This document shows, one piece after another, positions 1-64,000 of a stretch of 64,000 nt of DNA. The notes beneath the pieces were generated by a model that saw nothing but the letters and a program-made list of their open reading frames with translations, was not told where the DNA came from and did no database searches. The first letter of the stretch is position 1; every line of letters begins with the position of its first letter. Made by a program: the position numbers and the translations under genes. This stretch comes from Candidatus Gottesmanbacteria bacterium RIFCSPHIGHO2_01_FULL_40_15 (lineage in GTDB: Bacteria > Patescibacteriota > Microgenomatia > 2-02-FULL-39-11): positions 33,142-97,141 of the forward strand of contig MFJF01000012.1 of assembly GCA_001779115.1 (NCBI GenBank). The letters run 5' to 3'.

Positions 1-1157
1 CTTTAACCGCCAATGAAGGAATACTTTACGGAATTAACGAACATGACGGAAGTTTGGTTATTTTTGACAGATTTTCACTGGAGAACGCCAACAGTGTTAT
101 ATTCGGTAAAAGCGGATCGGGAAAGAGCTTTATGGTAAAGCTGGAAGTGATGAGAACGCTTATGTTTGGAGCTGAAGTATTTGTAATAGATCCGGAGGGA
201 GAATACAAGGATTTAACCCGAGCGCTAGGAGGAGATTTGGTTGATTTTTCGTTCAACTCCCCGGTTAAAATTAATCCGTTTGATTTATCGGGAATATATG
301 AAGAGGGAGAAAATGAGCTCGGGCTTAAAATCCTGTCTCTTCACGGACTGATGAGGGTGGTCATGGGAGAAATGAGTCCGGGAGAGGACGCTTTGCTTGA
401 CCGCGCCCTGGTTCTTACCTATAAGCAGAAAGGAATTACGCCAGACCCATCAACCCAAAAAAGAGAACCGCCTTTGATTGAAGACCTTTATAAAGTACTG
501 TTAGGAATGGAAGAAGAAAATGCCAAAAGACTGGCCGAGCGGCTGGAAAAGTTTGTCAAAGGATCCCTCTCAGGAATTTTTAACCAGAAATCAAACCTAA
601 ACCTGAAAAACCCGCTGACGGTTTTTAATATCAAAGAACTGGAGGCGGAATTGCGGCCTTTAGCCATTTTCATTATTCTTGATTTTATCTGGACGAAAAT
701 AAAAAGAAGCATTAAAAAACGTTTGATGATTGTTGATGAGGCCTGGTATTTAATGAAACATCCGGATTCGGCGACATTTTTATACGGTATCGCCAAAAGG
801 GCAAGAAAATATTACCTGGGGGTGACAACCATCACGCAGGATGTTGAAGATTTCATTTCAACAGACCACGGCAAGGCAATTATTACCAATTCATCCCTGC
901 AGATTCTGCTGAAGCAATCAACAGCGGCTATTGATAAACTGGCTGAAGTGTTTTATCTTTCTTCGGGCGAAAAACATTTTCTTTTATCAGCAGGGGTAGG
1001 CGAAGGACTTTTCTTTGCCGGAGCCTCACACGCAGCTGTCCAGTTTATTGCTTCTCCACCGGAATATCAGCTGGCAACAAGCAAGCCTCAGGAAACTGCC
1101 GAAAAATCAGCATATCCTGAGGAAACACCGGTTCCGAACAGAACACCCAACATATAA
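1..1157 (+). CDS. VirB4/TrbE-like type IV secretion ATPase, C-terminal part (5' end runs off the window edge)
   Basis: The frame is open from nt 3 to the stop at 1157. A Walker A motif (GKSGSGKSF) is followed by VIDPEGEY and IVDEAWYLM, then a GVTTITQDVEDF block typical of the VirB4/TraC/CagE C-terminal domain. Confidence 0.6.
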   Translation, partial: LTANEGILYGINEHDGSLVIFDRFSLENANSVIFGKSGSGKSFMVKLEVMRTLMFGAEVFVIDPEGEYKDLTRALGGDLVDFSFNSPVKINPFDLSGIYEEGENELGLKILSLHGLMRVVMGEMSPGEDALLDRALVLTYKQKGITPDPSTQKREPPLIEDLYKVLLGMEEENAKRLAERLEKFVKGSLSGIFNQKSNLNLKNPLTVFNIKELEAELRPLAIFIILDFIWTKIKRSIKKRLMIVDEAWYLMKHPDSATFLYGIAKRARKYYLGVTTITQDVEDFISTDHGKAIITNSSLQILLKQSTAAIDKLAEVFYLSSGEKHFLLSAGVGEGLFFAGASHAAVQFIASPPEYQLATSKPQETAEKSAYPEETPVPNRTPNI

Positions 1158-1217
1158 TTACAACAATTAATTAGTACAATCCTCTTTCATACCCCTAATA
1201 AGCTATAATAAATTCAT

Positions 1218-2732
1218 ATGGCCCCAGATGCCCTGATTAAACAGCCAATACCGGATGAATTAAACGCTGAAAAGGAAAGCCAAAACCAGCAAACCGAGGC
1301 TTATGTTTCCGAAGTGCCGGAAGGGGAAATGACTACAATGTGGGCGGGGGTGCTGACATACATTGCCGCAAATCCATTAAACAAACAGGAAAGGGTTTTA
1401 GAAGCCTTAAAGCGCATTAACCGACCTAATTTTGAATATGAACTACTGAAAGTGCGTTACGGAGGAAGATTCCAGAGCCTTAAAGTGGACTTTGAATTGG
1501 TAAAAAAAGAAGTCGGAAAACAGCGGAAGTCAAAAAAAGGGCAACAACGGGGTTATGCCCAGGTCGGGATGGGGCCGTTTAAGAGATTTAAGGAAAAAAT
1601 TGATTTTGATGCGTTTGATCATAAGGAACAAGCATACCATGTGGCCGCCGCAGTTCAAAACAGAATAAACGCACAGGAACTTCGCGGGAAAATTGAAAAA
1701 ACCGCTGAAATCTATAACTTGAATCCGGAAAACAGTACCAAACTGGCTCGGGGAATTGCCGATTGGCAAAGAAAAAATCCGGGAAAACATATTGATGAAT
1801 ATTTCCAAAAGACAGGCCAACATATTCAATACACACAGCAACCCTCAAAAGACAACTTTTTTAAAAGAAGAAAAAAAGAAAAAGAAATAACCGGAGCACT
1901 TTATAGTGAATTAAACGGGGTCAGACTGGATACAATTAAAGCGAACCGGGAACAAATTATTTCAGCGCAGGCAGAAGTTAAAAAACTGCTTGAAGGACCG
2001 GTTGTATCCAGGGAAGAATTATACGCCAGAATCAAAAATACGCTTCACCCGATAGAACCAGTTTCAACACTACCTTTAAGTGAAGCGGCATTACCAGCGA
2101 CAAAAATGCCCGAAGCAGCAACAACCACCGGTGAAATACCAATTAAACAACAAGCTGATACCGGACCAAGGATACCTTTGACACTATCCGGGGGATTACC
2201 GCAACACGCAAGCCCCAGAATATCAATTCCCGCTTTAAAAGAATTGAATCTGCCGAAACTGGGGAATTTTTTAGGAAAAGCAAAAAACTTCACCAATTTG
2301 GGAGGTTCGCTTATTCAAAAAGGACTTTTTAAACTGGGCGGGAAACTAGCTTTGAAAGCCGGTCTCCAAGCAGGATTAGGAACAGCAACCGGAGGCATAT
2401 ATACAGCAGCGAGTATTATCGCCGGACTGATCGGGATTGACCTTGATAAATTTGCGCTAAAAGCGGCTTTATTTGCAGTATTTTTTCCGATAGGACTAGT
2501 ACTTATAATGTTGTTTGTTTTTATGAATTTCAAATCATTGAACAAATTCCCTTCGGGAGTTGACTTGGCTTATCCGGTTAAAGCAAAAATCAGTCCCGAA
2601 AATCAAGCGTATTCCTGGAACACTTTCGAAAAACAGATATTGGAAAAAGCCTTTGCCGACAATAAATTATGGGATAAATTTGAACGGGAAGTATTTTTAG
2701 ACGGAAAAGAATTTTTAAGCTCCAAGAAATAA
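1218..2732 (+). CDS. hypothetical protein with C-terminal transmembrane helices, immediately downstream of the VirB4-like ATPase
   Basis: 504-aa ORF. It has a glycine-rich segment (GGKLALKAGLQAGLGTATGG) and two hydrophobic helices near the C-terminus. No recognisable catalytic motif. Confidence 0.3.
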   Translation: MAPDALIKQPIPDELNAEKESQNQQTEAYVSEVPEGEMTTMWAGVLTYIAANPLNKQERVLEALKRINRPNFEYELLKVRYGGRFQSLKVDFELVKKEVGKQRKSKKGQQRGYAQVGMGPFKRFKEKIDFDAFDHKEQAYHVAAAVQNRINAQELRGKIEKTAEIYNLNPENSTKLARGIADWQRKNPGKHIDEYFQKTGQHIQYTQQPSKDNFFKRRKKEKEITGALYSELNGVRLDTIKANREQIISAQAEVKKLLEGPVVSREELYARIKNTLHPIEPVSTLPLSEAALPATKMPEAATTTGEIPIKQQADTGPRIPLTLSGGLPQHASPRISIPALKELNLPKLGNFLGKAKNFTNLGGSLIQKGLFKLGGKLALKAGLQAGLGTATGGIYTAASIIAGLIGIDLDKFALKAALFAVFFPIGLVLIMLFVFMNFKSLNKFPSGVDLAYPVKAKISPENQAYSWNTFEKQILEKAFADNKLWDKFEREVFLDGKEFLSSKK

Positions 2733-2736
2733 ACGG

Positions 2737-3846
2737 TCAGTTCTGAATGCGAACGGGCATGATTATATGGAGAAACTTGCTTTGAGCGGATTTAGGTTTA
2801 AAAACTCCCGGACTTAACGGACCCAATGATTCAAAAACGAGTTCCTTATCGGGAAAATTACTGAACAAATCAAGAAGAAAACGGAAATTGAATGAGATTT
2901 CAGTTTCGTCGCCTTCTACATCTGCCTCGACAAAATCTTCTTCACTGCCAACCTGGGGAGTAGCGGCTGATAAATTCAAACCGGCACTGCCGATTTTTAA
3001 TCTGACTATATTGGAGGTTCCCCGGGCAAAAATCGAGGTAGTTTTTACCGCTTGGTGAAAAAGATCCCGGTCAACAATTACTTTGGTTTTAAACCCGGCC
3101 GGAATAATTTTTTCGACATTGGGAAATTCACCGTCAATCAGGCGGGTGAATATCCTGGTGTTAGGGAGACTAAAAACCACCTGGTTTTTATTTTCAATAA
3201 TAGAGAGCTCCACGTCTTGTGCAGCCAGTTCGTCAGCGATCCTGATTGTTTCGGTTAAAGATTGAGCGGGTAAAATAACTTCCAGGGGCTCCATTTTTCC
3301 TGTCAGTTCAACCTGTTCTCTTGACAGACGATAACCGTCGGTTGCCGACAGGAAAAGAAAACCGTCAGAGATTGTTGTTTTGACACCGGTTAAAACGGGG
3401 CGACCTTCATCAGAAGAAGCGGCAAAAACCGTTCTCAAAACAGCGTCTTTAATTTTAGCCAGTGAAAGTTTTTTTCCGGTTTGAGGAACATCAGGAAACG
3501 GAGGAAAATCGGCCGGGACACCAATTGCCAGATGAGCTTGGGTTTTATTTGTTTTGATTTTCAGGTCTTTATCTCCGGTTTCCAATTCGATTTTATCGGT
3601 TAACAGGGAATTGATAAATTCCGTTAAAAGTTTTCCAGGAACGGCAACTTCACCTTCTCTCTCCACTTTGGCGGGAGAATTGTAGATAATTCCCAATTCC
3701 AAATTGGTAGAAAAAAATTCCAACCGGTTATTTTTAGCCTTAATAAGAATATGGGAAAGGATAGGAAGCTGCGGTTTTAAAGATAAACCTTTACCAACAA
3801 TTAACAAAGCTTTGGTTAAATTTTCTTTTAAAATTAAAACTTTCAT
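2737..3846 (-). CDS. dnaN: DNA polymerase III beta subunit (sliding clamp)
   Basis: 369 aa with a DnaN-like N-terminus (MKVLILKENLTKALLIVGKGLS...LSHILIKA) and clamp length. It lies directly downstream of dnaA on the same strand. Confidence 0.85.
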   Translation of the reverse strand: MKVLILKENLTKALLIVGKGLSLKPQLPILSHILIKAKNNRLEFFSTNLELGIIYNSPAKVEREGEVAVPGKLLTEFINSLLTDKIELETGDKDLKIKTNKTQAHLAIGVPADFPPFPDVPQTGKKLSLAKIKDAVLRTVFAASSDEGRPVLTGVKTTISDGFLFLSATDGYRLSREQVELTGKMEPLEVILPAQSLTETIRIADELAAQDVELSIIENKNQVVFSLPNTRIFTRLIDGEFPNVEKIIPAGFKTKVIVDRDLFHQAVKTTSIFARGTSNIVRLKIGSAGLNLSAATPQVGSEEDFVEADVEGDETEISFNFRFLLDLFSNFPDKELVFESLGPLSPGVFKPKSAQSKFLHIIMPVRIQN

Positions 3847-3960
3847 ATTTATTACAACATCTTTATATAATTCTTAAAGTAATAGTAGTATTAGAGATGT
3901 TGACAAGTGTATAGAATCCGGCTTTTCCAGTCAAGGAAAACATAAAACAAAAAATTACGA

Positions 3961-4025
3961 TGTGAATAAAAAGGATTGCTTTTTGGGGATAGAAATGTGG
4001 ATATCTTTTATTCATATGTGGATAA
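3961..4025. promoter_or_regulatory. DnaA-box cluster in the dnaA-dnaN intergenic region (candidate oriC element)
   Basis: TGTGGATAA at 4017-4025 is a perfect R-box reverse complement. TGTGGATAT at 3996-4004 and TGTGAATAA at 3961-3969 are near-matches. All lie in AT-rich intergenic DNA. Confidence 0.5.
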
Positions 4026-4042
4026 GTTGATAATCGGTTAAG

Positions 4043-5383
4043 TTATACAAAAAGCTCATTTTTTATCCCCATTACATCCCCGCGGAGATTGTTGTCTGTT
4101 GATAACAAATTACTTATTTTTCTTATTCCGTGAAGAATGGTAGTGTGATCACGGCCGCCTAAGAATTCACCGATATCTTTTAAATTAACTCCAGCTTCGG
4201 TTCTTAAAAGATAATACAAAATCTGACGGGGAAAAGAATAAACCTTATCTCTCTTGTCGCCTTTTAACTGAGAAATTTTCAGATTATAGAAACCGGCTAC
4301 CGCTTTTAATATTTCTTCAGGTAAGACTTTTTTTGAAGGAGGAATTTTTTTAAGTGTTTTTCCCAGAATATTTTTAATCAAATCATTATTCACAGGCAGA
4401 TTTTTGGTTTGCGATTCGCTGATTACCCTTGTCAATGTTCCTTCCAGTTTTCTGGTGTTTTCGATGTTGGCGGCAATTGTTTTGGCAGATTCCATGGACA
4501 ATTCATATCCCTTCTGTTTGGCTTTTATTAAAACTATGGCAGTTCTTAATTCGAAATCAGGATTGCCGATATCGATTGTTAAACCGCATTCAAAACGGGA
4601 GCGGAGTCTATCCTCAAGTTTATTGATTTCTTCAGGCGGTTTATCGCTGGTTATGATTATCTGTTTTTTTGCCTGGTAAACAGCGTTAAACGTATGGAAA
4701 AATTCTTCCTGTATTGAATATTTTCCGGCAATAAACTGAACATCATCAATTAACAGGAGATCGACAAGACGATATTTTTTTTTGAAGGTAACGGTTGTTT
4801 TGGTTGAGATGGCCTCAATAATTTCATTGGTGAATTCTTCTCCGGTACAATAAAGTATTTTTGTTTTTATATTTTTTTGACCGACAGCATGGCCGACCGC
4901 CTGCATTAAATGTGTTTTACCCACACCGACACCGCCATAGAGAACCAAAGGGTTATAAGCATGACCCAGATTATTAACAACTGCCGTTGCGGCGGCATAA
5001 GCCATCTGATTGGATGAGGAGACGGCAAAATTTTCAAAATTATAATCCCTGTTTAATTTAAGACCGGTACTGGGGGGCGAAAAATTATCAGGCAGCTTCA
5101 TAGTAAAGAGCGGACCGTCAATATGGTTTAAGTGTTTGTTTTTTCTGGCATTGAAAACCAGAGACACATCTTTTTTTGTATAATTTCGAAGAGTTGTTTT
5201 TATCAGATCATGATACCTTTTTTCAATAATATTAATCAGCATCGGATTATTGCAGCTAATAACCGCTTTACCGTCATCAAGAGATTCCAGACTGGTTTGG
5301 GAGATTAGAGTACGGAAGACTACTTCGCTAACCTGCAGTTCCAAATCGGCAAGAATCGTAGCCCAGAGGTGATGTTCATCCAT
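4043..5383 (-). CDS. dnaA: chromosomal replication initiator protein DnaA
   Basis: 446 aa. AAA+ Walker A (GGVGVGKTHL), LLIDDVQF box and a C-terminal DNA-binding helix-turn-helix region (ILYYLLRTEAGVNLKDIGEFLGGRDHTTILHGIRKI). Confidence 0.9.
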   Translation of the reverse strand: MDEHHLWATILADLELQVSEVVFRTLISQTSLESLDDGKAVISCNNPMLINIIEKRYHDLIKTTLRNYTKKDVSLVFNARKNKHLNHIDGPLFTMKLPDNFSPPSTGLKLNRDYNFENFAVSSSNQMAYAAATAVVNNLGHAYNPLVLYGGVGVGKTHLMQAVGHAVGQKNIKTKILYCTGEEFTNEIIEAISTKTTVTFKKKYRLVDLLLIDDVQFIAGKYSIQEEFFHTFNAVYQAKKQIIITSDKPPEEINKLEDRLRSRFECGLTIDIGNPDFELRTAIVLIKAKQKGYELSMESAKTIAANIENTRKLEGTLTRVISESQTKNLPVNNDLIKNILGKTLKKIPPSKKVLPEEILKAVAGFYNLKISQLKGDKRDKVYSFPRQILYYLLRTEAGVNLKDIGEFLGGRDHTTILHGIRKISNLLSTDNNLRGDVMGIKNELFV

Positions 5384-5556
5384 AAAGCTTCCACATAGTA
5401 AATAAAGATATCCACAACTGTCAATGTAGATAAAATGATATTATCTATAAACAATTAGACAAGTTTATAAAACTGGCGATATTTAATACAAATAAGTTTG
5501 GGAATACGGACATCACGTTATTGGCAGTTAGTGTCGGGATATGATAAGATCAGGCT
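5384..5556. promoter_or_regulatory. AT-rich dnaA-upstream / rpmH-upstream region with a DnaA-box-like site (candidate oriC flank and divergent promoters)
   Basis: ATATCCACA at about 5408-5416 matches TTATCCACA in 8 of 9 positions. The region sits between divergent dnaA and rpmH and is very AT-rich. Confidence 0.35.
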
Positions 5557-5694
5557 ATGCCGAAGAGAACATACCAACCTAAAAAGAAAAAAAGATTAAG
5601 AAAACACGGATATCTCAAAAGAAATAAAAACAAAAACGGGAGAAACGTAATCAAAAGAAGACAAAGAAAAGGGAGAAAGAAACTTACCGTATAA
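5557..5694 (+). CDS. rpmH: 50S ribosomal protein L34
   Basis: Hand-translated: [45 protein letters not shown]. The L34 signature is obvious. The ORF is too short for the ORF track. Confidence 0.8.
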
Positions 5695-5699
5695 AGCTT

Positions 5700-6032
5700 G
5701 TGCTTGCTAAACATTTCCGGATTAAACAATCCGATTTTTTCCGAAACAAATCACCGGTTAAAAAAAAATTTTCCGACCGATTTTCTTTATTGATTAAAAA
5801 AAAAGATGACAAAAAAAACGGATTTGTCATTAATGTTCCGGTGAAGCTTGACAAAAGGTCAGTATACAGAAACAGAACCAGAAGAATGATCGAACTGATT
5901 ATCAGGGAGCTGCCATTTGATTCCGGAAAAAACGCGATGATATTAATCAGAGCCAGAAAAATATTGAATAAAAACGAATTGGCGAAGGCGGCAGGAGATC
6001 TTAAAAAATTACTTCAAAATGAATTTTATTGA
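5700..6032 (+). CDS. rnpA: ribonuclease P protein component
   Basis: 110 aa, basic, with the RnpA-like RNRTRR motif ([15 protein letters not shown]). Canonical position after rpmH. GTG start. Confidence 0.75.
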
Positions 6033-6249
6033 CCGGGTATTATTAAAAACTATCAGAATTTATCAAAAAGTTAACTTAATTGTTCCTAAAGGAATATTTT
6101 TGAGGGGTTGCCGGTTTGATCCGACATGTTCGGAATATACTTATCAGGCAGTGAAGAGATATGGTACAATCAAAGGATTAAATTCCGGTTTAAAAAGAGT
6201 ATTCCGCTGCCATCCGTTTTCCACAGGCGGATATGATCCGGTGAAGTAA
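6019..6249 (+). CDS. yidD: membrane protein insertion efficiency factor YidD
   Basis: 76 aa. The conserved RFDPTCSEY...[12 protein letters not shown] motif matches the YidD family. It sits between rnpA and yidC. Confidence 0.8.
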
Positions 6250-6253
6250 GTTT

Positions 6254-7096
6254 ATGTTTAATCCGAACAACTGGTTCCATGCGTTTTTTATTATCCCCAT
6301 ATTAAACCTTTTAATGGTTTTTTATGTGGTTTTGACAAATCTTTCCATTCCCTTTGCTTTGGGATTTTCACTTATATTATTGACAGTCGCCATAAGACTG
6401 ATTTTGCATCCGTTAACAGCAAACCAATTGAAAAGTACCCAAAAACTAGGGAAATTAAAACCGGAGCTTGATAGAATCAGTAAACTATATAAGGATGATA
6501 AAACCAGGCTTCACCAGGAACAGTTAAAACTTTATCAACAGGCAGGTATTAATCCAGCGGCAGGTTGTTTGCCTTTAATTCTTCAGATGCCGATTCTTAT
6601 CGCCTTATACAATCTTTTTTTTCAACTTTTAAGTAACGGTAACGCGGTAAACGTCGTAAACGATATAAATAAGGCAGTATATTTTCCTTTTTTAAAAATT
6701 AAGTCGTTAGACTTGGCTTTTTTCGGGCTGAATTTGGCAAGTAAACCGTCCGACTGGCAGTCGAAGGGATTCTTTTTACTTCTCATTCCCGTAATTACCG
6801 GACTTTTGCAGTATTGGCAAACAAAAATGATGTCTCCGGTTCAAAACCCAAATCCGAAAATAAAAGAAATAAAAAAAGATGAGTCTGATCAAGGTAAGAA
6901 AGAAGGCGGGGAAGATATGGCGCAGGCAATGCAAAAACAGATGGGTGTAATGATGCCCCTGATGATCGGATTTTTCGCTTATTCTTTTCCTTTAGGACTG
7001 TCACTCTATTGGAACACATTTACGGCTTTTGGTATAATCCAACAATATAAAATTACTCAGACGGAAAACAAGAATGAAGAAAAAAGCAAAAAGTAA
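6254..7096 (+). CDS. yidC: membrane protein insertase YidC/Oxa1 family
   Basis: 280 aa and polytopic. LHPLTANQLKSTQKL...QQAGINPAAGCLPLILQMPILIALY matches the YidC conserved core. Gene order is conserved. Confidence 0.8.
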   Translation: MFNPNNWFHAFFIIPILNLLMVFYVVLTNLSIPFALGFSLILLTVAIRLILHPLTANQLKSTQKLGKLKPELDRISKLYKDDKTRLHQEQLKLYQQAGINPAAGCLPLILQMPILIALYNLFFQLLSNGNAVNVVNDINKAVYFPFLKIKSLDLAFFGLNLASKPSDWQSKGFFLLLIPVITGLLQYWQTKMMSPVQNPNPKIKEIKKDESDQGKKEGGEDMAQAMQKQMGVMMPLMIGFFAYSFPLGLSLYWNTFTAFGIIQQYKITQTENKNEEKSKK

Positions 7097-7565
7097 AAAT
7101 ATTAAAGAAGAGATTGAAGTCGTCGTCAATGAGCTTTTGGAAAAACTGCAGGTTGAAGGGAAAGTAAATGTAACGGAGGAGACAGGCGATACTGAGGGTG
7201 ATACAGCTTCCAGTTACCGGATAACAATTGAATCCGAAGAGAGCGGTCTTCTCATCGGCCACCATGGAGAAACCATCAACAGTCTCCAGCTTATTCTGGG
7301 TGTCATTCTTTATAAAAAATCTGGTAAATGGATGAGGGTGATTTTGGATGTCGGGGATTACCGGAAGATGCGGGAAGAAACGATTAAAGAAATGGTGAAC
7401 AGAATTGTTACCGAAGTTGAAGACAGCGGCAAACCGGTGGAATTGCCTTATTTATCACCGCTTGAGCGAAGAATAGTCCATATGATGCTTACGGATCATA
7501 AAAACGTCAGATCGGAATCAAGCGGAGAAGGCAAGGATAGACGGGTGACGATAAAACCCCGTTAA
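7074..7565 (+). CDS. Jag/KhpB-like RNA-binding protein (KH + R3H domains)
   Basis: 163 aa. R3H-like LSPLERRIVHMML is present. Its start overlaps the yidC end, the classic yidC-jag arrangement. Confidence 0.7.
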   Translation: MKKKAKSKNIKEEIEVVVNELLEKLQVEGKVNVTEETGDTEGDTASSYRITIESEESGLLIGHHGETINSLQLILGVILYKKSGKWMRVILDVGDYRKMREETIKEMVNRIVTEVEDSGKPVELPYLSPLERRIVHMMLTDHKNVRSESSGEGKDRRVTIKPR

Positions 7566-7580
7566 TTCCCCCATTTTTTA

Positions 7581-8888
7581 ATGAAGGGGATCACAAAAAT
7601 TGAAAATCTTCAAAAAAACCTTTTTTTTCTTCTTATTTTTCTGATTCCGGTACAGTTGGGCAGGCATTTTTTTTTCAATTTTTCACAAATTGCCGGAATT
7701 CCAAGCGACTATCTGACCCCGACTATTTATCTGACTGACATCATTATTTTCTTAATGGCATTTCTTGAGGCAATAATGATATTTTTCTTTCAGTCGAAGA
7801 AACGCCGTTTCGAGAACACTAAGGGTTCATATCTTTTTTTCGGGTATTTAATTTTTTCAACTGTTTTTATCGCCGTAAATAAATGGGCGAGTTTTTATAA
7901 ACTTATTAAAATCGCCGAGTTTTTTATTTTATTTAAAATTATACGTAAATTGCGGCCGGAGACGAGGAAGGTATTATTTTTTTATTGCCTGTCGGTTTTA
8001 TATACATCATATCTGGCCATTAAACAGTTTTTAGCGGGTGAGTCTTTAGGTGGATGGTGGTGGTATCTGGGGGAGAGAACTTTTCATGCATCATCACCGG
8101 GAATTGCCTTAAGTAAAATTTCGGGAAGATTGTTTTTAAGGCCATATGCCACATTCGCCCATCCTAATGTACTTGGCGGATTTTTAGCAGCGGGATTGCC
8201 CCTTGTATTATATTACCTTCTTAATGAAGGAAAAGACAAAAGGGTCATAAAGCTTTTATCGCTATCCGGATTTATTTGGGGAGCGATTGTCCTATTTCTG
8301 ACTTACAGCCGGGCGGCCTGGTTTATGTTTTTTACAGGAATAGCCATTATTTTTGTTGTTAATTTTAACAAACGAATTACTAAATATTTTTCCAATAAAA
8401 AACTTTATTTACCGATACTTTTGTTTTTATTCCTATTATCAATATATTTTCCGATAAAATTAAGCGAGTATAAAAACTCATCGGAGGGGAGTTTATTTGA
8501 AAGAAGCGAGCTGATTTACGCTTCACTTCTGACCTTTGTTGAAAAACCGATTTTCGGGACGGGGCTGAATAATTCCTTTTTGGAGCAGTATAAAATTTTA
8601 CCAAAGAGTTACGGATTATTCATATTACAACCCGTGCATAACAGCTATATGCTGCTACTTACCGAGCTAGGTTTAACCGGTTTTGCTTTTATACTTTTAA
8701 TACTCCGGAAAATATTGGCTTTGGTTAACCGCAATAATATCATAAGTTTTTTACCGTTGATTCTTATTCTTATGCTGGGATTTTTTGACCATTATCCGGT
8801 AAGCCTTCAGCAGGGTTTGTTGATTCTGACTGTTTTTGCCGGAATGGCCTTTTCCCAATCCAATAAGCTAAATGAAGAAACATCCTGA
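7581..8888 (+). CDS. O-antigen ligase / Wzy_C family polytopic membrane protein
   Basis: 435 aa with about 10 or more TM helices. YSRAAWF and HNSYMLLLTELGLTG motifs are typical of O-antigen ligase-like proteins. Confidence 0.55.
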   Translation: MKGITKIENLQKNLFFLLIFLIPVQLGRHFFFNFSQIAGIPSDYLTPTIYLTDIIIFLMAFLEAIMIFFFQSKKRRFENTKGSYLFFGYLIFSTVFIAVNKWASFYKLIKIAEFFILFKIIRKLRPETRKVLFFYCLSVLYTSYLAIKQFLAGESLGGWWWYLGERTFHASSPGIALSKISGRLFLRPYATFAHPNVLGGFLAAGLPLVLYYLLNEGKDKRVIKLLSLSGFIWGAIVLFLTYSRAAWFMFFTGIAIIFVVNFNKRITKYFSNKKLYLPILLFLFLLSIYFPIKLSEYKNSSEGSLFERSELIYASLLTFVEKPIFGTGLNNSFLEQYKILPKSYGLFILQPVHNSYMLLLTELGLTGFAFILLILRKILALVNRNNIISFLPLILILMLGFFDHYPVSLQQGLLILTVFAGMAFSQSNKLNEETS

Positions 8889-9191
8889 ACTTCTTAGGAT
8901 AAAAAGCTGTCAAAACAAATTTTTCCATTGAAGAATATTTCATGGTAATCTAATAACAGCTCCCAAAATGAGAAGAATTAAAAAATTATTATTATTTTTA
9001 TTCATATTACCGGTTACCGTATTTTTTGATTTTATCCTTTTTTCATTAACCCGGAATTGTCCTTCATGCGGCAGTTTTTCACAGTGGCTGGCCAGCGAAG
9101 CTGCTTTGTCATTTCCCCTGGTTGTCTCGCTTTCCGACTTTTTAAACACAATACTTACAGATTTACAAATAGTCAGGAATAAAAAATAAGG

Positions 9192-9752
9192 ATGAATATC
9201 GCCATTTTAGGCGGGAGATTCGACCCGCCGCATATTTGGCATTTCTGGACCGCCCAGCAGGTACTTGAAAATGTCAAAGATTTAGACCAAGTATGGTATA
9301 TGCCTGATTACCAGAATGCCTTTAAGCCGATTGAAGCAGGAGCAGGGGAAAGGCTTGAGATGTTGCAGTTTATGGAGACCGGGAAAATTAAGACTTCAAA
9401 TATGGCAATTTCCGAACCCGGAGTGACTTATACGGTAAAAACAGTGAATGAGCTGGTTAAAGACAAAAAGAACAGGTTTTTCTGGATTGTCGGGTCTGAT
9501 ATATTATCTGAATTTCATAAATGGCGCGATTACCAAAAATTGAGCCGGCTGATTACTTTTTTGGTTTTTCCCAGAAAGGATTTTCCGATAAAACACATAC
9601 CGGCAGGGTTTAGACGGATTGAGGGGCATTTAATGCTATCAAATGTATCTTCTTTTATAGTCCGGGATAGAATCAAACGCGGTTTAACAGTCAGCGGACT
9701 GGTTTTTCCGGCTGTTGAGGAATATATCAGGAAGAAAAACCTTTATAGATAA
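9192..9752 (+). CDS. nadD: nicotinate-nucleotide adenylyltransferase
   Basis: 186 aa. The N-terminal GGRFDPPHIWH motif corresponds to the (H/T)xGH nucleotidyltransferase signature of NadD. Confidence 0.7.
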   Translation: MNIAILGGRFDPPHIWHFWTAQQVLENVKDLDQVWYMPDYQNAFKPIEAGAGERLEMLQFMETGKIKTSNMAISEPGVTYTVKTVNELVKDKKNRFFWIVGSDILSEFHKWRDYQKLSRLITFLVFPRKDFPIKHIPAGFRRIEGHLMLSNVSSFIVRDRIKRGLTVSGLVFPAVEEYIRKKNLYR

Positions 9753-9810
9753 AAACTCAAATATCAGATGACTGATGCCCCGGCAAGCTGACAGGCAAAT
9801 CTAAAAATCC

Positions 9811-10605
9811 ATGAATCAGAATATTAATCTGACATTAAATCCTAAGAAAGAATCTGAAAAAATAGTTAAGTTTATCAGAGAAAGCGTTAACAAAGCCGGT
9901 TTTTCCAAAGCGGTGATCGGGTTATCCGGCGGAATTGATTCGGCCACCTCACTGGTTTTAGCGGTTAAAGCACTTGGAAGTCAAAACGTAATCGGAGCAA
10001 TTCTTCCATACGGTGACTGGCAGAAAGAAGCGCTTGACGATATTTTTGAGTTAACCGGCAATGTGAAATTACCCGAGAGAAATTTAATTAAAACAGATAT
10101 AAAAGGGGCAGTTGATGAGATTGTCGATCTTGATTCTTCAATAAATGAATTGAGAAAAGGGAATATTATAGTGAGGGTAAGAATGATAATTTTGTATGAC
10201 TTATCAAAAAAATACGGGGCATTAGTAATGGGCACTGAAAACAAGACAGAGTTTTTGCTTGGGTATTTTACCAGGTTCGGAGATGAAGCTTCCGATTTGG
10301 AACCGATCAGAGGGCTTTATAAAACTCAAGTACGGCGGTTGGCCGAATATTTAAAAGTGCCAACAAAAATAATCCGGAAAGCGCCTTCCGCCGGAATGTG
10401 GCCGGGACAAACGGATGAAGGGGAAATGGGATTCACTTATGAGAAAGCCGACAGCATATTATATTTATTTACCGATAAAAAATTAAGCAAAAATGAAATA
10501 ATATCCCGGGGATTTGACAGTGCAGTTGTTGAAAAAGTTTTAAAGAGATTGGAAGATAATGAATTCAAACATCAAATACCCTACATTATTGAGATTGAAA
10601 AATAG
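9811..10605 (+). CDS. nadE: NH3-dependent NAD+ synthetase
   Basis: 264 aa. It has the PP-loop SGGIDSA and conserved MGTENKTEFLLGYFTRFGD. Confidence 0.8.
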   Translation: MNQNINLTLNPKKESEKIVKFIRESVNKAGFSKAVIGLSGGIDSATSLVLAVKALGSQNVIGAILPYGDWQKEALDDIFELTGNVKLPERNLIKTDIKGAVDEIVDLDSSINELRKGNIIVRVRMIILYDLSKKYGALVMGTENKTEFLLGYFTRFGDEASDLEPIRGLYKTQVRRLAEYLKVPTKIIRKAPSAGMWPGQTDEGEMGFTYEKADSILYLFTDKKLSKNEIISRGFDSAVVEKVLKRLEDNEFKHQIPYIIEIEK

Positions 10606-10629
10606 AAAAACATCTATTAATATTGATAT

Positions 10630-12018
10630 ATGGCAGTACAGCTGAATTACATTGCACCTCCCGGCTGGAAGCCGGAAAATCCCGACCAGAATTTTGTCAT
10701 TGTCCAATATAAGATTGAACTTAATGATTTTGTTGACAAGAGCAAGTTTTTGGATGCGGCAGCATCGGTGGCGGCTGAATCATCGACCGGTACATGGACA
10801 AAAGTCGATGAAGGAGCGGATTCGGGAATTTTAAAGGCTGATTTGTATAAAGCGCTGGTTTTTGACATCGATGAGCCGAATTTCATCTTTAAAGTGGCGT
10901 ATAAAAAAGATCTGTTTGAGGAGGATAACATGTCCGGATTTCTGGCCGGTCCGGCGGGAAACATCGGCGGGATGAAGATGGTATCCGGTCTTCGGATGTT
11001 TGATATCCGCTTTCCTGAAGCAATGGTGAAAGCATTCCCAGGTCCGCGATATGGAATTGAGGGCGTAAGGGATCTTTTGGAACAGGATGAAAAATACAGG
11101 AAGATGCCGATTATGGGAACGGTTCCCAAGCCCAAAGTAGGCAGAAACTCACATGAGCAGGCAGAACTGGCCAGGAGGCTTTGGACTGCAGGGGACGGCA
11201 GTTATGACTTTATCAAAGATGATGAAAATTTAACCAGCCTTTCATTTAATAAATTTGAGGACAGGGCAAGACTGATACATGAAGTTCAGAGGGAACTTGA
11301 GGAAAAAGGGGGTAAAAAGAAATTATATTTGTGCAACTTAACCCATTCCAGTCTGGATATCATGATAGAGAGAGCAAATTTGATTAAGGAAACAGGCGGA
11401 AGATGCATGATGATTGACGTGGTAACGACCGGTCCGGCGGCTGTTCATACGATGAGACTGAAGAATCCGGAGCTGGTCATTCATGCACACCGGGCGATGC
11501 ATGCTTTTATCACCAGAGAGTCGGGTGAGGGCATTACCGGGAAGGGGAAACTTCAGGGTTTTTCCGTTTCCATGCTGACACTTTCTAAAATATTCAGACT
11601 TTTGGGTGTTGATTCGATTCACACAGGATCTCCCAAGGCGAAAATGGAGGATTACGGGGAGAGCGAGGAGATAGCCAAAGTATTGACACAGGATGAAGTT
11701 TCCCCAAATCCCAAGTTCCACAGTTTGGGACAGCGATGGTTCGGGACAAAAAGAGTGTGGCCGACAGCTTCGGGCGGGCTTCATCCAGGTGTAATAGATA
11801 CAGTGATCGGAAAGCTTGGGTCAGATTGTTACATACAGATGGGCGGGGGAGTTTTAGGGCATCCCCAGGGCATTCAAAGAGGTGTTGAAGCAGCCATTGA
11901 AGCGAGAGAAGCAGTCTATGAGGGTAAAAGCGTGAAGGAGTATGTTTCGGAAAATCCTGATTCGGCACTTGCTGTTGCGGTCGGTCTTTGGGGAACAGAA
12001 CCGAAGATTGTGTATTAG
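10630..12018 (+). CDS. ribulose-1,5-bisphosphate carboxylase/oxygenase large subunit, form II/III-like
   Basis: 462 aa. Motifs present: GTVPKPKVG (the KPK loop), DFIKDDENL (site of the carbamylated Lys), IHAHRAMHAF and GGGVLGHP. There is no small-subunit gene nearby. Confidence 0.85.
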   Translation: MAVQLNYIAPPGWKPENPDQNFVIVQYKIELNDFVDKSKFLDAAASVAAESSTGTWTKVDEGADSGILKADLYKALVFDIDEPNFIFKVAYKKDLFEEDNMSGFLAGPAGNIGGMKMVSGLRMFDIRFPEAMVKAFPGPRYGIEGVRDLLEQDEKYRKMPIMGTVPKPKVGRNSHEQAELARRLWTAGDGSYDFIKDDENLTSLSFNKFEDRARLIHEVQRELEEKGGKKKLYLCNLTHSSLDIMIERANLIKETGGRCMMIDVVTTGPAAVHTMRLKNPELVIHAHRAMHAFITRESGEGITGKGKLQGFSVSMLTLSKIFRLLGVDSIHTGSPKAKMEDYGESEEIAKVLTQDEVSPNPKFHSLGQRWFGTKRVWPTASGGLHPGVIDTVIGKLGSDCYIQMGGGVLGHPQGIQRGVEAAIEAREAVYEGKSVKEYVSENPDSALAVAVGLWGTEPKIVY

Positions 12019-12085
12019 TATTGAAATTTTAATAACAAACTAAATTCAATATCTTCAAATCAGAAATTCAGTAAATCTTAATAAT

Positions 12086-13231
12086 ATGCAGATTGAACAA
12101 GGTAATAAATTCCAAACAGAAGCAGATCAGTTTTCAGGGGATACGAAAGCAATTATGTTAATAACCCACACAGAACCAGTAAATGGAACAATAACTGCAT
12201 CTATGAAGAATACTGAGAAATCTAATACCTTATTAATTCCGGATAATATTCTTGTTACCGGAGGAGCCGGTTATATAGGCAGCATAGTAGTTGAGCAGTT
12301 GGCAAATGCGGGTAAGAAAGTTGTAGTTATTGACAACCTTTCAAACGGACACAGGGAAGCGATCATTCATCCTAATGTTGAGATGATTATGGCCGATATT
12401 TCAGATAAAGAGTTGTTGAAAAAAATAATGATAGAAAAAGGAACAGAAGCAGTGATGCATTTTGCCGCATTTATTGAAGCAGGCGAGAGCATGAAGAAGC
12501 CTGAAAAGTATTTCCGAAATAATACGGCGGGAAGTTTAAGTTTACTGGAAGCAATGAAAGAGACTGATGTAAGCACTATCGTATTTTCTTCAACAGCAGC
12601 GGTTTACGGCAATCCCCAACTGACACCCATTACTGAGGATATGCCATTAATGCCTATAAATGTATATGGAGAGTCAAAATTAATGGTGGAGAGATTATTG
12701 TCATGGTTTAATGAAATATACGGATTGAAATACGCAGCATTGAGATACTTTAATGCCTGCGGAGCAACCGAAAAATTAGGAGAAAGGCATCAGCCTGAAA
12801 CTCACCTAATTCCGCTGGCTATTGAGGCGGTGTTGGGTCAAAGACCGAAACTATTTCTTTACGGAACTGATTATCCTACACATGACGGGACCTGTATAAG
12901 AGACTATATTCATGTTTCCGATTTAGCTTCGGCTCATCTACTGGCACTGGAAAAGTTAAATCAGAGCAACGGGAGGCTTATTTATAATTTGGGCAACCAA
13001 ACCGGCTTTTCCAATCGAGAAGTTATAGATGCTGTAAGTAATATTGTCGGTAAGAAAGTGCCTATTGAAGAAACAGAAAGGAGACCGGGTGATCCGCCAA
13101 TCCTTATTGCCAGTTCGGAAAAGATTAAAAAAGAATTAGGGTGGAAACCGGCATATACAAGTCTTGAAGATATAATTCAATCCGCATATTTATGGAGGAT
13201 AAACCATCCCCATGGATATACCTCTGAATAA
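12086..13231 (+). CDS. galE: UDP-glucose 4-epimerase (the true start may be internal, near 12203)
   Basis: Rossmann VTGGAGYIGS motif, a YGESK catalytic Tyr-x3-Lys region, and overall GalE length after about 40 aa of N-terminal extension. Confidence 0.8.
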   Translation: MQIEQGNKFQTEADQFSGDTKAIMLITHTEPVNGTITASMKNTEKSNTLLIPDNILVTGGAGYIGSIVVEQLANAGKKVVVIDNLSNGHREAIIHPNVEMIMADISDKELLKKIMIEKGTEAVMHFAAFIEAGESMKKPEKYFRNNTAGSLSLLEAMKETDVSTIVFSSTAAVYGNPQLTPITEDMPLMPINVYGESKLMVERLLSWFNEIYGLKYAALRYFNACGATEKLGERHQPETHLIPLAIEAVLGQRPKLFLYGTDYPTHDGTCIRDYIHVSDLASAHLLALEKLNQSNGRLIYNLGNQTGFSNREVIDAVSNIVGKKVPIEETERRPGDPPILIASSEKIKKELGWKPAYTSLEDIIQSAYLWRINHPHGYTSE

Positions 13232-13264
13232 TTTCCGGAAGTCATACTGTTATAATTATCAGTC

Positions 13265-14065
13265 ATGGAGAATAACGAAAAACTGGTAAAATCGGCACGA
13301 AATTTTCTTCTGGACCTTCTTCCATCGGCCGGACAAATTGTCAGGAGATATCTGCATGCGGAAGAGTTACCCAGCAAGAAAAAAGGCGTGCATGATTTTG
13401 TTACGGCAGCAGATCTGGCTGTTGATAAATTTTTACAGGAACATTTGAATTATAATTTTTCAAAAATACCCATACTTTCGGAAGAAACTTTCGAGGACAA
13501 CTTGGAGGATTATAAAAATATGAATCTGCTTTTTATTATAGATCCGCTTGACGGAACATCCAATTTTGCCCGGGGCGATGATAACTTCTGTATCAGTGTA
13601 GCCTTAGCAGAAAGAGGCGAACCGCTTTTGGGGGTGATATTCCAGCCAATTTCCAGCCGGCTTTTTTGGACTACTTACCGGGATCAAAAAGCATTTTGGA
13701 ACGGCCGGAGTATAAGAGTTTCCGATATATCAGAACTAAATAAGGCTGTTGTCTGTACTGACTGGTCACATATCATGGAAACAAGAGAGGAGACAACGCA
13801 ATTTTTAAGAAAAATATTCGGAAAAGTAAGACAGATAAAAATTTTGGGTAGCGCGGCATCAGATATAACTTTATTGGCAAGGGGAGGAGTTGATATATAC
13901 CACCATGTTAGACTTTTTCCCTGGGATGTGGCGGCAGCGGGACTTATAGCCCAAAAAGCAGGAGCTTTAGTTACTGAAATTGACGGAAGCAAGTGGAACG
14001 TGTTTTCGGAAAGCATTCTGGCGGCAAACCCGGAGTTGCATAAGAAAACATTGAAGATCTTATGA
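13265..14065 (+). CDS. inositol monophosphatase / FBPase family protein
   Basis: 266 aa. The IIDPLDGTSNF and WDVAAAGLI motifs match the IMPase metal-binding signatures. Confidence 0.7.
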   Translation: MENNEKLVKSARNFLLDLLPSAGQIVRRYLHAEELPSKKKGVHDFVTAADLAVDKFLQEHLNYNFSKIPILSEETFEDNLEDYKNMNLLFIIDPLDGTSNFARGDDNFCISVALAERGEPLLGVIFQPISSRLFWTTYRDQKAFWNGRSIRVSDISELNKAVVCTDWSHIMETREETTQFLRKIFGKVRQIKILGSAASDITLLARGGVDIYHHVRLFPWDVAAAGLIAQKAGALVTEIDGSKWNVFSESILAANPELHKKTLKIL

Positions 14066-15106
14066 TTTTATATACTTTCTTAATTCTGAAGCAGCTTGTT
14101 CCGGAGTAATATCCCTTTGGGGTTGAGCCAGCATTTCATATCCGACCATAAATTTTTTTACCGTTGCAGAACGAAGCAAGGGCGGATAATAATGAGCATG
14201 AAGCTGCCAATACCCATTATTTTTAACATTAAAAGGGGCAAAATGCCAACCCATAGAGTAGGGCATGGATATATTAAACAAGCGATCATAGGAAAGTAAA
14301 AGATTTTTTGTTATTTCCGCTAACTCTCTTTTTTCCTCAGCAGATATTAAAGTAAATTGGCTCCGATTAGTTTTCGGAAGAAGAAGAGTTTCGTAAGGCC
14401 AAATTGCCCAGAACGGAACAACAACTATCCAAGAATAATTTTCAGTCACAACCCGCTCTTTTTTATCCAGTTCCTTTTTTACATAGTCCACTAGAAGGAC
14501 TGAATCATTTTTTTCAAAATATTTTTTCTGCTGAATATCTTCTTTTGAAACTTCATTGGGAATAAAATTACTTGCCCAGATTTGACAATGCGGATGAGGA
14601 TTGGAACAACCCATAAGCTCTCCTTTATTTTCGAAGATCTGTACCCAATTATATTTATGTTTAAATTCCTCTATTTGACTGATCCAGGTCAATATCACAT
14701 CCTGAATTTGATCATCAGTCATTTCGGAGAGGGTCAGATCATGACGGGGTGAAAAGCAGACTACCCGGCATTCTCCTTTTATCGCGGCAGCTTGCAATAT
14801 GCCTGAATTATTAATTATTGATTCTTTTTGTCCGGTATCGACAATCGGAGGAAAATCATTTCGGAAGACAAAAGTGTTTTTATAGCGGGGATTTTTTTCT
14901 CTATTGGCTCTTATATTTCCGGGGCACATATAACAAGAAGGATCGTATATCAGTTTTTTTTCTTTTTGAATTTTTTCATACTTGCCCTGCCAGGGTCGTT
15001 TTGTCCTTTGGGGAGAGACAAGAACCCACTCGTTAATCAAAGGATTATAGCGCCGGTGGGGTTGGGATAGAAACATAAGGTAATTGTATACTATTACGGA
15101 TTTCAA
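14060..15106 (-). CDS. galT: galactose-1-phosphate uridylyltransferase
   Basis: 348 aa. CYMCPGN zinc site and the HPHCQIW active-site motif of the HIT-like GalT family. Confidence 0.8.
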   Translation of the reverse strand: MKSVIVYNYLMFLSQPHRRYNPLINEWVLVSPQRTKRPWQGKYEKIQKEKKLIYDPSCYMCPGNIRANREKNPRYKNTFVFRNDFPPIVDTGQKESIINNSGILQAAAIKGECRVVCFSPRHDLTLSEMTDDQIQDVILTWISQIEEFKHKYNWVQIFENKGELMGCSNPHPHCQIWASNFIPNEVSKEDIQQKKYFEKNDSVLLVDYVKKELDKKERVVTENYSWIVVVPFWAIWPYETLLLPKTNRSQFTLISAEEKRELAEITKNLLLSYDRLFNISMPYSMGWHFAPFNVKNNGYWQLHAHYYPPLLRSATVKKFMVGYEMLAQPQRDITPEQAASELRKYIKS

Positions 15107-15143
15107 TAAAGAATTTGAAAATTAAGTTTAGATTAAAGAGTAT

Positions 15144-16376
15144 TTATTTATTAGGAATTATTTTGAAAAGCTCTGTCCAGAAGTTATTATTTTTCCAAAA
15201 ATCTTCAAAAACTTGGGTGGTTTTTTGGGATATGTTTTGAAAATTTTGTTTATCATTAACATAATGTTGCAGTTTGTCCATATAATTAGGATCATCATAT
15301 GGGATTTGGAAACAGATACCCATTTTTTCTGCCTGTTGAGCGGCATTATCTTCATCCATGTAATTTCGGGGAACTACAGAAGTAATTGCAGGTTCACCAA
15401 TTAATGACAAATCTGCCTGATTGTCGCAGTTGGTGGCACGACAGATATTGACATCAGCAGCTTTTTTAATTAAAGGATCAAGAGTGAGGTCCAGACCGTT
15501 GGCGGCAATTGTTTTTACTTTTTTACACATTTTAGTGATCGGATCAGAAATAAATTTAGTTTTTTGCTGCATTAAATATAGAAGAACTTTTCCCGGATAA
15601 TTAGTTTCAAAGGCAGCTATTAGTTTAAAAAGGAAGAAAAGAGATGGCTCAATTTCATTTTGGGCCATATAATCCGCCATTTGATGACCCCAGGGATCGG
15701 TATATCCTATGTTATTCGGACCGAAATTAAACGGATCAATATAAGCATCTGACAAATTCAGATAAACCATCAAATCATATTCGTGATCTTCGATATCGGG
15801 ATATTTTTCGGCAATAATTTTACGAAAATACTCCTTAGGTTTATTTCTCACTTTTCTCATCTCCTTAACTCTTTTGTAAGGATACGGTTGGGTGACGACC
15901 TTAATATTTGGAAGTATTTCGTTTTTGGGGGCTTTCCAGTTAAACCACGTAGTCATCAAGAATAACTTTGAATTGGCGTAAACTTCTTTTATAAACGGAG
16001 CAGGGTAACTGTCATAGTGGATAGGTATGCCTCCGTCTACCATAATATATGGAGTTTTTCTTTTATAAGCTACATACGGCCAATATGTACGCCAGCCCAT
16101 AGAAACCATAATGTCAAATTTGACATCTTTTAATCCCTGTTCACATTTACGGTAAATTTCTTCTTTGCTATCAAAAGGATTTAAATTAATGGTAATATCA
16201 GTTTTAAGACGGAGCTCATTAAGCTTATACTTATACATGCTGTTTGTGGCAACTATGACAGGAAAGCCACGAGCAGTCATCTCATCATAAAACCAGGAAC
16301 ACATTTTAGAACCTCCCCGACCGTCTACGAAACCGGAAGCTAAGAGTACCGTAGGTTTATTCATCAATTTATACAA
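15144..16376 (-). CDS. GT-B fold glycosyltransferase-like protein (MurG/GT28-like C-terminal domain)
   Basis: 410 aa. The C-terminal segment KKAADVNICRATNCDNQADLSLIGEPAITSVVP...NAAQQAEKMG resembles the MurG/GT28 donor-binding domain. The N-terminal half is not assignable. Confidence 0.4.
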   Translation of the reverse strand: MYKLMNKPTVLLASGFVDGRGGSKMCSWFYDEMTARGFPVIVATNSMYKYKLNELRLKTDITINLNPFDSKEEIYRKCEQGLKDVKFDIMVSMGWRTYWPYVAYKRKTPYIMVDGGIPIHYDSYPAPFIKEVYANSKLFLMTTWFNWKAPKNEILPNIKVVTQPYPYKRVKEMRKVRNKPKEYFRKIIAEKYPDIEDHEYDLMVYLNLSDAYIDPFNFGPNNIGYTDPWGHQMADYMAQNEIEPSLFFLFKLIAAFETNYPGKVLLYLMQQKTKFISDPITKMCKKVKTIAANGLDLTLDPLIKKAADVNICRATNCDNQADLSLIGEPAITSVVPRNYMDEDNAAQQAEKMGICFQIPYDDPNYMDKLQHYVNDKQNFQNISQKTTQVFEDFWKNNNFWTELFKIIPNK

Positions 16377-16464
16377 TATCTGTTAAACAATCAATCATAC
16401 ATTATCATACGAAAATTGGTTTTGTCAATTCAATAATAAGTGATTTTTTGACTTCAACAATGAT

Positions 16465-18081
16465 TTATTTTGAGTGATTACTTTTGAAGACTGTATTTTC
16501 ATTAGGAAAGCCGGGAATGGGAATTCCAGAAATGTGTCCGACAACAGAAAAGAAATTAGTTCCCGGATTCATATGTTCCTGAAGGAAATAAGTATCGGCA
16601 AGGTCAACAAGAGATGCTGACTCACCGGGATCATTGATAATTCCGGTGATCCGATCGGCCAGTTTTTCAGGAGATACACCGACTTCATATTGACGAAGGC
16701 CTCTAATATACGCACCTTTATCCATTTTTTGAGTATCCATATATCCATTACCTGGCATTGTAAGAATAATTTGGGGAACACCAGCTATTACACCTTCAGC
16801 AGATGTATTTGCCTGAGTAGTGCGATGAATGCTTACATCAGCAGCCCTGTGATACAATCCGTATTCCGATTGAGGGAAACGGGGAGCCCGTACAAGTAAT
16901 ACTTTTCCAGAATTTTTATGATCACCTAATTCTTCAACGTAAGGAATTCTTAATGAGTTTATATAATTAACAAAATTCTCCACACCGGATAGTATGATCG
17001 GTCTTTTTACCTTATCTGAAGTTAATAAAAGAGAATTTACCAGAGTACGACTACCAGTAATAACATCATTAAATTGATCTTCAGTCATCCACTTGCCGAT
17101 ACTATCAGGATTGAAATATCCAGAACTGGCAATTAAAGGAATAAAGACAGCATCTTCTGTTAATAAACCTTGAGCAAATTGAGGATTTTTCGATGCTGTG
17201 AGTGCGATTAATTTTTCTCGTGCTTCTTCTTTACTGACCTGTCTCCATTGTTGCCATCTCCTGATATATTCCGGTGTAAAGGGGAATGAACTAGATGCAC
17301 TTAATGTACCTTTAGGCGCTCTATTTCTTACCCATTTGATATTAAAATCAAGCCAATTATTGGTTATAAGCCAAACTTCAAGATTTTCATCACTTTCATA
17401 ACTTTTGGGATAAAACCGATCGATCGGATGACCATTTATTTTATCTAATATCTCACTCGGTTTATCCGTATCAGGAAGTGAACTGTCTTGTATTATTAGC
17501 TTGGCATTAATATTAAAGCCATTTTTATTAGCAATTACCAATGCTTCTTTAAAACCATAAGGAACAAATCCTGTATATCCTGTGCTGACAGCAATAATTT
17601 TTTTTACTCCTTTTTGACCTAATATATTGACAGTTTCAATTAATCCGTTTGTAACGTCATCGTATTTTTCTTGAATAGAAGCAGAATTTGAGGGTATGGA
17701 TGTTAGTTGATCAGGCAGCGAGCCTGTCCAATCACTTTCAGCAATATCAGATCCGTTATAATCCGGTCCTACGTAGTAAATTGGTTTACCTAAATATTGA
17801 GCGATTCTTTTAAGACCCTCAGAAGCTTGAAGTGCCTGAGTAGTTGGACCGTCACCAGCAACGCTTGAAGCATTTATATAGAGAAAAACATCAGGTGGTT
17901 CACCGCTAAAACCCGATTCAACCCTGCCTATACGAAAATCAGAAGGACGAATTACAGTAGGCTTGTCTTTTGAGAGTGTAATATATTCAAAATTTTGCGG
18001 AACCGGTTTCGGTATTAATTCCCCTTTTTGACCAATAAGTTGAGGTGTGATAGAGATATCTTCTTTTCCAGCTAATTTCAT
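16465..18081 (-). CDS. hypothetical protein with a GT-B-like C-terminal Rossmann domain
   Basis: 538 aa. The C-terminal KVLLVRAP...LYHRAADVSIHRTT...SAEGVIAGVPQIIL resembles the GT1/GT4 sugar-donor domain. The N-terminal region is unassigned. Confidence 0.3.
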   Translation of the reverse strand: MKLAGKEDISITPQLIGQKGELIPKPVPQNFEYITLSKDKPTVIRPSDFRIGRVESGFSGEPPDVFLYINASSVAGDGPTTQALQASEGLKRIAQYLGKPIYYVGPDYNGSDIAESDWTGSLPDQLTSIPSNSASIQEKYDDVTNGLIETVNILGQKGVKKIIAVSTGYTGFVPYGFKEALVIANKNGFNINAKLIIQDSSLPDTDKPSEILDKINGHPIDRFYPKSYESDENLEVWLITNNWLDFNIKWVRNRAPKGTLSASSSFPFTPEYIRRWQQWRQVSKEEAREKLIALTASKNPQFAQGLLTEDAVFIPLIASSGYFNPDSIGKWMTEDQFNDVITGSRTLVNSLLLTSDKVKRPIILSGVENFVNYINSLRIPYVEELGDHKNSGKVLLVRAPRFPQSEYGLYHRAADVSIHRTTQANTSAEGVIAGVPQIILTMPGNGYMDTQKMDKGAYIRGLRQYEVGVSPEKLADRITGIINDPGESASLVDLADTYFLQEHMNPGTNFFSVVGHISGIPIPGFPNENTVFKSNHSK

Positions 18082-18178
18082 ATTTAAACAGGTTTATTAT
18101 CCCAGCTTATAATGAAATAATAAAAAGCATGGTTTTATCCACGCTTAATTATCATACTTTATCATACTATGTATAATA

Positions 18179-19432
18179 ATGTCAATGAAGGGAAAAAAGT
18201 TTAGCCAGCATACTTCTAATAGTTTTTTTGAAACTAAAATGGATTTCCTAATTCCAATTATTCCCAATAATAAATTAGAAATATTTTCAAAAATATTCAG
18301 AAATGAAATAATCGCTGCTTTACATAACCAACCTACATCGTTACCAGTTATTTTGAACCCGATACATAAAATGATATCAAGACCCGGTTTAGGTGTTGCA
18401 GTTTCAGTCGGTGGTACGAACGGTTATGCATCAGCTTTCAGAATCACACAAAAAGGGATAATTACATTTATAAACCGAAAAAAATTCTCCATTCCGAAAA
18501 TAATTGATAAAAACAAGTTATTTCATCTTATTTCTGAAAACATTCTGTCAGTTATCGGTAAAGAAAAAAATTTCACCATTGGCATCGGTTTAGCATATCC
18601 TCTGAAGCCGCATTTATATCAGGGTTTTATTGACGGTGAACTGCTTTATATGACTAAAGGAAGAAACATTAAAAATCTGGCAGGTAAAAGAGTCGGACAG
18701 GAATTCCATAAATTTATACTCAAAGAGTACAACTTGGATAATAAGGTAGCTGTAGCTAATGATGTAATTTGCCTTTTATTAGGAGGTGAAAATATTGAAA
18801 TTGCCGGTATAGTCGGTACAGGATTAAATTTTGCATATTGGGAAAAGCGGGCAAATATTGCTCCTTTGAAACTTAATCATCTTCCCGGATTCGGTCAGAG
18901 GGAGGTGGCGGTTAATATCGAATCCCAAAATTTTAATAAACTGCCTGAAACTAAATTAAGAAGAACAGTTGATAAGTATAGCAGTGATCCCGGAAAGTCT
19001 TTGGCTGAGAAAGAAGCTGCCGGGGCATATTTATACCAGATTTTTAATGCGGGAAAGGATAAATTATTGGGTACTGACTTTCCGAAACTGACTTCAACTG
19101 ACCAGTTGAACGACATTATAAGAGGAGCCTTTAGGAATGAAAATCCAAATTTTAAAATCCAAATTCCAAAAGCTAGAGCATTTGCGGAAAGAATACTTCA
19201 CCGGAGTGCGCAGATTACGGCGATAGAACTTTGCGGAATCATGATGAAACTGGGCAAAACTAAAGGTGCAGTGCCTGTTGTGATGGAGGGCGGAATTTTT
19301 TGGAAAGCGCATAATTATCATGCCCTGGTTAACCTTTATGTAAACATGATTCTTCCCGAGGTAATTCCATCATTTGCCCGACTGTTCGGATCTTCAAGAA
19401 GAGGTATTGCCATTTTGGCAAGAGGAATGTGA
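18179..19432 (+). CDS. hexokinase-family sugar kinase
   Basis: 417 aa with the following matches to hexokinase signatures:
- VSVGGTNGYASAF (hexokinase LDLGGTNFRV)
- GIGLAYPLK (LGFTFSFP)
- VAVANDVICLL (VAxVNDTVGTL)
- GIVGTGLNFAYWE (GxIVGTGxNACYME)
- The C-terminal VVMEGGIFWKAHNYH (VDGSLYKxHP). Confidence 0.55.
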   Translation: MSMKGKKFSQHTSNSFFETKMDFLIPIIPNNKLEIFSKIFRNEIIAALHNQPTSLPVILNPIHKMISRPGLGVAVSVGGTNGYASAFRITQKGIITFINRKKFSIPKIIDKNKLFHLISENILSVIGKEKNFTIGIGLAYPLKPHLYQGFIDGELLYMTKGRNIKNLAGKRVGQEFHKFILKEYNLDNKVAVANDVICLLLGGENIEIAGIVGTGLNFAYWEKRANIAPLKLNHLPGFGQREVAVNIESQNFNKLPETKLRRTVDKYSSDPGKSLAEKEAAGAYLYQIFNAGKDKLLGTDFPKLTSTDQLNDIIRGAFRNENPNFKIQIPKARAFAERILHRSAQITAIELCGIMMKLGKTKGAVPVVMEGGIFWKAHNYHALVNLYVNMILPEVIPSFARLFGSSRRGIAILARGM

Positions 19433-19492
19433 TAGGCCAACCAGCGGATTGGGTTGACCATACAACCTTTTTCCCCGTAATATAGATATAGC

Positions 19493-22400
19493 ATGATAAA
19501 TCCAGAAGCAGGTCCTCCAAGAAGGAATCTTATGGAAGTACTTAAAGAAATCCTGAAACAATTATTGGGGAAAAAACAGGAGGAAAAATTAAGAAAGGAA
19601 GAAGCAGAAAGAAAATCAAGAGAAAAAAATGAAACCGCCAGAAAAGAAAAAAACGAACAAATCCGGCAGCAAAGAGAGAAAGAGAAAAAGAAAAAAGAAG
19701 AAAGAGAAGCGGAGAAAGCTTATCATGAGAGAAGATCGGCCCAGAAAAGAGTTGAAGAGGAGGATTTGGAGAAAGCAAGAGAAGCTATCCATAAAAAAAG
19801 CACAGAAAAGATAAAAGAACAGATTAAGAACGTAATTGAACAACCGGAACCGGAAAAAGGGAAGATCACATCAGGTTATGAAACAGCTTATTATCTTTTT
19901 CCGGAAAGTTTACGCAATGATCCACAAAAGCTAAACCAACTTTACAGATTAATTGAGGAAAATCCAAGAGCCGCTTCGGTTCTGGAAGCGTTAACCGAGA
20001 AAGACGCTGTAATTCACAGCGATCCGGGAAGACTTCTTGAAGCCGGAAAACTTCTTTATATCAGTACTCCTGATGAGTTAAAACCTGTTGCTGAGGAAAT
20101 CATCTCGGTTATAAACCGGAGGATTAAAGAACTGATTCCCATAAAAGCCGTCGAATTACAACAGAGAGGGAGGCAACAAATTAATGAAGAAACAGCCCGG
20201 CAAGCAACATTAAATGACGTTTTAAGACAGGTAGATCCATATGTAACTCCGGAACAAAGGGAACTTTTAGCAAACTGGAGGACATATGAGCAAGCGGTTG
20301 ATCAAATCTTATCAAGTCCCGGGTTTGAAGGCGAAGTCAGAAAGGTTGATATACCGGCAATACCGGGAACATTGCCGGAAACGGCGATAAAGAGCATCGA
20401 TAAAGTGTGGGAGAAGGTGGAACAGGTACAAAAGGGAAAAAGGTCACTAACAACTGAAGAACTGGACAAAATACGAAGAGAATTATATGAAGCTGAATCA
20501 GATGCGTTTCCCAAAGATGTAATACCCGGATCTGAGGAGTATAACAGAGAAGTACAAGCAATATACAGACATTCCGAGGAGAGGCTTAATCAGCTGGCCG
20601 AGATGTTCCGGGAAAGATTGAGAAGCGAGACCCCACCGGTAAAAACGGGAATTACCGATCCGGAGGAATTCCTGTTCAGAATGTCAGAGCGGTCGGGAAT
20701 TTTGGGAGATTTGTTATTGAGAAATCCGGAAATGCTTAAACTTTTTACCGGAACCGGTAAAGATGCGTACTGGTTCAGAAACCAGATTTTTTTAAGAATT
20801 CACGGATCGGTCTTAACCCAAAAAAGGGAATCTTCCGGGGAAAATTTCAGCCTATATGAAAGGTCCGATTTTACCTCATTTATAAGTTTATTAAGAGGAG
20901 GATTATCGGGCATTATTGTCCCTGATACAGGAAAAAGCGTCGGACAGACCTGGTCTGACTGGTATACATCGCTGTCTACAACAATAAGATTATCAAGGGA
21001 TATAGATTTTTGGGTGTCGCAGCCGGCAGCTTCAATTGACAACTTCAATAAATCCCTGGCTTTATTCCAAAACGAGTATTCGGTCCAGGCAATGACCATG
21101 CCGGCAGTCGAGCAAGCCTACCGGGCGTATGAGACTGCTTTGATGACAATCAGGGATACCAATGACGGCTATATTCCTCCGGCACTTATTGAGTATGATG
21201 CGGTTCACAATACCATCTATTGGGACCAATGGGCTCAGGATTTGCTTTCCAATAAAATGATTCCCCAGGGAGTTGTCAGGGACAGCGCCCGGGATTTTGA
21301 AAGAATGGGAGGGTTGCCATTAGTAAATCCCGACGGGATAACTACCCAAATCGGAGACGTGATTACCGAGGATGATTTGAAAAAAGACCCGCAGAAGCTG
21401 GAAATCCAGATGTACATGACACTGGCTAAGGGATTCGGAATGGCCAGTATGAGATTTTTGGAAATTGTAGCCAATTCCAAAGTTCCGATGGTTGGAATGC
21501 CCGGATTCCACAGCCCGGTTTATGAGGGCGCGGCTATTGCATTGAACTATTGGAATCTGTTTATGAAGAAATGGGGTCAGGGAGCATATAAATATTTCCA
21601 TATGATGAATACGGTATTGCCTTATGAAAAGCGATTACCGGTTGATTCCAAAGGAGCGGAGAAAGCTTATCTGGCTCATCTGAACGGTACATTTAAAGAG
21701 AAATATGGTGAGGAAGCAAAAAGACTTTTAGATGTATTGAATTTTGACCGTGCAAGCGGAGCATTTACGGAATTTACTCCCTGGAGGTATTTTGATGACA
21801 CAATCGGCTGGACGGATAGGCAAAAACAGTTAATGGGGGGTCCGACCAGGCATATTTTTGCCGAAAGATTTGCTAGTGAAAAAGTAAAGGAATATCTGGT
21901 TGAGGAAAGATATAAAGAGATATTCAGGAAGAGGAAAAGGGAAGCAGGTCAGCCGGATTCAGGTCCGGAATTTGACACTTTATGGTTGAATGAAGGGATA
22001 TCTATATATGAAAGTGCAATAGATAAAGACTGGAGAGAATTAAATCACCATCATAAGAAGCGTGTTGATGAGTTAATTTATAATTATACCAAAGCATTCC
22101 GATCCCGGGTGTGGGTTGAAACAGCTATGCGCAGTCCGGTGACAATGGCACATATTATTGACGTGAAAATGCCCATACCGGGATACGGAAAAGAAAAAAA
22201 ATCAAGAAAACTGCATAGTTATATTATTGAACAGGTGTTAGGAATAACTCCGGAGGATATCGAATACGGTTCGGTTGAAGGAGATGAAGGACAATATAAA
22301 ATATACGCGGCGAAATATGCTTCACCAACTGAAGCTCAAAGGATAAAGTTAAAGGAGATATTCGACCTTGAGGGGGATTTAATGTCGGTCAGGGAAATTG

Positions 22401-23347
22401 CCATGTCGGAAAACAGAGAGTTAAGAGTTAGCGATTTTGAGATAATTAAGGATACAGTCAGACAGGAACATGCCAGAAAGTATTGGAATATTGTTAAAAG
22501 ATATGTGATCGGGGACGAAAATCCCGACAGTAACAGAATTTATCAAAATTTAGGCATAGAGCTTCATTTTGACAATTATGACATTGACTGGCATAAGATT
22601 GAGCGGATTGATGAGCAAATGCGAAATTATAAGAATATTGTTGTTTTGCCGGCAACGGCCGGAACAGAAATGTCAGTGTTACCGCAAGCTTTTGAGGAGG
22701 AGTGGCTTAACAAAGAATTTGAATGGGTGGAATCAACCGATGATACGGCTTTCCGGGAGATGGATCTTCTTAATTTGGGATCAAGACAATGGGTAAGAAG
22801 GGGCGGAGATGTTGCCTCGCACTTTCAAGGATCGCAGTTAACAGCTGAATATTTTGACGTGGAATTAACACCCAATCCTGATCCGAGTAAGCTAGCTGAA
22901 GCACTTTTGAAGATAAGAAAAGCGTACCAGGGGGATGATATCGGGGTAGGATACCGGCTGGCGGGAGCTTTGGGGCAGCTGACCAGCAAGTTATACGAAT
23001 TTGATTATAAAAGACTGGGGTCTGCCGCCCAAATGGAGGTTTGGAATACAAGAAGAGGGGTAGCAGCCTGGAATGCCAACGGCAGGCGGGCTTTTTGGGA
23101 TGCAGTTGAGCATATGGATGTAATCCCTCCCCATGCAGAATTTGAATTTCCGAATCCATTTTTGCAAGGGCCACCAATAAGAGACGTCAAATACATGAAT
23201 ATTCATGAGTTGAGACACCTGAATCATGCCGATAATGCCGATGTCTGGGTGGAAATACTTACTTTGGGAATTTTGCTGGCAACAGCAATTACCGTTTGGA
23301 GGGCGTTCACGGCCAAAAGCGAAGAGGAAGAAGCAGGGGGACATTAA
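19493..23347 (+). CDS. large hypothetical protein (1284 aa) with a K/E-rich coiled-coil N-terminus and a C-terminal membrane anchor
   Basis: An uninterrupted 3855-nt ORF. The first ~110 aa are a low-complexity Lys/Glu/Arg run. One hydrophobic helix (ILTLGILLATAITVW) sits 20 aa from the C-terminus. No catalytic motif recognised. Confidence 0.5.
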   Translation: MINPEAGPPRRNLMEVLKEILKQLLGKKQEEKLRKEEAERKSREKNETARKEKNEQIRQQREKEKKKKEEREAEKAYHERRSAQKRVEEEDLEKAREAIHKKSTEKIKEQIKNVIEQPEPEKGKITSGYETAYYLFPESLRNDPQKLNQLYRLIEENPRAASVLEALTEKDAVIHSDPGRLLEAGKLLYISTPDELKPVAEEIISVINRRIKELIPIKAVELQQRGRQQINEETARQATLNDVLRQVDPYVTPEQRELLANWRTYEQAVDQILSSPGFEGEVRKVDIPAIPGTLPETAIKSIDKVWEKVEQVQKGKRSLTTEELDKIRRELYEAESDAFPKDVIPGSEEYNREVQAIYRHSEERLNQLAEMFRERLRSETPPVKTGITDPEEFLFRMSERSGILGDLLLRNPEMLKLFTGTGKDAYWFRNQIFLRIHGSVLTQKRESSGENFSLYERSDFTSFISLLRGGLSGIIVPDTGKSVGQTWSDWYTSLSTTIRLSRDIDFWVSQPAASIDNFNKSLALFQNEYSVQAMTMPAVEQAYRAYETALMTIRDTNDGYIPPALIEYDAVHNTIYWDQWAQDLLSNKMIPQGVVRDSARDFERMGGLPLVNPDGITTQIGDVITEDDLKKDPQKLEIQMYMTLAKGFGMASMRFLEIVANSKVPMVGMPGFHSPVYEGAAIALNYWNLFMKKWGQGAYKYFHMMNTVLPYEKRLPVDSKGAEKAYLAHLNGTFKEKYGEEAKRLLDVLNFDRASGAFTEFTPWRYFDDTIGWTDRQKQLMGGPTRHIFAERFASEKVKEYLVEERYKEIFRKRKREAGQPDSGPEFDTLWLNEGISIYESAIDKDWRELNHHHKKRVDELIYNYTKAFRSRVWVETAMRSPVTMAHIIDVKMPIPGYGKEKKSRKLHSYIIEQVLGITPEDIEYGSVEGDEGQYKIYAAKYASPTEAQRIKLKEIFDLEGDLMSVREIAMSENRELRVSDFEIIKDTVRQEHARKYWNIVKRYVIGDENPDSNRIYQNLGIELHFDNYDIDWHKIERIDEQMRNYKNIVVLPATAGTEMSVLPQAFEEEWLNKEFEWVESTDDTAFREMDLLNLGSRQWVRRGGDVASHFQGSQLTAEYFDVELTPNPDPSKLAEALLKIRKAYQGDDIGVGYRLAGALGQLTSKLYEFDYKRLGSAAQMEVWNTRRGVAAWNANGRRAFWDAVEHMDVIPPHAEFEFPNPFLQGPPIRDVKYMNIHELRHLNHADNADVWVEILTLGILLATAITVWRAFTAKSEEEEAGGH

Positions 23348-24852
23348 TTTCCCCTATGGGTAGGTTTCTGGCCGCCGCCGAATATGCCTTTGAGAGGACC
23401 GGGAAGGTTCTGCATGGTTGACTGCAAATAATAGAACTGGCTGGCAGCACCCATTGTAGTTTGGGTAGCTCCGGTCAGGGGAGCAAAAGCCGTTCCGGCA
23501 GTAATCGGCAGGAGCGGTTTGGGATGGAAAGCTTTTTTAACCGTAGCAATTAGCGTGGGAGCGAGAAAGAGAACTCCCAGTCCCAGAAAGGCGGTAAAAG
23601 ATCCTTTACCGGGCATGGAGATAAAGGGCGGTGAGAAAAGGCTCCCTGTATCAGTATTGATTTGGGCCAGATATTGGGCAAACATCAGTATGGCCACAGT
23701 TGTCGGGAAAACGACCAGGTTGGCAATAACATTCATAATCCACTGGGAAAAAGCCGAGCGGCCGGGGACAGCTTCAAGAAGGAGCTGGAGAGGACCAATT
23801 ACCAGGGCAATAAGGAGTTGAATATAGGAATTTAAAAGCAGAAGAAAAATCCTGATAAAAGTAAAAAGCAGTCCCAGGAAAAGAATCAGAATAAATAATG
23901 CTCCGATGGCACCGCCGCCGATTAAAACCGCCCACCAGCCGGCCTGCAATATCAGCGCGATTATTCCAACAGCAGTTCCGGATCCCAGATAAGCGGTGAA
24001 ATTCCTTTTGAAAAAATCATCCAGCGTTGAGAAACCGCCGGAAAAAACGGTTTTAAAAAGATCGCCAAAATCAGCCGTTAGAAAATATGTCTGAAATTCA
24101 GCAACCCTTGATGATTGTTCAAAACCATTGGCCAAAAGACTGACTATTATGGCCGTAGACAAATACATGAGATCAACCAGAAAACCGATAATCGGGTATG
24201 AAAGAGTGATAAGAATCAGAGTAATAACAATCTTGGGAAGAGCAGCCTGGACGGAAATAACTGTTTTGGGATCGATTTTCATACGGAAGATGACCATAAA
24301 TCCTATGGCAATCATGATGACAATCATGACAGAGTAGGAGATATTGCGGGTAACTTTCCAGAGAGGCAGAAGAGGGGAAAGTCCGGCAAAACCGATACCC
24401 TGGGCATAGGCCGGTTTAACAAGAATACCTGAATTTTCCAGCATATCATACGCGTAATAGATACCCGAGGCAGGCGGATTAGCGTAGATCGTTCCGATTG
24501 CCCGAGCGAGCGCGCCCATCATAGTATATTTTTCATTACAATATTTTTGATCGATACAACCAATCTGACTGGCAAGAGCATAGGGCATAACTCCGGCAAA
24601 TCTGATCATGACATCACGATCAAAAACCTGGGTTGCTCCCTCTTGTTGCGCTGTTATCCGGGCCTGTTCTCCCTGTTGATTTAATGTATCAACACTGGTG
24701 TCGAGCAGAATATCCTGGGGATTGGCAGCGGAAGTGAAATGTAATTTTATAAATAAGGATAAGACCAGGAAGACAATAGAAAAGAATAAAATTCTCCGGG
24801 GCAGTTTAGGCATGTCTAATTTCATTATTTCCGCTTGTGAGGGAAGTGTCAA
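23344..24852 (-). CDS. polytopic membrane protein, VirB6/TrbL-like candidate
   Basis: 502 aa. Signal/TM start, then a ~150 aa extracytoplasmic segment, then at least 7 TM helices rich in G/A/L. Last gene of the pilin-like operon. Confidence 0.35.
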   Translation of the reverse strand: MTLPSQAEIMKLDMPKLPRRILFFSIVFLVLSLFIKLHFTSAANPQDILLDTSVDTLNQQGEQARITAQQEGATQVFDRDVMIRFAGVMPYALASQIGCIDQKYCNEKYTMMGALARAIGTIYANPPASGIYYAYDMLENSGILVKPAYAQGIGFAGLSPLLPLWKVTRNISYSVMIVIMIAIGFMVIFRMKIDPKTVISVQAALPKIVITLILITLSYPIIGFLVDLMYLSTAIIVSLLANGFEQSSRVAEFQTYFLTADFGDLFKTVFSGGFSTLDDFFKRNFTAYLGSGTAVGIIALILQAGWWAVLIGGGAIGALFILILFLGLLFTFIRIFLLLLNSYIQLLIALVIGPLQLLLEAVPGRSAFSQWIMNVIANLVVFPTTVAILMFAQYLAQINTDTGSLFSPPFISMPGKGSFTAFLGLGVLFLAPTLIATVKKAFHPKPLLPITAGTAFAPLTGATQTTMGAASQFYYLQSTMQNLPGPLKGIFGGGQKPTHRGN

Positions 24853-24868
24853 GTTTTGATAGGGAATT

Positions 24869-25192
24869 TCAGGTTCCGGGGACGGTAAAGATGGTAATTT
24901 TTACTCCGGTGTAAAATTCAATAATCCTGAATATCAAAAAAGCAATTGCCATAAGAGCAATTCCCATGACGGCATAAGTCATAGTCTGTTTGGCTGAGGC
25001 TGCAGCTTTTGGGTCGCCGGCGGCCGTTAACAATTTAAATCCGCCGACAATGAGCATGATAAACAGTGCCAAAAGTCCAAGACTTATGGCAATATTGAGA
25101 ATTTGTTTGTAGACAGCTTCGAGGCATTTGAGAGTCGGCACGTCAACACCGCCGATTGTTTTTATACAAGGAACTCCGGCCCAAGGTTTCAT
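24869..25192 (-). CDS. VirB2/TrbC-like T4SS pilin-family small membrane protein (paralog B)
   Basis: 107 aa with two hydrophobic helices flanking a GGF...AAGDPKAAASAKQ core. Clearly paralogous to the upstream 128-aa gene. Confidence 0.5.
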   Translation of the reverse strand: MKPWAGVPCIKTIGGVDVPTLKCLEAVYKQILNIAISLGLLALFIMLIVGGFKLLTAAGDPKAAASAKQTMTYAVMGIALMAIAFLIFRIIEFYTGVKITIFTVPGT

Positions 25193-25207
25193 GAAGTATC
25201 AGTAAGA

Positions 25208-25594
25208 TCAGACTCCGCTCGGAATTACTAAGTTAAAGATATTTTGAATTCCGAAGAACCGGCCGACCAGAATCATGATCGCCCAGGCGGCAAAGACAAC
25301 AAAAAGACCGATAATGGCAGCCTGAATTCTTTTCTGGGCAGCTTCAACACCGGCTTTATCTCCGCCTGATGTTATCCATTGGAATCCGCCAAGCAATAAG
25401 TAAATAAAGGCAGCAAGAGTGGCGACAACCAGAATTGCGCCTATCGCTCCGCTTATCAACCTTCCCAAATCAGTTACCCTAAGATTTGGCGGTGCCGGAA
25501 TATTTAACGGAACTCCCTGAGCGTAAACGGCTGTTGACAAAAGATGAAAGGAAAATGGAAGCGACCCGATGAACAATTTCTTAAATGCGGTCAT
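25208..25594 (-). CDS. VirB2/TrbC-like T4SS pilin-family small membrane protein (paralog A, signal peptide)
   Basis: 128 aa. Signal peptide (…STAVYAQG), then a helix, GGFQWITSGGDKAGVEAAQKRIQAAIIG, then a second helix. This architecture is typical of TrbC/VirB2 pilins. Confidence 0.5.
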   Translation of the reverse strand: MTAFKKLFIGSLPFSFHLLSTAVYAQGVPLNIPAPPNLRVTDLGRLISGAIGAILVVATLAAFIYLLLGGFQWITSGGDKAGVEAAQKRIQAAIIGLFVVFAAWAIMILVGRFFGIQNIFNLVIPSGV

Positions 25595-25647
25595 TTTATT
25601 GTATTATGAACATACTTAAACATGCTTGTCAAGTAGGGATAAAAAAA

Positions 25648-26001
25648 ATGAAAAAAATAATTAATCTAAGATTGAAAGAATTTCTTTTGCTATTCCTGAT
25701 GTTAGTACTGTTTGTCAACCTGATTAATTCCTGGATGAAGCTTAAAGAAAGGATTAACTTAATCAAAGAAACTGAAAATAAAGTAATTGAAGAAGAGAAA
25801 TTCCAGGAGAATCTGGAAAGGGAGCTGGCCCAAGCGGAAAGCGATGTATATATCGAAAAACAGGCACGCGAGAAACTTAATATGGGGAAAGACGGGGAAA
25901 TAGTAGTACTTTTACCCACTCCGGTTTTATCTCCCAGTCCGACAGCGGTTCCAGACGATAGAAGTGCCAACTGGCAGAAATGGATGCGGCTGTTTTGGTA
26001 G
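25648..26001 (+). CDS. septum formation initiator FtsB/DivIC-like protein
   Basis: MKKIINLRLKEF, a single TM, then a coiled coil (ERINLIKETENKVIEEEKFQENLERELAQAESDVYIEKQAREKLNM), typical of the FtsB/DivIC family. The ORF-track start at 25585 is probably too long. Confidence 0.6.
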   Translation: MKKIINLRLKEFLLLFLMLVLFVNLINSWMKLKERINLIKETENKVIEEEKFQENLERELAQAESDVYIEKQAREKLNMGKDGEIVVLLPTPVLSPSPTAVPDDRSANWQKWMRLFW

Positions 26002-26010
26002 GGGATGTTG

Positions 26011-26082
26011 TACCAGGGGAGAGGATTGAACTCTCGACCGCCGGTTTATGAATCCGGTGCTCTACCACTGAGCTACCCTGGC
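26011..26082 (-). tRNA. tRNA-Met (anticodon CAT), elongator type or tRNA-Ile2 precursor
   Basis: Reverse complement: GCCAGGG-TA-GCTCAGTGGTAGAGC-A-CCGGA-TTCATAA-ACCGG-CGGTC-GAGAGTTCAATCCTCTC-CCCTGGT-A. The cloverleaf is complete, with a GTTCAATCC T-arm. Anticodon loop is TT-CAT-AA. Confidence 0.8.
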
Positions 26083-26179
26083 TAAATACCCTCTGATTTT
26101 AGCATAATTTTAAAAATCTTATAAGAACCTCAACGAATATAAAAGTTTCTTATAATTAATATTATTTATAATTTGTAAA

Positions 26180-26509
26180 ATGACTGATTTAACAAAAAAG
26201 AAATGCGTTCCTTGTGAAGGCGGAGAGCCGCCGCTTGAGAAGGAAAAAGTTAATATATTGTTGAAAGAAGTGTCCGGTTGGGAGCTTGTTGAGGGAATGG
26301 TTGTCCGAAAATTTAAGTTTAAGGATTTCCGGGAGGCAGTTGATTTTGTTAACCGGGTGGCTGATTTGTCTGAAGAGGAAAATCATCATCCCAATATATC
26401 AATTTACGGCTGGAATAAGGTAAAGCTGACTTTTTATACGCATAAAATAAACGGGTTGTCGGAGAATGATTTTATTATGGCCGCTAAAGTTAATAAAATT
26501 CTTTCCTGA
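26180..26509 (+). CDS. pterin-4a-carbinolamine dehydratase (PCD/DCoH)
   Basis: 109 aa. The signature EEENHHPNI ([E]-x-HHP) and the length fit PhhB/DCoH. Confidence 0.8.
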   Translation: MTDLTKKKCVPCEGGEPPLEKEKVNILLKEVSGWELVEGMVVRKFKFKDFREAVDFVNRVADLSEEENHHPNISIYGWNKVKLTFYTHKINGLSENDFIMAAKVNKILS

Positions 26510-26572
26510 TATTAGCGTATCTTTTTTGCCTTGAACCCGAAGTCAAATTCAGCTATAATAGCAATCTGTAAC

Positions 26573-26642
26573 CGCGGAGTAGTGTAAAGTTGCACAGGAG
26601 GCTCATAATCTCCTAGGCTGGGTGCGATTCCCAGCTCCGCAA
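26573..26642 (+). tRNA. atypical initiator-like tRNA (anticodon CAT), possibly degenerate
   Basis: Parsed as CGCGGAG-TA-GTGT-AAAGTT-GCAC-A-GGAGG-CTCATAA-TCTCC-TAGG-CTGGG-TGCGATT-CCCAG-CTCCGCA-A. There is a C1xA72 mismatch plus A73. The CTCATAA loop and the CGCGG...CCGCAA ends resemble bacterial tRNA-fMet. The T-loop has G55 and the anticodon stem lacks the 3 GC pairs. Confidence 0.4.
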
Positions 26643-26650
26643 CACATTCG

Positions 26651-26703
26651 ACTCGCTTACGCTCGCTCAGTGCAAGCACTGGATAAGGTAAGCGAGTTTT
26701 TTT
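26651..26703 (+). terminator. hairpin plus U-run, candidate intrinsic terminator after the tRNA-like gene
   Basis: ACTCGCTTAC (26651-60) pairs perfectly with GTAAGCGAGT (26688-97). It encloses an inner CAGTGC-AA-GCACTG hairpin and is followed by TTTTTTT. Confidence 0.5.
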
Positions 26704-26769
26704 ATTGAAAGAATATATTGAACCAAAGTCGAATGTGCCCTGTGCCTGTCGAAAGGGTAAAATAAAATC

Positions 26770-27015
26770 ATGTGGTTTGTTTATCTTTTATTATGTAAAG
26801 ACGGGAGTTTCTATACAGGTGTTTCCAACAATCCACAACAGCGATTTTTGGAACATAAGAATGGTAAAGGAGGGAGATATACCAGGTCTCACGGAGCAGT
26901 TAAGATAATTTATACAGAAAAATGCGAATCAAAGAGCGAAGCCTTTAAGAGAGAAAGTCAAATTAAAGGATGGAGCAGAGAGGAAAAAATTAGGACATTG
27001 AATTTAGAATTTTAA
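26770..27015 (+). CDS. GIY-YIG nuclease superfamily protein (UPF0213/YhbQ-like)
   Basis: 81 aa. VYLLLCKDGSFYTGVSNNPQQRFLEH is the GIY-YIG signature. Confidence 0.75.
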   Translation: MWFVYLLLCKDGSFYTGVSNNPQQRFLEHKNGKGGRYTRSHGAVKIIYTEKCESKSEAFKRESQIKGWSREEKIRTLNLEF

Positions 27016-27148
27016 CCTTATCGGTTACAGAGACAGCATAAACCCGGATAACGATATAAAACTTGAAATATTCCGGAAAGAGAAGTAAAGTAATTATTTA
27101 AAATATAGATTCAGATAAATACAACATTTCCGGAATTACCAATTCTTA

Positions 27149-27958
27149 ATGCTACCCGCTTTTTTAATTACTTTCAGGGAAGTTATCGAAGCTTCACTTA
27201 TTGTAGCGACAATATTGGGGATTCTGGTTAAATTAAATCAGAAGAAAGGGATTAAAACAGTCTGGTCGGCAACAGGGGCAGCCACCGGAGTGAGCATTCT
27301 CCTTCTGGGGCTGGGGAGCGTATTGGGGATAAGAATACAGAAAATATACAGCGGAAAAACGGAAGAATTGATTGAAGGAGTTCTGATGGTGATTTCCGCG
27401 ATATTTATCACCTGGGCAGTATTTTTTCTTCATAATTATTTCGGCAAATATAAAACCCGATTACTTTCAAAAATTAAATCTTCAATTGAGAATAAAGAAC
27501 AAAAAGGATTATTTATACTTACTTTTACGGCGGTTTTCAGAGAAGGATTTGAGATAGTACTTTTTCTGTCAACGATCTATTTTACATCCGATCCTGAGAG
27601 AATTTTTGTCGGTTTTCTGGCCGGGAGTGCAGGGGCGCTTTTGGTTTCATTCGGATTGTTTGCAGTAACATTAAGACTACCGGTTTATTACGCTTTCAAA
27701 ATTTCCAGCCTACTTCTGATACTTTTTGCGGGGGGACTTTTAGCCCGCGGAATACACGAGTTTTCGGAATTCGGACTTTTACCGGAAATTTATAAAATAA
27801 CATTTACGTTTATACCGGAGAAAGCCACTTTTTCAGGAGAAATGATTAAGGCAGTTTTCGGGATAACCCAAAAAATGGATCTGATTCAATTATCAATCTA
27901 CGGAGTTTACGTACTATTAATGAGCCGGATTTGTTTCTCTGGAAAAGCGACAAAGTAA
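27149..27958 (+). CDS. FTR1-family high-affinity iron permease
   Basis: 269 aa with 7 TM helices. Two RExxE motifs (FREVIEAS and FREGFEIVLF) are diagnostic of FTR1/EfeU. Confidence 0.7.
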   Translation: MLPAFLITFREVIEASLIVATILGILVKLNQKKGIKTVWSATGAATGVSILLLGLGSVLGIRIQKIYSGKTEELIEGVLMVISAIFITWAVFFLHNYFGKYKTRLLSKIKSSIENKEQKGLFILTFTAVFREGFEIVLFLSTIYFTSDPERIFVGFLAGSAGALLVSFGLFAVTLRLPVYYAFKISSLLLILFAGGLLARGIHEFSEFGLLPEIYKITFTFIPEKATFSGEMIKAVFGITQKMDLIQLSIYGVYVLLMSRICFSGKATK

Positions 27959-27979
27959 ATCCGGTAAAATTTACAACAA

Positions 27980-28771
27980 ATGGAGGAAAAAATATATTTC
28001 AAAACAAGCGACAATTTAAAACTGTGCGGAATTTGGACAAAATCGGATGGAAGAGCCAAGACAGCAGTAATTCTGGCGCACGGAATTTCGGTTGATAAAG
28101 AAGAGGACGGAATGTTTTGTGCACTGGCCGAAATGCTGGCGGAAAGCGGTATGGTATCTTTGCGGTTTGATTTTAGAGGACACGGAGAAAGCGGGGGCAA
28201 ACAGGAGGAGATGACTCTACCGGGAGAGATGAAAGATCTGTCGGCTGTTTATAAAAAGGTACAGGAGAGAGGATTTAGGAAGATAGGTATAGTAGGATCA
28301 AGCTTAGGAGGAGGCATTACGGTTCTGGCGGCAAATATATTCCAGGACGATGTGAAAGCTTTATGTCTTTGGAACCCGGTTCTTAATTATAACGAGACTT
28401 TTATCAACCCATTCCTTCCCTGGCTTAGGGATGATATTAATCGGATGAAGGAGGAATTAAAAAGAACCGGCCGGACAAATTTGCCCGGAGAACAACCTTT
28501 TAAAATAGGCCGGCAACTTTTTGAAGAGATGAAGAAAATTGAGCCTTATAAGAGGCTGGACAGGATAAAAATTCCGGTACTTATTATCCACGGGGATAAG
28601 GATAATTACGTGCCTTTTAAACATTCTGAAGCCGCATTGGGAAGTTTGAAAGGTTGGAAGAAGCTTATTAAAATTAAAGGATCAGACCACGGTTTCAGCG
28701 GTGAAAAGGGGGATGAATACAAAAAGACAGCTTATCAGGCTACGTTAGAATTTTTCCTTAAGTTTTTATGA
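27980..28771 (+). CDS. alpha/beta hydrolase fold protein
   Basis: 263 aa. HG-containing oxyanion region (ILAHGIS) and a GxSxG nucleophile elbow (GSSLGG). Confidence 0.6.
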   Translation: MEEKIYFKTSDNLKLCGIWTKSDGRAKTAVILAHGISVDKEEDGMFCALAEMLAESGMVSLRFDFRGHGESGGKQEEMTLPGEMKDLSAVYKKVQERGFRKIGIVGSSLGGGITVLAANIFQDDVKALCLWNPVLNYNETFINPFLPWLRDDINRMKEELKRTGRTNLPGEQPFKIGRQLFEEMKKIEPYKRLDRIKIPVLIIHGDKDNYVPFKHSEAALGSLKGWKKLIKIKGSDHGFSGEKGDEYKKTAYQATLEFFLKFL

Positions 28772-29550
28772 AAATGATACCTTTGGGAACCAACGGGTTT
28801 TTCTCAAGTTTTGACCGGCAGACTGCCTGTTTCGTGCTTCCTTATAAGGACCGGCTTTTAATTTTTGATGCAGGGTCGGGACTTTTCCGGTTGGGAGAGC
28901 CTGAGGGAAAAAAATTATTAAGAAATGCCAAATACATCGATATATTTTTATCCCATTACCATTTTGACCATACCTTCGGTTTTTATGCCGCATTCAACCT
29001 TTTTGAAAAGAAAAATGTAACCGTTTATGCCCGATCAGACAGAAAAGTATTTTCAGATTTTTCTTTTCTTGAATATTTTCCGATTAATTATGATAAAGAA
29101 TTTATCAATTTCAGCTGGAAAGCCGTTGATAAAGGCACATATTCTTTAAGCGGATACAAAATGAGGATAAGGAGGCAGAACCACCGGGGCGAGGTCAGTT
29201 TAGCGTTTACAATTGAGTTTCCCGGGGGAAAAACAATTGCATATGTAACTGACGGCGAGCCGATACAGGAAAGCGTTGAATTTGTCAGAGGTGTTAATCT
29301 TCTTTTACATGAGCATGAACCCGGCAGCAAAGAAGCCAAAAGTAAAAAACTAGAAGATCATATCCGGGACGGGCATGTGACAACGGAAGGCGCGGCTTTG
29401 ATCGCCAGGGAAGCGGCAGTGAAAAGATTATATTTAATCCATCATAACCCCTTTCTTGATAATGAAAAGTTGGAAAAAGAATTGACGAAGATAAAACCGA
29501 TTTTTAAAGAAAGTAAACTTGCAAAAGATTTGGAAGTGATTGAGTTTTAA
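28768..29550 (+). CDS. MBL-fold metallo-hydrolase
   Basis: 260 aa. The HYHFDH (HxHxDH) zinc-binding motif is present. Confidence 0.7.
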   Translation: MKMIPLGTNGFFSSFDRQTACFVLPYKDRLLIFDAGSGLFRLGEPEGKKLLRNAKYIDIFLSHYHFDHTFGFYAAFNLFEKKNVTVYARSDRKVFSDFSFLEYFPINYDKEFINFSWKAVDKGTYSLSGYKMRIRRQNHRGEVSLAFTIEFPGGKTIAYVTDGEPIQESVEFVRGVNLLLHEHEPGSKEAKSKKLEDHIRDGHVTTEGAALIAREAAVKRLYLIHHNPFLDNEKLEKELTKIKPIFKESKLAKDLEVIEF

Positions 29551-30098
29551 AAAAAGCGGGGAACTCTTTTTTTGTAGGCCAAATACTCATTGCCAAAATA
29601 TTTTTCCAGAAGTATTTCTTCGATTAAGACGGCTTTTTTTATAAGAGTGAATAAGGGAATAACCAGAAGAACCAGATAACTAGACAGTGAAATTTCGATT
29701 CCGGCAAAGAAAAGCATAAGACCCAAATAAATAGGATTTCTGGTGTATGAAAAAGGACCGAAAGTCACCAACTTTTTTTGTTTTTTTACATCGTGCTGTG
29801 CCGGCGGACCCCAATTTACTTTCATGGTTAATTTAGCCCAGACGCAAAGAATCAATCCGGAAATATTAATGAGCAGTCCGCCAATTGAAAGATAAGTTAA
29901 ACGGACGGCAGGTAAATATGTCGAATTGATAATTGTGAAGATTTGGAGGTATAAAAGAAGACCGAGGGACCAAATAAAAAAAGTTCTGATTTTTTTCAGA
30001 TTATTCAAGTAATCTCTGAAGGATAAGGAAGAGGTAATCAACCAGATAAGCTGGAGTATAAGAAAATTTATAAGCAAGATAACTTTTATTCCGTTCAT
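29547..30098 (-). CDS. isoprenylcysteine carboxyl methyltransferase / phospholipid methyltransferase family membrane protein (start revised to the internal ATG at 30098)
   Basis: Beginning at MNGIKVILL, the product is a 4-5 TM protein ending YTRNPIYLGLMLFFAGIEIS...EEILLEKYFGNEYLAYKKRVPRF, an ICMT/PEMT signature. The 86 codons upstream of that ATG in the ORF track overlap a structured RNA on the opposite strand and look non-protein-like. Confidence 0.55.
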   Translation of the reverse strand: MNGIKVILLINFLILQLIWLITSSLSFRDYLNNLKKIRTFFIWSLGLLLYLQIFTIINSTYLPAVRLTYLSIGGLLINISGLILCVWAKLTMKVNWGPPAQHDVKKQKKLVTFGPFSYTRNPIYLGLMLFFAGIEISLSSYLVLLVIPLFTLIKKAVLIEEILLEKYFGNEYLAYKKRVPRFF

Positions 30099-30158
30099 GT
30101 TAAGATCATTATAACAATCTGTTTTGACATTTGTGGTATGATATACGGAATTTAATAA

Positions 30159-30428
30159 AGGCGATGATCCGGAGGGTTGGAACCGGGGAGCTGCCCCTTT
30201 AAAATCGGGGACGGAGGCGAAACCGTATCCTCCTTCGCTTAAGCGTCGGAGGACAAAGAAAGTCAGCAACGAGTGTTGCTTCTCAAAGTTCAGTACAAGC
30301 GCGAAGATAAAGCTCGTCAAGAATAAGCCCTGTACCGTCCGGAACGGGGGAAACAAGGTGGCACAGCGAAATGATATTTCGCCCTTGAATGTTCAGTTTT
30401 TATTTCTGAATATTTGAGGGCTTTTTTT
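30159..30428 (+). promoter_or_regulatory. T-box riboswitch leader (probable tRNA-Trp specificity) ending in an intrinsic terminator
   Basis: The T-box sequence AAACAAGGTGGCACAGCG sits at 30351-30368 (consensus AANNNGGGUGGNACCGCG). In the antiterminator, CAAGG (30354-58) pairs with CCUUG (30383-87) and flanks a 7-nt UGGCACA bulge and a GCGAAAU-GAU-AUUUCGC hairpin. A competing terminator pairs CCCUUGAAUGUUCAG (30382-96) with CUGAAUAUUUGAGGG (30406-20), followed by C-UUUUUUU. There is a GCGAUGA start and a Stem III-like CCGUCCGGAACGG. The only leader UGG outside the T-box is at 30178-80, followed by A. A TTGACA -35-like hexamer sits at 30124-29. Downstream genes are trpB2 and trpS. Confidence 0.6.
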
Positions 30429-30540
30429 ATGAAGAAAAAACTTAATCATTTTTTATGGGGAGTAGTTTATCCGAGAAGCGGATGGCGTTTTTGTTGGCGG
30501 CAAACAGTTTAACAGTTATTAAGTTTTAAAAATTTTAACT

Positions 30541-31851
30541 ATGAGAGCAAAAATAATATTGGAAGAAAATGAATTACCGGAAAATTTTATAAACATTAAT
30601 TATTACCTGAAAAAATTTTTGGGAAAATTACCCGATCCACCGCTAAATCCGGAAACGCATAAACCGGTTGGAGCAGCTGACCTGGAGGCTATTTTTGCCA
30701 AAGAATTAATAAAACAGGAAGCAACACTCAAGGAGGTTGTCGGTATTCCTGAGGAGGTCAGAAAGAAAATGTCGGGTTACCGGCCAACACCTTTGTTCCG
30801 GGCCGGGTCTTTGGAGAAAATTCTGGATACTCCGGCCCATATTTATTACAAATATGAAGGTGCAAGTCCGGTAGGCAGTCATAAAATGAATACAGCTCTG
30901 GTGCAGGCATATTATAACCGGAAGCAAGGAATAAAAACTCTGATAACCGAAACAGGTGCCGGACAATGGGGGTCGGCGTTAAGTTTGGCCTGTTTTTACT
31001 TCGGGCTTAAGTGTCTGGTATTTATGGTGAGGATTTCATATGACCAAAAACCTTACAGAAAGACTGTTATGAATATTTACGGAGCCGAAGTAAGACCGAG
31101 TCCGTCAGCGACAACCGAATACGGAAAATTGTTATTAAAAGATAATAAAAATCACGCGGGCAGCCTGGGAATTGCCATAAGCGAAGCTCTGGAATCGGTT
31201 GTCAAAGGAAGGGAAGCGAGATATTCTTTAGGAAGCGTTTTGAATCATGTCCTTTTACATCAGACAGTAATCGGACAGGAAGCAAAAAAGCAGATGGAGA
31301 AGACAGGCGAATATCCGGATATTATTATCGGTTGTTGCGGCGGAGGAAGCAATTTTGCCGGTATCGCCTTTCCTTTCCTGGCAGACGGATTGAAAGGAGA
31401 ACGGGAAAATACAAAATTCATCGCGGTAGAACCGGAAAGTTGTCCATCGTTAACCCACGGAGCATACCGGTATGATTTTGGTGATTCAGCACAAATGACA
31501 CCGCTTCTCAAAATGAAAACACTGGGAAGCGATTTCATTCCGTCACCGATTCATGCGGGAGGATTAAGATATCACGGAGTGGCACCTCAAGTTGCCTTTT
31601 TACATGAGGAAGGATTAATTGATTCCAAGACTTACGGACAGCCGGAAGTATTTAAGGCGGCAATAATATTTGCCAGAAGTGAGGGTATTATTCCCGCTCC
31701 CGAATCGGCACATGCCATTAAAGCGGCAATCGATGAGGCGATTAGAGCCAGAGATGAAGGAAGGAAAAAAGTTATCCTTTTTAATCTCTCCGGACACGGA
31801 TTGCTGGATTTGGGTGGATATGAAGGCTATCTGGCGGGACATTTAAAATAA
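30541..31851 (+). CDS. trpB: tryptophan synthase beta chain-like PLP enzyme, TrpB2 type
   Basis: 436 aa. PLP-lysine region PVGSHKMN (TrpB has GGAHKxN). It is TrpB2-length rather than the ~400 aa of TrpB1 and carries a glycine-rich CGGGSNFAG PLP phosphate loop. Confidence 0.75.
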   Translation: MRAKIILEENELPENFININYYLKKFLGKLPDPPLNPETHKPVGAADLEAIFAKELIKQEATLKEVVGIPEEVRKKMSGYRPTPLFRAGSLEKILDTPAHIYYKYEGASPVGSHKMNTALVQAYYNRKQGIKTLITETGAGQWGSALSLACFYFGLKCLVFMVRISYDQKPYRKTVMNIYGAEVRPSPSATTEYGKLLLKDNKNHAGSLGIAISEALESVVKGREARYSLGSVLNHVLLHQTVIGQEAKKQMEKTGEYPDIIIGCCGGGSNFAGIAFPFLADGLKGERENTKFIAVEPESCPSLTHGAYRYDFGDSAQMTPLLKMKTLGSDFIPSPIHAGGLRYHGVAPQVAFLHEEGLIDSKTYGQPEVFKAAIIFARSEGIIPAPESAHAIKAAIDEAIRARDEGRKKVILFNLSGHGLLDLGGYEGYLAGHLK

Positions 31852-31934
31852 TGTAAATACAGAAGATAGTTCACCCCGGAAGAGGAGAATGTTACTTCCG
31901 GGGTGGAATTTATATAATATAAGCAGGAGAAAAA

Positions 31935-32954
31935 ATGAACACAGTTAAAAAGAGAATTTTATCCGGAATAACGCCGTCGGGAGACGGTTCGCTACATATC
32001 GGAAATTATTTGGGAGCAGTCAGGCAATTTGTCGAGCTTTCTAAAAATAATGAATGTTTTTTGTTTGTAGCTGATATACATGCTCTGACGACAATTCAAC
32101 GAAAAGATGAATTGAGGGCAAATATTGAAACTCTAATTTTGAATGAGCTAGCTCTTTTGGGAGACCTGTCGAACATCATTTTTTTCAGACAGTCGGATGT
32201 GCCGATGCATACCGAACTTCAGACAATACTGAATAATATCACTCCTTTGGGACTTATTAAAAGAGCACATGCCTATAAGGATAAACTTGAGAAGGGAGTC
32301 GAAGAGGAAGAGGTTAACATGGGTCTTTTTTCTTATCCGGTACTGATGGCGGCTGATATTTTAATGTATAAACCTGATTTGGTACCGGTCGGCCGAGACC
32401 AGAAGCAGCATATTGAGATAACCCGGGATATAGCCGAGAGATTTAACAGGACATTTAAATCTAAAATCTTTCCATTGCCTGAGCCGTATATTCCGGAAGA
32501 GGCGGCGGTTATCATGGGAACGGACGGCAAAAGGAAGATGAGCAAGTCTTTGGGTAACTTTATCAGCATTTTTGAAGATGAGGCTGTTATAAAAAAACAG
32601 GTAATGTCAACATATACAGATCCAACCAGAAAGCACGTAACCGACCCCGGACATATTGAAGGGAATATGGTATTTAATTATCTGGATTTTTTCACAGAGA
32701 AGGAAGAGGTAATGATGTATAAGGAAAAATACCGCCAGGGGAAAGTGGCCGATGTGGAAGTTAAAAACTATTTGTTTGAATCCCTGATGAAATATTTTGC
32801 CCCGGCCAGAATGCGATATGAGGAGTTGAAGAATAGCCCGGATTCTGTCAAAAAGATTATACAAACCGGAGCGGAAAGAGCGAGGGAAGTGGCGGAAAAG
32901 ACAATAAATGAAGTAAGAGCAACAATCGGATTAACCAATAAATATTCTTTTTAA
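31935..32954 (+). CDS. trpS: tryptophan--tRNA ligase
   Basis: 339 aa class I aaRS. HIGN (HIGH) and KMSKS motifs. The N-terminal SGITPSGDGSLHIGNYLGA is typical of TrpS. Confidence 0.85.
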   Translation: MNTVKKRILSGITPSGDGSLHIGNYLGAVRQFVELSKNNECFLFVADIHALTTIQRKDELRANIETLILNELALLGDLSNIIFFRQSDVPMHTELQTILNNITPLGLIKRAHAYKDKLEKGVEEEEVNMGLFSYPVLMAADILMYKPDLVPVGRDQKQHIEITRDIAERFNRTFKSKIFPLPEPYIPEEAAVIMGTDGKRKMSKSLGNFISIFEDEAVIKKQVMSTYTDPTRKHVTDPGHIEGNMVFNYLDFFTEKEEVMMYKEKYRQGKVADVEVKNYLFESLMKYFAPARMRYEELKNSPDSVKKIIQTGAERAREVAEKTINEVRATIGLTNKYSF

Positions 32955-33126
32955 AGGGGTTAACCTTTTCTTCCTTAAACAGAAATGCAAGCGGGAGACG
33001 GATACAGAGTTTTACGGGAAGAGATTTTTTACAGAATTGTTATATTAATGCAGCTCTAATTTAATATAGGGTTGTTAGCCTGATTAGTTCCTCTGCCTCC
33101 CTGTTTAGTTCCGGATAAAATTTATT

Positions 33127-34038
33127 ATGCCCAGAAAAGAAGAATTTCAGCAAGCTGATATATTTGTGGAAGAAAAAATTCAACCGGTTAATGACGGGAA
33201 GATCGGCAGTCCCTTTAACGGTGCAGTTGATGCGGTTGTCAGTCAACCGGGAGAAAAAACCATAAATGAACCGGATGGGACAGTTAGGACAAACAACGGA
33301 AGCGGTGTTAATAACAAGCCAAATGAAATAACAATAAACAGTGGAAACGGACATCAACCGGATGAATTAAGAGGTGAAATAAATTTTCCACCGCCTGATG
33401 AAATAAATGGCAGGGATGAGGGAAAAAATGATGAGATAATATTCCATCAAGCTAAAAACAAGAGTATTGTTCCAAACGGAAGAGGAGATAACGGTAAAAA
33501 GCAGGCAATTACCAAGGGAGAAATTGATTTTAATAAGCTATCAAAATTATATGAAAAAAACAAAGTATTAGTTACAGGATATTTATACAACCATCTTAAA
33601 AACCGATCTACTGCCGAAGAATTAGCTTCCGAGGTGTGGTTAAGAGTGATCACAAATATCGGGAGATTCAGGGCAGAAAATGACGGCAGTTTTAAAGCAT
33701 GGTTAATGAGGATTACCTCGAATTTACTCGTTGACCATTACAGGACATCCGTGCACCGGAATCATGTTGAATTGGAGGATTATAAAGTTACCGATAATAA
33801 AATTGAGGATATCGAAGAAAAAATTGACAGAAGTGAGTTATTTGAACTAATCGATTCTATTGTCAGAAATTTATCCGGTGATGATGTAGAAATATTTCAA
33901 TTGATGAGAAAAAACTTATCCTCTTCAGAAATAGGGGTGATTATCAATAAAAAACCCGGGGCGGTAAGAGTGTGGAAACACAGATTATTGGGTAAAATAC
34001 GAGAAAGATTAGATGAACTGGGGATTTATGATTATTAA
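33127..34038 (+). CDS. sigma-70 family (ECF-like) RNA polymerase sigma factor with an N/G-rich N-terminal extension
   Basis: Region 2 (ELASEVWLRVITNIGRFRAENDGSFKAWLMRITSNLLVDHYR) and a region-4 HTH (LSSSEIGVIINKKPGAVRVWKHRLLGKIRERL) are present. The first ~150 aa are low-complexity (NGSGVNNKPNEITINSGNG...). Confidence 0.6.
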   Translation: MPRKEEFQQADIFVEEKIQPVNDGKIGSPFNGAVDAVVSQPGEKTINEPDGTVRTNNGSGVNNKPNEITINSGNGHQPDELRGEINFPPPDEINGRDEGKNDEIIFHQAKNKSIVPNGRGDNGKKQAITKGEIDFNKLSKLYEKNKVLVTGYLYNHLKNRSTAEELASEVWLRVITNIGRFRAENDGSFKAWLMRITSNLLVDHYRTSVHRNHVELEDYKVTDNKIEDIEEKIDRSELFELIDSIVRNLSGDDVEIFQLMRKNLSSSEIGVIINKKPGAVRVWKHRLLGKIRERLDELGIYDY

Positions 34039-34094
34039 TATTAATCTTTAACTTACCTTGTTTGAGCTTCTGTTTTAGGCTATAATTTAACTTC

Positions 34095-34433
34095 ATGAAA
34101 AAGGACGAGCTGATACTTGCCGATTTCCAAAAAACTGACTTGCGGGTCGGCAAAGTGGTTGAGGCTGAAGCCGTTGAAGGATCGAAAAATCTGTTACGAC
34201 TTAAGGTTAACCTCGGCTATGACTACGGAGTAAGACAAATAATTTCAGGAATTGCCCGCTGGTATAAACCTGAAGAATTAAGAGATAAAAAATTCATATT
34301 TGTAGCTAATTTGGAAGGGAAGAAACTGATGGGTGAAGAGAGTAAAGGGATGATAGTATGCGCTGATTATGACCATACGGCAGTACTGGTGCCTGTTGAT
34401 GATAACATTCCCGAAGGGACAATATTGAGATAA
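34095..34433 (+). CDS. tRNA-binding domain protein (CsaA/Trbp111/MetG C-terminal-like OB fold)
   Basis: 112 aa. DLRVGKVVEAE...EGSKNLLRLKVNLG is the canonical tRNA-binding OB-fold start. Confidence 0.7.
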   Translation: MKKDELILADFQKTDLRVGKVVEAEAVEGSKNLLRLKVNLGYDYGVRQIISGIARWYKPEELRDKKFIFVANLEGKKLMGEESKGMIVCADYDHTAVLVPVDDNIPEGTILR

Positions 34434-34441
34434 AAAAAATA

Positions 34442-36322
34442 ATGGCAACAAACAACAATAATAATAAAAAGAAAAAAAGTAAAAAACTATTTGAATTCCG
34501 GCTTAATTTTACCCCGAAAAATATTTTTCTGTGGTCGATAATATTTCTTATCATGCTTTTCATATTTATGTCGGCAAGGGATTTATCAAACCTTTTTCCG
34601 GAAAAACCACTGTCGGGATTAATTACGGATGTGAGAAATGGCAAAGTTGATAAAATAGAAGTAGTCGGAGACAAGTTGCTGGCAACTTATACCGACGGAA
34701 AAGTATACACATCAATAAAAGAAAGCCAGGATTCTTTATACAATATTTTAACCGATGCCCAAATAGATCCGAATAAAGTTGAAGTTGAGATAAAAGACAC
34801 TTCAGGAGGAACGGTCTGGTTTAATATACTATCCAATGTTTTACCGCTTCTTCTTATGGTCGGGTTTTTTCTCTTTCTTATAAGACAGGCAAGAGGAGCC
34901 CAGGATTCAATATTTTCCTTCGGGCAATCTAAAGCAAAACTTTTCTCCAAAGACCATCCGAAAATAACTTTTGCTGATGTAGCGGGAGTAGACGAAGCTA
35001 AGGAGGAACTTGAGGAAGTAGTTGATTTCCTGAAACACCCCCAGAAATACAGGGCACTGGGAGCCAGAACTCCGAAAGGTGTAATACTGGTGGGACCTTC
35101 CGGAACGGGAAAAACACTGTTGGCCAGGGCATTGGCCGGTGAAGCAGGAGTGCCATTTTTTTCCATGGCAGGAAGTGAATTTATGGAAATGCTGGTCGGA
35201 GTCGGAGCCAGCCGTGTCCGTGATTTGTTCAATACGGCCAAGAAGAATTCTCCGGCAATTGTGTTTATTGATGAAGTTGATGCCATCGGCCGGATGAGAT
35301 CAATCGGAGTTGTCGGCGGACATGATGAGAGAGAGCAGACTTTAAACCAGATTCTGGTGGAAATGGACGGATTTACACCCAATGAACATGTAGTCATAGT
35401 TGCAGCGACAAACCGGGGAGATTTATTGGATCCGGCCCTTTTGAGACCGGGAAGATTTGACAGGAGAGTTGTTTTGGATTTGCCTGATTTGGAAGGCAGG
35501 AGAGCAATATTGAAGATTCATGCCAAAGGAAAACCGATGGTTCGCGATATTGATTGGGATAAGGCAGCCAAAAGAACCGTCGGATTTTCAGGAGCTGATT
35601 TGGAAAACATGCTGAATGAGGCAGCTATTCAGGCAGCCAGAAAAAATAAAACAGAGATAGAATTTTCCGATATCGAAGAAGCAGCAACAAAAGTCAAACT
35701 CGGGCCTGAGAAAAAGCGGTTGCAGACTGATCTGGATAGAAAAATGACAGCTTATCATGAAGCAGGACATGCCATTGTCACTTACGCTTTACCAAATATG
35801 GACCCGGTTCACCGGATATCGATTGTTTCCAGAGGAATGGCGCTGGGATTCACTTTAATTCCACCACAAAGAGACAGAATACATGAGACAAAAACACATT
35901 TACTGGAACAGATTACTTCCATGATGGGCGGAAGAGCGGCAGAGGCACTTATTTTTTCAGAGATGACTTCGGGGGCGGCCAATGATATAGATAAGGCGAC
36001 AATGCTGGCTAAAAACATGGTGGTTGAATACGGTATGTCCGATCTTGGTCCGATTAATTTCGGTCCGACTGTTGATACGACTGAATGGGGAGGCAGATAT
36101 ATGATGGACTCCAAAATTTCTCCGGATATGCAGAGTAAAATAGACAGCGAAGTGAAAAAAATAATCGATAAAAGTTACCAAAAGGCTACGTCTATTCTTA
36201 GTAAAATGAAGGATAAACTTGACAGGGTAGCTGAGGAACTAATTAAGAAAGAAACTTTGGAAGGCGAAGAATTTGAGAAAATTGTCGGTACGAAACCGGC
36301 TTTGGCGAAAATTAATTCCTGA
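34442..36322 (+). CDS. ftsH: ATP-dependent zinc metalloprotease FtsH
   Basis: 626 aa. N-terminal TM helices. AAA module with Walker A (GPSGTGKTLLA), Walker B (IVFIDEVDA) and SRH. HEAGHAIV zinc-protease motif. Confidence 0.9.
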   Translation: MATNNNNNKKKKSKKLFEFRLNFTPKNIFLWSIIFLIMLFIFMSARDLSNLFPEKPLSGLITDVRNGKVDKIEVVGDKLLATYTDGKVYTSIKESQDSLYNILTDAQIDPNKVEVEIKDTSGGTVWFNILSNVLPLLLMVGFFLFLIRQARGAQDSIFSFGQSKAKLFSKDHPKITFADVAGVDEAKEELEEVVDFLKHPQKYRALGARTPKGVILVGPSGTGKTLLARALAGEAGVPFFSMAGSEFMEMLVGVGASRVRDLFNTAKKNSPAIVFIDEVDAIGRMRSIGVVGGHDEREQTLNQILVEMDGFTPNEHVVIVAATNRGDLLDPALLRPGRFDRRVVLDLPDLEGRRAILKIHAKGKPMVRDIDWDKAAKRTVGFSGADLENMLNEAAIQAARKNKTEIEFSDIEEAATKVKLGPEKKRLQTDLDRKMTAYHEAGHAIVTYALPNMDPVHRISIVSRGMALGFTLIPPQRDRIHETKTHLLEQITSMMGGRAAEALIFSEMTSGAANDIDKATMLAKNMVVEYGMSDLGPINFGPTVDTTEWGGRYMMDSKISPDMQSKIDSEVKKIIDKSYQKATSILSKMKDKLDRVAEELIKKETLEGEEFEKIVGTKPALAKINS

Positions 36323-36377
36323 GCGGGTGAAAGAATATTACTGAAAGTTAAGTTACCTTCATGCTAAAATAAGCCCC

Positions 36378-37355
36378 ATGCAGAAACTGGTCTTAATTGA
36401 CGGGCATGCAATTCTTCACCGGGCATACCATGCTTTACCTGCATTAACAACCAGCTCGGGACAACCGATTAATGCCATTTACGGCTTTTTGTTGATGCTT
36501 TTGAGGACAATTGCCGATTTGAAGCCAACCCATATGGCAATAACTTTTGACAGGCCCAAGCCGACTTTCAGGAAAAAACTTTATAAGGAATATCAGTCAC
36601 AAAGGCCGGAAATGGAAAAAGAACTGATTGATCAGGTGGAGTTAATTCACAAAGTCATTAAAACCATCGGATTGCCGATTTATGAACTGGACGGATTTGA
36701 GGCGGATGATATTATCGGTACTATCAGCGATCAGGTTTATAGAGGAGAAATCAAGAAAGAAATAGGATCAGAGGATGAAAAACCAGAAGTGGTGATTGTG
36801 ACCGGAGACAGGGATATTTTGCAGTTGGCCCGTGACAGCGTAAAAGTTTATATGCCGGTTAAAGGAATTTCCGAAGCAAAACTTTACTCTAAAGAGGACG
36901 TTTTCGAAAAATACGGTATTTCACCCGATCAAATAGCAGATTATAAAGGACTTATTGGGGACGCTTCGGATAATTATTCCGGTGTTTCAGGAATCGGGCC
37001 TAAAACGGCAGTTTCACTTCTTTCCAAATTCGGATCAGTTGAGAAGATATATACTAATTTGGACAGTTTAGATGGAAAGGTAAAAGAGAAATTGGAGAAA
37101 GGGAAGGATGCCGCTTATTTATCAAAAAAACTGGCCACCATTGTGACAGATGTTCCCATTGAATTTGATTGGAAAAGCAGTAAGATCCCCAGTCTTGACA
37201 GGCCTGACATACGGGCGATATTTGAGGAGCTGGAGTTTAGAAGTTTGATTCCAAGACTGTCAGGACAGGATATAAAAGAGACAAAAAAAATTAATAAAAA
37301 AGAAGCAATTAAAAAAGATGAAAATAAAAAAGTGGAGCAAAAAACTTTATTTTAA
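36378..37355 (+). CDS. 5'-3' exonuclease (stand-alone Pol I N-terminal / FEN-like domain)
   Basis: 325 aa. LVLIDGHAILHRAYHA start, acidic metal-binding blocks (FEADDII, VTGDRDILQL) and an H3TH region (GVSGIGPKTA). Confidence 0.75.
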   Translation: MQKLVLIDGHAILHRAYHALPALTTSSGQPINAIYGFLLMLLRTIADLKPTHMAITFDRPKPTFRKKLYKEYQSQRPEMEKELIDQVELIHKVIKTIGLPIYELDGFEADDIIGTISDQVYRGEIKKEIGSEDEKPEVVIVTGDRDILQLARDSVKVYMPVKGISEAKLYSKEDVFEKYGISPDQIADYKGLIGDASDNYSGVSGIGPKTAVSLLSKFGSVEKIYTNLDSLDGKVKEKLEKGKDAAYLSKKLATIVTDVPIEFDWKSSKIPSLDRPDIRAIFEELEFRSLIPRLSGQDIKETKKINKKEAIKKDENKKVEQKTLF

Positions 37356-37358
37356 AGC

Positions 37359-38528
37359 ATGCAGGTAGCGATAGTTCATGATTATATCAAAGAGTATGGC
37401 GGAGCTGAACGGGTACTTGAAGCTTTGCATGAAATTTGGCCAGAGGCACCTGTTTACACCTCAATTTACCTTCCGGATAATTTAGGTCCGCACAGGCAAA
37501 GATTTAAGGATTGGAATATAATTCCATCTTTTTTCCAGTTGATTCCTTTTAAGAGTAAAATTGTCAGCCCGATGAGGATTTTCAGTTCAATAATTTTTGA
37601 ATCTTGGGATTTTAGTAAATATGATCTGGTTATTGTATCGGCAACCGGAGCTTATAATCCCAATCTGATAAATAAAAAAACCGGAAGTCTGCATATATGT
37701 TACTGCCATACTCCTCCCAGATATTTATACGGTTATCCGACAGCAAGAAACTGGAGAAAAACATTCTTTGGCCGATTAATGGGAGAAATCATTAACCACA
37801 GACTCAGACAGACGGATTATACTTCTTCGCAAAAACCTGATTTTTTTATAGCCAATTCCAATGAAGTTAAGGCACGCATAAGAAAATTCTACCGGCGCGA
37901 AGCTACAGTTATTTATCCTCCCGCCGGTAACGGATATATTGAAAGTACTGCGGGCAGTCCGAATAAAACCGACGAAATCCCCGCTTCGCCGGCAGGCAGG
38001 CGAAATCCGGAATTTCAAAATGAATTTTTTTTAACGGGAGGGAGGCTAGCCAGAGCAAAACACATTGATTTAGCAATTCAGGCAGCCAATCAATTAAAAT
38101 TACATCTGAAAATATTCGGAAAAGCATTCGCCGGGTATGAGAATGAATTAAAAAAAACTGCCGGGCCGACAGTTGAATTTACCGGTGAAGTAGATGAGGC
38201 CGGTTTAGCTTTACTATACCGGAATTGCCGGGCTCTTTTATATCCTTCGGAATATGAAGATTTCGGAATTATTCCGGTAGAAGCACAGGCCTTCGGAAAA
38301 CCGGTGATCGCATACAGAAAGAGCGGAGTTACGGAAAGCGTTGTTGAGGATAAAACCGGAGTTTTTTTTAATGAGTTAACTGCCGGGAGTTTAATTTCCG
38401 CGATTAATAAACTAAAGAACATAAATATTTCAGAAAAAGATTGCATAAAAAACGCTCAAAAATTCAATAAAGAAAGATTTAAGAAAGAGATTACCGATTT
38501 TATAAAAGGAAAGATGAAGGATGCCTGA
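37359..38528 (+). CDS. glycosyltransferase family 4 (GT-B)
   Basis: 389 aa. IVHDYIKEYGGAERV start and the GT4 C-terminal EYEDFGIIPVEAQAFGKPVIA motif. Confidence 0.7.
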   Translation: MQVAIVHDYIKEYGGAERVLEALHEIWPEAPVYTSIYLPDNLGPHRQRFKDWNIIPSFFQLIPFKSKIVSPMRIFSSIIFESWDFSKYDLVIVSATGAYNPNLINKKTGSLHICYCHTPPRYLYGYPTARNWRKTFFGRLMGEIINHRLRQTDYTSSQKPDFFIANSNEVKARIRKFYRREATVIYPPAGNGYIESTAGSPNKTDEIPASPAGRRNPEFQNEFFLTGGRLARAKHIDLAIQAANQLKLHLKIFGKAFAGYENELKKTAGPTVEFTGEVDEAGLALLYRNCRALLYPSEYEDFGIIPVEAQAFGKPVIAYRKSGVTESVVEDKTGVFFNELTAGSLISAINKLKNINISEKDCIKNAQKFNKERFKKEITDFIKGKMKDA

Positions 38529-39387
38529 ACTCCCGGAAGTAGAAACGATCAAGCTACAACTGTCAGACGCAATAACAGGATTAGTAATCAGCCAAATAAA
38601 AATCCCTTCAGAAAAATCTTTTAAGGGTGATAAAAAACTTCTCCACGGCTGCAAAATCACATCACTTACCAGATCCGGCAAGATTCTGATTATTAATACA
38701 AATAAGGGTTTGTCTTTGGCGGTTCATCTTAAAATGACAGGACAATTAATATATGAAAGCAAAAAACAAACGGTAAATAATAAACAGAAGGGAGGATTTG
38801 CCTCAAAATATACCCGGGTTATTGTCTGTTTTACTGACCAAAGCCGCTTGATTTTTAATGATTTAAGAAAATTCGGCTGGATGAGACTGAACGTTCTCGA
38901 TAAGGGAAAAAGGATACCCTTAAAGTTTAAAGGTTTACCTTTTTTAACAGATATAACTGATAAAACGGGACCGGATCCTTTTAAAATCAGTTTCGAACAA
39001 TTTTTCATGATCATAAATTCTTCCGGACGGCCTATAAAATTGATTCTTACGGATCAGGAAAAACTTTCGGGAACGGGCAATATTTACGCAAATGAGGCTT
39101 TATTTCTTTCAAAAATAAATCCGAATACCAAAGCGAACGAATTAACAAAAAACAAGGCTAAATCCCTTTTTAACTGTTTGAGAAAAACCCTGAAAAGAGG
39201 AATAAAATACGGGGGAGCTTCTGATAATGATTATTTAAACGCTTACGGTGAAAAAGGGGCAATGCAGGAACATTTTCAGGTTTACGGAAGAGAAGGAGAG
39301 CCCTGTCTTAGTAAATGCGGCGGAGTTGTCAATCGAATAAAGCAGGGCGGAAGGAGCAGTTTTTACTGTCCAAAATGCCAAAAATAA
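38521..39387 (+). CDS. mutM: formamidopyrimidine-DNA glycosylase (Fpg/Nei family)
   Basis: 288 aa. The N-terminus is MPELPEVE, with catalytic Pro2 and Glu3. H2TH region. C-terminal zinc finger CPKCQ. Confidence 0.85.
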   Translation: MPELPEVETIKLQLSDAITGLVISQIKIPSEKSFKGDKKLLHGCKITSLTRSGKILIINTNKGLSLAVHLKMTGQLIYESKKQTVNNKQKGGFASKYTRVIVCFTDQSRLIFNDLRKFGWMRLNVLDKGKRIPLKFKGLPFLTDITDKTGPDPFKISFEQFFMIINSSGRPIKLILTDQEKLSGTGNIYANEALFLSKINPNTKANELTKNKAKSLFNCLRKTLKRGIKYGGASDNDYLNAYGEKGAMQEHFQVYGREGEPCLSKCGGVVNRIKQGGRSSFYCPKCQK

Positions 39388-39426
39388 TACTAATAATGTT
39401 ATTTTCTGCTATAATTTGCTCCTATA

Positions 39427-40122
39427 ATGGATAAGGAAAAACCAGTCGTTATTTCATTAGGAGGATCTTTGGTTGTGCCCAACGGGGGAATTGATACAGA
39501 ATATATCAATAAGTTCAGCAAATTCATCAGAAAAAAAATCGCCGATAAATGGCGATTTTTTATAGTTATTGGAGGAGGTGCTACAGCACGCCATTATATT
39601 GCCGCGGCCAGAAAAATTACCGGTAAAATTACCGATTGGGATCTTGATTGGCTTGGTATTCACTCTACCCAATTAAATGCGCATTTTATAAGGACAGTTT
39701 TTAAAGATACGGCACATCCGAGGGTCATTCTAAATTATGAAAAGAAAATAGTTAATTTAAGAGAACCCCTGGTTATTGCAGCCGGATGGAAGCCGGGATG
39801 TTCGACAGATTATGACGCCATGCTTTTAGTCCGGGATTACAACGCCAAATCTTTGATCAATATATCCAATATTGAGTGGGTCCATAACAAAGACCCGAAG
39901 AAATTTCCAGATGCCAAGCCGATCGAAAAGATATCCTGGGAAGACTATGAGAAATTAACCAGCCAGGAATGGACTCCGGGAATTAATTCTCCGTTTGACC
40001 CGGTAGCAACAAAATTAGCCAAGGAGCTGAACTGTACTGTTTATATTATCGGAAGCAATATTGACAATTTGGATAATCTTTTAAGCGGAAGGGATTTTAA
40101 AGGAACGATAATTTCTTCTTAA
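39427..40122 (+). CDS. pyrH: UMP kinase, archaeal-type (amino acid kinase family)
   Basis: 231 aa. PVVISLGGSLVVP...FFIVIGGGATARHYI resembles archaeal PyrH (GGSVLVP...VVVGGGKLARKYI). Confidence 0.55.
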   Translation: MDKEKPVVISLGGSLVVPNGGIDTEYINKFSKFIRKKIADKWRFFIVIGGGATARHYIAAARKITGKITDWDLDWLGIHSTQLNAHFIRTVFKDTAHPRVILNYEKKIVNLREPLVIAAGWKPGCSTDYDAMLLVRDYNAKSLINISNIEWVHNKDPKKFPDAKPIEKISWEDYEKLTSQEWTPGINSPFDPVATKLAKELNCTVYIIGSNIDNLDNLLSGRDFKGTIISS

Positions 40123-41249
40123 TGATTATTTCTCAAATAACTCTTCTTAATTTCCGCAATCACAAAAAGCGGAATTTTTCATTTTCACCTGATTTGACTA
40201 TTGTTGTCGGAAAAAATACTTCCGGTAAAACTAACCTGATGGAAGCGGTCTATCTTTTATCAACGGCCAGAAGCTTCAGGCACGGAAGGGATTATCAGAC
40301 AATTACATTTAACAGGGAAATGGCCAGGATTAAAGGATTAGTCGGGACTGACGATGAAACTAAGGAGCTGGAAATTACATTAACCCGGGGTGAAGTAACA
40401 GGAATAAAAACGCCTTTAAAAAAATTCACAATAAACGGTGTTTCTAAAAGAAGCATAGATTTTGTGGGAATATTACCAAGCGTGCTGTTTTGGCCGGAAG
40501 ACATGGAACTTGTTACAGGTTCACCAACAATCCGGAGACATTACCTTGATTCAGTTTTGATTCAGATTGACCGGGAATACCGAAGGACACTTAATTCATA
40601 TGAGAGAGCTTTAAGACAGAGAAATAAGCTTCTGGAAGCTATCAGAGAAAATCAGGCAGACAGGCAACAGTTGCTTTTTTGGGACCAGTTACTTATTAAA
40701 CAGGGGAATTACCTGACGGGAAAGAGGGAAGAATTCATATCTTCCGTTAATGAAACGGAGCTTCCGGCGCTTTTAAAAACGGGTGCCAAATACATGCTGT
40801 ATTACGATAAGAGCATAATATCGCATCTCAGGTTTGACCAGTTAAGACCAGCGGAAATTGCTAGCGCCGTAACACTGGTCGGTCCCCACCGTGATGACAT
40901 GATTTTTAAAATAAGAAATCCTGATATTAAAAGCGAAGAGAATGAAACAGAATTCGAAAACCAAAATAATTATAAAGATTTATCTTTATACGGAAGCAGG
41001 GGAGAACAAAGACTGGCTGTTTTATGGCTGAAACTTTCAGAGTTACGATACATGCAGAAAGAAACAGGGGAGAGAGCGGTTCTTCTTCTCGATGACATAT
41101 TTTCAGAACTTGACCATGAACACAGGGAAATTATTTTTAAGATACTTCCGGATCAGCAGAGTATTTTAACGGTTACCGACAAGCATTTGATTCCCGAAGA
41201 GCGGTTCAGACAGGCAAAAGTGATAGAATTAAGCGGTGAATATGAATGA
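40122..41249 (+). CDS. recF: DNA replication and repair protein RecF
   Basis: 375 aa. NFRNHKK...IVVGKNTSGKTNLMEAVYLL Walker A, and a C-terminal signature/Walker B (LLLDDIFSELD). Confidence 0.8.
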   Translation: MIISQITLLNFRNHKKRNFSFSPDLTIVVGKNTSGKTNLMEAVYLLSTARSFRHGRDYQTITFNREMARIKGLVGTDDETKELEITLTRGEVTGIKTPLKKFTINGVSKRSIDFVGILPSVLFWPEDMELVTGSPTIRRHYLDSVLIQIDREYRRTLNSYERALRQRNKLLEAIRENQADRQQLLFWDQLLIKQGNYLTGKREEFISSVNETELPALLKTGAKYMLYYDKSIISHLRFDQLRPAEIASAVTLVGPHRDDMIFKIRNPDIKSEENETEFENQNNYKDLSLYGSRGEQRLAVLWLKLSELRYMQKETGERAVLLLDDIFSELDHEHREIIFKILPDQQSILTVTDKHLIPEERFRQAKVIELSGEYE

Positions 41250-42210
41250 TAATGAATTCAAGAAAGTTTTAAAAAAGTTATATTTGCCGCCCCCCGATTC
41301 ACACAAGGGGCAAAACGGAAGACTTTTAATTATCGGCGGATCGCACCTATTTCATGCGGCATCTTTATGGGCGCTAAAAGTTGCCAGCAGGATTGTTGAT
41401 CTGGTTCATTATTCATCCGTTAAGGAAAATAATGAGATAGTTATGAGAGTGAAATCGGAATTCCGCAATGGGATAGTCGTGCAAAGAAAAAATATTGAAG
41501 AATATATTGAGGAGGATGACTGCATCCTGATAGGACCGGGAATGGTTCGGGCGGAAAAATCAAAAATCAATAATTCCGCCTTCGCCGCGCCGCCGGCAAA
41601 GCCTATGGCGACGCACGGCAAGGCTTCGACGGACAAGCAAATGACAAATATAAAAGATATTGAGAAAATTAAAAATGAGGGGACGGAGACTTATTTTTTA
41701 ACAAATTATCTGCTTAGAAAATATCCGCACAAGAAGTGGGTGATTGATGCGGGGGCGCTGCAAATGACAGAACCGGAGTGGATACCTGAAGGAGCAATAT
41801 TAACTCCTCATACCAGAGAAATGGAGTCACTGATAATAAAAATTAAAAACGAAAAAATTAAGAAGGAAATTGAAAAATCCAAAACAAAAGAACAGATAAC
41901 AATCTTTGCCCGGGAATATAACTGCACGGTATTGCTTAAAGGCAGAACCGATTATATTGTTTCCGGAAATAAAGCGATAGAAATAACCGGGGGAAATGCC
42001 GGAATGACAAAAGGAGGGACAGGTGATGTTCTGGCGGGACTGGTGGCGGCATTATTTTGTAAGAATGAAGCTTACAGTTGTGCAGTGGCGGGTTCATATA
42101 TAAACAAGAAAGCGGGAGACTGGCTGTTTAAAAAGACCGGCTATTGGTTTAATGCTTCAGACCTGGCCGACCAGATCCCCCAGACGATGAAGCGACTACT
42201 ACTTTCCTGA
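41236..42210 (+). CDS. ADP-dependent NAD(P)H-hydrate dehydratase (YjeF C-terminal / Nnr2 family)
   Basis: 324 aa. HKGQNGRLLIIGGS and GGNAGMTKGGTGDVLAGLVAA motifs of the carbohydrate-kinase-like YjeF-C domain. Confidence 0.75.
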   Translation: MNMNDNEFKKVLKKLYLPPPDSHKGQNGRLLIIGGSHLFHAASLWALKVASRIVDLVHYSSVKENNEIVMRVKSEFRNGIVVQRKNIEEYIEEDDCILIGPGMVRAEKSKINNSAFAAPPAKPMATHGKASTDKQMTNIKDIEKIKNEGTETYFLTNYLLRKYPHKKWVIDAGALQMTEPEWIPEGAILTPHTREMESLIIKIKNEKIKKEIEKSKTKEQITIFAREYNCTVLLKGRTDYIVSGNKAIEITGGNAGMTKGGTGDVLAGLVAALFCKNEAYSCAVAGSYINKKAGDWLFKKTGYWFNASDLADQIPQTMKRLLLS

Positions 42211-42442
42211 TATATTTATGGTTTTATGGAGGCGGTAAATCCGTTCAAATAAACTATATATATTCTTTTACAATACACAACCATTTGAACAAAGTACAAA
42301 TTCCGAGACAGAATAACAAAAGACATTTAAAGCTAACAATATCACAGGGATTGTTGTATTGCCTGTTTCGGGAATTATGCGATAATTAAGTAACCTGTTA
42401 GTTTTCCCAACAGACGGTAACGACTGGAATCCAATTAAAATA

Positions 42443-43492
42443 ATGTATTCACCGAAATATTCGATTACCAATAAAATTCTGAAAAATATCGGGGTAATTG
42501 AAGCCTGCCGGGAGGTGATCATTAACGCGCCTTTGGTTCCGGCTTATGAGAAAAAATTCCGGGAAGAGGCAATTATAAGAACTGTTCATCATGGAACACA
42601 TATAGAGGGAAATGAACTTAACATGACAGAGGCAGCCCAAGTATTGAAAGGCAATCCGGTGACAGCAAGAGACCGCGACATACAGGAAGTGATGAATTAC
42701 CGAAATGTTTTAAATTACCTTGACTACATGGGAAAAGATGATGAGTCAAAAGGCATAATTACCGAAGATATAATTAAAAAAATCCACAGTTTGACGGTTG
42801 AGAAGATTATGCCCTCTGATCAGTGCGGGGCTTTCCGAAAAACACAGGTGGTTGTTAAAAATTCTTTAACCGGAGAGATAACTTTCAGGCCTCCGCCGGC
42901 CATTGAAATACCATACCTTATATCGGATTTTGTGGAATGGTTGGGGAAAGCAGACAAAGACGATATCCATTCGGTTCTTAAAGCCGGTATTGTCCATTAT
43001 GAATTGGTAAGAATACATCCGTTTGTGGACGGTAACGGAAGACTGGCGAGATCGGTGGCGACACTTGTCCTATTCCTGGAGAATTACGATATCAAGAAGT
43101 TTTTTTCTCTTGAGGAATATTTTGACCGTGACGCCGCCCATTATTATGATTCACTGCGAAGCGCGGCTGACGGAGAATTAACAAATTGGCTAGAATATTT
43201 TACCGAAGGGTTAGCTATTGAGCTGACCCGAATTAAGGAAAAAGTCCAGAAAATGTCAACAGATCTGCATTTGAAACAGAAATTAGGGGGGGAACAGGTT
43301 TTTCTTTCGGAAAGACAAATTGAGATCATGGAATATATTCAGCGGGTGGGTTATTTGAGTAATAAAGCATTTATTGATCTGTTTCCGAAAATATCGGAAG
43401 ATACAATACTGAGGGATCTTCATGATCTTATAAAAAAAGGGATTATTAAAAAAGAAGGGAAAACTAAAGCAGCGAAATATCTTCTTAGATAA
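42443..43492 (+). CDS. Fic/DOC family protein (AMPylator) with a C-terminal wHTH
   Basis: 349 aa. Canonical Fic motif HPFVDGNGRLAR. The C-terminal region matches a winged-helix DNA-binding domain. Confidence 0.85.
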   Translation: MYSPKYSITNKILKNIGVIEACREVIINAPLVPAYEKKFREEAIIRTVHHGTHIEGNELNMTEAAQVLKGNPVTARDRDIQEVMNYRNVLNYLDYMGKDDESKGIITEDIIKKIHSLTVEKIMPSDQCGAFRKTQVVVKNSLTGEITFRPPPAIEIPYLISDFVEWLGKADKDDIHSVLKAGIVHYELVRIHPFVDGNGRLARSVATLVLFLENYDIKKFFSLEEYFDRDAAHYYDSLRSAADGELTNWLEYFTEGLAIELTRIKEKVQKMSTDLHLKQKLGGEQVFLSERQIEIMEYIQRVGYLSNKAFIDLFPKISEDTILRDLHDLIKKGIIKKEGKTKAAKYLLR

Positions 43493-43550
43493 ATTTCCCC
43501 CCGATATAATCGGGTATCCCGTTGAGGCGGGATAATTTTCAAATTTAAAT

Positions 43551-45341
43551 ATGACTTTTAGACGTTTGGCTGAATATCTGCAACGGCTTGAGGAAACTCC
43601 GCTCCGTAATAAAATGACACAGATTCTCTCTGAGCTTTTTGGGGAGGCAAAAAACCGGGAAATCGGAAAGATATGTTATCTCCTTTTAGGGAGACTTGCG
43701 CCTTTATATCAAACAATTGAGTTCGGATTGGGTGAAAGAATGATTATCCGGGCAATTGCCGATGGACTTTATAAGGAAGCGGCAACAGTTACTAAAAAGT
43801 TTAAAAAATCAGGTGATCTGGGGATTACCGTTGAGCAGATTAAGAACATATCCGGTTTTAATAAAGGAAAAGCATTAAGTTTAAATGATGTTTATGAAGC
43901 ATTGATGACGATTGCAATCGCCTCAGGCACAGGTTCACAGGAACAAAAGATTAAAAAACTGGGAGAACTGATACAAGAAGTTGATTCATTATCCGCCCGG
44001 TATATCGTCCGGATTCCGATCGGAAAATTAAGATTGGGATTTTCGGACATGACTATTCTGGACAGCTTATCTTTTTTAATCAACGGAACAAAAAAACATA
44101 GACCGGTTATTGAGAGAGCTTATAATCTCCGGGCAGATATCGGATTTATCGCTTCAGTTGTCAAAGGAGAAGGTATTGAGAAATTGGAAGGCATACAACC
44201 GCAGGTGGGGACGCCCATTCTTATGGCCAGAGCTGAAAGAATGAGCAGCAGCAAGGAGATAATTGACAAGATAGGAAAAGGAGCAATTGAGGCCAAGTAC
44301 GACGGATTCAGGATACAAGCACACCTGAAAAGAAACAAAAAAAAAGGATCAAATGAATTTATTAAACTTTATTCCAGAAATTTAGAAGATGTGACCCTTA
44401 TGTATCCGGATATTGTTGAAGGTTTGAAACAACAGATAAAAGCGGATGAGGCGATTATTGAAGGAGAGGCTGTGGCATATAATCCCAATACAGGCGAGTA
44501 TTTACCGTTTCAGGAAACGGTACAAAGAAAACGCAAATATGACATAGAAGCAAAAGCTAAAGAAATTCCGCTGAAACTATTTGTTTTTGAGCTTCTTTTT
44601 AAAAACAGGAAAAGTTATATCAATGACTGGTATGAAATCAGAAAAAAAGAACTTAAGAAGACTGTCGGAAGAGGAGAGACAATACTTTTTGCTCCTGAGG
44701 AAGTGACGGATAATCCGAAAAGACTGGAAGAGATATTTCAGGATGCCGTCAGCCGCGGTCTTGAAGGTGTCATGGCGAAAAAACTGGACGGAGTTTACCG
44801 GGCGGGAGCACGTGATTTTTCCTGGATTAAATTTAAAAGGAGCTATGCCGGAAAATTGACAGACACCATTGATGCGGTTGTCATGGGTTATGATTTCGGA
44901 CAGGGTAAAAGAGCGGGTTTTGGGATCGGTGATTTTCTGATCGGCGTGTATGATAATCAATCAGATATGTTTCTGACAATTGCCAAAATAGGAACAGGAC
45001 TGACAGATGAGGAATGGAGAGCAATAAAGGTGAGAAGTGATAAGTTAAAAGTAAACGGTAAACCGTTGAATTATGAGGTTGATAAAATTATGGATTGTGA
45101 TATTTGGATAGCACCTGAGATTGTAGTTGAGATCAGAGCGGATGAGATTACCAGATCACCGGTTCATACTGCAGGAAGAATCATGGGGCCTTCCAAAAGC
45201 GGATCGGCAATTGAAGTGAAAGAGGCAGGACTGGCTTTGCGGTTTCCGAGACTGGAGAAATTCCGTGATGATAAGACACCAACTGATGCGACTACCTTAA
45301 AGGAACTTAAAGAGATGTTAAAAAAGCAGAAGAAGTTATAA
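43551..45341 (+). CDS. ATP-dependent DNA ligase, archaeal/eukaryotic Lig1-like three-domain type
   Basis: 596 aa. Motif I is AIEAKYDGFR (KxDG). DBD + adenylation + OB architecture at the ~600 aa typical of replicative ATP ligases. Confidence 0.8.
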   Translation: MTFRRLAEYLQRLEETPLRNKMTQILSELFGEAKNREIGKICYLLLGRLAPLYQTIEFGLGERMIIRAIADGLYKEAATVTKKFKKSGDLGITVEQIKNISGFNKGKALSLNDVYEALMTIAIASGTGSQEQKIKKLGELIQEVDSLSARYIVRIPIGKLRLGFSDMTILDSLSFLINGTKKHRPVIERAYNLRADIGFIASVVKGEGIEKLEGIQPQVGTPILMARAERMSSSKEIIDKIGKGAIEAKYDGFRIQAHLKRNKKKGSNEFIKLYSRNLEDVTLMYPDIVEGLKQQIKADEAIIEGEAVAYNPNTGEYLPFQETVQRKRKYDIEAKAKEIPLKLFVFELLFKNRKSYINDWYEIRKKELKKTVGRGETILFAPEEVTDNPKRLEEIFQDAVSRGLEGVMAKKLDGVYRAGARDFSWIKFKRSYAGKLTDTIDAVVMGYDFGQGKRAGFGIGDFLIGVYDNQSDMFLTIAKIGTGLTDEEWRAIKVRSDKLKVNGKPLNYEVDKIMDCDIWIAPEIVVEIRADEITRSPVHTAGRIMGPSKSGSAIEVKEAGLALRFPRLEKFRDDKTPTDATTLKELKEMLKKQKKL

Positions 45342-45362
45342 ATTAATATAATAGACAGTAGT

Positions 45363-46064
45363 ATGAAAATTTCCGTAGTTATACCGGCCTATAATGAGGA
45401 GAAATTTGTTAGTAAGACACTGGAATCAATAGAGAAAACCGATAAAAAAAATTGGGATGTTGAAATCGTTGTTGTCGATGGAGGATCAACGGACAGGACC
45501 GCTTCTGTTGCCAAAGAAAAAGGAGCCCGAGTCATACATGAACCGCATAAAGGAATAGGTTTTGCCAGACAACACGGCCTTCTTCACGCAACGGGGGAAA
45601 TCGTTATATATACTGATGCCGATACTGTAGTACCCCGGGACTGGCTTACCAAATATATGAAAGCCTTTGAAAATGAAGAAATTGTCTGCACGTACGGGAC
45701 ATACAGAGTGTCGGACGGTAAATTCCCATATTTTCAAGCTACAAACTATCTGCAACCATGGGCAGTTTCCTTATATTACCGATTCGGAATATATTTTGCG
45801 GGAGGACAAAATATTGCTGCCCGGAGGGATGCGGCAATTGATGCGGGCGGATTTGATGAGAAGTTAGAACAGATGGAAGACGCTGATTTTGTCAAGAGAA
45901 TGAGTAAAGCAGGAAAAATTGCATTTTTACCTGATAATATTGTCATATCATCTGGCAGGCGGAGCAAAGAAGGAATTTCCTATTTCCTCAGAGCGGGAAT
46001 ATCGGATTTTAAATTTTTTATTCTGGGAAAGAGAGATTTTCTTAAATTTCCGGATTACAGATAA
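45363..46064 (+). CDS. glycosyltransferase family 2
   Basis: 233 aa. ISVVIPAYNEEKFV start, and DAD (TDADTV) within a GT-A fold. Confidence 0.65.
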   Translation: MKISVVIPAYNEEKFVSKTLESIEKTDKKNWDVEIVVVDGGSTDRTASVAKEKGARVIHEPHKGIGFARQHGLLHATGEIVIYTDADTVVPRDWLTKYMKAFENEEIVCTYGTYRVSDGKFPYFQATNYLQPWAVSLYYRFGIYFAGGQNIAARRDAAIDAGGFDEKLEQMEDADFVKRMSKAGKIAFLPDNIVISSGRRSKEGISYFLRAGISDFKFFILGKRDFLKFPDYR

Positions 46065-46094
46065 AAGCAAAGAGAAAAGACGGAAGTAATAAGA

Positions 46095-46823
46095 TTATCT
46101 GACCGGTTTGGCTTTAATGAGGGATTTGTGGAAATACCGGGCAAGGAAATAATTAAGACTATAGTAGAACAGAGCATGTTTAAACAGAAAGGTGAAGAAG
46201 CCGACTTTATACCGGCGGCCATCCGTTCGCGGGCACAAGTTTTCCGAAAAAGCTATTTTGCCAACACGTTTTAATCTTCTGGTGACATCAAGTTCATCAC
46301 CTCCAAAATCAAGTTCAGTATCATAACCGCCGAGCTCCAATAATTTTTCCCTGCGATAAGATAAATTGTATGCCGGCGCGTAGAGGACTTTCCCGGTCAA
46401 GCGGTAAAAAAGTGCGATAATTTTATAGGTCCAGTCCCAGATAAGCACTCCCCACCAAGGCCCATTGACCATTTTTGCGGCGCCGGTAAGAGCGACAATT
46501 TCCCCGTCACTCTCATATTTTTTGAAAATTGTTGCCAGATGATTGGGAGGATAGAATGTATCGGCATCAGCTCCGACCAGTATTTCACCCCGGGCTGCTT
46601 TTAAACCGGCATCACGGGCGCGGACGACATTCGAATTTTTTACCGTAATAAATTTAGCGTTATATTTTTGGGTAATTTTTTCAGTTCGGTCCGTTGATCC
46701 GCCATCAGCGATAATCAGCTCAAAATCCTTAAAAGTCTGATTTTTGAAACTGTCAAGAGCCACCGTCAGATACTTTTCTTCATTGTAAGCCGGAATAACT
46801 ACCGATATTTTCGGAGAGGGCAT
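46095..46823 (-). CDS. glycosyltransferase family 2 (start revised to MPSPKISVV)
   Basis: KISVVIPAYNEEKYL and ADADTF motifs. The longer track ORF would overlap the divergent 46837 gene. Confidence 0.6.
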   Translation of the reverse strand: MPSPKISVVIPAYNEEKYLTVALDSFKNQTFKDFELIIADGGSTDRTEKITQKYNAKFITVKNSNVVRARDAGLKAARGEILVGADADTFYPPNHLATIFKKYESDGEIVALTGAAKMVNGPWWGVLIWDWTYKIIALFYRLTGKVLYAPAYNLSYRREKLLELGGYDTELDFGGDELDVTRRLKRVGKIAFSENLCPRTDGRRYKVGFFTFLFKHALFYYSLNYFLARYFHKSLIKAKPVR

Positions 46824-46836
46824 AGTTTCTTTTTCA

Positions 46837-48126
46837 GTGTACTTCGTGATATTATTTTCCGCAACCATGAGAAAAAAAGTGTTATGTTTACCAATCGGAG
46901 TAGGACTGGCACATACAGGAAGGCTTATTATGGTTGCCAGGGAACTCCGAGAATCCGGTATTGACGTTATATTCGGAGCCGGAGCTGACGCTATCAAGCT
47001 TATGAGGAAAGAAAAACTGCCTTATGTGGAAATTCTCGATTTTTCCAGAGAAACTTATGACAAGAAAGTAAAAAAAAATAATTTTTTTGTTTATAACAGG
47101 CATAATTTTGCGGATTTTGTCAAAGATGAATTACGAGCATATGACATTATTAAGCCTGATTTAGTTGTTTACGATACCAGAATTACAGCTAAAATATCCG
47201 CCTCAATCGCAGGAATTCCGACTGTTTCCATAACCAATGCTGACGCAACGGCTTTTTATGATTACGAGAAAATCGAATTTCCGGTCCAGACAACTTTCGG
47301 AAGATTTTTACCGATGGAAGTTGTTTCGCTACTTAACAGGGAATACGGGCAGAGATTCTTAAAGAAAATAAGTAAAAGGGCAGTGTCGGCAATGCTGATT
47401 GCGGCAATGATTAAGGTTTTTCCGGCACTTATAAAACTCGGATATAAACCTTCAAAAGATCCATTCCAGTATTTCATGGGAGATTTAACGCTGATTGCCG
47501 ATATTTCAGAGTTCAGGCCGATAAGGAATTTACCGGAAAAAGTAAAGCAGATCGGTCCGATTTTTTGGGACGGGGGCAATAAACTACCCTCCTGGAGCAA
47601 AAACATTGAGGATAAAAAAAATCTGATATATGTCAGCGCCTCGGGCACAGGAGATAAAAATACTTTCATTAAAATACTGGAATTTTTATCAACCACTGAT
47701 TATACAGTGGCGGCAACAACGGGAAATACTTTAAAACCAAGCGAGGTAATTTTAAAAAGCGCGACTATTTATAAAACCGATTTTTTACCCGGTGATTTTA
47801 TTATGCCCCGGGCAGATCTTATTATTTTTCCAGGAGGAAACGCAACCTGTTATCAGGCTTTGACATACGGCGTGCCTCAAATTTGCACTCCGTTTCATAT
47901 TGATCAGGAAGATAACGCTAATCAACTTGAGCGGCTTGGTACGGGTATAATAGTCAATCCTTACAATAAATTTAATGAAAACAAATTACTTAATGCCGTT
48001 GAGAGAGTCCTTGCGGATAGGTCATTTAAAGCTAATTCTTTAAAGATGAGATCGATACTGTGCGAATTTAACGGGAAGAAAAATGCGGCAGTCCATATAA
48101 AAAATTTTCTAAACACCAAAATCTGA
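46837..48126 (+). CDS. glycosyltransferase family 1 (UDP-glycosyltransferase/MGT-like GT-B)
   Basis: The C-terminal signature FPGGNATCYQALTYGVPQICTPFHIDQEDNANQLERLGTG matches the GT1 donor-binding motif. The true start may be MRKKVL at 46867. Confidence 0.6.
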   Translation: MYFVILFSATMRKKVLCLPIGVGLAHTGRLIMVARELRESGIDVIFGAGADAIKLMRKEKLPYVEILDFSRETYDKKVKKNNFFVYNRHNFADFVKDELRAYDIIKPDLVVYDTRITAKISASIAGIPTVSITNADATAFYDYEKIEFPVQTTFGRFLPMEVVSLLNREYGQRFLKKISKRAVSAMLIAAMIKVFPALIKLGYKPSKDPFQYFMGDLTLIADISEFRPIRNLPEKVKQIGPIFWDGGNKLPSWSKNIEDKKNLIYVSASGTGDKNTFIKILEFLSTTDYTVAATTGNTLKPSEVILKSATIYKTDFLPGDFIMPRADLIIFPGGNATCYQALTYGVPQICTPFHIDQEDNANQLERLGTGIIVNPYNKFNENKLLNAVERVLADRSFKANSLKMRSILCEFNGKKNAAVHIKNFLNTKI

Positions 48127-48173
48127 TATACCTCAATAAACTTCATGAATAAGGCATGTTAAACTTTCCTTAA

Positions 48174-48893
48174 TTGTGCTTTGATACAATTCTTACTGTG
48201 CTTAATCAACTGCAAAAAGATTTATATAAACTGAAAAATCCGGACAAAGCAAAAATTCTTTCACGTTTTTTTAAGACAGGGAAAGGACAATACGGTGAAG
48301 GAGATATATTTTTAGGCATAACAGTTCCGGTTCAGCGCAAAGTTGCCGGGAAGTACATTAATTTAACCCTGAAAGAAACACAACGATTAATAGAGAGTAA
48401 AATTCACGAGCACAGGCTGGTCGCCATTTTGATATTAGTTGAGAAATATAAAAAAGCCGGACCGGGTAAAAAGAAAGAAATTGTTGATTTTTATCTTAAA
48501 AATACAAAAAATATAAATAATTGGGATCTGGTTGATTTATCAGCGGAAAAAATATTAGGAGAGTTTTTATTGGATAAAAATAAAAATTTACTTTACAGAC
48601 TTTCTAAATCAGAAAATCTTTGGGAAAGAAGGATTGCTATTCTGGCAACCTTCCAATTTATTAAAAATAAAAATTTTACGGATGCGTTAAAGATTTATAA
48701 ACTCGCTCTTAAAGATAAACATGATTTAATTCAAAAAGCCGTTGGTTGGATGCTAAGGGAAATCGGTAAAAGAAACCCAGAGGCAGAGACAGAGTTTTTA
48801 AACAAGCATTATAAAAATATGGCAAGAACAACTTTAAGGTATGCTATTGAGAGACTGGATGAAAAGAAAAAGAAATACTACATGAGAAAATAA
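48174..48893 (+). CDS. DNA alkylation repair protein (AlkD/AlkC-like HEAT-repeat glycosylase family)
   Basis: 239 aa. NNWDLVDLSA...WERRIAILATFQFIK...WMLREIGKRN matches the DNA_alkylation family pattern. Confidence 0.6.
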   Translation: MCFDTILTVLNQLQKDLYKLKNPDKAKILSRFFKTGKGQYGEGDIFLGITVPVQRKVAGKYINLTLKETQRLIESKIHEHRLVAILILVEKYKKAGPGKKKEIVDFYLKNTKNINNWDLVDLSAEKILGEFLLDKNKNLLYRLSKSENLWERRIAILATFQFIKNKNFTDALKIYKLALKDKHDLIQKAVGWMLREIGKRNPEAETEFLNKHYKNMARTTLRYAIERLDEKKKKYYMRK

Positions 48894-48927
48894 AGTTTCA
48901 CACCTGCTATAATATATTTTTCCTTTT

Positions 48928-49761
48928 ATGGAAAGCCCTTATTTTTCGATAATAATTCCCGCACTAAATGAAGAAAAATATATTTCCGGACTTCTTAAGT
49001 CACTTATTAATCAGACCTACAAAGAATTTGAAGTGATATTAGTTGACGGTATGTCCGCAGATAAGACCGTTTCAGTTTTTAAAAAATTTCAAAATAAACT
49101 TCCCCGTTCGCAGTATCTTGTTGCAGATAAAAAAAACGTTTCATATCAAAGAAATTTAGGGGGGAAAAAAGCCACCGGAAAATACCTTATTTTTTTTGAT
49201 GCGGATGTAAAAGTTAATCCTACTTTTCTAGAAGAAGTCCACTTGGCTTCGTTAAAACAAAAATTTTCACTAGCAACCACATGGATTGAACCCGATTCGG
49301 AAAAGACAGCTGATAGGATAATGTTACTTTTAGCCAATATCGGCCAGGAAGTTTATAAAATAGTAAACAGGCCTTTTAGCGGGGGCTATAATACAATAGT
49401 TACGAAGAAAGTTTTTTTAAGGTTGAACGGATTCCGTGAAATGAACATTAATGAAGATCATGATTTTGCCATCAGGGCATTCAAAAAAAAGATTGAAACA
49501 ATCATTCTACCTGAGCCGAAAGTGATCTTCTCTCTGAGAAGATTCAGGTCGGAGGGAACGTTAAATGTTTTAAGGAAATACGCTCATGCCGCCATATATG
49601 CCATGCTGAAAGGTCCGGTAATATATGAAATGTTTGAATACAGGATGGGCGGGCACGTGCATAAAAGAAGACGGAAAAAAATAAATTTTGTTAAGATTAA
49701 TACTTATATCAAAACAATCGAAAAACTGGAAAATAATCTGAATAAATTATTGAGAGTGTAA
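48928..49761 (+). CDS. glycosyltransferase family 2
   Basis: 277 aa. FSIIIPALNEEKYI and FFDADVKV (DxD). Confidence 0.65.
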   Translation: MESPYFSIIIPALNEEKYISGLLKSLINQTYKEFEVILVDGMSADKTVSVFKKFQNKLPRSQYLVADKKNVSYQRNLGGKKATGKYLIFFDADVKVNPTFLEEVHLASLKQKFSLATTWIEPDSEKTADRIMLLLANIGQEVYKIVNRPFSGGYNTIVTKKVFLRLNGFREMNINEDHDFAIRAFKKKIETIILPEPKVIFSLRRFRSEGTLNVLRKYAHAAIYAMLKGPVIYEMFEYRMGGHVHKRRRKKINFVKINTYIKTIEKLENNLNKLLRV

Positions 49762-49797
49762 TATAATCAGGCGCTTTATGAAAGGATAATCAGATAA

Positions 49798-51171
49798 ATG
49801 AAGATAATATCAGACCTGCAGTTGCATTCAAAATATGCCAGAGCCGTATCCAAAGATATGGTGATTCCCAAGATATGGGAGTGGGCGAAAATTAAAGGAA
49901 TAAACCTCATAGCCACGGGCGACTGGACCCATCCTCTATGGCTTAGGGAAATTAAAAGCCATACGGAGGAAACGGGAAGCGGATTACTTAAGTTAAAAAA
50001 CACCGGCAACGGACAGGGGAGCACCGGACCCCAGTTTTTACTGGAAACAGAGGTTTCATGTATTTATTCCCAAGGAGGCAAATTAAGAAGAATTCATATT
50101 CTAATTTGGGTTCCGACCATAAGTTCTGCCGAGAAAATCAATAAGAAACTGATGTCGATGGGGGCAAATCTCATGTCGGACGGCCGGCCGATAATGGGAT
50201 TGACCAGTAAACAGATTGCCGATACGGCATTATCAATTGATCCCAAAAGCCTGATAATACCAGCCCATATTTGGACACCATGGTTTTCTTTATTCGGCTC
50301 ACAATCCGGTTTTGATTCAATTGAAGAATGTTTCGGGGATTACGCCCGGTATATATACGGGGTTGAGACAGGTTTATCAAGCAATCCGTTAATGAATTGG
50401 CGGATTAAAGAACTTGACAGCCGGTCAATAGTGTCCTTTTCCGATGCCCATTCAGGACCAAAGCTGGGGAGAGAAGCGACAGTATTTGAAGTTTCAGAGC
50501 TGACATTTGACAACATCCGCCGGGCAATTATGGAACCTTTTCAAAAAGCACAAGGCAGTAGTAAAAAGTCAGAATTATCAAAAAACAGGATTGATTATAC
50601 AATTGAATTTTATCCGGAAGAAGGCAAATACCATTATACCGGGCACAGAAATTGCAATATTAAGCAAACTCCGGAAGAAACAAAAAATAAAGGAACAATT
50701 TGTCCGGTTTGCGGACGAAAACTGACAGTCGGGGTAATGCACAGAGTAGAACAACTTTCCGGCAGAAAAGAAGAAATATTAAAAATAAACTTTAAAGAAA
50801 TTGAAGGAATACGTCCAAAAATCTATTTTTCTGAAAGTTTTAAGGAAAGACCTCCTTATATGATGCTGGTTCCTTTACATGAAATATTGGCACAAGCAAT
50901 AGGAGGTTTACCAACCAGTAAAAATATCCAGAATGAGTATAAAAAGTTAACAGATTTTTTTAATTGCGAATTTAATGTTACGTTGTCAGCTGACACAAAG
51001 GATATAGCCAGAATTTCAGGAGAAAAAACAGCTGAAGCCATTTATAAGGTCAGACAAGGAGATATATATGTTGATCCGGGTTATGACGGAGTTTTCGGCA
51101 AAGTAAAAATTTGGCATGAAAAAAAAACTCAAGAGAAATCGGATAAAAAAGACCAAATGAGTCTTTTTTAA
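49798..51171 (+). CDS. PHP-domain protein, endonuclease Q (EndoQ)-like with a C-terminal zinc ribbon
   Basis: 457 aa. The N-terminal SDLQLHSKYARAVSKDM...GINLIATGDWTHP matches the PHP/EndoQ-type metal-binding start. C-terminal CPVCGRKLTVG zinc ribbon. Confidence 0.4.
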   Translation: MKIISDLQLHSKYARAVSKDMVIPKIWEWAKIKGINLIATGDWTHPLWLREIKSHTEETGSGLLKLKNTGNGQGSTGPQFLLETEVSCIYSQGGKLRRIHILIWVPTISSAEKINKKLMSMGANLMSDGRPIMGLTSKQIADTALSIDPKSLIIPAHIWTPWFSLFGSQSGFDSIEECFGDYARYIYGVETGLSSNPLMNWRIKELDSRSIVSFSDAHSGPKLGREATVFEVSELTFDNIRRAIMEPFQKAQGSSKKSELSKNRIDYTIEFYPEEGKYHYTGHRNCNIKQTPEETKNKGTICPVCGRKLTVGVMHRVEQLSGRKEEILKINFKEIEGIRPKIYFSESFKERPPYMMLVPLHEILAQAIGGLPTSKNIQNEYKKLTDFFNCEFNVTLSADTKDIARISGEKTAEAIYKVRQGDIYVDPGYDGVFGKVKIWHEKKTQEKSDKKDQMSLF

Positions 51172-51180
51172 TAAACAGGC

Positions 51181-51912
51181 ATGAAGACAAAAAAACTTCT
51201 GGTTGTTGTTGCCCATCCTGACGATGAAGTTTTCGGACCCGGAGGAAGCATTGCCAAATATTCTTCATTAGGGGTTGAGATTCATCTTTTGTGCGCAACC
51301 CACGGAGAAAGCGGACAATCAGTTAAAAACAATCAAAAAGAATACAAAAGCGGTAAAACAATCCATCTAATCCGCGAAAAGGAACTCCTGAAGTCAGCGG
51401 AAATATTAGGAATTAAAAAAGTTGAGTTTTTGGATTTTATTGACGGTTATTTGAGTAATGCAATATATCATAAATTAGCCGGTAAGATTATAAGGAAAAT
51501 AAAATCTTTTAAACCGCAGGTAATTATGACAATGGACAGATCAGGAATATCGGGACATCTTGATCATATAGCAGTGTCATTGGTGACAACATATTCATAT
51601 TTAAAAACCGCGGAAGCGCAAAAACTTTACTATTTGTGCCTGCCGAAAGCCTGGTATGATGAGCGCAAGCTTGATTATTTCATTTATTTTCCTGAAGGGG
51701 TTGATGACGATAAAATAACAACCAGGATTCAATTTCCGGATTTTTGGGAAATTAAAAAAAAAGCCATGAAAGCACATAAAAGTCAAATAAAGGACGTGAG
51801 AAATCTACTTCAAAGTTTTGAGAACTGGCCAAAAATTGATAATTATATTTTGCAGTATCACAGAAGAGCAAAAGTAGAAATACCGGAGAATGATTTATTT
51901 TCAGGAATTTAA
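51181..51912 (+). CDS. PIG-L/LmbE family N-acetylglucosaminyl deacetylase
   Basis: 243 aa. VVVAHPDDEVFGPGGS is the zinc-binding signature of the family. Confidence 0.75.
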   Translation: MKTKKLLVVVAHPDDEVFGPGGSIAKYSSLGVEIHLLCATHGESGQSVKNNQKEYKSGKTIHLIREKELLKSAEILGIKKVEFLDFIDGYLSNAIYHKLAGKIIRKIKSFKPQVIMTMDRSGISGHLDHIAVSLVTTYSYLKTAEAQKLYYLCLPKAWYDERKLDYFIYFPEGVDDDKITTRIQFPDFWEIKKKAMKAHKSQIKDVRNLLQSFENWPKIDNYILQYHRRAKVEIPENDLFSGI

Positions 51913-51924
51913 ATATTTGTCTTA

Positions 51925-52341
51925 TTGACGCAAAATCAGACAGGATGTTATGCTGAATGGGAGGTTAATTTAACCTTTTCCAAAGGAGGTGATCAGATGG
52001 CTGAACAAAATACTTCAAATGAAAAAATGATGGGTGCCGTATCCTATTTATTAGGTCCTATTACCGGAATAATAATTCTTTTAACTGAAAAAAATAATGC
52101 AAATATCAGATTTCACGCAATGCAATCAACGCTTTTATTCGGAGCAATATTTCTTTTCAACATAGTTTTGGGAATTATTCCTGTTTTAGGCTGGCTGGTT
52201 GCTCTGGTATTATCTCCTCTTATCGGTATTGTTTCCCTGGTTTTATGGCTTTTATTAATGTGGAAAGCATATAACGGAGAAAAATTCAAACTGCCATATT
52301 TCGGTGATTTAGCGGAAAAACAATTAGCAAAGATGAAGTAA
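51925..52341 (+). CDS. small DUF4870-like membrane protein
   Basis: GAVSYLLGPITGIIILLTEK...RFHAMQS...three TM helices, the typical DUF4870 pattern. The real start is probably MAEQ at about 51985. Confidence 0.45.
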   Translation: MTQNQTGCYAEWEVNLTFSKGGDQMAEQNTSNEKMMGAVSYLLGPITGIIILLTEKNNANIRFHAMQSTLLFGAIFLFNIVLGIIPVLGWLVALVLSPLIGIVSLVLWLLLMWKAYNGEKFKLPYFGDLAEKQLAKMK

Positions 52342-52344
52342 CTG

Positions 52345-53076
52345 GTGGAACGGAATTTTTTGAAAAGGGTATTAAAAATTTCTGTCCGGAGCGGGCGGAT
52401 TTTTTTACTTTGGTATATTACAATGATTTTTGAGAGCAGACAAGCGGCAGGAAAAATGCTGGCTAAGAAGCTTTTTGAGTATAAAAGTAATAATGAGATG
52501 TGTGTTATGGCAATCCCGCGGGGAGGAGTGGTAACAGGAGCTGAAATAGCAGAACAATTAAATCTTCCACTTGAAGCAATATCCATAAAAAAACTGGGGG
52601 CTCCTTTCAATCCAGAATTGGCTATCGGAGCAGTGGCACAAAATAATACAAAATACATAGATCGGGATTTAATTGCGAAACTGGCAGTCACAGAAGAATA
52701 TCTTGAGAGGGAAACAGAGGAAAAAATGAAAGAAGTGGAAGAGAGAGTATTTAAATATAAAATTAATTTAAATTCCCTAACAAAACACGCAAAATTCATC
52801 TTAACCGATGACGGAATTGCCACAGGAGCAACAGTCAGAGCAGCCTTAACGTTTATTCAAAATTTATCCAAATTAACGGGAGTAAAAAGATGGGCTATAC
52901 TGGCGATACCGGTGGCTGCCAAAGATACGGCGGCCTTATTCAAGAATGAAGCTGATAAAATAATTATTTTACACGAATCCGAAGATTTCGGAGCCGTAGG
53001 TCAATTTTACCGTAATTTTTCCCAAGTTGAAGATGAAGAAGTTATAAATATTCTTGAAAAATACAGGAGGAAATAA
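52345..53076 (+). CDS. type I phosphoribosyltransferase domain protein
   Basis: PRPP-binding motif FILTDDGIATGATV. Confidence 0.6.
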   Translation: MERNFLKRVLKISVRSGRIFLLWYITMIFESRQAAGKMLAKKLFEYKSNNEMCVMAIPRGGVVTGAEIAEQLNLPLEAISIKKLGAPFNPELAIGAVAQNNTKYIDRDLIAKLAVTEEYLERETEEKMKEVEERVFKYKINLNSLTKHAKFILTDDGIATGATVRAALTFIQNLSKLTGVKRWAILAIPVAAKDTAALFKNEADKIIILHESEDFGAVGQFYRNFSQVEDEEVINILEKYRRK

Positions 53077-53675
53077 TGAAAATGATTGTCGGTTTGGGAA
53101 ATCCTGATGAGAAATTCAGATATACCAGGCATAATGTCGGTTTTATGGTTATTGAAAAATTAGCCAAAGAGATTTTGCCATTTGATAAATCGGAAAAAGC
53201 GTGGAGAAAAGAGGATAAATTTTTATCTTTCTTATGCAAGGCAGGAAGCAATCTTCTTATTAAACCGAAAACATATATGAACAGGATAGGAACGGCAATC
53301 AAGCTTTTAGTTGATTTTTATAAAATTAAACCGGAGGATTTATGGGTTGTTCATGATGATATCGACTTACCGTTGGGAAAGATCAGGATTAGACTCGGAG
53401 GCAGTTCAGGCGGGCATAACGGCATTGAGTCAATTATTAATTCACTCACCAATGCCAATTTTTACCGATTCAGATTAGGAATAGGCAGGGGAAAACTTGA
53501 TTTAAAAAAGACAACCGATATTAATTTATCAAGAAGAATGATAGAAAAATTCGTATTATCTCCATTTAAAGACAGTGAGGGCGGAGCGGCGAAGAAAATG
53601 ATCAAAAATACCGTTAAAGCACTAGAAATTGCCCTTGATAAAGATATTGATTCGGCAATGAACAGGTTTAACTAG
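53076..53675 (+). CDS. pth: peptidyl-tRNA hydrolase
   Basis: 199 aa. MIVGLGNPDEKFRYTRHNVGF is the Pth signature, including the catalytic His. Confidence 0.85.
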   Translation: MKMIVGLGNPDEKFRYTRHNVGFMVIEKLAKEILPFDKSEKAWRKEDKFLSFLCKAGSNLLIKPKTYMNRIGTAIKLLVDFYKIKPEDLWVVHDDIDLPLGKIRIRLGGSSGGHNGIESIINSLTNANFYRFRLGIGRGKLDLKKTTDINLSRRMIEKFVLSPFKDSEGGAAKKMIKNTVKALEIALDKDIDSAMNRFN

Positions 53676-54321
53676 CGGTGAAAGCCTTATGGAGGATAAT
53701 TTTTTTAGATTTTAGAAAGCTTAAAACATTGACGAGAGAATAATAAGATACAGAAATTCCTCCGGCCATTAAAAGTCTCTCCATTAAAGATTGCGGAATT
53801 AAAGCCAGCCAAATTTCACGGCTTAATCCGAATGCCCAAACCCAAAGAACCCCTCCTACAGCGTGAGCCGTATAAGTGGCAGCCAAGCTTCTTACAAAAA
53901 GATTTTTACGGAAATAGTGGCCTATAACAGGTATAAACCACATAAGAGAATATTGCCAAGCGGACCGGCCGATCGGATGGAGGTTAAATAAAAGTATTGA
54001 GAGCAGAGGAATTACGAGATTAATATTCCTTTTTTTACCAAATATGATAAGAGCAAACAGAACAGGAAAAAGCCTGATAACGGCAGCAAGTCCGCTGAGT
54101 TTTTCAGGGTGAAGAAGAAAATTTACCAACTGGATGAGAAAAACAGTCAGAATACCGGGTAAAGTGGCTATAAAAACTCCAAATGAAGGAGCCATAAAAT
54201 CATATAGGGTGAAGTTAACACCTGAACCTAAAAGGCGGGTAAAAGGGATTTGAAGGGCAATAAGTCCCAAAAGAAAGAAAAGTGGTGTAATAATAATTTT
54301 TGAGGTGACTGTCCGCTTCAC
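53668..54321 (-). CDS. polytopic membrane protein, possibly an ECF-transporter S component
   Basis: 217 aa, 5-6 TM. Weak resemblance to ECF substrate-capture subunits. No diagnostic motif. Confidence 0.3.
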   Translation of the reverse strand: MKRTVTSKIIITPLFFLLGLIALQIPFTRLLGSGVNFTLYDFMAPSFGVFIATLPGILTVFLIQLVNFLLHPEKLSGLAAVIRLFPVLFALIIFGKKRNINLVIPLLSILLFNLHPIGRSAWQYSLMWFIPVIGHYFRKNLFVRSLAATYTAHAVGGVLWVWAFGLSREIWLALIPQSLMERLLMAGGISVSYYSLVNVLSFLKSKKIILHKAFTAS

Positions 54322-54410
54322 AAGATTTTATTTTATCATCACGGATTTTTGTGTCAAGACCGTTTTTTTGAACAAGCCTGAAAAACCTGAGATAAGATAT
54401 AATTTGAAGA

Positions 54411-55748
54411 ATGATTAAAACTTATGAAGAAGCCGTTAAATATCTGGAAAAATTTATTCCAACTGCCGATAAAAGACATCCGGGAGAATTGGGAATTGTA
54501 CGAATGAGATTATTAGCTGCACTTTTAGACAATCCTCAAAATAAATTCAAAACAATTCATGTGGCAGGAACTTCCGGCAAAGGATCTACAGCAACAATTC
54601 TGGCAAATATACTTGCCAGGAAATACAGAGTCGGTCTGCATACATCCCCGCATTTGGAGAGATTGAATGAGAGGATTGCGATATCAGACAACAGAAAAAT
54701 ATTCAGAGAAGTAACTAATAAAGAATTTGTTGAACTTACAAATGAAATTAAACCAAAAATTGAGAAGATGGAGAAGGATCTTTTAGCTCCAAGTTATTTT
54801 GAGATCGTAACAGCGTCGGCATTTAATTTTTTCATGAAAGAGAGGGTTGATGTAGCGGTTATTGAGGCCGGACTTGGCGGGAAGGTAGACGCAACAAATA
54901 TTATAAATCCGGTTATTTCAATTATAACCAATATCGGGCTTGATCATACGGATGTTTTAGGCGAAACGGTCGAAGAGATAGCCAAAGATAAAGCCAAAAT
55001 AATAAAAAAGGGTATAACCCTGGTAACAGGAGTCCGTCAGACCAGAGTCGTTAACATAGTTAAAGCAGAAAGCCGGAAGCTGCGGGCTAAATCACTTTTT
55101 TTAAATAAAGATTTTAGCGTAAACATCAGAAAAATCACTGAGAAAGGTACATATTTTGATTATGCAGGAGAAAAAAATTATAAAAATCTTTTTATACCGC
55201 TTCCGGGAAAACATCAGGCTGAGAATGCAACTTTAGCAATAAGAGCTGCGGAGGTGATGGGTAAATACGGATTTGAAGCAGATGAAAACAGCATAAGAAG
55301 AACTTTAAAGACAGTGACTATTCCAGGAAGGATGGAGATTATCAGGGAAAAGCCGTATGTTATTCTCGACGGTGCTCATAATCCGGATAAGATCAGAGCA
55401 TTGGTAAATGCTTTTAATGATATTTGGGCGAACAGAAAAGCAACAGTAGTTCTTGCCATAAAAGAGGGGAAAAATGCATTTGAAATGATTTATAATCTTT
55501 TACCCATTTCACAAAAAATAATAATAACACAATATAAAATAATGACTGAACAGGGGGAGATAACATCATATAATACAGGTATAATTGAAGAGAAGATCAG
55601 AAAAATTAACAAGAAAATTCCAATAATTTCAATTACCGATACTGAAAAAGCGGTGAAGTCAGCTATTAAAAAAGCAGAAAGAAGAGATATTATTCTTATA
55701 ACGGGATCACTTTATCTGGTTGGTTTAGTAAGACCAATATTCAAATAA
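54411..55748 (+). CDS. folC: folylpolyglutamate synthase / dihydrofolate synthase (Mur ligase family)
   Basis: 445 aa. HVAGTSGKGST P-loop. Conserved Mur-ligase blocks (VIEAGLGG, ITNIGLDH). Confidence 0.75.
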   Translation: MIKTYEEAVKYLEKFIPTADKRHPGELGIVRMRLLAALLDNPQNKFKTIHVAGTSGKGSTATILANILARKYRVGLHTSPHLERLNERIAISDNRKIFREVTNKEFVELTNEIKPKIEKMEKDLLAPSYFEIVTASAFNFFMKERVDVAVIEAGLGGKVDATNIINPVISIITNIGLDHTDVLGETVEEIAKDKAKIIKKGITLVTGVRQTRVVNIVKAESRKLRAKSLFLNKDFSVNIRKITEKGTYFDYAGEKNYKNLFIPLPGKHQAENATLAIRAAEVMGKYGFEADENSIRRTLKTVTIPGRMEIIREKPYVILDGAHNPDKIRALVNAFNDIWANRKATVVLAIKEGKNAFEMIYNLLPISQKIIITQYKIMTEQGEITSYNTGIIEEKIRKINKKIPIISITDTEKAVKSAIKKAERRDIILITGSLYLVGLVRPIFK

Positions 55749-56086
55749 TGAAAGATAAGAGTTCAAAAATACTTTCAATCGGAGATATTTTATCAAAGTT
55801 TAATCCCCTTGAAGATAAATATATATCCCGCGAATTTCAATCATACGGTTATTACCTGGCTGAAGAATTAAACGACTTTAAGCATAAGTCACTTTATATC
55901 AAGCTGGCAAAAACCGTTTCACGGCCGCTTTTAGAAAAAGCACTGGAATTTTCAGCTGATGCCAAAGCAAAAAATAAAGGCGCACTGTTTATGTGGAAGT
56001 TAAAAGAATTGGGAGCGTGGAATCAGGAGAAGATAAAAAACACGGGAAAGAAAATCAAAGCGAAAATAAAGGATATACCCTTTTAA
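55748..56086 (+). CDS. hypothetical protein
   Basis: 112-aa ORF translationally coupled to folC. Lys-rich C-terminus. No motif. Confidence 0.3.
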   Translation: MKDKSSKILSIGDILSKFNPLEDKYISREFQSYGYYLAEELNDFKHKSLYIKLAKTVSRPLLEKALEFSADAKAKNKGALFMWKLKELGAWNQEKIKNTGKKIKAKIKDIPF

Positions 56087-56102
56087 CACTTAATAAACCC
56101 CG

Positions 56103-56675
56103 ATGAAAAAAAATAAAAGAGAAGAAAAGCCAATTCCGATAACTGACAGTTTATTTTTCCGGGCAGTAATTTTGTCAATTTCATTGATACTATTACTGAT
56201 AATCCTTATTTACCGGGATGAATTGAAAAGCCTGTCAAGGTACGGATACTTCGGAATTTTTGTAGTTAATTTCATATCTTCAGCAACTATTTTTTTGCCG
56301 GTTCCAGGGATAGCTACAGTATTTATCGGAGGAGCCGTCTGGAATCCAATACTGGTAGGATTAATTTCAGGAGCGGCATCATCTATCGGAGAATTGTTCG
56401 GTTATTTTCTTGGTTTTGGCGGAAGGGGCTTTTTAAAAACCATCGAGCATGAAGGTAAATGGGTTAAAAGACTGGAAAACACTTTTCTTAAATCCGGATT
56501 TAACACAACACTGATTTTTTCCCTAATTCCGCTGCCTATTTTTGACGCAATCGGTATTATCGCCGGCGCGGTAAGTTATCCGGTTGAAAAGTTTTTTTTA
56601 GCAACGATATTGGGAAGAACTGTCAGAAATATTGTTTTAGCCTGGACGGCATCACAACTATTACCGTTGAATTAA
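56103..56675 (+). CDS. DedA/VTT (TVP38/TMEM64) family membrane protein
   Basis: 190 aa. The VTT core is FISSATIFLPVPGIATVFIGGAVWNP...SSIGELFGYFLG. Confidence 0.65.
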   Translation: MKKNKREEKPIPITDSLFFRAVILSISLILLLIILIYRDELKSLSRYGYFGIFVVNFISSATIFLPVPGIATVFIGGAVWNPILVGLISGAASSIGELFGYFLGFGGRGFLKTIEHEGKWVKRLENTFLKSGFNTTLIFSLIPLPIFDAIGIIAGAVSYPVEKFFLATILGRTVRNIVLAWTASQLLPLN

Positions 56676-57638
56676 TATTACCTGCATAATAAGAATTGCC
56701 ACGTAGCTAAAAAAAAGAACAAACCCTTCTTTTCTGGAAACACCTCTTCCTGAAGACATAAAAATAAACAACAGAAAACTGATCCACATCATTATAGGGA
56801 TATCAAAGGCGATCCAATTAGGTTCAAGGTTAACGGGGGATAAAATGGCTATTATACCGGTGGTAACAAGAAGTGTAAAAACATTTGACCCAATTGTTTC
56901 AGATACGGCAACTTCAGTTAGTCCTTTTTTAGTAGCTTTGTAGGCGGCAGCGATATTGGGAATTGACGGAACGAATGCTCCCAGAGTCATGCCAATAAAA
57001 AGAGGATCAAGATTGAACAGTTTGACCATGGTAACAAGCTGACCGGAAAAAAAATAAGCTCCGGCCAGAAGAAGACTTAACCCGGAAATAAAAGAAAGCC
57101 AACCGGCTTTTATATGACCGAAATCAAAACCGATCATTTCCAGTTCTATATCAATATCCCTTGTAAGAGCCTCTTCATTATATTCAGTATGCTTTTCCTG
57201 AAGAAATACATTGGTGAGATACGGGATAAATAAAAGCAAGAGAGCAATTCCATGGAGCCTGTTGATTTGCCCGCCGCTGGAGATAGCAAAGATAAGAATA
57301 GGTATAACGATAGAGAAAATACCATCCCTTAAAATCATATTTTTGGATACGGTTAATGGTCTTATTATGGCCGGAAAACCAACCATTAGGCCGATATTGC
57401 AGATAATTGATCCAAAGATCACTCCAAGACTTATTGCCTGAAATCCTCGCAGACTACTGTCAACTGCAACCAAAATTTCAGGCAAGCTGACAACAACAGA
57501 AACCAGGATAAGAGCGACCGATATACTTGATGTTTTCAGTTTACGGGCAATAGGAACGAGAGAATCGGTCAACCAGTCAGAACCTTTGGCTATAAGCAGA
57601 ATACTTACTATAATTGAAACGGGTAAAAGAATCGGCAT
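56661..57638 (-). CDS. Ca2+/cation antiporter (CaCA family, YrbG-like)
   Basis: 325 aa. Two alpha-repeats carry GS..PE(L/I) motifs (GSDWLTDS...SLPEILVAV and GSNVFTLL). Confidence 0.7.
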   Translation of the reverse strand: MPILLPVSIIVSILLIAKGSDWLTDSLVPIARKLKTSSISVALILVSVVVSLPEILVAVDSSLRGFQAISLGVIFGSIICNIGLMVGFPAIIRPLTVSKNMILRDGIFSIVIPILIFAISSGGQINRLHGIALLLLFIPYLTNVFLQEKHTEYNEEALTRDIDIELEMIGFDFGHIKAGWLSFISGLSLLLAGAYFFSGQLVTMVKLFNLDPLFIGMTLGAFVPSIPNIAAAYKATKKGLTEVAVSETIGSNVFTLLVTTGIIAILSPVNLEPNWIAFDIPIMMWISFLLFIFMSSGRGVSRKEGFVLFFSYVAILIMQVILIQR

Positions 57639-57705
57639 GCGGAAAATAAAAAAATCTATTATTTATGAGTTTACATTAAATTTTCAGCTATTAAAATAAT
57701 AAATA

Positions 57706-57984
57706 ATGAAAAAGGTCAGGGTACATTTATTAATATCGGGAGACGTAACCGGGGTAGGATTCCGATATTGGACTAAAGTAATAGCGCAGAGTCTTAATTT
57801 AACGGGATATGTCAGAAATGCTGACCGGGGTTTGGTTGAGGCTGTATTTGAGGGTAATGAGGATAACGTGAAGCAGATGATTGAAAAATGCCGAAAAGGT
57901 CCTCAAGTTTCACAGGTTAATGGGTTACAAATCCAATGGGAGGAGGCAAACGGCGGAAATATAGGATTTGAAATCAGACAATAA
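57706..57984 (+). CDS. acyP: acylphosphatase
   Basis: 92 aa. VxGxVQGVxFR-like signature (ISGDVTGVGFRYW) and GYVRNADRGLVEAVFEG. Confidence 0.8.
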   Translation: MKKVRVHLLISGDVTGVGFRYWTKVIAQSLNLTGYVRNADRGLVEAVFEGNEDNVKQMIEKCRKGPQVSQVNGLQIQWEEANGGNIGFEIRQ

Positions 57985-58022
57985 GACTTGATAGTTATAC
58001 GGGGACTTCATACAATGGAATT

Positions 58023-58670
58023 ATGAAACACCAGACGTTTTTAATGTGGTTTTTCATTTTTCTTGTTTGGGCTTTTTACCGGGCTAATTTTCAATTACCG
58101 GAATCCGTTGACGAATTCATTGTTAAACCACTGGTTTTTGTAATGCCGATTGTTTATCTGGTATGGGTAAAGGAGAATAAATCGTTAAAAGAAATCGGTT
58201 TAGGGATTAAACTAAAAGGATTGGTTATTGATCTTTACATCGGGGTTGTTTTGGGGATACTTCTGGCGGTTGAAGGGTTACTGGCCAATTATCTGAAATA
58301 CGGAAAATTTTCCTTTCTACCTATTGAAGCGCTGTTTATTGCCGGCGGAATAGGCAGTTTTTTACTCATTAACATAGCAGCTTCGGTTTCTGAAGAAATT
58401 TTCGGACGCGGCTATTTATATAACAGACTTTTTAAAACGTCCAAAGAACAGGCAGCTTGTGCGGTTGTTTCAAGTTTTCTTTTTATGCTTATTCATATTC
58501 CGATAATGTTCACCAGGCTTCATTTAACCGGTAACGCACTGATTTTTTATCCTTTGTCAATTTTTACGATGGGAGTAGTGAACAGTTATGTTTTTACAAT
58601 GCGGAAAAATCTTGTTTTACCGGTGTTGATTCATACCTTCTGGAATATGACGGTCAGTCTTTATCTTTAA
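58023..58670 (+). CDS. CPBP (CAAX protease / Abi) family intramembrane metalloprotease
   Basis: 215 aa. EEIFGRG (EExxxR), FMLIHIP (HxxxH-like) and HTFWN motifs. Confidence 0.7.
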   Translation: MKHQTFLMWFFIFLVWAFYRANFQLPESVDEFIVKPLVFVMPIVYLVWVKENKSLKEIGLGIKLKGLVIDLYIGVVLGILLAVEGLLANYLKYGKFSFLPIEALFIAGGIGSFLLINIAASVSEEIFGRGYLYNRLFKTSKEQAACAVVSSFLFMLIHIPIMFTRLHLTGNALIFYPLSIFTMGVVNSYVFTMRKNLVLPVLIHTFWNMTVSLYL

Positions 58671-58888
58671 TCTTTATAAACAGAGGAAATGTAGCCGGCG
58701 TTTTTTATCACTGAAATAATTATTTCCTCGGTTACTTTTTCCGGATCAAATTCAACAAAACAGAGTGCTTTAGCGTAGTTGGTATTTGATTTTTTAACTC
58801 CAGCAGTATCCTCCAGTTCAAAATCAATATTTAAAGCGCAGGAAGTACAATGCATATCATGTATTTTAAAAAGAGTTTTTTTTGTCAT
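58667..58888 (-). CDS. heavy-metal-associated (HMA) domain protein / copper chaperone CopZ-like
   Basis: 73 aa. MHCTSCA (MxCxxC) metal-binding motif in a ferredoxin-like fold. Confidence 0.75.
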   Translation of the reverse strand: MTKKTLFKIHDMHCTSCALNIDFELEDTAGVKKSNTNYAKALCFVEFDPEKVTEEIIISVIKNAGYISSVYKD

Positions 58889-58908
58889 AACAAGTTATTT
58901 TTATAAAT

Positions 58909-59937
58909 TCAGATTACCCGGATTACACCACCGTACATTCCCATACTGCAGGAAAAACTTATATCCCCAGCCGTATTCGGAGTTTTTATTTCAACAGTAT
59001 CATTTGAACCCGTTCTTATTATTTTTTGCACGTTAAGTTTGGGTATGGAAAATGCCTGGATGCAGCCGTAACCGTCATTATTTACCAGATTTAATTTCAC
59101 CAGTGAATTCTTTGGGACAGTAATTGAACGGGGAGAATAGCCGTTTGACCGGAAATAAATTGTTGCTTCAGTTACGGGAACGTCAGAGGCGGCCAGAATC
59201 TGATGAGGACAAATACTTAGCGCTGTACAGGAAAAGTCCAACCAAGCTGATTTTATCAAAACGCGGCCGCCGGAGAGAGAAAGAGCATTGTTAATATTAA
59301 AAACAGCCAGAATCAGGATGGCAAAAGCAGCTACTCTCATAAATCTATTTTGAAAAACATTATTTAATTTTCCGGCCAGGAAACCGAAAATAAAAAATAA
59401 CGGAGAAGTTCCGAGAATAAAGGAAAACATAATCAGGGCAGAATAAAAAGGATCAGCCGTGGCCAGGGCTAAGGCCATAATTGCCTGAGTAGTACCGCAG
59501 GGAATAAAAACCGTCAGAGCGCCAAGAACACCCGGCGCGAAAATGTCGTTGCTTTTGCTTTGATTTTTCAGAAGCCGGAAGAGAAATTTCGGGGGAGTTA
59601 TAACAAAATACCGAAAAACGGGATGAATATTGAGAATATTTAAAGCCGTGCCGATCATAAAGACAGCAACTGCAGATTGGATAAATGCCTGAGTGATGAC
59701 GGAAAAGCGAAAGTATGAACCTAGGAAGCCTAATAAGAATCCGAGAACAGTATAAGCGACAAGCTTTGAGATGAGAAATGATAAAACAGGGAAGAGACTG
59801 CCGGATTTTTTCATTTTTGACATGAGCCGTTTATTTTCGCGTTGCGCCAATACAGCTGCCAGCAGACCACCCTGGACAGCCATACAGGTGAGTCCGCCGG
59901 TTAACAACCCTGTCAGAAAAACGGTATAGATTTCCAT
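58909..59937 (-). CDS. DsbD_2/TauE-like permease fused to a C-terminal cupredoxin-like extracytoplasmic domain
   Basis: 342 aa. The N-terminal ~230 aa have 6 TM helices with LTGGLTCMAVQGG and FIPCGTTQA motifs. The C-terminal ~110 aa are a beta-rich soluble domain with Cys/Met/His (SFSCSMGMYGG). Adjacent to the HMA chaperone gene. Confidence 0.4.
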   Translation of the reverse strand: MEIYTVFLTGLLTGGLTCMAVQGGLLAAVLAQRENKRLMSKMKKSGSLFPVLSFLISKLVAYTVLGFLLGFLGSYFRFSVITQAFIQSAVAVFMIGTALNILNIHPVFRYFVITPPKFLFRLLKNQSKSNDIFAPGVLGALTVFIPCGTTQAIMALALATADPFYSALIMFSFILGTSPLFFIFGFLAGKLNNVFQNRFMRVAAFAILILAVFNINNALSLSGGRVLIKSAWLDFSCTALSICPHQILAASDVPVTEATIYFRSNGYSPRSITVPKNSLVKLNLVNNDGYGCIQAFSIPKLNVQKIIRTGSNDTVEIKTPNTAGDISFSCSMGMYGGVIRVI

Positions 59938-59978
59938 GAATATTAAGATTTTAGCATATAGCGGGCAATTAAGAAGTG

Positions 59979-61409
59979 TTACCGATTCAATTGATAGATT
60001 ACAAAAGGTTGGTTGTCATAAATAACTGAATATTTATTTACAGTTTCTCTTCTTACAATATCGGCAAAATCACCAGTCAAACCATTATTAAAAAGAATAT
60101 AGGTGAAATACCCGTCCGAAATAGCTTTCCGGAAGCCTTCATAGCTTGACAGACCCTGATAGTTAATTTCAAAAGGACCGGTAAGCGCTTCTTGTGGAAT
60201 TTCCGGTAAGGCCAGATCGGTGACATTGCCTTCACTTGAGAGAATTTTGTCTCCTGTTGAGACAACTGATTTCAAACCAGTCATAGCATTTTCAGAATTA
60301 GGCCATGATGTTTCCAAGTCTTTTTTTTGAGAGAAAGAGTAGAGAAAAACCATAATTAGGAAAATAAAAGACAAACCTGCTCTTATGGCCATGTTTTTCT
60401 TACTTATATTACTTATGAGGAAGCCGGCAGAAGGGAGGAGAAAGACAAGGGACAGGAAGACATGCTGGTGTGCAGCATCGAGATTATTGGTTAAAAGGTG
60501 AGCCAATGGAACAGTCAGAGCTCCAAACAGCAAAAAAAAGGCGATACCTTTTGCTTTTAGAAAAAGGAAGAAAAATCCGACAAGGGCGAAAGGCAATACA
60601 GGCAGAGAAAAGACATAAAACTCGTTAATTATTTCAGAATAGTGTCTTTGCGGGTCGGGAATCTGATTGATGACAAATTCGCGAAGATCAGGAAAATAAA
60701 TTACCAGATAAGAAATTATTGCCAGTGACAAAGGGAAAATAAAATACTTAAGGGTCAGATTCAAAGATAACCGGTCTTGTTTCAAACTTTTATAAATTGC
60801 CCAAACAGCAATAAGCGGGAAAAGGATCAGGGTCGTATATTTAGCCAAAAAGGAGAGAAATAAAGACAGCGCCGACAGAAAATAAAAATTTTCCTTCTGC
60901 CAGAGTCCGTGTTTTTTAACAGCCAATCCAGAAAGCAGGAAAAAAAGGCCAGCTAAGAAAAAGGTAAATGAAAGCATGTCGTAAATTGCCAGACGGCTCA
61001 GATAGACCGGAATACTCATTACAGCCAGAAGAAAAGCGGATATACCGGCAATAAATTCATTATTATCAGATATATCGGATAAATGAAGTTTGAACGTGAA
61101 ACCGTAAAGCAAATAGACTGACAAAGTACCCAGAAGGACGTTTAAGAGACGGGAACCCAATAAACCCCCGATGTTATAAAAGAGAGCTGAAAGGGACGGA
61201 TAAAACAGAGGCATACCGCCGATCCAGGAAAAGGGTGATTCTTCCTGCCAATGACCTTCAAGGACTTTTTCCCCCAATTTAATATAAATAGCCTCATCCA
61301 GAAAAGGAGTGTTGTAGTTGAGGTTAATTACCCTGAATAGAAATGCCGCCAAAATAATTAAAACCAGCGGATTATAAAAAAGCCATTTAAAAACAGATTT
61401 GTTATTCAT
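59979..61409 (-). CDS. GT-C fold glycosyltransferase (GT39/ArnT/PMT-like)
   Basis: 476 aa with about 11 TM. FLDEAIY near the N-terminus matches the DE motif of GT-C dolichyl/undecaprenyl-phosphate-sugar transferases. Confidence 0.55.
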   Translation of the reverse strand: MNNKSVFKWLFYNPLVLIILAAFLFRVINLNYNTPFLDEAIYIKLGEKVLEGHWQEESPFSWIGGMPLFYPSLSALFYNIGGLLGSRLLNVLLGTLSVYLLYGFTFKLHLSDISDNNEFIAGISAFLLAVMSIPVYLSRLAIYDMLSFTFFLAGLFFLLSGLAVKKHGLWQKENFYFLSALSLFLSFLAKYTTLILFPLIAVWAIYKSLKQDRLSLNLTLKYFIFPLSLAIISYLVIYFPDLREFVINQIPDPQRHYSEIINEFYVFSLPVLPFALVGFFFLFLKAKGIAFFLLFGALTVPLAHLLTNNLDAAHQHVFLSLVFLLPSAGFLISNISKKNMAIRAGLSFIFLIMVFLYSFSQKKDLETSWPNSENAMTGLKSVVSTGDKILSSEGNVTDLALPEIPQEALTGPFEINYQGLSSYEGFRKAISDGYFTYILFNNGLTGDFADIVRRETVNKYSVIYDNQPFVIYQLNR

Positions 61410-61527
61410 TTATAATGAGTATCCCTTGTCAAACCAACCCGACAATATTTATCCGGTTTAACAATTTATTAATAAAAATCACATTAAATTTCATAAGATT
61501 TATGTCAGAAAGAGAAAAAATTGAATT

Positions 61528-61953
61528 TCAGGCGGAAATTAATTTTTGTCTTAATCCAAGGAGGTAAATAATACTCAAGATATTGGAAATTATGGCTATT
61601 ATCAGAATTAATACCTGATATTGAATAATAAAGAAGGTTAAGAAAGAGAGACCAATTAAAGGCAGAATGTCGGTTAAATGATGAGCGCAACAGGCAATCA
61701 TACCAACGGTTGATACTGCCGAGTTGGCGGCAGCCAATTTTCCGGAACTGTCTGTGAGATTTTTCAGGGAAACGTAGAGACCTATTTGGACTCCAAATCC
61801 CAGCGATAACGGAATCATATAAAACCACAGTTTTTTAAATTGTATCAGGGTTGTTTCAAAAGAACCGGCAAGGTAAGTCATGGTGATAAAATAAAAAAGC
61901 AGAAGAAATGATCCGGCGGTGATACCTGAAGCTATCGGTTTATATTTATTCAT
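61528..61953 (-). CDS. small polytopic membrane protein with a vicinal-cysteine motif (ACCAHH)
   Basis: 141 aa, 4 TM. CC pair followed by HH in a loop. Last gene of a four-gene operon. Confidence 0.3.
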   Translation of the reverse strand: MNKYKPIASGITAGSFLLLFYFITMTYLAGSFETTLIQFKKLWFYMIPLSLGFGVQIGLYVSLKNLTDSSGKLAAANSAVSTVGMIACCAHHLTDILPLIGLSFLTFFIIQYQVLILIIAIISNILSIIYLLGLRQKLISA

Positions 61954-62396
61954 TAAAATTCAAATTCCCTCCTTGTTATCCCGGCCAGGTCTTTGATAAT
62001 GATTTTATAAGGTGGGGGAACTTGCGGAAAACTTAATTCCGCCTGACGGTGATGACCCCCACCGTAAAGAGTTATATCACGGGGTTTTCCGGATGAATTT
62101 TGATACTCCAGCAGAACGTTTTTTCCAAAATTGAACTGATCGAGATCGACTGAATGGGTATCCAATGAAACGGAGAAAAAGAGCGTGTCTTGAGATGATT
62201 TTTCCGATAGAAATTTTATACTTACCGAAACATTTCCTTGCTCCTGAAATTGAGAATTTTTATTAAGATTAGTGTCAAGCGGATTAATTTTTTGTATTTC
62301 CCTTTCTTCTTTTGCCAAACTGATAAGAGAAATAAAAACTATCAGAAAAATTACAATTATTAATGTTTTATATTCCCAGGACAGTTTTTTTATCAT
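61953..62396 (-). CDS. hypothetical secreted/anchored protein (signal peptide, GGGHH motif)
   Basis: 147 aa. N-terminal signal/anchor, then a soluble domain. Start and stop are coupled to the neighbours. Confidence 0.3.
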   Translation of the reverse strand: MIKKLSWEYKTLIIVIFLIVFISLISLAKEEREIQKINPLDTNLNKNSQFQEQGNVSVSIKFLSEKSSQDTLFFSVSLDTHSVDLDQFNFGKNVLLEYQNSSGKPRDITLYGGGHHRQAELSFPQVPPPYKIIIKDLAGITRREFEF

Positions 62397-63496
62397 CAGA
62401 CACCGCAGCCTCCTCCGCCTTCCACTTTGGGCAGCAGACCTTCCGTCTGGAGTTGTTTGTTAATGGCAGAATATCCCTGACCGCTAGAATAGTCGGCACC
62501 AAGAACTACTTGTGGATCGACCTTATTCCAATCCTGACCATTTTTTGACTTAAAATACATTGCCAGCTCGACATAAGTCTGCGGAAACCAATATGAATTA
62601 AGAACTAAAGCATTTTTATAAATTTCTTCTTCGGGCATATTTTGACTTACGGCTAATTCAATAAAACCAAGCATGGCAGCGCCGTGGTTGCAATCAGGGA
62701 AAAAAGTGGAATTACCGCAACACGGCCGGTAGATTTTTTGGGATATTTTGGTGACAAGAGTTTCCTGTTTTTCAGTTAAAAGGAGTATGGGGAAGCGGTT
62801 AAACAGGGAACCGCCATCTTCCTTACCCAAAGTCCAACCTCCGGTTGAGGCAAAACTACCGGCATCGTATTCCGACTTCGTGCCCATGGGACCCTGGGAT
62901 AATGTTTTGGTTTTATTGGCGATTCCCAATGGCCAAAGAAGATTTAGAATAATTTGAGAGTTATCATTGGTGACAATGATATCCTGATCCGATTTATTAT
63001 CCAGCAGAAGGCTTATTTCGTCAGGCAGACCACCACGGCTTTCATAAAGGGCGAGGAATTTCTGTTTGTCTATAGCGCCAACCTCAACTAATTTTTTAAC
63101 GGTTGAACCGAAAGAAACGCCCAAATTATGTTTTTCCGGCAAGACTTCTTTGGTTATCTGATCAGTATCAGCAGTTTGCGGGGGAGTCGGAGATAAATTG
63201 TTATTAAATGTTGAAGAAAGGTTCAGGCCGGCGAATGGTGATTTGTTATAAATTTTCGGAACCAGAATAAAAAGCAGAAAACCGGCTAAAAGTCCGGTAA
63301 TCAAACCGGTTACATATGATTTCCGGGGTTTATATTGCAGCGGATTAAAATCAGCAGATTTAAGCAAATCTTCTGAATCTTTCCCCGTAATGCAACAACA
63401 ACTTTTGTGTTGGTGTTCTTTTTTTAAATTTTTTACCGGGGTGTCTAAACTTTCCGGATTTTCAATTACTGCTTTTTTATTTTTTCTGACTGCCAT
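62396..63496 (-). CDS. hypothetical single-pass membrane protein with cysteine clusters (SCCC, PCCGNSTFFPDCNHG, C-terminal GGGGCGV)
   Basis: 366 aa. One TM near residue 75. Extracytoplasmic Cys-rich motifs. Confidence 0.3.
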   Translation of the reverse strand: MAVRKNKKAVIENPESLDTPVKNLKKEHQHKSCCCITGKDSEDLLKSADFNPLQYKPRKSYVTGLITGLLAGFLLFILVPKIYNKSPFAGLNLSSTFNNNLSPTPPQTADTDQITKEVLPEKHNLGVSFGSTVKKLVEVGAIDKQKFLALYESRGGLPDEISLLLDNKSDQDIIVTNDNSQIILNLLWPLGIANKTKTLSQGPMGTKSEYDAGSFASTGGWTLGKEDGGSLFNRFPILLLTEKQETLVTKISQKIYRPCCGNSTFFPDCNHGAAMLGFIELAVSQNMPEEEIYKNALVLNSYWFPQTYVELAMYFKSKNGQDWNKVDPQVVLGADYSSGQGYSAINKQLQTEGLLPKVEGGGGCGV

Positions 63497-63992
63497 AACG
63501 GGCCTCCTTAATGAAAATTTTAAATAACAGGATAAGAGCCAAAAGAACTAAAGCATCAAGAAGAGGATTTTTCAAAACACCTGATATCCGGAAAATAAAA
63601 TTTCTCAAAGCATCACCATAGGCCATATTTTGTTCCATCTGAATTTTTCCGGTTAAAGCAAGATAGGCTATTATGATTGAGGAAATCATGAAGGTTATAG
63701 ACGAGATTAATTTTAATGGTTTATCGGCTTTACTTTTTATTTTATACAGATAGCGACCGGTCAGTTTTTCATAAAAAACCGAGAGAAAAAAGAGCGGAAA
63801 AACGATTCCCAAGACGTAGACTAATGATACAATGAGTGATGTTATAAGAGTCGGGGAAAGAGAAGAGAGAGTAATGGCGGCAAATAAGACAGGCGCACAG
63901 CAGGATGAGGTTATTCCGGAAAAGACTCCTAATATAAACGTTGAAAGAACAGTTGTTTGGCGAGGCATGGTGTAACGGGGGAGGGGCAACAT
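63477..63992 (-). CDS. small membrane protein with a vicinal-cysteine motif (SSCCAPVL)
   Basis: 171 aa, 4 TM. CC pair in the first helix. First gene of the minus-strand operon. Start is near the window edge. Confidence 0.3.
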   Translation of the reverse strand: MLPLPRYTMPRQTTVLSTFILGVFSGITSSCCAPVLFAAITLSSLSPTLITSLIVSLVYVLGIVFPLFFLSVFYEKLTGRYLYKIKSKADKPLKLISSITFMISSIIIAYLALTGKIQMEQNMAYGDALRNFIFRISGVLKNPLLDALVLLALILLFKIFIKEARYGSQKK

Positions 63993-64000
63993 AAGTTTAA

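Follow-up and report, generated by a model that had tools for sequence, protein, structure and literature searches.

A Microgenomates family of giant, predicted C-tail-anchored proteins linked to a polytopic membrane protein and VirB2-like pilins

TssL and DotU are proteins of about 200-260 residues. TssL (SciP) of the type VI secretion system and DotU of the type IVB system each join a cytoplasmic alpha-helical domain to a single C-terminal transmembrane (TM) helix without a signal peptide, are encoded with a secretion-machine gene set, and belong to the bacterial C-tail proteins which, as described for TssL, are inserted by YidC (PMC3426401, PMC6794478). The giant protein described here shares this predicted architecture, is encoded within or beside a secretion-machine gene set, and would likewise be expected to use YidC. 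It differs in having a predicted cytoplasmic portion of some 1250 residues, in lacking sequence or Foldseek similarity to TssL and DotU, and in carrying a conserved acidic/poly-Gly/His tail specific to its own family. A second comparison is provided by extended VirB6 proteins, in which a polytopic core bears large hydrophilic domains (PMC12857230). Taken together, the giant protein and the polytopic membrane protein encoded next to it would resemble such an arrangement beside VirB2-like pilins, by context only; here, however, the bulk of hydrophilic sequence forms a polypeptide of its own, which has a TM helix and is encoded on the other strand, and the polytopic partner gave no VirB6, TrbL or PrgH match.

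Type IV secretion system (T4SS)-like systems with VirB2-like pilin arrays are described as essential for epibiotic growth of the one genetically tractable Patescibacterium (Wang et al. 2023, PMC10633639) and as widespread across the phylum (Quinonero-Coronel et al. 2025, PMC12102498). The latter study reports that in Microgenomatia a recognisable VirB6 is scarce, VirB8 is nearly absent and pilin arrays are abundant, which leaves room for unrecognised components. The window analysed here, a stretch of 64,000 nucleotides from Candidatus Gottesmanbacteria bacterium RIFCSPHIGHO2_01_FULL_40_15, reproduces the published layout, with PF18895 pilin arrays, a monoderm-type VirB4 near dnaA/dnaN and no nearby relaxase common to both. 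Neither the giant tail-anchored protein nor the partner family is mentioned in the portions of PMC10633639 and PMC12102498 available, and the two genes beside the pilin array are candidates for missing parts of the T4SS-like machine.

The giant gene (19493..23347, plus strand) starts with ATG and encodes 1284 aa; its product exactly matches P0001, the NCBI hypothetical protein A3D05_02205 of Candidatus Gottesmanbacteria. As the original prediction stated, it is the largest gene in the window (the next largest ORF has 626 aa), and its TAA stop codon (23345-23347) overlaps the TAA of a 502-aa ORF on the minus strand (23344-23346) in a common TTAA palindrome. A bidirectional terminator hairpin at these overlapping stops is present in the window and was rejected as a family feature, not being kept in 11 other loci (z -2 to +2); if conserved, it could have accounted for the poly-Gly codons. 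The protein had been called an orphan, a description which did not survive an exhaustive HMMER search: the family comprises 86 cluster representatives, mostly of 1100-1350 aa, all named ones being Gottesmanbacteria/Microgenomates. Genome-collection scans using closer alignments of the family recover close relatives only. Nor was a fusion of several genes, the artefact against which the prediction was to be checked, borne out, as colinear full-length homologues are the rule and the gene is split only in one metagenome-assembled genome (locus L008). Identity reaches only 67% even in the nearest relative, so that synonymous sites are saturated. Compared in the same genome pairs, the giant gene is the most diverged among its neighbours, mainly owing to its N-terminal third, and some genomes hold two paralogues. 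Neither the protein nor 15 close relatives nor distant relatives matched any family in Pfam, NCBIfam, PHROGs or PADLOC; sub-threshold matches in the family libraries were single, scattered and inconsistent. The giant protein belongs to a previously undescribed family without a structural match, whose membrane-tethered members are predicted to be cytoplasmic.

The partner gene (23344..24852, minus strand) encodes the 502-aa polytopic membrane protein, with about nine predicted TM helices and an N-terminal signal/TM segment. Beyond it lie two genes, of 107 aa (24869..25192, minus strand; E = 1.2e-8, 35.3 bits; two TM helices) and 128 aa (25208..25594, minus strand; E = 3.9e-7, 30.5 bits), both of which exceed the 26.6-bit Pfam cut-off for PF18895 (T4SS_pilin), in agreement with the pilin assignment made earlier. 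A homologous partner was found convergent with and just downstream of the giant gene in all 19 distinct loci with sequence past that gene (hhalign probability 100%, E = 1e-45 to 1e-58), and this linkage persists in relatives at 22-32% identity and in remote ones. PF18895 pilin arrays follow beyond the partner in 14 of the 15 loci which extend that far, and in 14/15 loci the pilin genes, which share the strand of the partner, immediately precede it. In loci L005 and L006, VirB4-like, VirD4-like, PrgI-like and TraC-like genes are found near the giant locus, the nadD-nadE-giant-partner-pilin region adjoining the VirB4/VirD4/PrgI genes. In the window itself a VirB4-like T4SS ATPase is represented by its C-terminal part (54..1157, plus strand; PF19044 P-loop_TraG, E = 1.9e-29, with AAA_10 and DUF87), 18 kb upstream of the giant gene beside dnaN/dnaA; its true start lies beyond the window edge. 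The proposed tie to a filament module was thus upheld by linkage in relatives down to about 22% identity, and from this context we infer a functional link to the pilin module. The proposed accessory-gene status was not: at every locus the giant gene occupies the same single position beside its membrane-protein partner, and it is not a variable accessory gene.

The partner had been described as VirB6-like. Its polytopic character and its position with the pilins stand, and it is a candidate VirB6-type platform; the likeness did not extend to sequence, with no match to VirB6, TrbL or PrgH, no Pfam match even at E<=5, no NCBIfam match, and no match of a six-sequence profile to PDB sequences. On comparison the partner proved unrelated to the polytopic PrgI-like protein encoded in the main T4SS cluster, and kinship between the two was rejected.

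The reading which best accounts for these observations, and to which we give an even chance, is that the giant protein is a cytoplasmic C-tail-anchored subunit acting with its tail-to-tail polytopic partner, and thereby with the VirB2-like pilins of the Microgenomates T4SS-like apparatus. From its context, its function would be that of an accessory or scaffold subunit of the pilus module. The helical body of about 1250 residues would, from the predicted topology, fold in the cytoplasm, and the C-terminal helix would be inserted post-translationally, probably by YidC (a yidC insertase gene is present at 6254..7096, plus strand; PF02096 60KD_IMP, E = 9.7e-48). Insertion would leave a tail of some 10-15 residues, acidic and then rich in Gly and then His, on the outer face, and the helix, with its boundary Glu and GxxxA packing motif, would dock against TM helices of the partner. 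More speculatively, the body may serve beneath the site of pilin assembly as a platform or adaptor, linking this site to the VirB4/VirD4 ATPases or gating it. Against this reading, partner and pilins are encoded on the other strand, so that the giant gene is not co-transcribed with them; neither the sequence nor the fold of the giant protein corresponds to a known T4SS subunit, and the partner is not demonstrably VirB6. In a bolder form, which we consider less likely than not, the pair would make up the inner-membrane core, so far unrecognised, of the T4SS-like pilus of Microgenomates and would stand in functionally for the VirB6/VirB8-type platform that escapes detection in this class, with a new cytoplasmic fold of about 1250 residues, a sequence-specific C-terminal helix and an acidic/Gly/His tail contacting the pilus base. 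A still bolder variant would have the giant protein delivered through the apparatus and inserted into the host membrane via its C-terminal helix.

The pair without adjacent pilins at the remote locus L017 also counts against the preferred reading, and the two genes could therefore be a self-standing system which is merely often found beside pilins. Such a self-contained membrane system (for example a device for transport, envelope maintenance or signalling whose cytoplasmic subunit is enzymatic or regulatory) agrees with the pair being the most strictly conserved unit (19/19 loci), with the 1354-aa gene which intervenes between pair and pilins at L016, with the distance to virB4 in the window and with the failure of the partner to match VirB6/TrbL models. 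The conserved acidic and basic core residues described below would also be compatible with catalysis or ligand binding. We nevertheless consider this explanation rather unlikely, as the pilins followed by the partner, on one strand with short gaps in 14/15 loci, look like one operon, and the region stands beside VirB4/VirD4/PrgI genes in L005 and L006.

A subunit docked in the membrane, as the preferred reading proposes, is consistent with the conservation of the C-terminus. The original prediction of one hydrophobic segment there was confirmed, at V1251-W1269 (Kyte-Doolittle (KD) 1.95), followed by the 15 residues RAFTAKSEEEEAGGH. The TM helix was assigned to aa 1251-1274 (23243..23314, plus strand), and in the AlphaFold2 (AF2) model a helix spans aa 1248-1278; at KD>=1.6 the helix was detected in 69/78 full-length family members. 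Residues 1246-1284 are the best-conserved segment of the protein (66% mean identity in close relatives, 48% family-wide), with E1254 at the boundary and the small-residue motif G1259xxxA1263 each conserved at E1254, G1259 and A1263 in at least 85% of 68 members. From its sequence, the helix looks like more than a mere anchor. It is followed by a short acidic tail, KSEEEEAGGH (aa 1275-1284; 23315..23344, plus strand), with the family consensus SEEEE-(Gly)n-His-His. Among 71 members the tails are net negative in 64, contain at least three D/E in 68, at least three Gly in 40 and His in 48. Together, the helix with its conserved Glu and GxxxA motif and the tail of acidic residues, Gly and His offer a defined experimental handle.

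Type IVB systems recognise the E-block through DotM. The Glu-rich block in the last 20 or so residues of the giant protein resembles this Legionella Dot/Icm motif (PMC3096851), and the protein might then be a T4SS substrate in which the C-terminal helix and Glu-rich tail serve as secretion signal and/or host-membrane insertion element, so that it would reach the host cell or be displayed towards it, in line with the effector or host-interaction idea of the original prediction. The fast-evolving N-terminal third and high divergence of the giant protein, the two paralogues in some genomes, and the view, given in PMC10633639, that Patescibacteria T4SS export proteins rather than DNA would fit this proposal, which we regard as improbable. 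The SEEEE stretch is present and conserved but follows the TM helix, and it is for substrates of the Dot/Icm type IVB system that the E-block is defined (PMC3096851), whereas the system here is related to monoderm MPF-FATA conjugation machinery (PMC12102498). Translocation of a confidently folded helical body of 1250 residues would be demanding, and the C-terminal helix, the most conserved part of the protein, has a packing motif, which is consistent with a lasting partnership within the membrane. Presence and position usually vary among effectors; the effector reading is disfavoured because the giant gene has one set position and one partner, a membrane protein, at every locus across the family.

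For the subunit favoured above, topology was predicted from hydropathy and charge rules. In the 71 members with a C-terminal helix at KD>=1.4, neither a second hydrophobic 19-mer (KD>=1.6) nor a signal-like N-terminal 15-mer was detected (0/71). The tails are 4-24 residues long with a net charge of -2.1, compared with +0.25 for the flank before the helix (71 members), a charge bias which favours an N-in/C-out orientation. Tail anchoring, as originally predicted, is retained: one TM helix is predicted within about the last 50 residues, and neither a signal peptide nor any further hydrophobic segment is present. The accompanying view of a surface protein is not: because a signal or second segment is absent and the part after the helix is short and net acidic, the large body should stay cytoplasmic, and it is predicted to be tail-anchored rather than surface-exposed. 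CPR genomes commonly encode large proteins of the cell surface, and surface proteins of the sortase or exosortase type can have C-terminal hydrophobic anchors. We nevertheless consider it very improbable that the giant protein is an adhesin or envelope protein exposed on the surface, held by its C-terminus while its large domain lies outside the cell, given the missing N-terminal signal or hydrophobic segment (0/71), the lack of an LPXTG-type motif before the helix, a tail which is acidic and not basic, and a modelled fold which is almost all alpha-helical and globular without repeat or beta-rich adhesin domains.

The body of the predicted cytoplasmic subunit consists of two regions. The variable N-terminal helical region (aa 126-425; 19868..20767, plus strand) has a mean identity of 23-43% in close relatives and is unalignable in distant ones; AF2 places helices here with a disordered linker at aa 283-292. 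The family-wide conserved core (aa 426-1250; 20768..23242, plus strand) is mostly alpha-helical with small beta elements, and HMMER alignments of distant members begin near aa 430. Comparison of 68 diverse members yields 68 positions conserved in at least 85% of them; most of these positions lie within the core, for example D503, D505, E547, D578, K646, R654, E657, E678, D768, R880, R975, D981, D1084, R1098, R1102 and D1106. The AF2 model, which like the domain model leaves out the charged head (aa 26-125), is confident and mostly helical (pTM 0.79), with a pLDDT of 90 for the full-length and the domain model alike. In Foldseek searches, neither the full model nor the 378-residue domain of highest conservation had a counterpart in PDB or BFVD. 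In keeping with the earlier statement that no enzymatic motif is recognisable, [AG]xxxxGK[ST] is absent in P0001 and none is consistent in relatives. A T4SS ATPase identity (VirB4/VirD4/VirB11) was rejected, there being no Walker A P-loop and no Pfam/NCBIfam ATPase match, as was an HD-type metal site at SRDIDFW, where the His is not conserved in the giant protein and no fold match lends support. The conserved Asp, Glu, Arg and Lys of the core could point to an enzymatic role rather than scaffolding.

The body is preceded by a K/E/R-rich head (aa 26-125; 19568..19867, plus strand), which was correctly described as highly charged (61 of 100 residues, 61%, are K/R/E/D). It had also been called a coiled coil; only 11% of its residues are hydrophobic and there is no heptad pattern, a/d occupancy reaching 0.5 in the best 28-residue window with a mean of 0.24. 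Dense i->i+4 opposite-charge pairs were found instead, and the composition of the head suggests a single charged helix or linker of the ER/K type rather than a coiled coil. It shares composition and i->i+4 charge pairing with ER/K single alpha-helix (SAH) domains, a likeness of composition only. The sequence of the head is weakly conserved (29% mean identity), although its charge is kept in relatives. When a profile of the giant protein was compared with PDB sequences only the head matched, to other charged helices at E > 0.6. A word-index search with the full-length protein returned only the protein itself because the head saturated the candidate list, a low-complexity segment swamping a word-based homology search and producing an apparent orphan. 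Removal of the head from the query cured this and recovered 17 full-length homologues at 38-53% identity.

The gene for the giant protein was examined as an ATG-initiated ORF of 1284 codons (window 19493-23347, +), the largest in the window, with FtsH (626 aa) second. Its product is identical to A3D05_02205, an NCBI hypothetical protein of a Candidatus Gottesmanbacteria MAG. The TAA stop (23345-23347) overlaps that of a convergent minus-strand 502-aa ORF (23344-23346) in a TTAA palindrome. With the ORF real, a charged head and a single helix present in its product, and the stops overlapping in this way, the coordinates, protein shape and convergent arrangement of the original prediction were all confirmed. 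A GC-rich hairpin (GGGGA-8 nt-TCCCC, 23336-23353) is centred on the overlapping stops, and was not conserved when the corresponding junction was examined in 11 further loci. Upstream, the intergenic gap spans only 60 nt (19433-19492); it holds no obvious Shine-Dalgarno sequence before the ATG and a weak promoter-like site (TTGACC-18-TAATAT, 19454-19483) that ends 9 nt short of it. Judged from these elements, the transcript may be leaderless or begin with only a very short leader.

A homology search with the full-length protein as query returned only the self-match, because the low-complexity head saturated the candidate list. Once the charged head was removed from the query, 17 full-length homologues (38-53% identity) were recovered, and an exhaustive HMMER search against 1.84 billion representatives identified 86 clusters with E<=1e-3, of which 52 reach E<=1e-30. 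These clusters are mostly 1100-1350 aa in length, with the alignment beginning near residue 430 and continuing to the C-terminal end, and all named members are Gottesmanbacteria, Microgenomates or "Patescibacteria group". The protein is therefore not the orphan it had been taken for, and a fusion artefact is excluded by the colinearity of homologues over their full length. The family is real, conserved and previously undescribed. In one MAG, that of Gottesmanbacteria RBG_16_37_8, the nearest relative at species level (67% identity), the gene is split near residue 1187 (locus L008, 8001-11564 and 11619-11900, +) by a frameshift, assembly error or pseudogenization. Some genomes carry two paralogues on separate contigs, as in Gottesmanbacteria RIFCSPHIGHO2_02_FULL_40_13 (loci L010 and L014, both MFJN01) and for the homologues P0009 and P0107 (FJY90_04635, FJY90_02620). 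A typical Gottesmanbacteria-type locus with giant, partner and pilin genes was also found in a MAG labelled "uncultured Gammaproteobacteria" (L013, CAYIFB010000024.1), which is probably mis-binned or mislabelled.

Scans of Pfam, NCBIfam, PHROGs and PADLOC and a profile search of PDB sequences gave nothing for the giant protein, and it contains no P-loop motif. AlphaFold2 modelling of residues 111-1284 with a 68-sequence alignment (mean pLDDT 90.3, pTM 0.79) produced a mainly helical structure that includes a few small beta elements and ends in a long helix; residues 423-800 were modelled separately (pLDDT 90.9, pTM 0.87). Foldseek found no match in the PDB for either the full model (best probability 0.30, TM <= 0.11) or the core domain (best E = 0.76), and returned zero hits in BFVD. 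Remote homology thus assigned no known family or fold, and the family, as modelled, is without a structural match in the libraries searched.

Residues 26-125 consist of 61% K/R/E/D. This head had been described as a coiled coil, which was not borne out: only 11% of its residues are hydrophobic, a heptad pattern is absent, and i->i+4 opposite-charge pairs are numerous, so that an ER/K-like segment is predicted, either a linker or a single charged helix. The protein has a single hydrophobic segment, V1251-W1269 (Kyte-Doolittle 1.95), with RAFTAKSEEEEAGGH after it. Of 78 full-length family members, 69 possess a C-terminal 19-mer at KD>=1.6; at KD>=1.4 a C-terminal helix is present in 71, and in these neither a second hydrophobic segment nor a signal-like N-terminus was seen. 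The segment after the helix is 4-24 residues long (median 15) and net negative in 64 of the 71 (mean -2.1), and the 15 residues preceding the helix carry a mean charge of +0.25. The single C-terminal helix, lack of a signal, acidic tail and charge bias together form a C-tail-anchor signature with a predicted cytoplasmic body, in agreement with the anchor originally proposed rather than a signal peptide. Bacterial C-tail-anchored proteins are inserted by YidC (PMC3426401, PMC6794478), and a yidC gene is present within the window.

Within the same genome pairs, the giant gene has diverged more than any of its neighbours. Conservation is low in the N-terminal third (23-29% identity among close relatives) and averages 55% identity in core blocks 426-800 and 1081-1245; the core retains many Asp, Glu, Arg and Lys positions. 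Conservation is highest in the helix and tail (residues 1246-1284), at 66% among close relatives and 48% over a set of 68 diverse members. At least 85% of members retain each of E1254, G1259 and A1263, and this boundary Glu and GxxxA motif suggest sequence-specific helix packing rather than a passive anchor.

The strongest result on the giant protein is its gene context. In all 19 distinct loci whose contig extends beyond it, the giant gene is directly followed by an opposite-strand homologue of the 502-aa partner; in most of them the two stops overlap or are separated by <=19 nt, and in two the gap is about 1 kb. The linkage is also kept in relatives at 22-32% identity and in a remote branch, where the partner is recognisably a homologue (hhalign E = 1e-58 and 1e-45). 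Two minus-strand genes after the 502-aa ORF exceed the Pfam threshold for PF18895 (T4SS_pilin), and 2-6 such pilin genes follow the partner on its strand in 14 of the 15 loci extending far enough beyond it, L017 being the exception. On this gene context, the giant family is closely linked to a system of a known type. The partner had been called VirB6-like; it is indeed polytopic, with about 9 predicted TM helices, but VirB6/TrbL models gave no match and it is unrelated to the PrgI-like protein, so the label is a contextual guess. Its gene (23347-24852, -) encodes a predicted extracytoplasmic N-terminal region (residues ~40-165) with a nearly invariant Cys (C99) and, further along, immediately ahead of the second TM helix, an invariant motif PPA...AYAQGxGFxGL..LLP.WK; these could provide a surface on which pilins or the tail of the giant protein dock. 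In the remote-branch locus L016, an extra 1354-aa ORF (5749-9813, -) without a match in Pfam or NCBIfam lies between partner gene and pilin array and may be another unrecognised component.

Given this context, the best-supported reading, to which we assign about an even chance, is that the giant protein serves a T4SS-like machine as an accessory or scaffold subunit, tail-anchored with its body in the cytoplasm; its conserved helix would dock to the polytopic partner where the pilins are assembled. That giant and partner instead make up a stand-alone two-gene membrane system with the pilins merely adjacent seems unlikely, as the arrangement of partner and pilins in 14 of 15 loci resembles a single operon. 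More doubtful still is a T4SS substrate, with helix and Glu block serving as signal or host-membrane anchor, since the giant has a fixed position and a fixed partner whereas variable effectors do not. A surface adhesin is highly improbable, a signal peptide being predicted in no family member.

In loci L005 and L006, VirB4-like, VirD4-like, PrgI-like and TraC-like genes and an M23 peptidase gene lie directly upstream of nadD-nadE-giant. The window opens with a VirB4-like T4SS ATPase of which the C-terminal part is included (54-1157, +; true start beyond the window edge); it and a following 504-aa ORF of no family (1218-2732, +) stand beside dnaN (2737-3846, -) and dnaA (4043-5383, -), so that T4SS genes adjoin the replication origin. 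The same layout is described for Patescibacteria in the available sections of PMC12102498, which report for Microgenomatia that VirB6 is scarce, VirB8 nearly absent and pilin arrays abundant; neither these sections nor those of the Southlakia Tn-seq study (PMC10633639) mention a giant tail-anchored protein. A sugar-metabolism set, located between the T4SS genes near the origin and the gene of the giant protein, comprises GalT (14060-15106, -), a hexokinase-family protein (18179-19432, +) and a 462-aa ORF (10630-12018, +) that aligns at 78-81% identity to RuBisCO large-subunit genes annotated in loci L001 and L003. The hexokinase gene is a conserved upstream neighbour of the giant gene in Gottesmanbacteria only.

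Follow-up and report, generated by a model that had tools for sequence, protein, structure and literature searches.

Known type IV secretion systems related to the locus

The T4SS of Patescibacteria has itself already been described (Wang 2023; Quinonero-Coronel 2025). Both the T4SS and its array of pilins proved essential in a Saccharibacterium (Wang et al. 2023, PMC10633639). A recent survey reported arrays of pilin genes, VirB4 close to dnaA, a lack of relaxases, and a scarcity of VirB6 in Microgenomatia (Quinonero-Coronel et al. 2025, PMC12102498). The Gottesmanbacteria locus discussed here resembles these systems (Ca. Southlakia epibionticum SEML1_0006-0019, PMC10633639; PMC12102498) in having a CD1110-type VirB4 beside dnaN/dnaA, TrsD-like and PrgI-like partners, tandem divergent PF18895 VirB2-like pilins and no relaxase nearby, and in being chromosomal, not carried on a mobile element. 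It differs from them in that the pilin and platform genes are only two pilins strong and lie 22 kb from VirB4, that the polytopic partner is not detected by TrbL/VirB6 or PrgH profiles, and that a conserved tail-anchored protein of ~1,280 aa is encoded next door.

The Prg/Pcf system of Enterococcus faecalis pCF10 shares the order of two-TM pilin, polytopic protein, VirB3-like protein, VirB4 and hydrolase. In pCF10 these parts are PrgF (VirB2-like), PrgH (VirB6), PrgI (VirB3), PrgJ (VirB4) and PrgK (CHAP hydrolase), and the CPR gene order is colinear with PrgF-PrgG-PrgH(VirB6)-PrgI-PrgJ(VirB4)-PrgK. The VirB4 proteins are of the same NCBIfam type. In the working model for pCF10, pilins assemble on a VirB6 pentamer, the VirB2-like pilin PrgF having been modelled on the PrgH pentamer (10.64898/2025.12.18.695078). 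In contrast to the CPR protein, which has 489 aa and fails the TrbL HMM, PrgH has 266 aa and passes it. Moreover, pCF10 is a conjugative system that includes a relaxase and a T4CP, with a single pilin instead of two to six. The CPR pilin profile did not pick up PrgF.

Mycoplasma ICEs carry a module of Mbov_0395 (pilin-like), Mbov_0396 (TM protein) and Mbov_0397 (VirB4), or CDS15-17 of ICEA. CDS16, with which we equate Mbov_0396 from the consecutive locus tags, has been termed "likely VirB6-like" (PMC12857230). The Bacillus pLS20 conjugation operon encodes a p028-family TM protein and a 76-aa protein that truly belongs to PF18895; the Microgenomatia pilin profile found one PF18895 member in this operon. 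The best NCBIfam matches point to these elements (NF045849 for the window pilins; NF045889, NF045848 and NF045890 for the membrane-protein family), and their envelopes are likewise monoderm or wall-less. Since the NCBIfam matches are far below curated cutoffs, the proteins are distant relatives at best, and unlike the CPR system the elements are mobile and conjugative.

Finally, the model of the membrane protein finds its best structural match in TrwI (VirB6) of the R388 stalk and pilus, where TrwL is the VirB2 (PDB 7O3V, 8RT9, 8RTD). The pentameric platform of TrwI, which recruits pilins, offers a mechanistic template. However, the R388 system is diderm and has an outer-membrane complex as well as VirB5 and VirB7/9/10, and TrwI shares only 12-16% sequence identity with the membrane protein, at Foldseek E-values that are not significant.

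Gene layout

The stretch of 64 kb that was analysed (the window) comes from the chromosome of a Candidatus Gottesmanbacteria bacterium (Microgenomatia, CPR). It contains three co-directional minus-strand genes, all intact, which we think likely to be the pilus-and-platform submodule of a chromosomal, MPF_FATA-related Patescibacteria T4SS, and hence part of a known system. What the analysis shows is the gene structure, matches to families and to a fold, conserved gene order, orthogroups and purifying selection. The features are as follows.

3..1157, plus strand: VirB4 ATPase, C-terminal 384 residues, CD1110/MPF_FATA type (NF045971 conju_CD1110, PF19044)
1218..2732, plus strand: 504-aa protein with one C-terminal-proximal TM helix, downstream of VirB4
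19493..23347, plus strand: convergent partner protein of 1,284 aa, a conserved neighbour
23337..23354, minus strand: weak hairpin resembling a terminator, where the two genes converge (5 pairs, poor T-run)
23344..24813, minus strand: polytopic membrane protein of 489 aa, VirB6-like candidate (ORF of 502 aa, 24852..23344, if counted from TTG)
24824..24852, minus strand: second promoter-like site (TTGACA at 24852, 17-nt spacer, AATAAT ending at 24824; 11/12 matches)
24869..25192, minus strand: pilin-like gene 2 (107 aa), orthologous to array position 6
25208..25594, minus strand: pilin-like gene 1 (128 aa), orthologous to array position 5
25603..25632, minus strand: sigma70-type promoter-like site (TTGACA, 18-nt spacer, CATAAT; 11/12 matches)

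An earlier note on this DNA had proposed such a three-gene module; its ORFs were recovered in place, and both peptide strings that it quoted were found. It had counted 502 aa for the third gene, from a TTG (24852) that coincides with the -35 hexamer of the second, sigma70-like promoter. As the TTG is overlapped by this promoter-like site, the true start appears to be ATG 24813, which is also the start in the NCBI annotation (489 aa, beginning MPKL). A length of 489 aa is thus more likely, which probably leaves 55 nt between this gene and the pilin gene upstream, instead of the 16 nt given in the earlier note. The -10 hexamer of the upstream site stops 8 nt short of the pilin gene 1 ATG, which would give an mRNA with little or no leader. 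Over the whole region, promoter-like sites are not more numerous than expected from shuffling, and the case for the two promoters therefore lies in match quality and position only. The hairpin may be a terminator, an assignment of low confidence, as the count of terminator sites is not above chance.

The VirB4 fragment is genuine (NF045971 conju_CD1110, E = 8e-86; PF19044, E = 1.9e-29). The earlier note had placed it about 22 kb away, at the left contig edge. The distance is right, but the edge is that of the window: the contig continues leftwards and contains the intact VirB4 of 700 aa. Upstream of it are genes for a 455-aa protein with a PrgI-like N-terminus and a 224-aa TraC/TrsD-like protein; the PrgI/VirB3-like, TrsD-like and VirB4 genes adjoin dnaN-dnaA, 22 kb from the pilin genes. 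The 504-aa protein occupies the slot of a CHAP-domain (VirB1-like) protein that is found in some relatives, and no homology between the two was detected. Neither a T4CP, a CHAP hydrolase nor a third pilin is encoded within the 64-kb window. The reported lack of a relaxase, VirD4 and VirB8/9/10 holds for the window as well: no relaxase or VirB8/9/10 family is present among the annotated genes in the rest of it, which belong to housekeeping Pfam families or to none.

The pilin-like proteins

The 128-aa and 107-aa proteins are paralogs, as had been suggested (BLASTP, 30% identity over 64 residues, E = 3e-08). Both have two strong hydrophobic segments with a short polar loop between them, in agreement with the helix, polar loop, helix architecture ascribed to them. 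The reading as VirB2/TrbC-like pilins, for which an HMM check had been recommended, is borne out by PF18895 (T4SS_pilin), with 30.5 bits for the 128-aa and 35.3 bits for the 107-aa protein at a Pfam cutoff of 26.6; among array pilins of relatives, 49/50 pass. Both also match the Mbov_0395 pilin-like family NF045849 (E = 1.3e-4 and 3.7e-6, respectively). A sequence search with the pilins found no solved pilin structure, and the fold search matches of the pilin model were non-specific.

The 128-aa protein scores 130.7 bits with the HMM for array position 5. It has a predicted Sec-type signal peptide (MTAFKKLFIGSLPFSFHLLSTAVYA, followed by QG) and then a hairpin of two helices (H14-49/H54-87 in the AF2 model, pLDDT 72.7), with SGGDK as its conserved loop. 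The 107-aa protein scores 114.3 bits with the position-6 HMM. It has no signal peptide, an N-terminal tail with a conserved Cys9/Cys23 pair, and a hairpin whose two helices are joined by an AAGDPK loop.

The polytopic membrane protein

The 489-aa protein has an N-terminal TM anchor and an extracytoplasmic region of ~120 aa; long helices make up its core (roughly residues 140-430), and it carries an invariant AYAQGxG motif. When its AF2 model (pLDDT 74.5) was compared with 350,542 PDB chains by Foldseek, the top seven matches were all TrwI/VirB6, and DotA came eighth. The TrwI/VirB6 matches have probabilities of 0.85-1.0, but because their E-values are 0.03-0.7 and the target-normalised TM-scores only 0.35-0.50, the fold match is suggestive, not significant.

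Members of the family (n = 91) match the NCBIfam families Mbov_0396 (16/91), pLS20_p028 (12/91) and MMCAP2_0566 (9/91), all TM proteins of monoderm conjugation systems; any other NCBIfam family is matched by at most two members. The matches are colinear over the TM core, with a best E of 5.7e-05, and all are far below curated cutoffs. The TrbL/VirB6 HMM matches a single member (1/91, E = 0.0027). Pfam and NCBIfam searches with the window protein gave no match, nor did a search of PDB sequences with the family profile, and hhalign of the family against the PrgH/VirB6 family profile was negative (0.25% probability). The likeness to VirB6/TrbL proposed earlier is thus upheld by the best structural matches and by context, but not by the TrbL/VirB6 HMM or the PrgH comparison. 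Fold, gene context and weak signals in the sequence, as opposed to membership of the family, make a VirB6-like role probable.

It is less likely that the 489-aa protein is an accessory polytopic protein of the T4SS (for instance a pilin insertase, chaperone, processing factor or lineage-specific channel component), with VirB6 absent or encoded elsewhere. All sequence-level tests for VirB6 were negative or sub-threshold, the Foldseek E-values exceed 0.01, and the protein is much larger than PrgH/TrwI (~270 aa), by ~200 residues, and has an extra N-terminal, extracytoplasmic domain. Its invariant AYAQG resembles the cleavage-site motif of the pilin signal peptide, which hints at a tie to pilin processing. 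On the other hand, the top seven structural matches are exclusively VirB6, and the recurrent colinear matches are to proteins in the VirB6 slot of Mycoplasma ICEs and pLS20. Extended VirB6 proteins of 700-900 aa occur in monoderm systems (PMC12857230), and no catalytic motif is evident in the 489-aa protein. Furthermore, we noticed no further polytopic candidate in the cluster, and the VirB4 module encodes no other polytopic protein.

Conservation in related genomes

Synteny, which the earlier note had suggested examining, places the whole pilin and membrane-protein module beside VirB4 in related genomes. At least two pilin ORFs precede the membrane gene in 69 of 71 related loci, and exactly six in 54. 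The module of the 455-aa, 224-aa and VirB4 homologs lies at most 10 kb downstream of the membrane gene, on the same strand, in 41 of the 51 loci with enough sequence downstream; a T4CP gene is found in between in 30 loci. Most clusters of relatives have six pilins and a VirD4-like T4CP, and a few have a CHAP-domain protein after VirB4. The description of the apparatus as minimal therefore suits the Gottesmanbacteria lineage, but not most relatives.

The six pilin paralogs form fixed, ordered orthogroups, a new finding that differs from the free variation suggested by the survey (PMC12102498). Position 5 is the most conserved of the six, and positions 5 and 6 are kept at the Gottesmanbacteria locus. 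Also new is the conserved ~1,280-aa partner. Homologs occur in 46/80 related loci, and in nearly all of these they lie directly 3' of the membrane gene in convergent orientation; in the window, the stop codons of the two genes overlap by 4 nt. The 1,284-aa protein has a K/E-rich N-terminus and no signal peptide; it has one TM helix, at the C-terminus, and its tail is acidic. It had no match in Pfam, NCBIfam or PDB sequences.

Could the locus be a decaying or repurposed remnant that makes no secretion apparatus and has another role, e.g. in envelope or membrane organisation? Of the set of six pilins, the locus has just those at positions 5 and 6, T4CP, CHAP protein and further pilins are absent from the 64-kb window, and the VirB4 module is 22 kb distant. 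We nevertheless regard this as improbable. Every ORF is intact, and the two-pilin layout is shared with the Gottesmanbacteria loci L007, L009 and L010, with membrane proteins 56-61% identical. The pilin genes are under purifying selection (dN/dS 0.16 for the 128-aa pilin against L010, and 0.07 for the 107-aa pilin against L009). Near-consensus promoter-like sites precede the genes, VirB4 and its TrsD-like and PrgI-like partners are intact beside dnaA, the most conserved paralog is among the retained pilins, and the missing parts may sit elsewhere in the genome, beyond the 64 kb covered.

An unrelated small-pilin system, which the earlier note held to be equally open, is not so. A pilin-like but unrelated small-membrane-protein system (such as holin/antiholin or bacteriocin immunity) is very improbable and effectively refuted by synteny: two-helix hairpins are generic, and the pilin model matches non-specifically, but both proteins exceed the curated PF18895 threshold, VirB4, TrsD-like, PrgI-like and T4CP genes are linked to the gene pair in most related genomes (at most 10 kb from VirB4 in ~80% of related loci), and no phage or bacteriocin genes were seen near the pilin locus.

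Proposed function

The interpretation as a dispersed, apparently non-conjugative T4SS-like apparatus of episymbiotic CPR bacteria held in all tests run, and matches published work (PMC10633639; PMC12102498). Since only two of six pilins are present at the locus, and no T4CP or VirB1-like gene in the window, function in this organism is not guaranteed. The Gottesmanbacteria lineage probably has a reduced and split derivative of an ancestral Microgenomatia cluster, which would have comprised six pilins, the VirB6-like protein, the large partner, T4CP, PrgI-like and TrsD-like proteins and VirB4, with a CHAP-domain protein in a few loci.

Taking R388 TrwI/TrwL and pCF10 PrgH/PrgF as models, we infer pilin processing, oligomerisation, pilus formation and a substrate for the pilus-and-platform submodule. 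The 128-aa pilin would be exported by Sec and cleaved after AVYA, whereas the 107-aa pilin would insert into the membrane without a signal peptide. In the membrane, both would fold as hairpins whose two helices are joined by a short charged loop (GGD/GDP-K). The position-5 pilin is likely the major subunit. The 489-aa protein, whose family is a candidate for the VirB6 reported to be scarce in Microgenomatia and had not previously been assigned this role, would oligomerise as a VirB6-like platform. VirB4 would drive pilins out of the membrane and stack them on this platform. The product would be a short pilus or conduit, its lumen lined by the charged pilin loop. Such a conduit would reach the surface of the host cell and serve the episymbiotic lifestyle through export of proteins or other substrates, not through conjugation.

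Organization of the three-gene module

The module on the minus strand consists of three co-directional genes, as the earlier note had described, and the peptides quoted there are all present. The open reading frames and the promoter-like sites ahead of them are as follows.

25594..25208, minus strand: ORF of the 128-aa pilin-like protein
25192..24869, minus strand: ORF of the 107-aa pilin-like protein
24852..23344, minus strand: third ORF, 502 aa when counted from a TTG codon
25603-25632, minus strand: promoter-like site 1, sigma70-type (TTGACA, 18-nt spacer, CATAAT), 11 of 12 matches
24824-24852, minus strand: promoter-like site 2, 11 of 12 matches, starting exactly at the presumed TTG start of the third ORF

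The small proteins are indeed paralogs (30% identity across 64 residues, E = 3e-08), and hydropathy shows two strong hydrophobic segments around a short polar loop in each, in agreement with the helix, polar loop, helix architecture proposed earlier. Site 1 ends 8 nt upstream of the ATG at 25594. This placement supports the start of the 128-aa protein, a leaderless-like transcript and a full Sec-type signal peptide, which is predicted as MTAFKKLFIGSLPFSFHLLSTAVYA|QG. An internal start was rejected, since Val23 is encoded by GTT, which does not serve as a start, and ATG 25594 is favoured by the promoter geometry. No signal peptide is seen in the 107-aa protein, whose N-terminal tail contains a pair of cysteines, Cys9 and Cys23. 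Site 2 coincides with the TTG codon, which makes ATG 24813 (MPKL..., 489 aa) the probable true start of the third gene and 55 nt, not the 16 nt reported before, the probable gap ahead of it. The NCBI product of this gene has 489 aa and is 100% identical. In both promoter-like sites, the -10 hexamer lies 8-10 nt ahead of an ATG, so close that the mRNAs of the pilins and of the membrane protein would have next to no leader, or none. Promoter-like sites are not more frequent in the region than expected from shuffling, and the weight of these two comes from match quality and placement only.

The small proteins belong to the T4SS pilin family

Membership of both small proteins in the T4SS_pilin family (PF18895) is firm. 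The 128-aa protein scores 30.5 bits and the 107-aa protein 35.3 bits, above the curated gathering threshold of 26.6 bits, and 49 of 50 array pilins from related loci match as well. The TrbC/VirB2 model (PF04956), which the earlier note had also put forward, matches neither protein, and only 3 of the 50 related array pilins (E = 8.9e-4 or weaker). The sole NCBIfam match of both is the Mycoplasma ICE family "Mbov_0395 family pilin-like conjugal transfer protein", below threshold. AF2 folds the mature 128-aa protein into a hairpin of two helices (H14-49, 4-residue loop, H54-87; pLDDT 72.7), and a GGD-K loop is conserved between the two pilin helices. The genes adjoin that of the VirB6-like candidate, and VirB4 lies 22 kb away in the same genome. 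A Foldseek search of the PDB with the pilin model, which was built from a 2-sequence alignment, returned generic helical hairpins only, all with E > 1, and the pilin profile matched no solved pilin among the PDB sequences. A specific likeness to solved VirB2 pilins could thus not be shown from either sequence or model.

Gene order in related genomes

Relatives of the membrane protein encoded by the third gene are found in at least 574 species. We collected 80 loci with such relatives from GTDB species representatives (Gottesman-, Roizman-, Woesebacteria and other Microgenomates).

Genes around the membrane-protein gene in related loci
Two or more same-strand pilin ORFs upstream: 69 of 71 loci with at least 1.5 kb upstream
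Exactly six pilin ORFs upstream: 54 of 71 loci
Module of PrgI-like 455-aa, TrsD-like 224-aa and VirB4 genes downstream, same strand: 41 of the 51 loci that extend 9 kb or more downstream
VirD4-like T4CP between, opposite strand (PF10412, PF02534, PF12696): 30 loci
CHAP-domain protein after VirB4: 4 loci, few loci reaching beyond VirB4

VirB4 thus lies within 10 kb of the pilin and membrane-protein genes in 41 of 51 related loci, the co-occurrence that the earlier note had proposed to look for. The ten loci without a nearby VirB4 module come mostly from the Gottesmanbacteria closest to the window, and the split, two-pilin layout recurs in three Gottesmanbacteria relatives (L007, L009, L010). 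The arrangement in the window is thus a derived state of a larger cluster that is conserved in relatives.

The VirD4-type T4CP (L085:15636-17810 and L021:16719-18896, both minus strand, and 28 other loci) is encoded inside the cluster, on the opposite strand, between the gene for a large partner protein and the PrgI-like gene. A published survey found few T4CPs near virB4 (PMC12102498). In some relatives, the VirB6-like gene is separated from the pilin array by an additional large ORF, of 541 aa or 1,047 aa (L079:8122-9747, L052:3185-6328); the 541-aa protein has no Pfam match.

Pilin paralogs fall into six orthogroups

HMMs were trained for each array position on 27 six-pilin loci and applied to 27 other loci, where they assigned 160 of 162 pilins to their own position. 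Median identity is 50% between pilins of the same position in different genomes, and 32% when different positions of one genome are compared. Conservation is highest at position 5, where identity across genomes is 70%; the other positions are at 48-57%. As judged from sequence, the pilin paralogs are six stable orthogroups, one of them highly conserved. The 128-aa protein of the window is the position-5 ortholog and the 107-aa protein the position-6 ortholog, and the same two positions are kept in L009 and L010. The dN/dS values against these two loci (0.07-0.16, with synonymous sites saturated) indicate that the reduced module is under purifying selection.

In many Microgenomatia, array pilins of positions 1-5 start with a leader of only 6-8 residues, M-x-x-Φ-Φ-A-Q, and no Sec signal peptide (loci L021, L085, L053 and L034). 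Mis-called starts were considered and rejected, because the reading frame upstream extends only a short way and encodes no hydrophobic stretch. Full signal peptides that end in the same leader motif occur in position 5 of the window (25517-25594) and in a Roizmanbacteria locus (L026). Position-6 pilins are without a signal peptide in every array inspected (window 24869-25192, L021, L085, L053, L026) and have conserved paired cysteines (Cys...Cys) in the N-terminal tail. These features suggest that position 6, whose gene adjoins the gene of the putative platform protein, is a specialised, possibly disulfide-bonded subunit.

The membrane protein as a VirB6 candidate

The likening of the third gene product to VirB6/TrbL holds in part. 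The protein is polytopic, with five or more hydrophobic helices, and is encoded beside the pilin genes, as seen from hydropathy, an AF2 model and synteny, and the gene order is that of pCF10, but a profile match was not obtained. The TrbL/VirB6 HMM (PF04610) does not match the window protein, scans of Pfam and NCBIfam gave no match in either, and a profile of its family found nothing relevant among the PDB sequences. In a Pfam scan of 91 divergent family members, TrbL/VirB6 was matched by one, weakly (E = 0.0027). PrgH itself passes the TrbL HMM with 29.2 bits. Comparisons of the family by hhalign with PrgH alone, with a 33-sequence PrgH/VirB6 family alignment (probability 0.25%) and with pLS20 p028 were negative each time. 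The family comprises 3,447 representatives at 50% identity (E <= 0.001), and annotation is absent from all members examined.

Structure comparison is suggestive of a VirB6 fold, but the matches are not significant. The AF2 model of the membrane protein has a pLDDT of 74.5 overall and above 90 over much of the core (residues ~200-380). Among 350,542 PDB chains, the seven best Foldseek matches are TrwI/VirB6 chains of the R388 T4SS (probability 0.85-1.00, with E-values of only 0.03-0.7 and target-normalised TM-scores of 0.35-0.50). DotA follows at rank eight, and no other match exceeds a probability of 0.15.

The NCBIfam scan of the same 91 members yielded three recurrent families, all of them monoderm conjugation membrane proteins: the Mbov_0396 ICE TM protein (NF045889, 16 members, best E = 5.7e-05), pLS20_p028 (NF045890, 12 members) and MMCAP2_0566 (NF045848, 9 members). 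The next family was matched by 2 of the 91. The best score to any of the three is 22.7 bits, below cutoff (the curated values are 70 bits for NF045889 and 150 bits for NF045890), and the window protein itself is unmatched. The alignments are colinear: residues 164-262 of one member map to positions 57-154, and residues 342-465 of another to positions 178-298, of the same 306-position model. Such recurrent, colinear, sub-threshold matches indicate distant relatedness rather than membership in these NCBIfam families. In pLS20, the p028 protein is encoded between VirD4 and a VirB4-like ATPase. In Mycoplasma ICEs, the 8-TM protein adjoining VirB4 (CDS16) has been called "likely the VirB6-like component" (PMC12857230); judging from consecutive locus tags, CDS16 would be Mbov_0396.

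An invariant AYAQGxG motif is found at residues 135-141 of the 489-aa protein (window 24393-24413), directly before the TM core. It resembles the pilin leader/cleavage motif VYA|QG and may be a shared processing or recognition site.

A conserved large partner

The membrane-protein gene faces a large gene on the opposite strand.

19493..23347, plus strand: 1,284-aa convergent protein, overlapping the VirB6-like gene by 4 nt

The protein is without a signal peptide; its N-terminus is K/E-rich, and its C-terminal part has one TM helix and an acidic tail that is conserved (SxEEExxxGxH). Of the 80 related loci, 46 encode a homolog, in almost every case directly downstream of the membrane-protein gene and convergent with it. 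Searches of Pfam (including 20 homologs), of NCBIfam and, with a profile, of the PDB sequences gave no match. A hexokinase gene (window 18179-19432) adjoins the large-partner gene in at least six related loci as well, which probably reflects conserved local order and not a functional link; a RuBisCO large-subunit homolog (window 10630-12018) is also encoded near the module.

Other T4SS components in the genome

The VirB4-like ATPase reported at 1-1157 is supported by profile matches, including one to the monoderm CD1110/PrgJ type. It had been placed at the left edge of the contig, when it is in fact the window that ends there and the contig continues.

3..1157: VirB4, CD1110-type, C-terminal 384 residues (NF045971, E = 8e-86; PF19044, E = 1.9e-29)
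2737-3846: dnaN
4043-5383: dnaA

The NF045971 score is below the equivalog cutoff because the fragment is truncated by the window edge. The order on the contig is 455-aa protein, 224-aa protein, VirB4 (700 aa), 504-aa protein, dnaN, dnaA, with no polytopic protein among them. VirB4 is thus chromosomal and close to dnaN/dnaA. Two hydrophobic helices lie at the N-terminus of the 455-aa protein, which matches PrgI weakly (E = 0.007, 17.3 bits where the cutoff is 27). The 224-aa protein, in the position of TrsD, has a precomputed match to PF26593 (TraC-like), which hmmscan did not reproduce. Beyond its PrgI/VirB3-like N-terminus, the 455-aa protein (L005:5750-7117, on the window's own contig just left of the window) continues with a long low-complexity linker, rich in K/P/T/E, and ends in a C-terminal domain; it may be a fused or extended VirB3.

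We found no T4CP, CHAP protein or further pilin in the 64-kb window, and no relaxase family occurs in the Pfam lists, precomputed or scanned, of its annotated genes, in line with the earlier remark that relaxase and VirD4 are not visible. The other annotated genes of the window have housekeeping Pfam families or none. An unannotated cluster at 59.9-64 kb was considered as a pilus system and rejected, because its sequences and neighbours look like copper/thiol-redox membrane proteins. The membrane and small proteins of this region (window 58909-63992, minus strand) are encoded beside DsbD-like, cupredoxin, HMA and YHS genes and are unrelated to T4SS.

Discussion

The observation of a split pilin module is confirmed, and its interpretation as a minimal, dispersed T4SS-like apparatus, as proposed for episymbiotic bacteria, is supported. 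In view of published descriptions, this interpretation re-derives a known system, of which the locus is a new member. Wang et al. (2023) reported that a Saccharibacterium depends for its epibiotic growth on a Gram-positive-like T4SS, which includes an essential series of pilins and has no recognisable relaxase or coupling protein (PMC10633639). Quinonero-Coronel et al. (2025) surveyed 3,035 genomes and described a VirB4 clade related to MPF_FATA, with TrsD and PrgI, VirB4 near dnaA, scarce relaxases, and PF18895/PF04956 pilin arrays of 2-11 genes that are abundant in Microgenomatia and Saccharimonadia (PMC12102498). VirB6 was described there as "scarce" in Microgenomatia, "suggesting extreme sequence divergence" (PMC12102498). 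What is new here, a moderate increment, is a candidate VirB6 for Microgenomatia, the fixed six-pilin orthogroups together with a reduced lineage, and the conserved large partner.

The same survey left open the possibility that the pilins were captured from diderm systems (PMC12102498). The Microgenomatia order of pilin(s), polytopic protein, PrgI-like protein, (TrsD-like protein), VirB4 and hydrolase is colinear with PrgF-G-H-I-J-K of pCF10. A Microgenomatia pilin profile, run against pCF10 and pLS20, retrieved one of 882 ORFs, a 76-aa protein of the pLS20 conjugation operon (E = 2e-06), and did not find PrgF of pCF10. The 76-aa protein (L089, the pLS20 sequence, 14035-14265, unannotated) passes PF18895 with 32.1 bits. 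According to a preprint, VirB2-like pilins are encoded next to virB6 in most Gram-positive plasmids (10.64898/2025.12.18.695078). Together, the pLS20 pilin, the Gram-positive pilins of the preprint, and the presence in Mycoplasma ICEs, as in pLS20, of PF18895 pilins with related TM proteins favour a monoderm origin of the CPR pilins over capture from diderm systems.

By analogy with R388 and pCF10, the pilins would insert in the membrane as hairpins and the polytopic protein would form a VirB6-like platform. VirB4 would drive the pilins out of the membrane and stack them as a short conduit, the lumen of which would be lined by the GGD-K loop. As no relaxase or T4CP is in view, protein export or another host-directed process appears more likely than conjugation.

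Fixed orthogroups argue against the view that the paralogs provide variation for host range, and point to heteromeric assembly. A joint reading of the data, which we put forward tentatively and regard as rather unlikely to hold in full, is that of a heteromeric six-pilin machine with a divergent VirB6 and a role for the large partner, reduced to a minimal core in the window lineage. The machine would not be a homopolymeric pilus with spare variants; each of the six ancient, fixed-order paralogs would fill a structural role of its own, position 5 that of the major subunit and position 6 that of an initiator or a tip/adaptor beside the platform. A highly divergent and extended VirB6 would be the base on which the subunits assemble, and the tail-anchored protein of ~1,280 aa would serve either as a dedicated structural partner or as the principal translocated substrate, for insertion into the host cell.

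Patescibacteria represent a large share of bacterial diversity, and for the most part they live in attachment to other microbes. Their only genetically tractable member needs both the T4SS and its pilin array to grow on its host (PMC10633639). For the Microgenomatia, the membrane family behind the pilin arrays, with at least 3,400 sequence clusters, provides a concrete VirB6 candidate. As a natural reduction to two pilins, the window lineage gives an indication of the subunits that are indispensable. If the joint reading is true, the window lineage would reveal the minimal working core of the machine, namely the position-5 and position-6 pilins, the platform and the large protein.

Follow-up and report, generated by a model that had tools for sequence, protein, structure and literature searches.

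The window, that is the whole 64,000-nt stretch of Candidatus Gottesmanbacteria DNA that was analysed, carries on its plus strand a leader at positions 30149-30428, upstream of a gene for a TrpB-like enzyme (trpB2) and a gene for tryptophan--tRNA ligase (trpS). The features of this locus are listed in Table 1. An initial annotation had read the two genes as TrpB2 and TrpS, which agrees with their profile matches (NF009057 and TIGR00233, respectively). The genome, described there as CPR-like, indeed belongs to the candidate phyla radiation (CPR), and the TrpB2 of the window matches a Candidatus Gottesmanbacteria protein at 100% identity. The start of trpB2 lies 113 nt downstream of the terminator of the leader, and trpB2 lacks a Shine-Dalgarno sequence in the window as well as in the related loci L168, L176 and L178.

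Table 1. Positions of the leader elements and of the genes downstream, numbered from the first nucleotide of the window.
Feature	Positions	Strand	Description
Promoter-like element	30124-30142	+	TTGACA 30124-30129, 7-nt spacer ending in TGG, TATGAT; putative function
Ultrashort Stem I	30160-30192	+	putative K-turn GGC-GAU-GA (5') / GA-GCU (3'); helix (U)CCGG/CCGG(G)
Mini Stem II	30194-30210	+	CCCC/GGGG with A-rich 9-nt loop UUUAAAAUC; aligns to RF00230 Stem II positions
Stem IIA and F-box-like CCGUAU	30211-30228	+	ACGG-AGGCGAAA-CCGU; matches RF00230 IIA/F-box positions
Variable inserted hairpin	30229-30252	+	CCUCC-UUCGCUUAAGCGUC-GGAGG; in minimum-free-energy fold
Stem X, lineage-specific conserved hairpin	30269-30317	+	ACGAG-UGU ... 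AAG-CUCGU; internal insertion in window
Stem III hairpin	30328-30350	+	CCC..CCGU-CCGGA-ACGG-GGG; from fold; RF00230 Stem III-equivalent position; abuts 5' side of T-box sequence
T-box sequence and antiterminator	30351-30387	+	T-box sequence AAACAAGGUGGCACAGCG at 30351-30368; RF00230 alignment
Intrinsic terminator	30381-30428	+	30381-30396 / 30406-30421, 16 bp including G-U, 9-nt loop, U7 at 30422-30428
Small leader ORF	30429-30512	+	MKKKLNHFLWGVVYPRSGWRFCWRQTV, then stop; 3 Trp in 27 codons (translation); starts directly 3' of the U-tract
trpB2, TrpB-like PLP enzyme, first regulated gene	30541-31851	+	NF009057, 669.5 bits; TIGR01415, 636.3 bits
trpS, tryptophan--tRNA ligase, bacterial type, second regulated gene	31935-32954	+	TIGR00233, 309.2 bits; PF00579

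Searching relatives for the same leader, as the initial annotation had proposed, identified six distinct homologs, each in front of trpB2 in a related metagenomic genome (L167, L168, L174, L176, L178 and L184), all of them from contigs encoding proteins that cluster with P0002 and P0014. One of the six genomes is annotated as Candidatus Gottesmanbacteria. The TrpB2 proteins encoded behind the six leaders are 70-75% identical, within a range of 70-80% for the lineages that carry the leader. In other genomes the leader accompanies trpB2 beside unrelated upstream genes. L161 (GCA_001779255.1) has an identical leader, while strain L162 differs by three SNPs, located at unpaired positions or turning a G-U pair into A-U. 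Upstream of the leader, TGGTATGAT reads as an extended -10 element, and a TTGACA-N7/8-TAT(G/T)AT arrangement is also present 5' of leaders L167, L168, L174 and L178. A generic sigma-70 scan did not call this promoter-like element because the hexamers are 7 nt apart and not 16-18.

The 3' part of the leader contains the T-box core. The T-box sequence, helix A1, the UGGCACA bulge and helix A2 were all found where the initial annotation had placed them. Helix A1 pairs CAAGG (30354-30358) with CCUUG (30383-30387), the 7-nt bulge occupies 30359-30365, and helix A2 (GCGAAAU/AUUUCGC) spans 30366-30382. The competing hairpin with its seven U residues proved correct too, although its stem comprises 16 bp rather than the 15 bp reported. 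Its 5' arm overlaps the 3' strands of A2 and A1, whereas its 3' arm contains GAGGGC, a Shine-Dalgarno-like sequence 8-9 nt 5' of the next AUG. Folding bore out the proposed competition: RNA cut off behind A1 adopts precisely the bulged antiterminator at minimum free energy (-10.1 kcal/mol), and the full sequence folds to the terminator (-23.8 kcal/mol). The homologs show the same two-fold pattern. An equivalent hairpin is present in every homolog, with six to eight consecutive U after it in 6 of 7 cases and a weaker UUAUUUAUUU in L167. The generic terminator scan accepts loops of up to 8 nt, which is the only reason why it missed the hairpin.

The antiterminator is also supported by covariation. 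Combined use of MAFFT and RNAalifold misaligned A2 because loop lengths differ, and hand-extracted helix arms were therefore used. With covariation drawn from 5-7 sequences and the A2 and A3 arms extracted by hand, which leans towards the structure, 92% of the antiterminator cells are paired among seven homologs and 6 of the 11 pairs have double-sided changes. None of 500 shuffles reached the 14 double-sided change cells observed, and pairing fell to 25-54% when the antiterminator register was slid. Helix A1 was recovered independently by RNAalifold. Within the bulge, UGGC is invariant in all seven leaders and the neighbouring positions vary; in place of the conserved ACC, the 3' trinucleotide reads ACA, AAC or AAA.

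The 5' module is much smaller than that of the Rfam model, with 8 nt in the window in place of the 74-nt distal Stem I of RF00230. The apical loop of Stem I consists of 10 nt, AGGGUUGGAA, and carries the specifier UGG at 30178-30180, followed by A30181. The initial annotation had given these positions correctly but had assigned the UGG to the 5' side of the first helix; together with the following A it actually makes up the 3' end of the loop that caps an ultrashort Stem I, which consists of a predicted K-turn and a helix of 4-5 bp. The alternative mentioned there, a specifier displayed by a reduced Stem I, is thus the one we favour, with UGG-A in the loop of a K-turn-based ultrashort stem. 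The specifier matches the Trp genes downstream (trpB2 and trpS) and is followed by a purine, in an apical and not an internal loop. The loop ends in UGGA in every homolog, and UGG-A is kept in all five full-length homologs. The Stem I helix covaries among homologs (CCGG/CCGG, CCGAC/GUCGG, CCCAGG/CCUGGG and CCGGC/GUCGG). Both strands of the predicted K-turn match RF00230 K-turn positions, and its C-stem covaries as well (AGC/GCU versus ACC/GGU); L167 and L178 have a hairpin insertion in place of the K-turn. No distal Stem I platform, with its AG bulge and distal loop (the interdigitated T-loops), is present in the window or in any homolog, and inspection of the whole leader for S-turn or elbow-platform motifs (AGAGA and GAA/AGUA) found none.

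Mini Stem II has compensatory variants (CACA/UGUG, UCCC/GGGA and ACC/GGU) and measures 3-6 bp among the leaders. It contains no recognisable S-turn (GAA/AGUA), the corresponding RF00230 positions being deleted or substituted. Stem IIA is invariant in all homologs and therefore gives no covariation evidence, and the F-box-like sequence reads CCGUA(U/A/C) or CCGUUA across leaders. A visual search for a pseudoknot partner of Stem IIB considered the UGU and the 3' strand of Stem X as well as UUCGCU (30234-30239 in the window), none of which was consistent across homologs. Over the 5' module, 96-99% of the cells are paired and 6-7 pairs show compensatory changes. The check on homologous leaders for covariation that the initial annotation had recommended thus returned compensatory changes in the antiterminator, in Stem I and in Stem II.

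The inserted hairpin at 30229-30252 is missing from L168, L174, L176 and L178, and a nearly identical one is found elsewhere in the L184 leader; the insertion is probably dispensable or mobile. Stem X follows the pattern [5 bp]-UGU-[3 bp]-loop-[3 bp]-GAG-[5 bp], with covarying versions ACGAA/UUCGU, ACAUG/CAUGU and GCAAG/CUUGC (L168, L174, L176, L178, L184 and L090). The Stem III region of the homologs is different and larger.

Scanning with the Rfam T-box model RF00230, also suggested in the initial annotation, gave a mixed outcome: the match is significant and full-length, running end to end over model positions 1-219, but its score of 36.8 bits is below the gathering score of 93. The E-value was 1.2e-6 in a 551-nt search and 1.4e-4 for the whole 64-kb window. 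The alignment covers the K-turn, Stem II, IIA/F-box and T-box/antiterminator, and in a permissive RF00230 search the leader was the only T-box match in the window. At the gathering threshold no T-box is reported in the window, since 36.8 bits is far below the curated cutoff. Even at E <= 0.1, RF00230 reports only 1-2 of the six homologs searched (L168 with 31.4 bits). Covariance model R1, which represents the 5' module, recovers these leaders at 53-101 bits, and over 1.24 Mb it detected nothing convincing beyond the known ones. A match of R1 to positions 5805-5887 of L167, upstream of trpS (21.5 bits, E = 0.054), was rejected as a member; it is without a T-box core.

The Trp specificity proposed in the initial annotation on the basis of the UGGC bulge is supported by the conservation of this tetranucleotide and by the bacterial-type tRNA-Trp(CCA) with G73 that is encoded in the related CPR locus L090. 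A UGGC bulge predicts G73, yet L090 itself carries UGGU. The bulge-discriminator rule is not strict, because L090 has UGGU and L017 combines a UGG specifier with UGGU. The window encodes two tRNA-Met as its only tRNAs and no tRNA-Trp; for this organism we infer that the discriminator of its tRNA-Trp matches UGGC. Elsewhere, trpB2 is preceded by canonical Trp T-boxes that exceed the gathering score, in Dictyoglomaceae (L017, 126 bits), Chloroflexota (L007, L026 and L047) and Bacillota (L044).

The small ORF shares the core VYPRSGW with the Trp leader peptides of the CPR trpB2 attenuators L002, L082, L085 and L181. Its AUG directly follows the U-tract in the window, L168, L174 and L184, and the conserved small ORF of L167, L176 and L178 is located another 150-300 nt downstream. 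The ORF contains a 7-bp hairpin, UCCGAGAAGCGGA, followed by CGUUUUUGUU, and a weak terminator-like site was called at 30467-30485; the small-ORF region has no significant overall structure (z = +0.71). Neither a TrpR-like gene nor a TACTAGTA operator was found in the window. No T-box was found in the trpB2 loci of the closest genomes and metagenomes (L001-L006 and L082-L091), and these loci carry TrpR-like genes and leader peptides. Closely related CPR lineages appear to control trpB2 in three ways, by a T-box, by a TrpR-like repressor with a leader-peptide attenuator, or by leader peptides alone, which makes trpB2 control in these reduced genomes a compact illustration of how regulatory modules replace one another.

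We consider it likely that the leader is a tRNA-Trp-responsive T-box riboswitch, predicted from its sequence to attenuate transcription of the trpB2-trpS operon in Candidatus Gottesmanbacteria. It is very probably a genuine T-box leader, reduced to an unusual degree and overlooked by standard annotation. Direct support comes from the sequence elements, the alternative folds, the covariation among homologs, the identity of the downstream genes and the match to the T-box model. From these we infer tRNA binding, charge sensing and readthrough, as well as roles for Stem II, Stem X and the leader ORF. In the proposed mechanism, the apical loop of the ultrashort K-turn-based Stem I would display the specifier, and the anticodon CCA of tRNA-Trp would pair with the UGG, stacked on A30181. 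Mini Stem II, Stem IIA/F-box and the lineage-specific Stem X presumably help to retain the tRNA. The 3' end of an uncharged tRNA, G73-C-C-A, would pair with the UGGC of the bulge (30359-30362), stabilising the antiterminator and allowing readthrough by RNA polymerase. With charged tRNA, the more stable 16-bp terminator with its U7 tract would form and transcription would stop. Because the 3' arm of the terminator holds the Shine-Dalgarno-like GAGGG of the small Trp-containing ORF that begins directly behind the U-tract, translation of this ORF may be gated by the same switch as well.

In a different explanation, the switch is mainly or only translational, like that of class II actinobacterial T-boxes, and the hairpin serves as a sequestrator of the GAGGG in front of the small ORF. 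The ultrashort apical-loop Stem I has so far been described for translational T-boxes (PMC7583486), and in the window, L168, L174 and L184 a purine-rich arm lies 8-9 nt 5' of the small-ORF AUG. Since trpB2 has no evident Shine-Dalgarno sequence, both in the window and in L168, L176 and L178, this explanation would make translation of the small ORF necessary for trpB2 expression. We nevertheless regard it as unlikely. The U-runs that follow nearly all of the hairpins are an intrinsic terminator signature and needless for sequestration, and the T-box consensus CCCUU forces an AAGGG-like 3' arm anyway. Moreover, the small-ORF ribosome-binding site is located outside the hairpin in L167, L176 and L178, because the ORF lies so much further downstream there.

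Loss of function has to be considered as well, given that platform and S-turn are missing and the bulge has no ACC, that the closest CPR relatives use a TrpR-like gene, Trp-rich leader peptides and terminators for trpB2, and that the window retains a homologous leader ORF. The T-box might then be a relic that no longer senses tRNA, with trpB2-trpS regulated by the Trp leader peptide ORF or unregulated. This is improbable in our view: compensatory changes in four helices and the invariance of UGGA and UGGC point to purifying selection acting on the RNA, an element in decay whose 16-bp terminator was still intact would leave the operon switched off, and the leader-ORF region offers no convincing terminator or alternative structure. 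Hardly any weight can be given to a coincidental T-box likeness within a coding N-terminal extension of the methyltransferase ORF on the minus strand (29547-30356), which the initial annotation had raised as a potential objection. This frame is open, with a TTG start at 30356, and some gene callers give a protein of 236-269 aa. Other gene callers chose 183 aa, and this version (ATG at 30098) suffices, its residues 49-182 corresponding to profile positions 54-186 of 190; because the methyltransferase is complete at 183 aa, the extension is not conserved coding sequence. In addition, the homologous leaders adjoin entirely different upstream genes, and the covariation is of the RNA type, not the codon type.

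A T-box in this genome would add the candidate phyla radiation (Microgenomates group) to the range of these riboswitches; our literature search found no paper linking T-boxes with CPR or Patescibacteria. The architecture is unusual in that a Stem I of the ultrashort apical-loop type stands in front of an intrinsic terminator. According to the published view, transcriptional T-boxes must have a platform on a long Stem I to capture tRNA fast, and T-boxes with an ultrashort Stem I rely on the Stem II S-turn (PMC7583486). It is conceivable, though we hold it only tentatively, that Gottesmanbacteria-like CPR possess a distinct minimal class of transcriptional T-box that captures tRNA-Trp co-transcriptionally without elbow platform and without S-turn, in series with a Trp leader ORF that would have its ribosome-binding site within the 3' arm of the terminator. 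The A-rich loop of mini Stem II, Stem X with its UGU/GAG internal loop, or the K-turn hairpin insertions would then replace the platform and S-turn. Such an arrangement would be a two-tier sensor, in which tRNA charging is read first by the RNA and then by the ribosome. If functional, the leader would represent a smaller minimal tRNA-sensing unit and provide a natural test of the view that platform and S-turn are required.

Compared with class I transcriptional T-boxes (RF00230), the leader shares the predicted K-turn at the base of Stem I, a specifier followed by a purine, IIA with an F-box-like sequence, Stem III, and a 7-nt UGGN bulge within an A1/A2 antiterminator that competes with an intrinsic terminator and U-tract. 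The trpB2 target and the UGG specifier are also those of the canonical Trp T-boxes mentioned above (L017, L007, L026, L047 and L044). Class I members, however, have an internal specifier loop with S-turn, an AG bulge and a distal loop that together provide the tRNA-elbow platform, all of which the leader lacks; furthermore, its Stem II is without the GAA/AGUA S-turn, its bulge does not end in ACC, and it has the extra Stem X. Ribosome-mediated trp attenuators of the E. coli trpL type have CPR versions in Roizmanbacteria- and Levybacteria-like loci, and the small ORF of the window contains the VYPRSGW core and Trp codons of their leader peptides. In contrast to these attenuators, the ORF is not followed by a convincing terminator/antiterminator and is located behind a T-box, not behind a TrpR-controlled promoter.

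In Stem I, the leader resembles the class II translational T-boxes of actinobacterial ileS, known from Mycobacterium and Nocardia and attributed to Sherwood et al. (2015) and to structures 6UFG and 6UFM in the summary given by PMC7583486. These also have a short Stem I with the specifier and a purine in the apical loop and no elbow platform, they keep the Stem II / IIA-B region, and they have insertions in A2 and Stem III, comparable to the long A2 of L168. The ileS elements have no terminator and act by hiding the Shine-Dalgarno sequence of the gene they regulate, whereas the leader has a 16-bp hairpin with U7 more than 110 nt before trpB2. They depend on a Stem II S-turn, whose 5-purine string clamps the codon-anticodon duplex and of which none is recognisable in the leader, and they respond to Ile in Actinobacteria rather than to Trp in a different phylum. 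The glyQS-type T-boxes of Bacillus and Geobacillus are likewise naturally reduced transcriptional T-boxes and illustrate that not all modules are obligatory. They keep a long Stem I with the elbow platform and lack Stem II and IIA/B, whereas the leader in the window shows the opposite reduction.

The best-supported reading of the leader upstream of trpB2 and trpS, judged from its sequence, is a Trp-specific transcriptional T-box, and we consider it quite probable that it functions as a Trp T-box attenuator. Direct reading of window positions 29700-31000 located the T-box sequence, both antiterminator helices, the 7-nt bulge and the U7 tract where the initial annotation had placed them. The competing terminator hairpin is also present, but we count 16 bp including G-U pairs instead of 15. 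When the leader RNA was ended after A1, the predicted fold was exactly the bulged antiterminator (-10.1 kcal/mol), and the full leader was predicted to fold into the terminator (-23.8 kcal/mol). The folding supports a switch between the two structures.

Elements of the candidate T-box leader (window coordinates)
Feature	Composition	Position	Strand	Basis or remark
Mini Stem II	CCCC-UUUAAAAUC-GGGG	30194-30210	+	without GAA/AGUA S-turn
Stem IIA	F-box-like CCGUAU	30211-30228	+	
Variable hairpin		30229-30252	+	
Stem X	conserved hairpin	30269-30317	+	between Stem IIA and Stem III
Stem III		30328-30350	+	followed by the discriminator (T-box/antiterminator domain)
T-box sequence	AAACAAGGUGGCACAGCG	30351-30368	+	sequence
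Helix A1	CAAGG:CCUUG	30354-30358:30383-30387	+	sequence
Bulge, 7 nt	UGGCACA	30359-30365	+	sequence
Helix A2		30366-30382	+	sequence
Terminator hairpin	16 bp incl. G-U pairs	30381-30396:30406-30421	+	competes with antiterminator
U7 tract		30422-30428	+	sequence; directly 3' of terminator hairpin

At the gathering threshold, Rfam reported two tRNA-Met genes and nothing else in the whole window. A permissive search with the T-box covariance model RF00230 aligned model positions 1-219 to 30155-30389, the sole T-box match within the window (E = 1.2e-6 in a 551-nt search, 1.4e-4 window-wide). This is a full-model match, but its 36.8 bits lie under the gathering score of 93, because only 8 nt stand in for 74 model positions above the first Stem I helix (internal specifier loop, AG bulge and distal loop). 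Both the K-turn strands forming the Stem I base (GGC-GAU-GA ... GA-GCU) and the first helix above them (CCGG/CCGG) match the model. Stem I thus consists of a K-turn, 4-5 bp and an apical loop of 10 nt, AGGGUUGGAA. The initial annotation correctly noted a UGG followed by A at 30178-30180 but assigned it to the 5' side of a helix; in the alignment, UGG-A forms the 3' end of the apical loop, in line with its alternative of a specifier in a reduced Stem I. With the specifier moved there, its interpretation is supported.

Homologous leaders occur in some related genomes. The window lies in a Candidatus Gottesmanbacteria genome; its TrpB2 is 100% identical to protein P0001, and the leader recurs unchanged in GCA_001779255.1 (L161). 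At 60-71% identity, the closest trpB2 loci in genome and metagenome collections (Roizmanbacteria-, Levybacteria- and other Patescibacteria-like) had no T-box. Six more distinct leaders preceding trpB2, and one strain variant (L162), were obtained by searching with the protein and then examining the encoding contigs; the proteins behind these leaders cluster with P0002 and P0014. Those in L167, L168 (identical in L172), L174 and L178 (one SNP in L179, identical in L180) are full-length; L176 and L184 are 5'-incomplete.

Covariation among these leaders supports Stem I, mini Stem II and the antiterminator helices. The Stem I helix occurs as CCGG/CCGG, CCGAC/GUCGG, CCCAGG/CCUGGG and CCGGC/GUCGG, and the apical loop ends in UGGA in every case (four loops: AGGGUUGGAA, AAGGUUGGAA, GUGGAUGGA and AUGGUUGGA). 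Stem II also covaries (CCCC/GGGG, CACA/UGUG, UCCC/GGGA, ACC/GGU). A1 is CAAGG/CCUUG or UAAGG/CCUUA, A2 differs in nearly each lineage, and the bulge UGGC is invariant. For the antiterminator (7 sequences, hand-extracted arms), 92% of cells were paired and 6 of 11 pairs had double-sided changes (14 cells); sliding the register reduced pairing to 25-54%. In the 5' module, pairing was 96% with double-sided changes at 6 pairs (MAFFT alignment, near-complete sequences) and 99% with 7 pairs (hand-extracted arms). None of 500 shuffles reached the covariation score in any of the three cases; the counts are based on 5-7 sequences only, and the hand extraction behind two of the alignments was guided by the structure. 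Given an unguided MAFFT alignment, RNAalifold recovered A1 but not the length-variable A2. Stem IIA is invariant and therefore gives no covariation evidence for or against it.

RF00230 at E <= 0.1 reported only one of the six homologous leaders searched (L168, 31.4 bits), and the group is therefore largely overlooked by standard annotation. R1, a covariance model made here from the 5' module, scored them at 53-101 bits and found no other convincing match over 1.24 Mb beyond the known leaders.

Stem X, as we name this lineage-specific hairpin, is conserved and covarying in the window, L168, L174, L176, L178, L184 and L090, with the form [5 bp]-UGU-[3 bp]-loop-[3 bp]-GAG-[5 bp]; no equivalent exists in canonical T-boxes. 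The UGU of Stem X could base-pair with the RCR bases in the loop of Stem IIA. In L167 (1985-2005, UCCCCCGAUUUAAUCGGGGA) and L178 (846-866, GCCAAGUCAGACUUGGC), the 3' strand of the K-turn in Stem I is interrupted by an inserted hairpin, which converts the K-turn to a three-way junction.

The downstream genes were confirmed by profile matches as a TrpB-like PLP enzyme of the TrpB2 type (NF009057, 669.5 bits) and a bacterial-type TrpS (TIGR00233, 309.2 bits). Among the established identity elements of bacterial tRNA-Trp is G73. The specifier UGG would pair with anticodon CCA, and the 3' G73-C-C-A of uncharged tRNA-Trp with the bulge UGGC; the latter pairing would stabilise the antiterminator, which competes with a terminator whose predicted free energy is about 14 kcal/mol lower. 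In the sole CPR tRNA-Trp inspected (L090 659-731), the anticodon is CCA and the discriminator base G73. The discriminator rule allows exceptions: L017 combines specifier UGG with bulge UGGU, and the L090 leader, compared by its bulge alone, likewise has UGGU, whose U would form a wobble pair with G73. This divergent T-box-like leader (within L090 404-733; RF00230 23.3 bits; bulge UGGUACA) has a terminator ending 8 nt before the tRNA-Trp gene (CCA, G73), followed by a ParB_N-like ORF and trpB2, and may therefore control transcription of the gene for its own ligand. Elsewhere in L090 (59-248), a group I intron (RF00028, 62.5 bits) splits the anticodon loop of a tRNA gene whose 5' half closely resembles window tRNA-Met 26573-26643.

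A minus-strand ORF (29547-30356) overlaps the leader, and its extension might have had a conserved coding role; gene callers differ on the start of this methyltransferase (183 to 269 aa). A start at ATG 30098 already gives a complete 183-aa protein, whose residues 49-182 cover profile positions 54-186 of 190, and in other genomes unrelated genes flank the same leader. We rejected the coding role; the extension is an ORF artefact. The small ORF at 30429-30512 (MKKKLNHFLWGVVYPRSGWRFCWRQTV and stop) is homologous to Trp leader peptides of related CPR attenuators, and no convincing terminator lies downstream of it. The purine-rich 3' arm of the terminator is located 8-9 nt before the small-ORF AUG in the window, L168, L174 and L184, making a secondary translational effect possible; it is not universal, since the small ORF is far downstream in L167, L176 and L178.

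Small ORFs also lie close before trpB2 in L168 (2410-2454), L174 (1196-1300), L176 (349-405), L177 (1391-1435), L178 (1405-1452) and L184 (240-296). A peptide core (N)Y(F/Y)YLKW(R/Q) is conserved in T-box loci and one leader-peptide locus, L177 (e.g., MEKIINYFYLKWRN, MTILTYFYLKWRRKL and MEKHEFYYLKWRIW); the window ORF is of a YPRSGW type instead. Conservation beyond the single Trp codon suggests a regulatory nascent peptide or coupling ORF. Between small ORF and trpB2 AUG are 7-8-nt periodic repeats in L184 (270-340; UAGUGUU twice, UAGUGGU, UAGUGAC, UAGUUAU), L178 (1440-1480; AAGUUAU/AAGUUGU, four to five copies) and the window (30505-30530; three AGUU copies), with a conserved GUUAUUAAU(G/A)UUUAA 3' of them. 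Such an array might serve an RNA-binding protein. No Shine-Dalgarno sequence precedes trpB2 in the window, L168, L176 or L178.

In related lineages, the same locus carries a TrpR-like gene, a promoter containing TACTAGTA, a WW leader peptide and a terminator; others have leader peptides alone. TrpR-type leaders lie 300-600 nt upstream of trpB2 in L001-L005, L082, L083, L085-L089, L091 and L181-L183 (e.g., L002 3560-4000). The TACTAGTA palindrome in promoters of the closest CPR relatives resembles a TrpR operator. The TrpR-like gene downstream of it (~80-100 aa; Pfam Trp_repressor, PF01371, recorded for L181-L183, a common GLPHQEIARRLKVGVATVTRGS motif in the others) is followed by a Trp-rich leader peptide such as MKNKMNLKKWWTCQLW or MKKYSYKNWWQKVYPRSGWLL, then a hairpin and U-run terminator. 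This arrangement is that of classic ribosome-mediated trp attenuation in Patescibacteria, which alternates with the T-box at the same trpB2 locus.

In the window (30124-30142), L167, L168, L174 and L178, TTGACA is conserved at an unusual spacing, only 7-8 nt upstream of a TG-preceded TAT(G/T)AT; TACAAT occurs 19 nt after TTGACA in L167, L174 and L178. This may be an extended -10 promoter in which conservation of TTGACA is coincidental; alternatively, the true -10 would be the downstream TACAAT. A small ParB_N-like protein (~130 aa) recurs beside trpB2-trpS in CPR genomes, its gene adjoining trpB2 or overlapping it (L176 1762-2160; L178 2808-3206; L182 2808-3197; upstream in L006 and L090), and is absent from the window. 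In several relatives, trpB2 is followed by a gene whose product joins a TrpS/TyrS-family synthetase with a tRNA_edit (YbaK-like) domain (497-660 aa; L172 2285-3808, L175 2892-4311, L177 3012-4308); in L175, another class Ib synthetase gene lies upstream.

Among the open-access papers searched, none connects T-boxes with CPR or Patescibacteria, which is weak negative evidence. A review (PMC7583486) describes apical-loop specifiers for translational actinobacterial ileS T-boxes with a short Stem I; these rely on an S-turn in Stem II. For T-boxes acting on transcription, it states that they "generally require" the long Stem I platform. The leader shares the ultrashort Stem I with the ileS type, but it has no recognisable S-turn, and carries a terminator and U-tract 113 nt upstream of trpB2. 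The 3' trinucleotide of the bulge is ACA, AAC or AAA, never ACC. By sequence, the leader would work like a T-box; it shares the defining discriminator and fits neither the Rfam class I model nor the class II definition. Canonical Trp T-boxes, scoring 96-126 bits, are found before trpB2 in Dictyoglomaceae, Chloroflexota and Bacillota loci, so the gene-regulator pairing is ordinary; the unusual points are the reduced architecture and the phylum.
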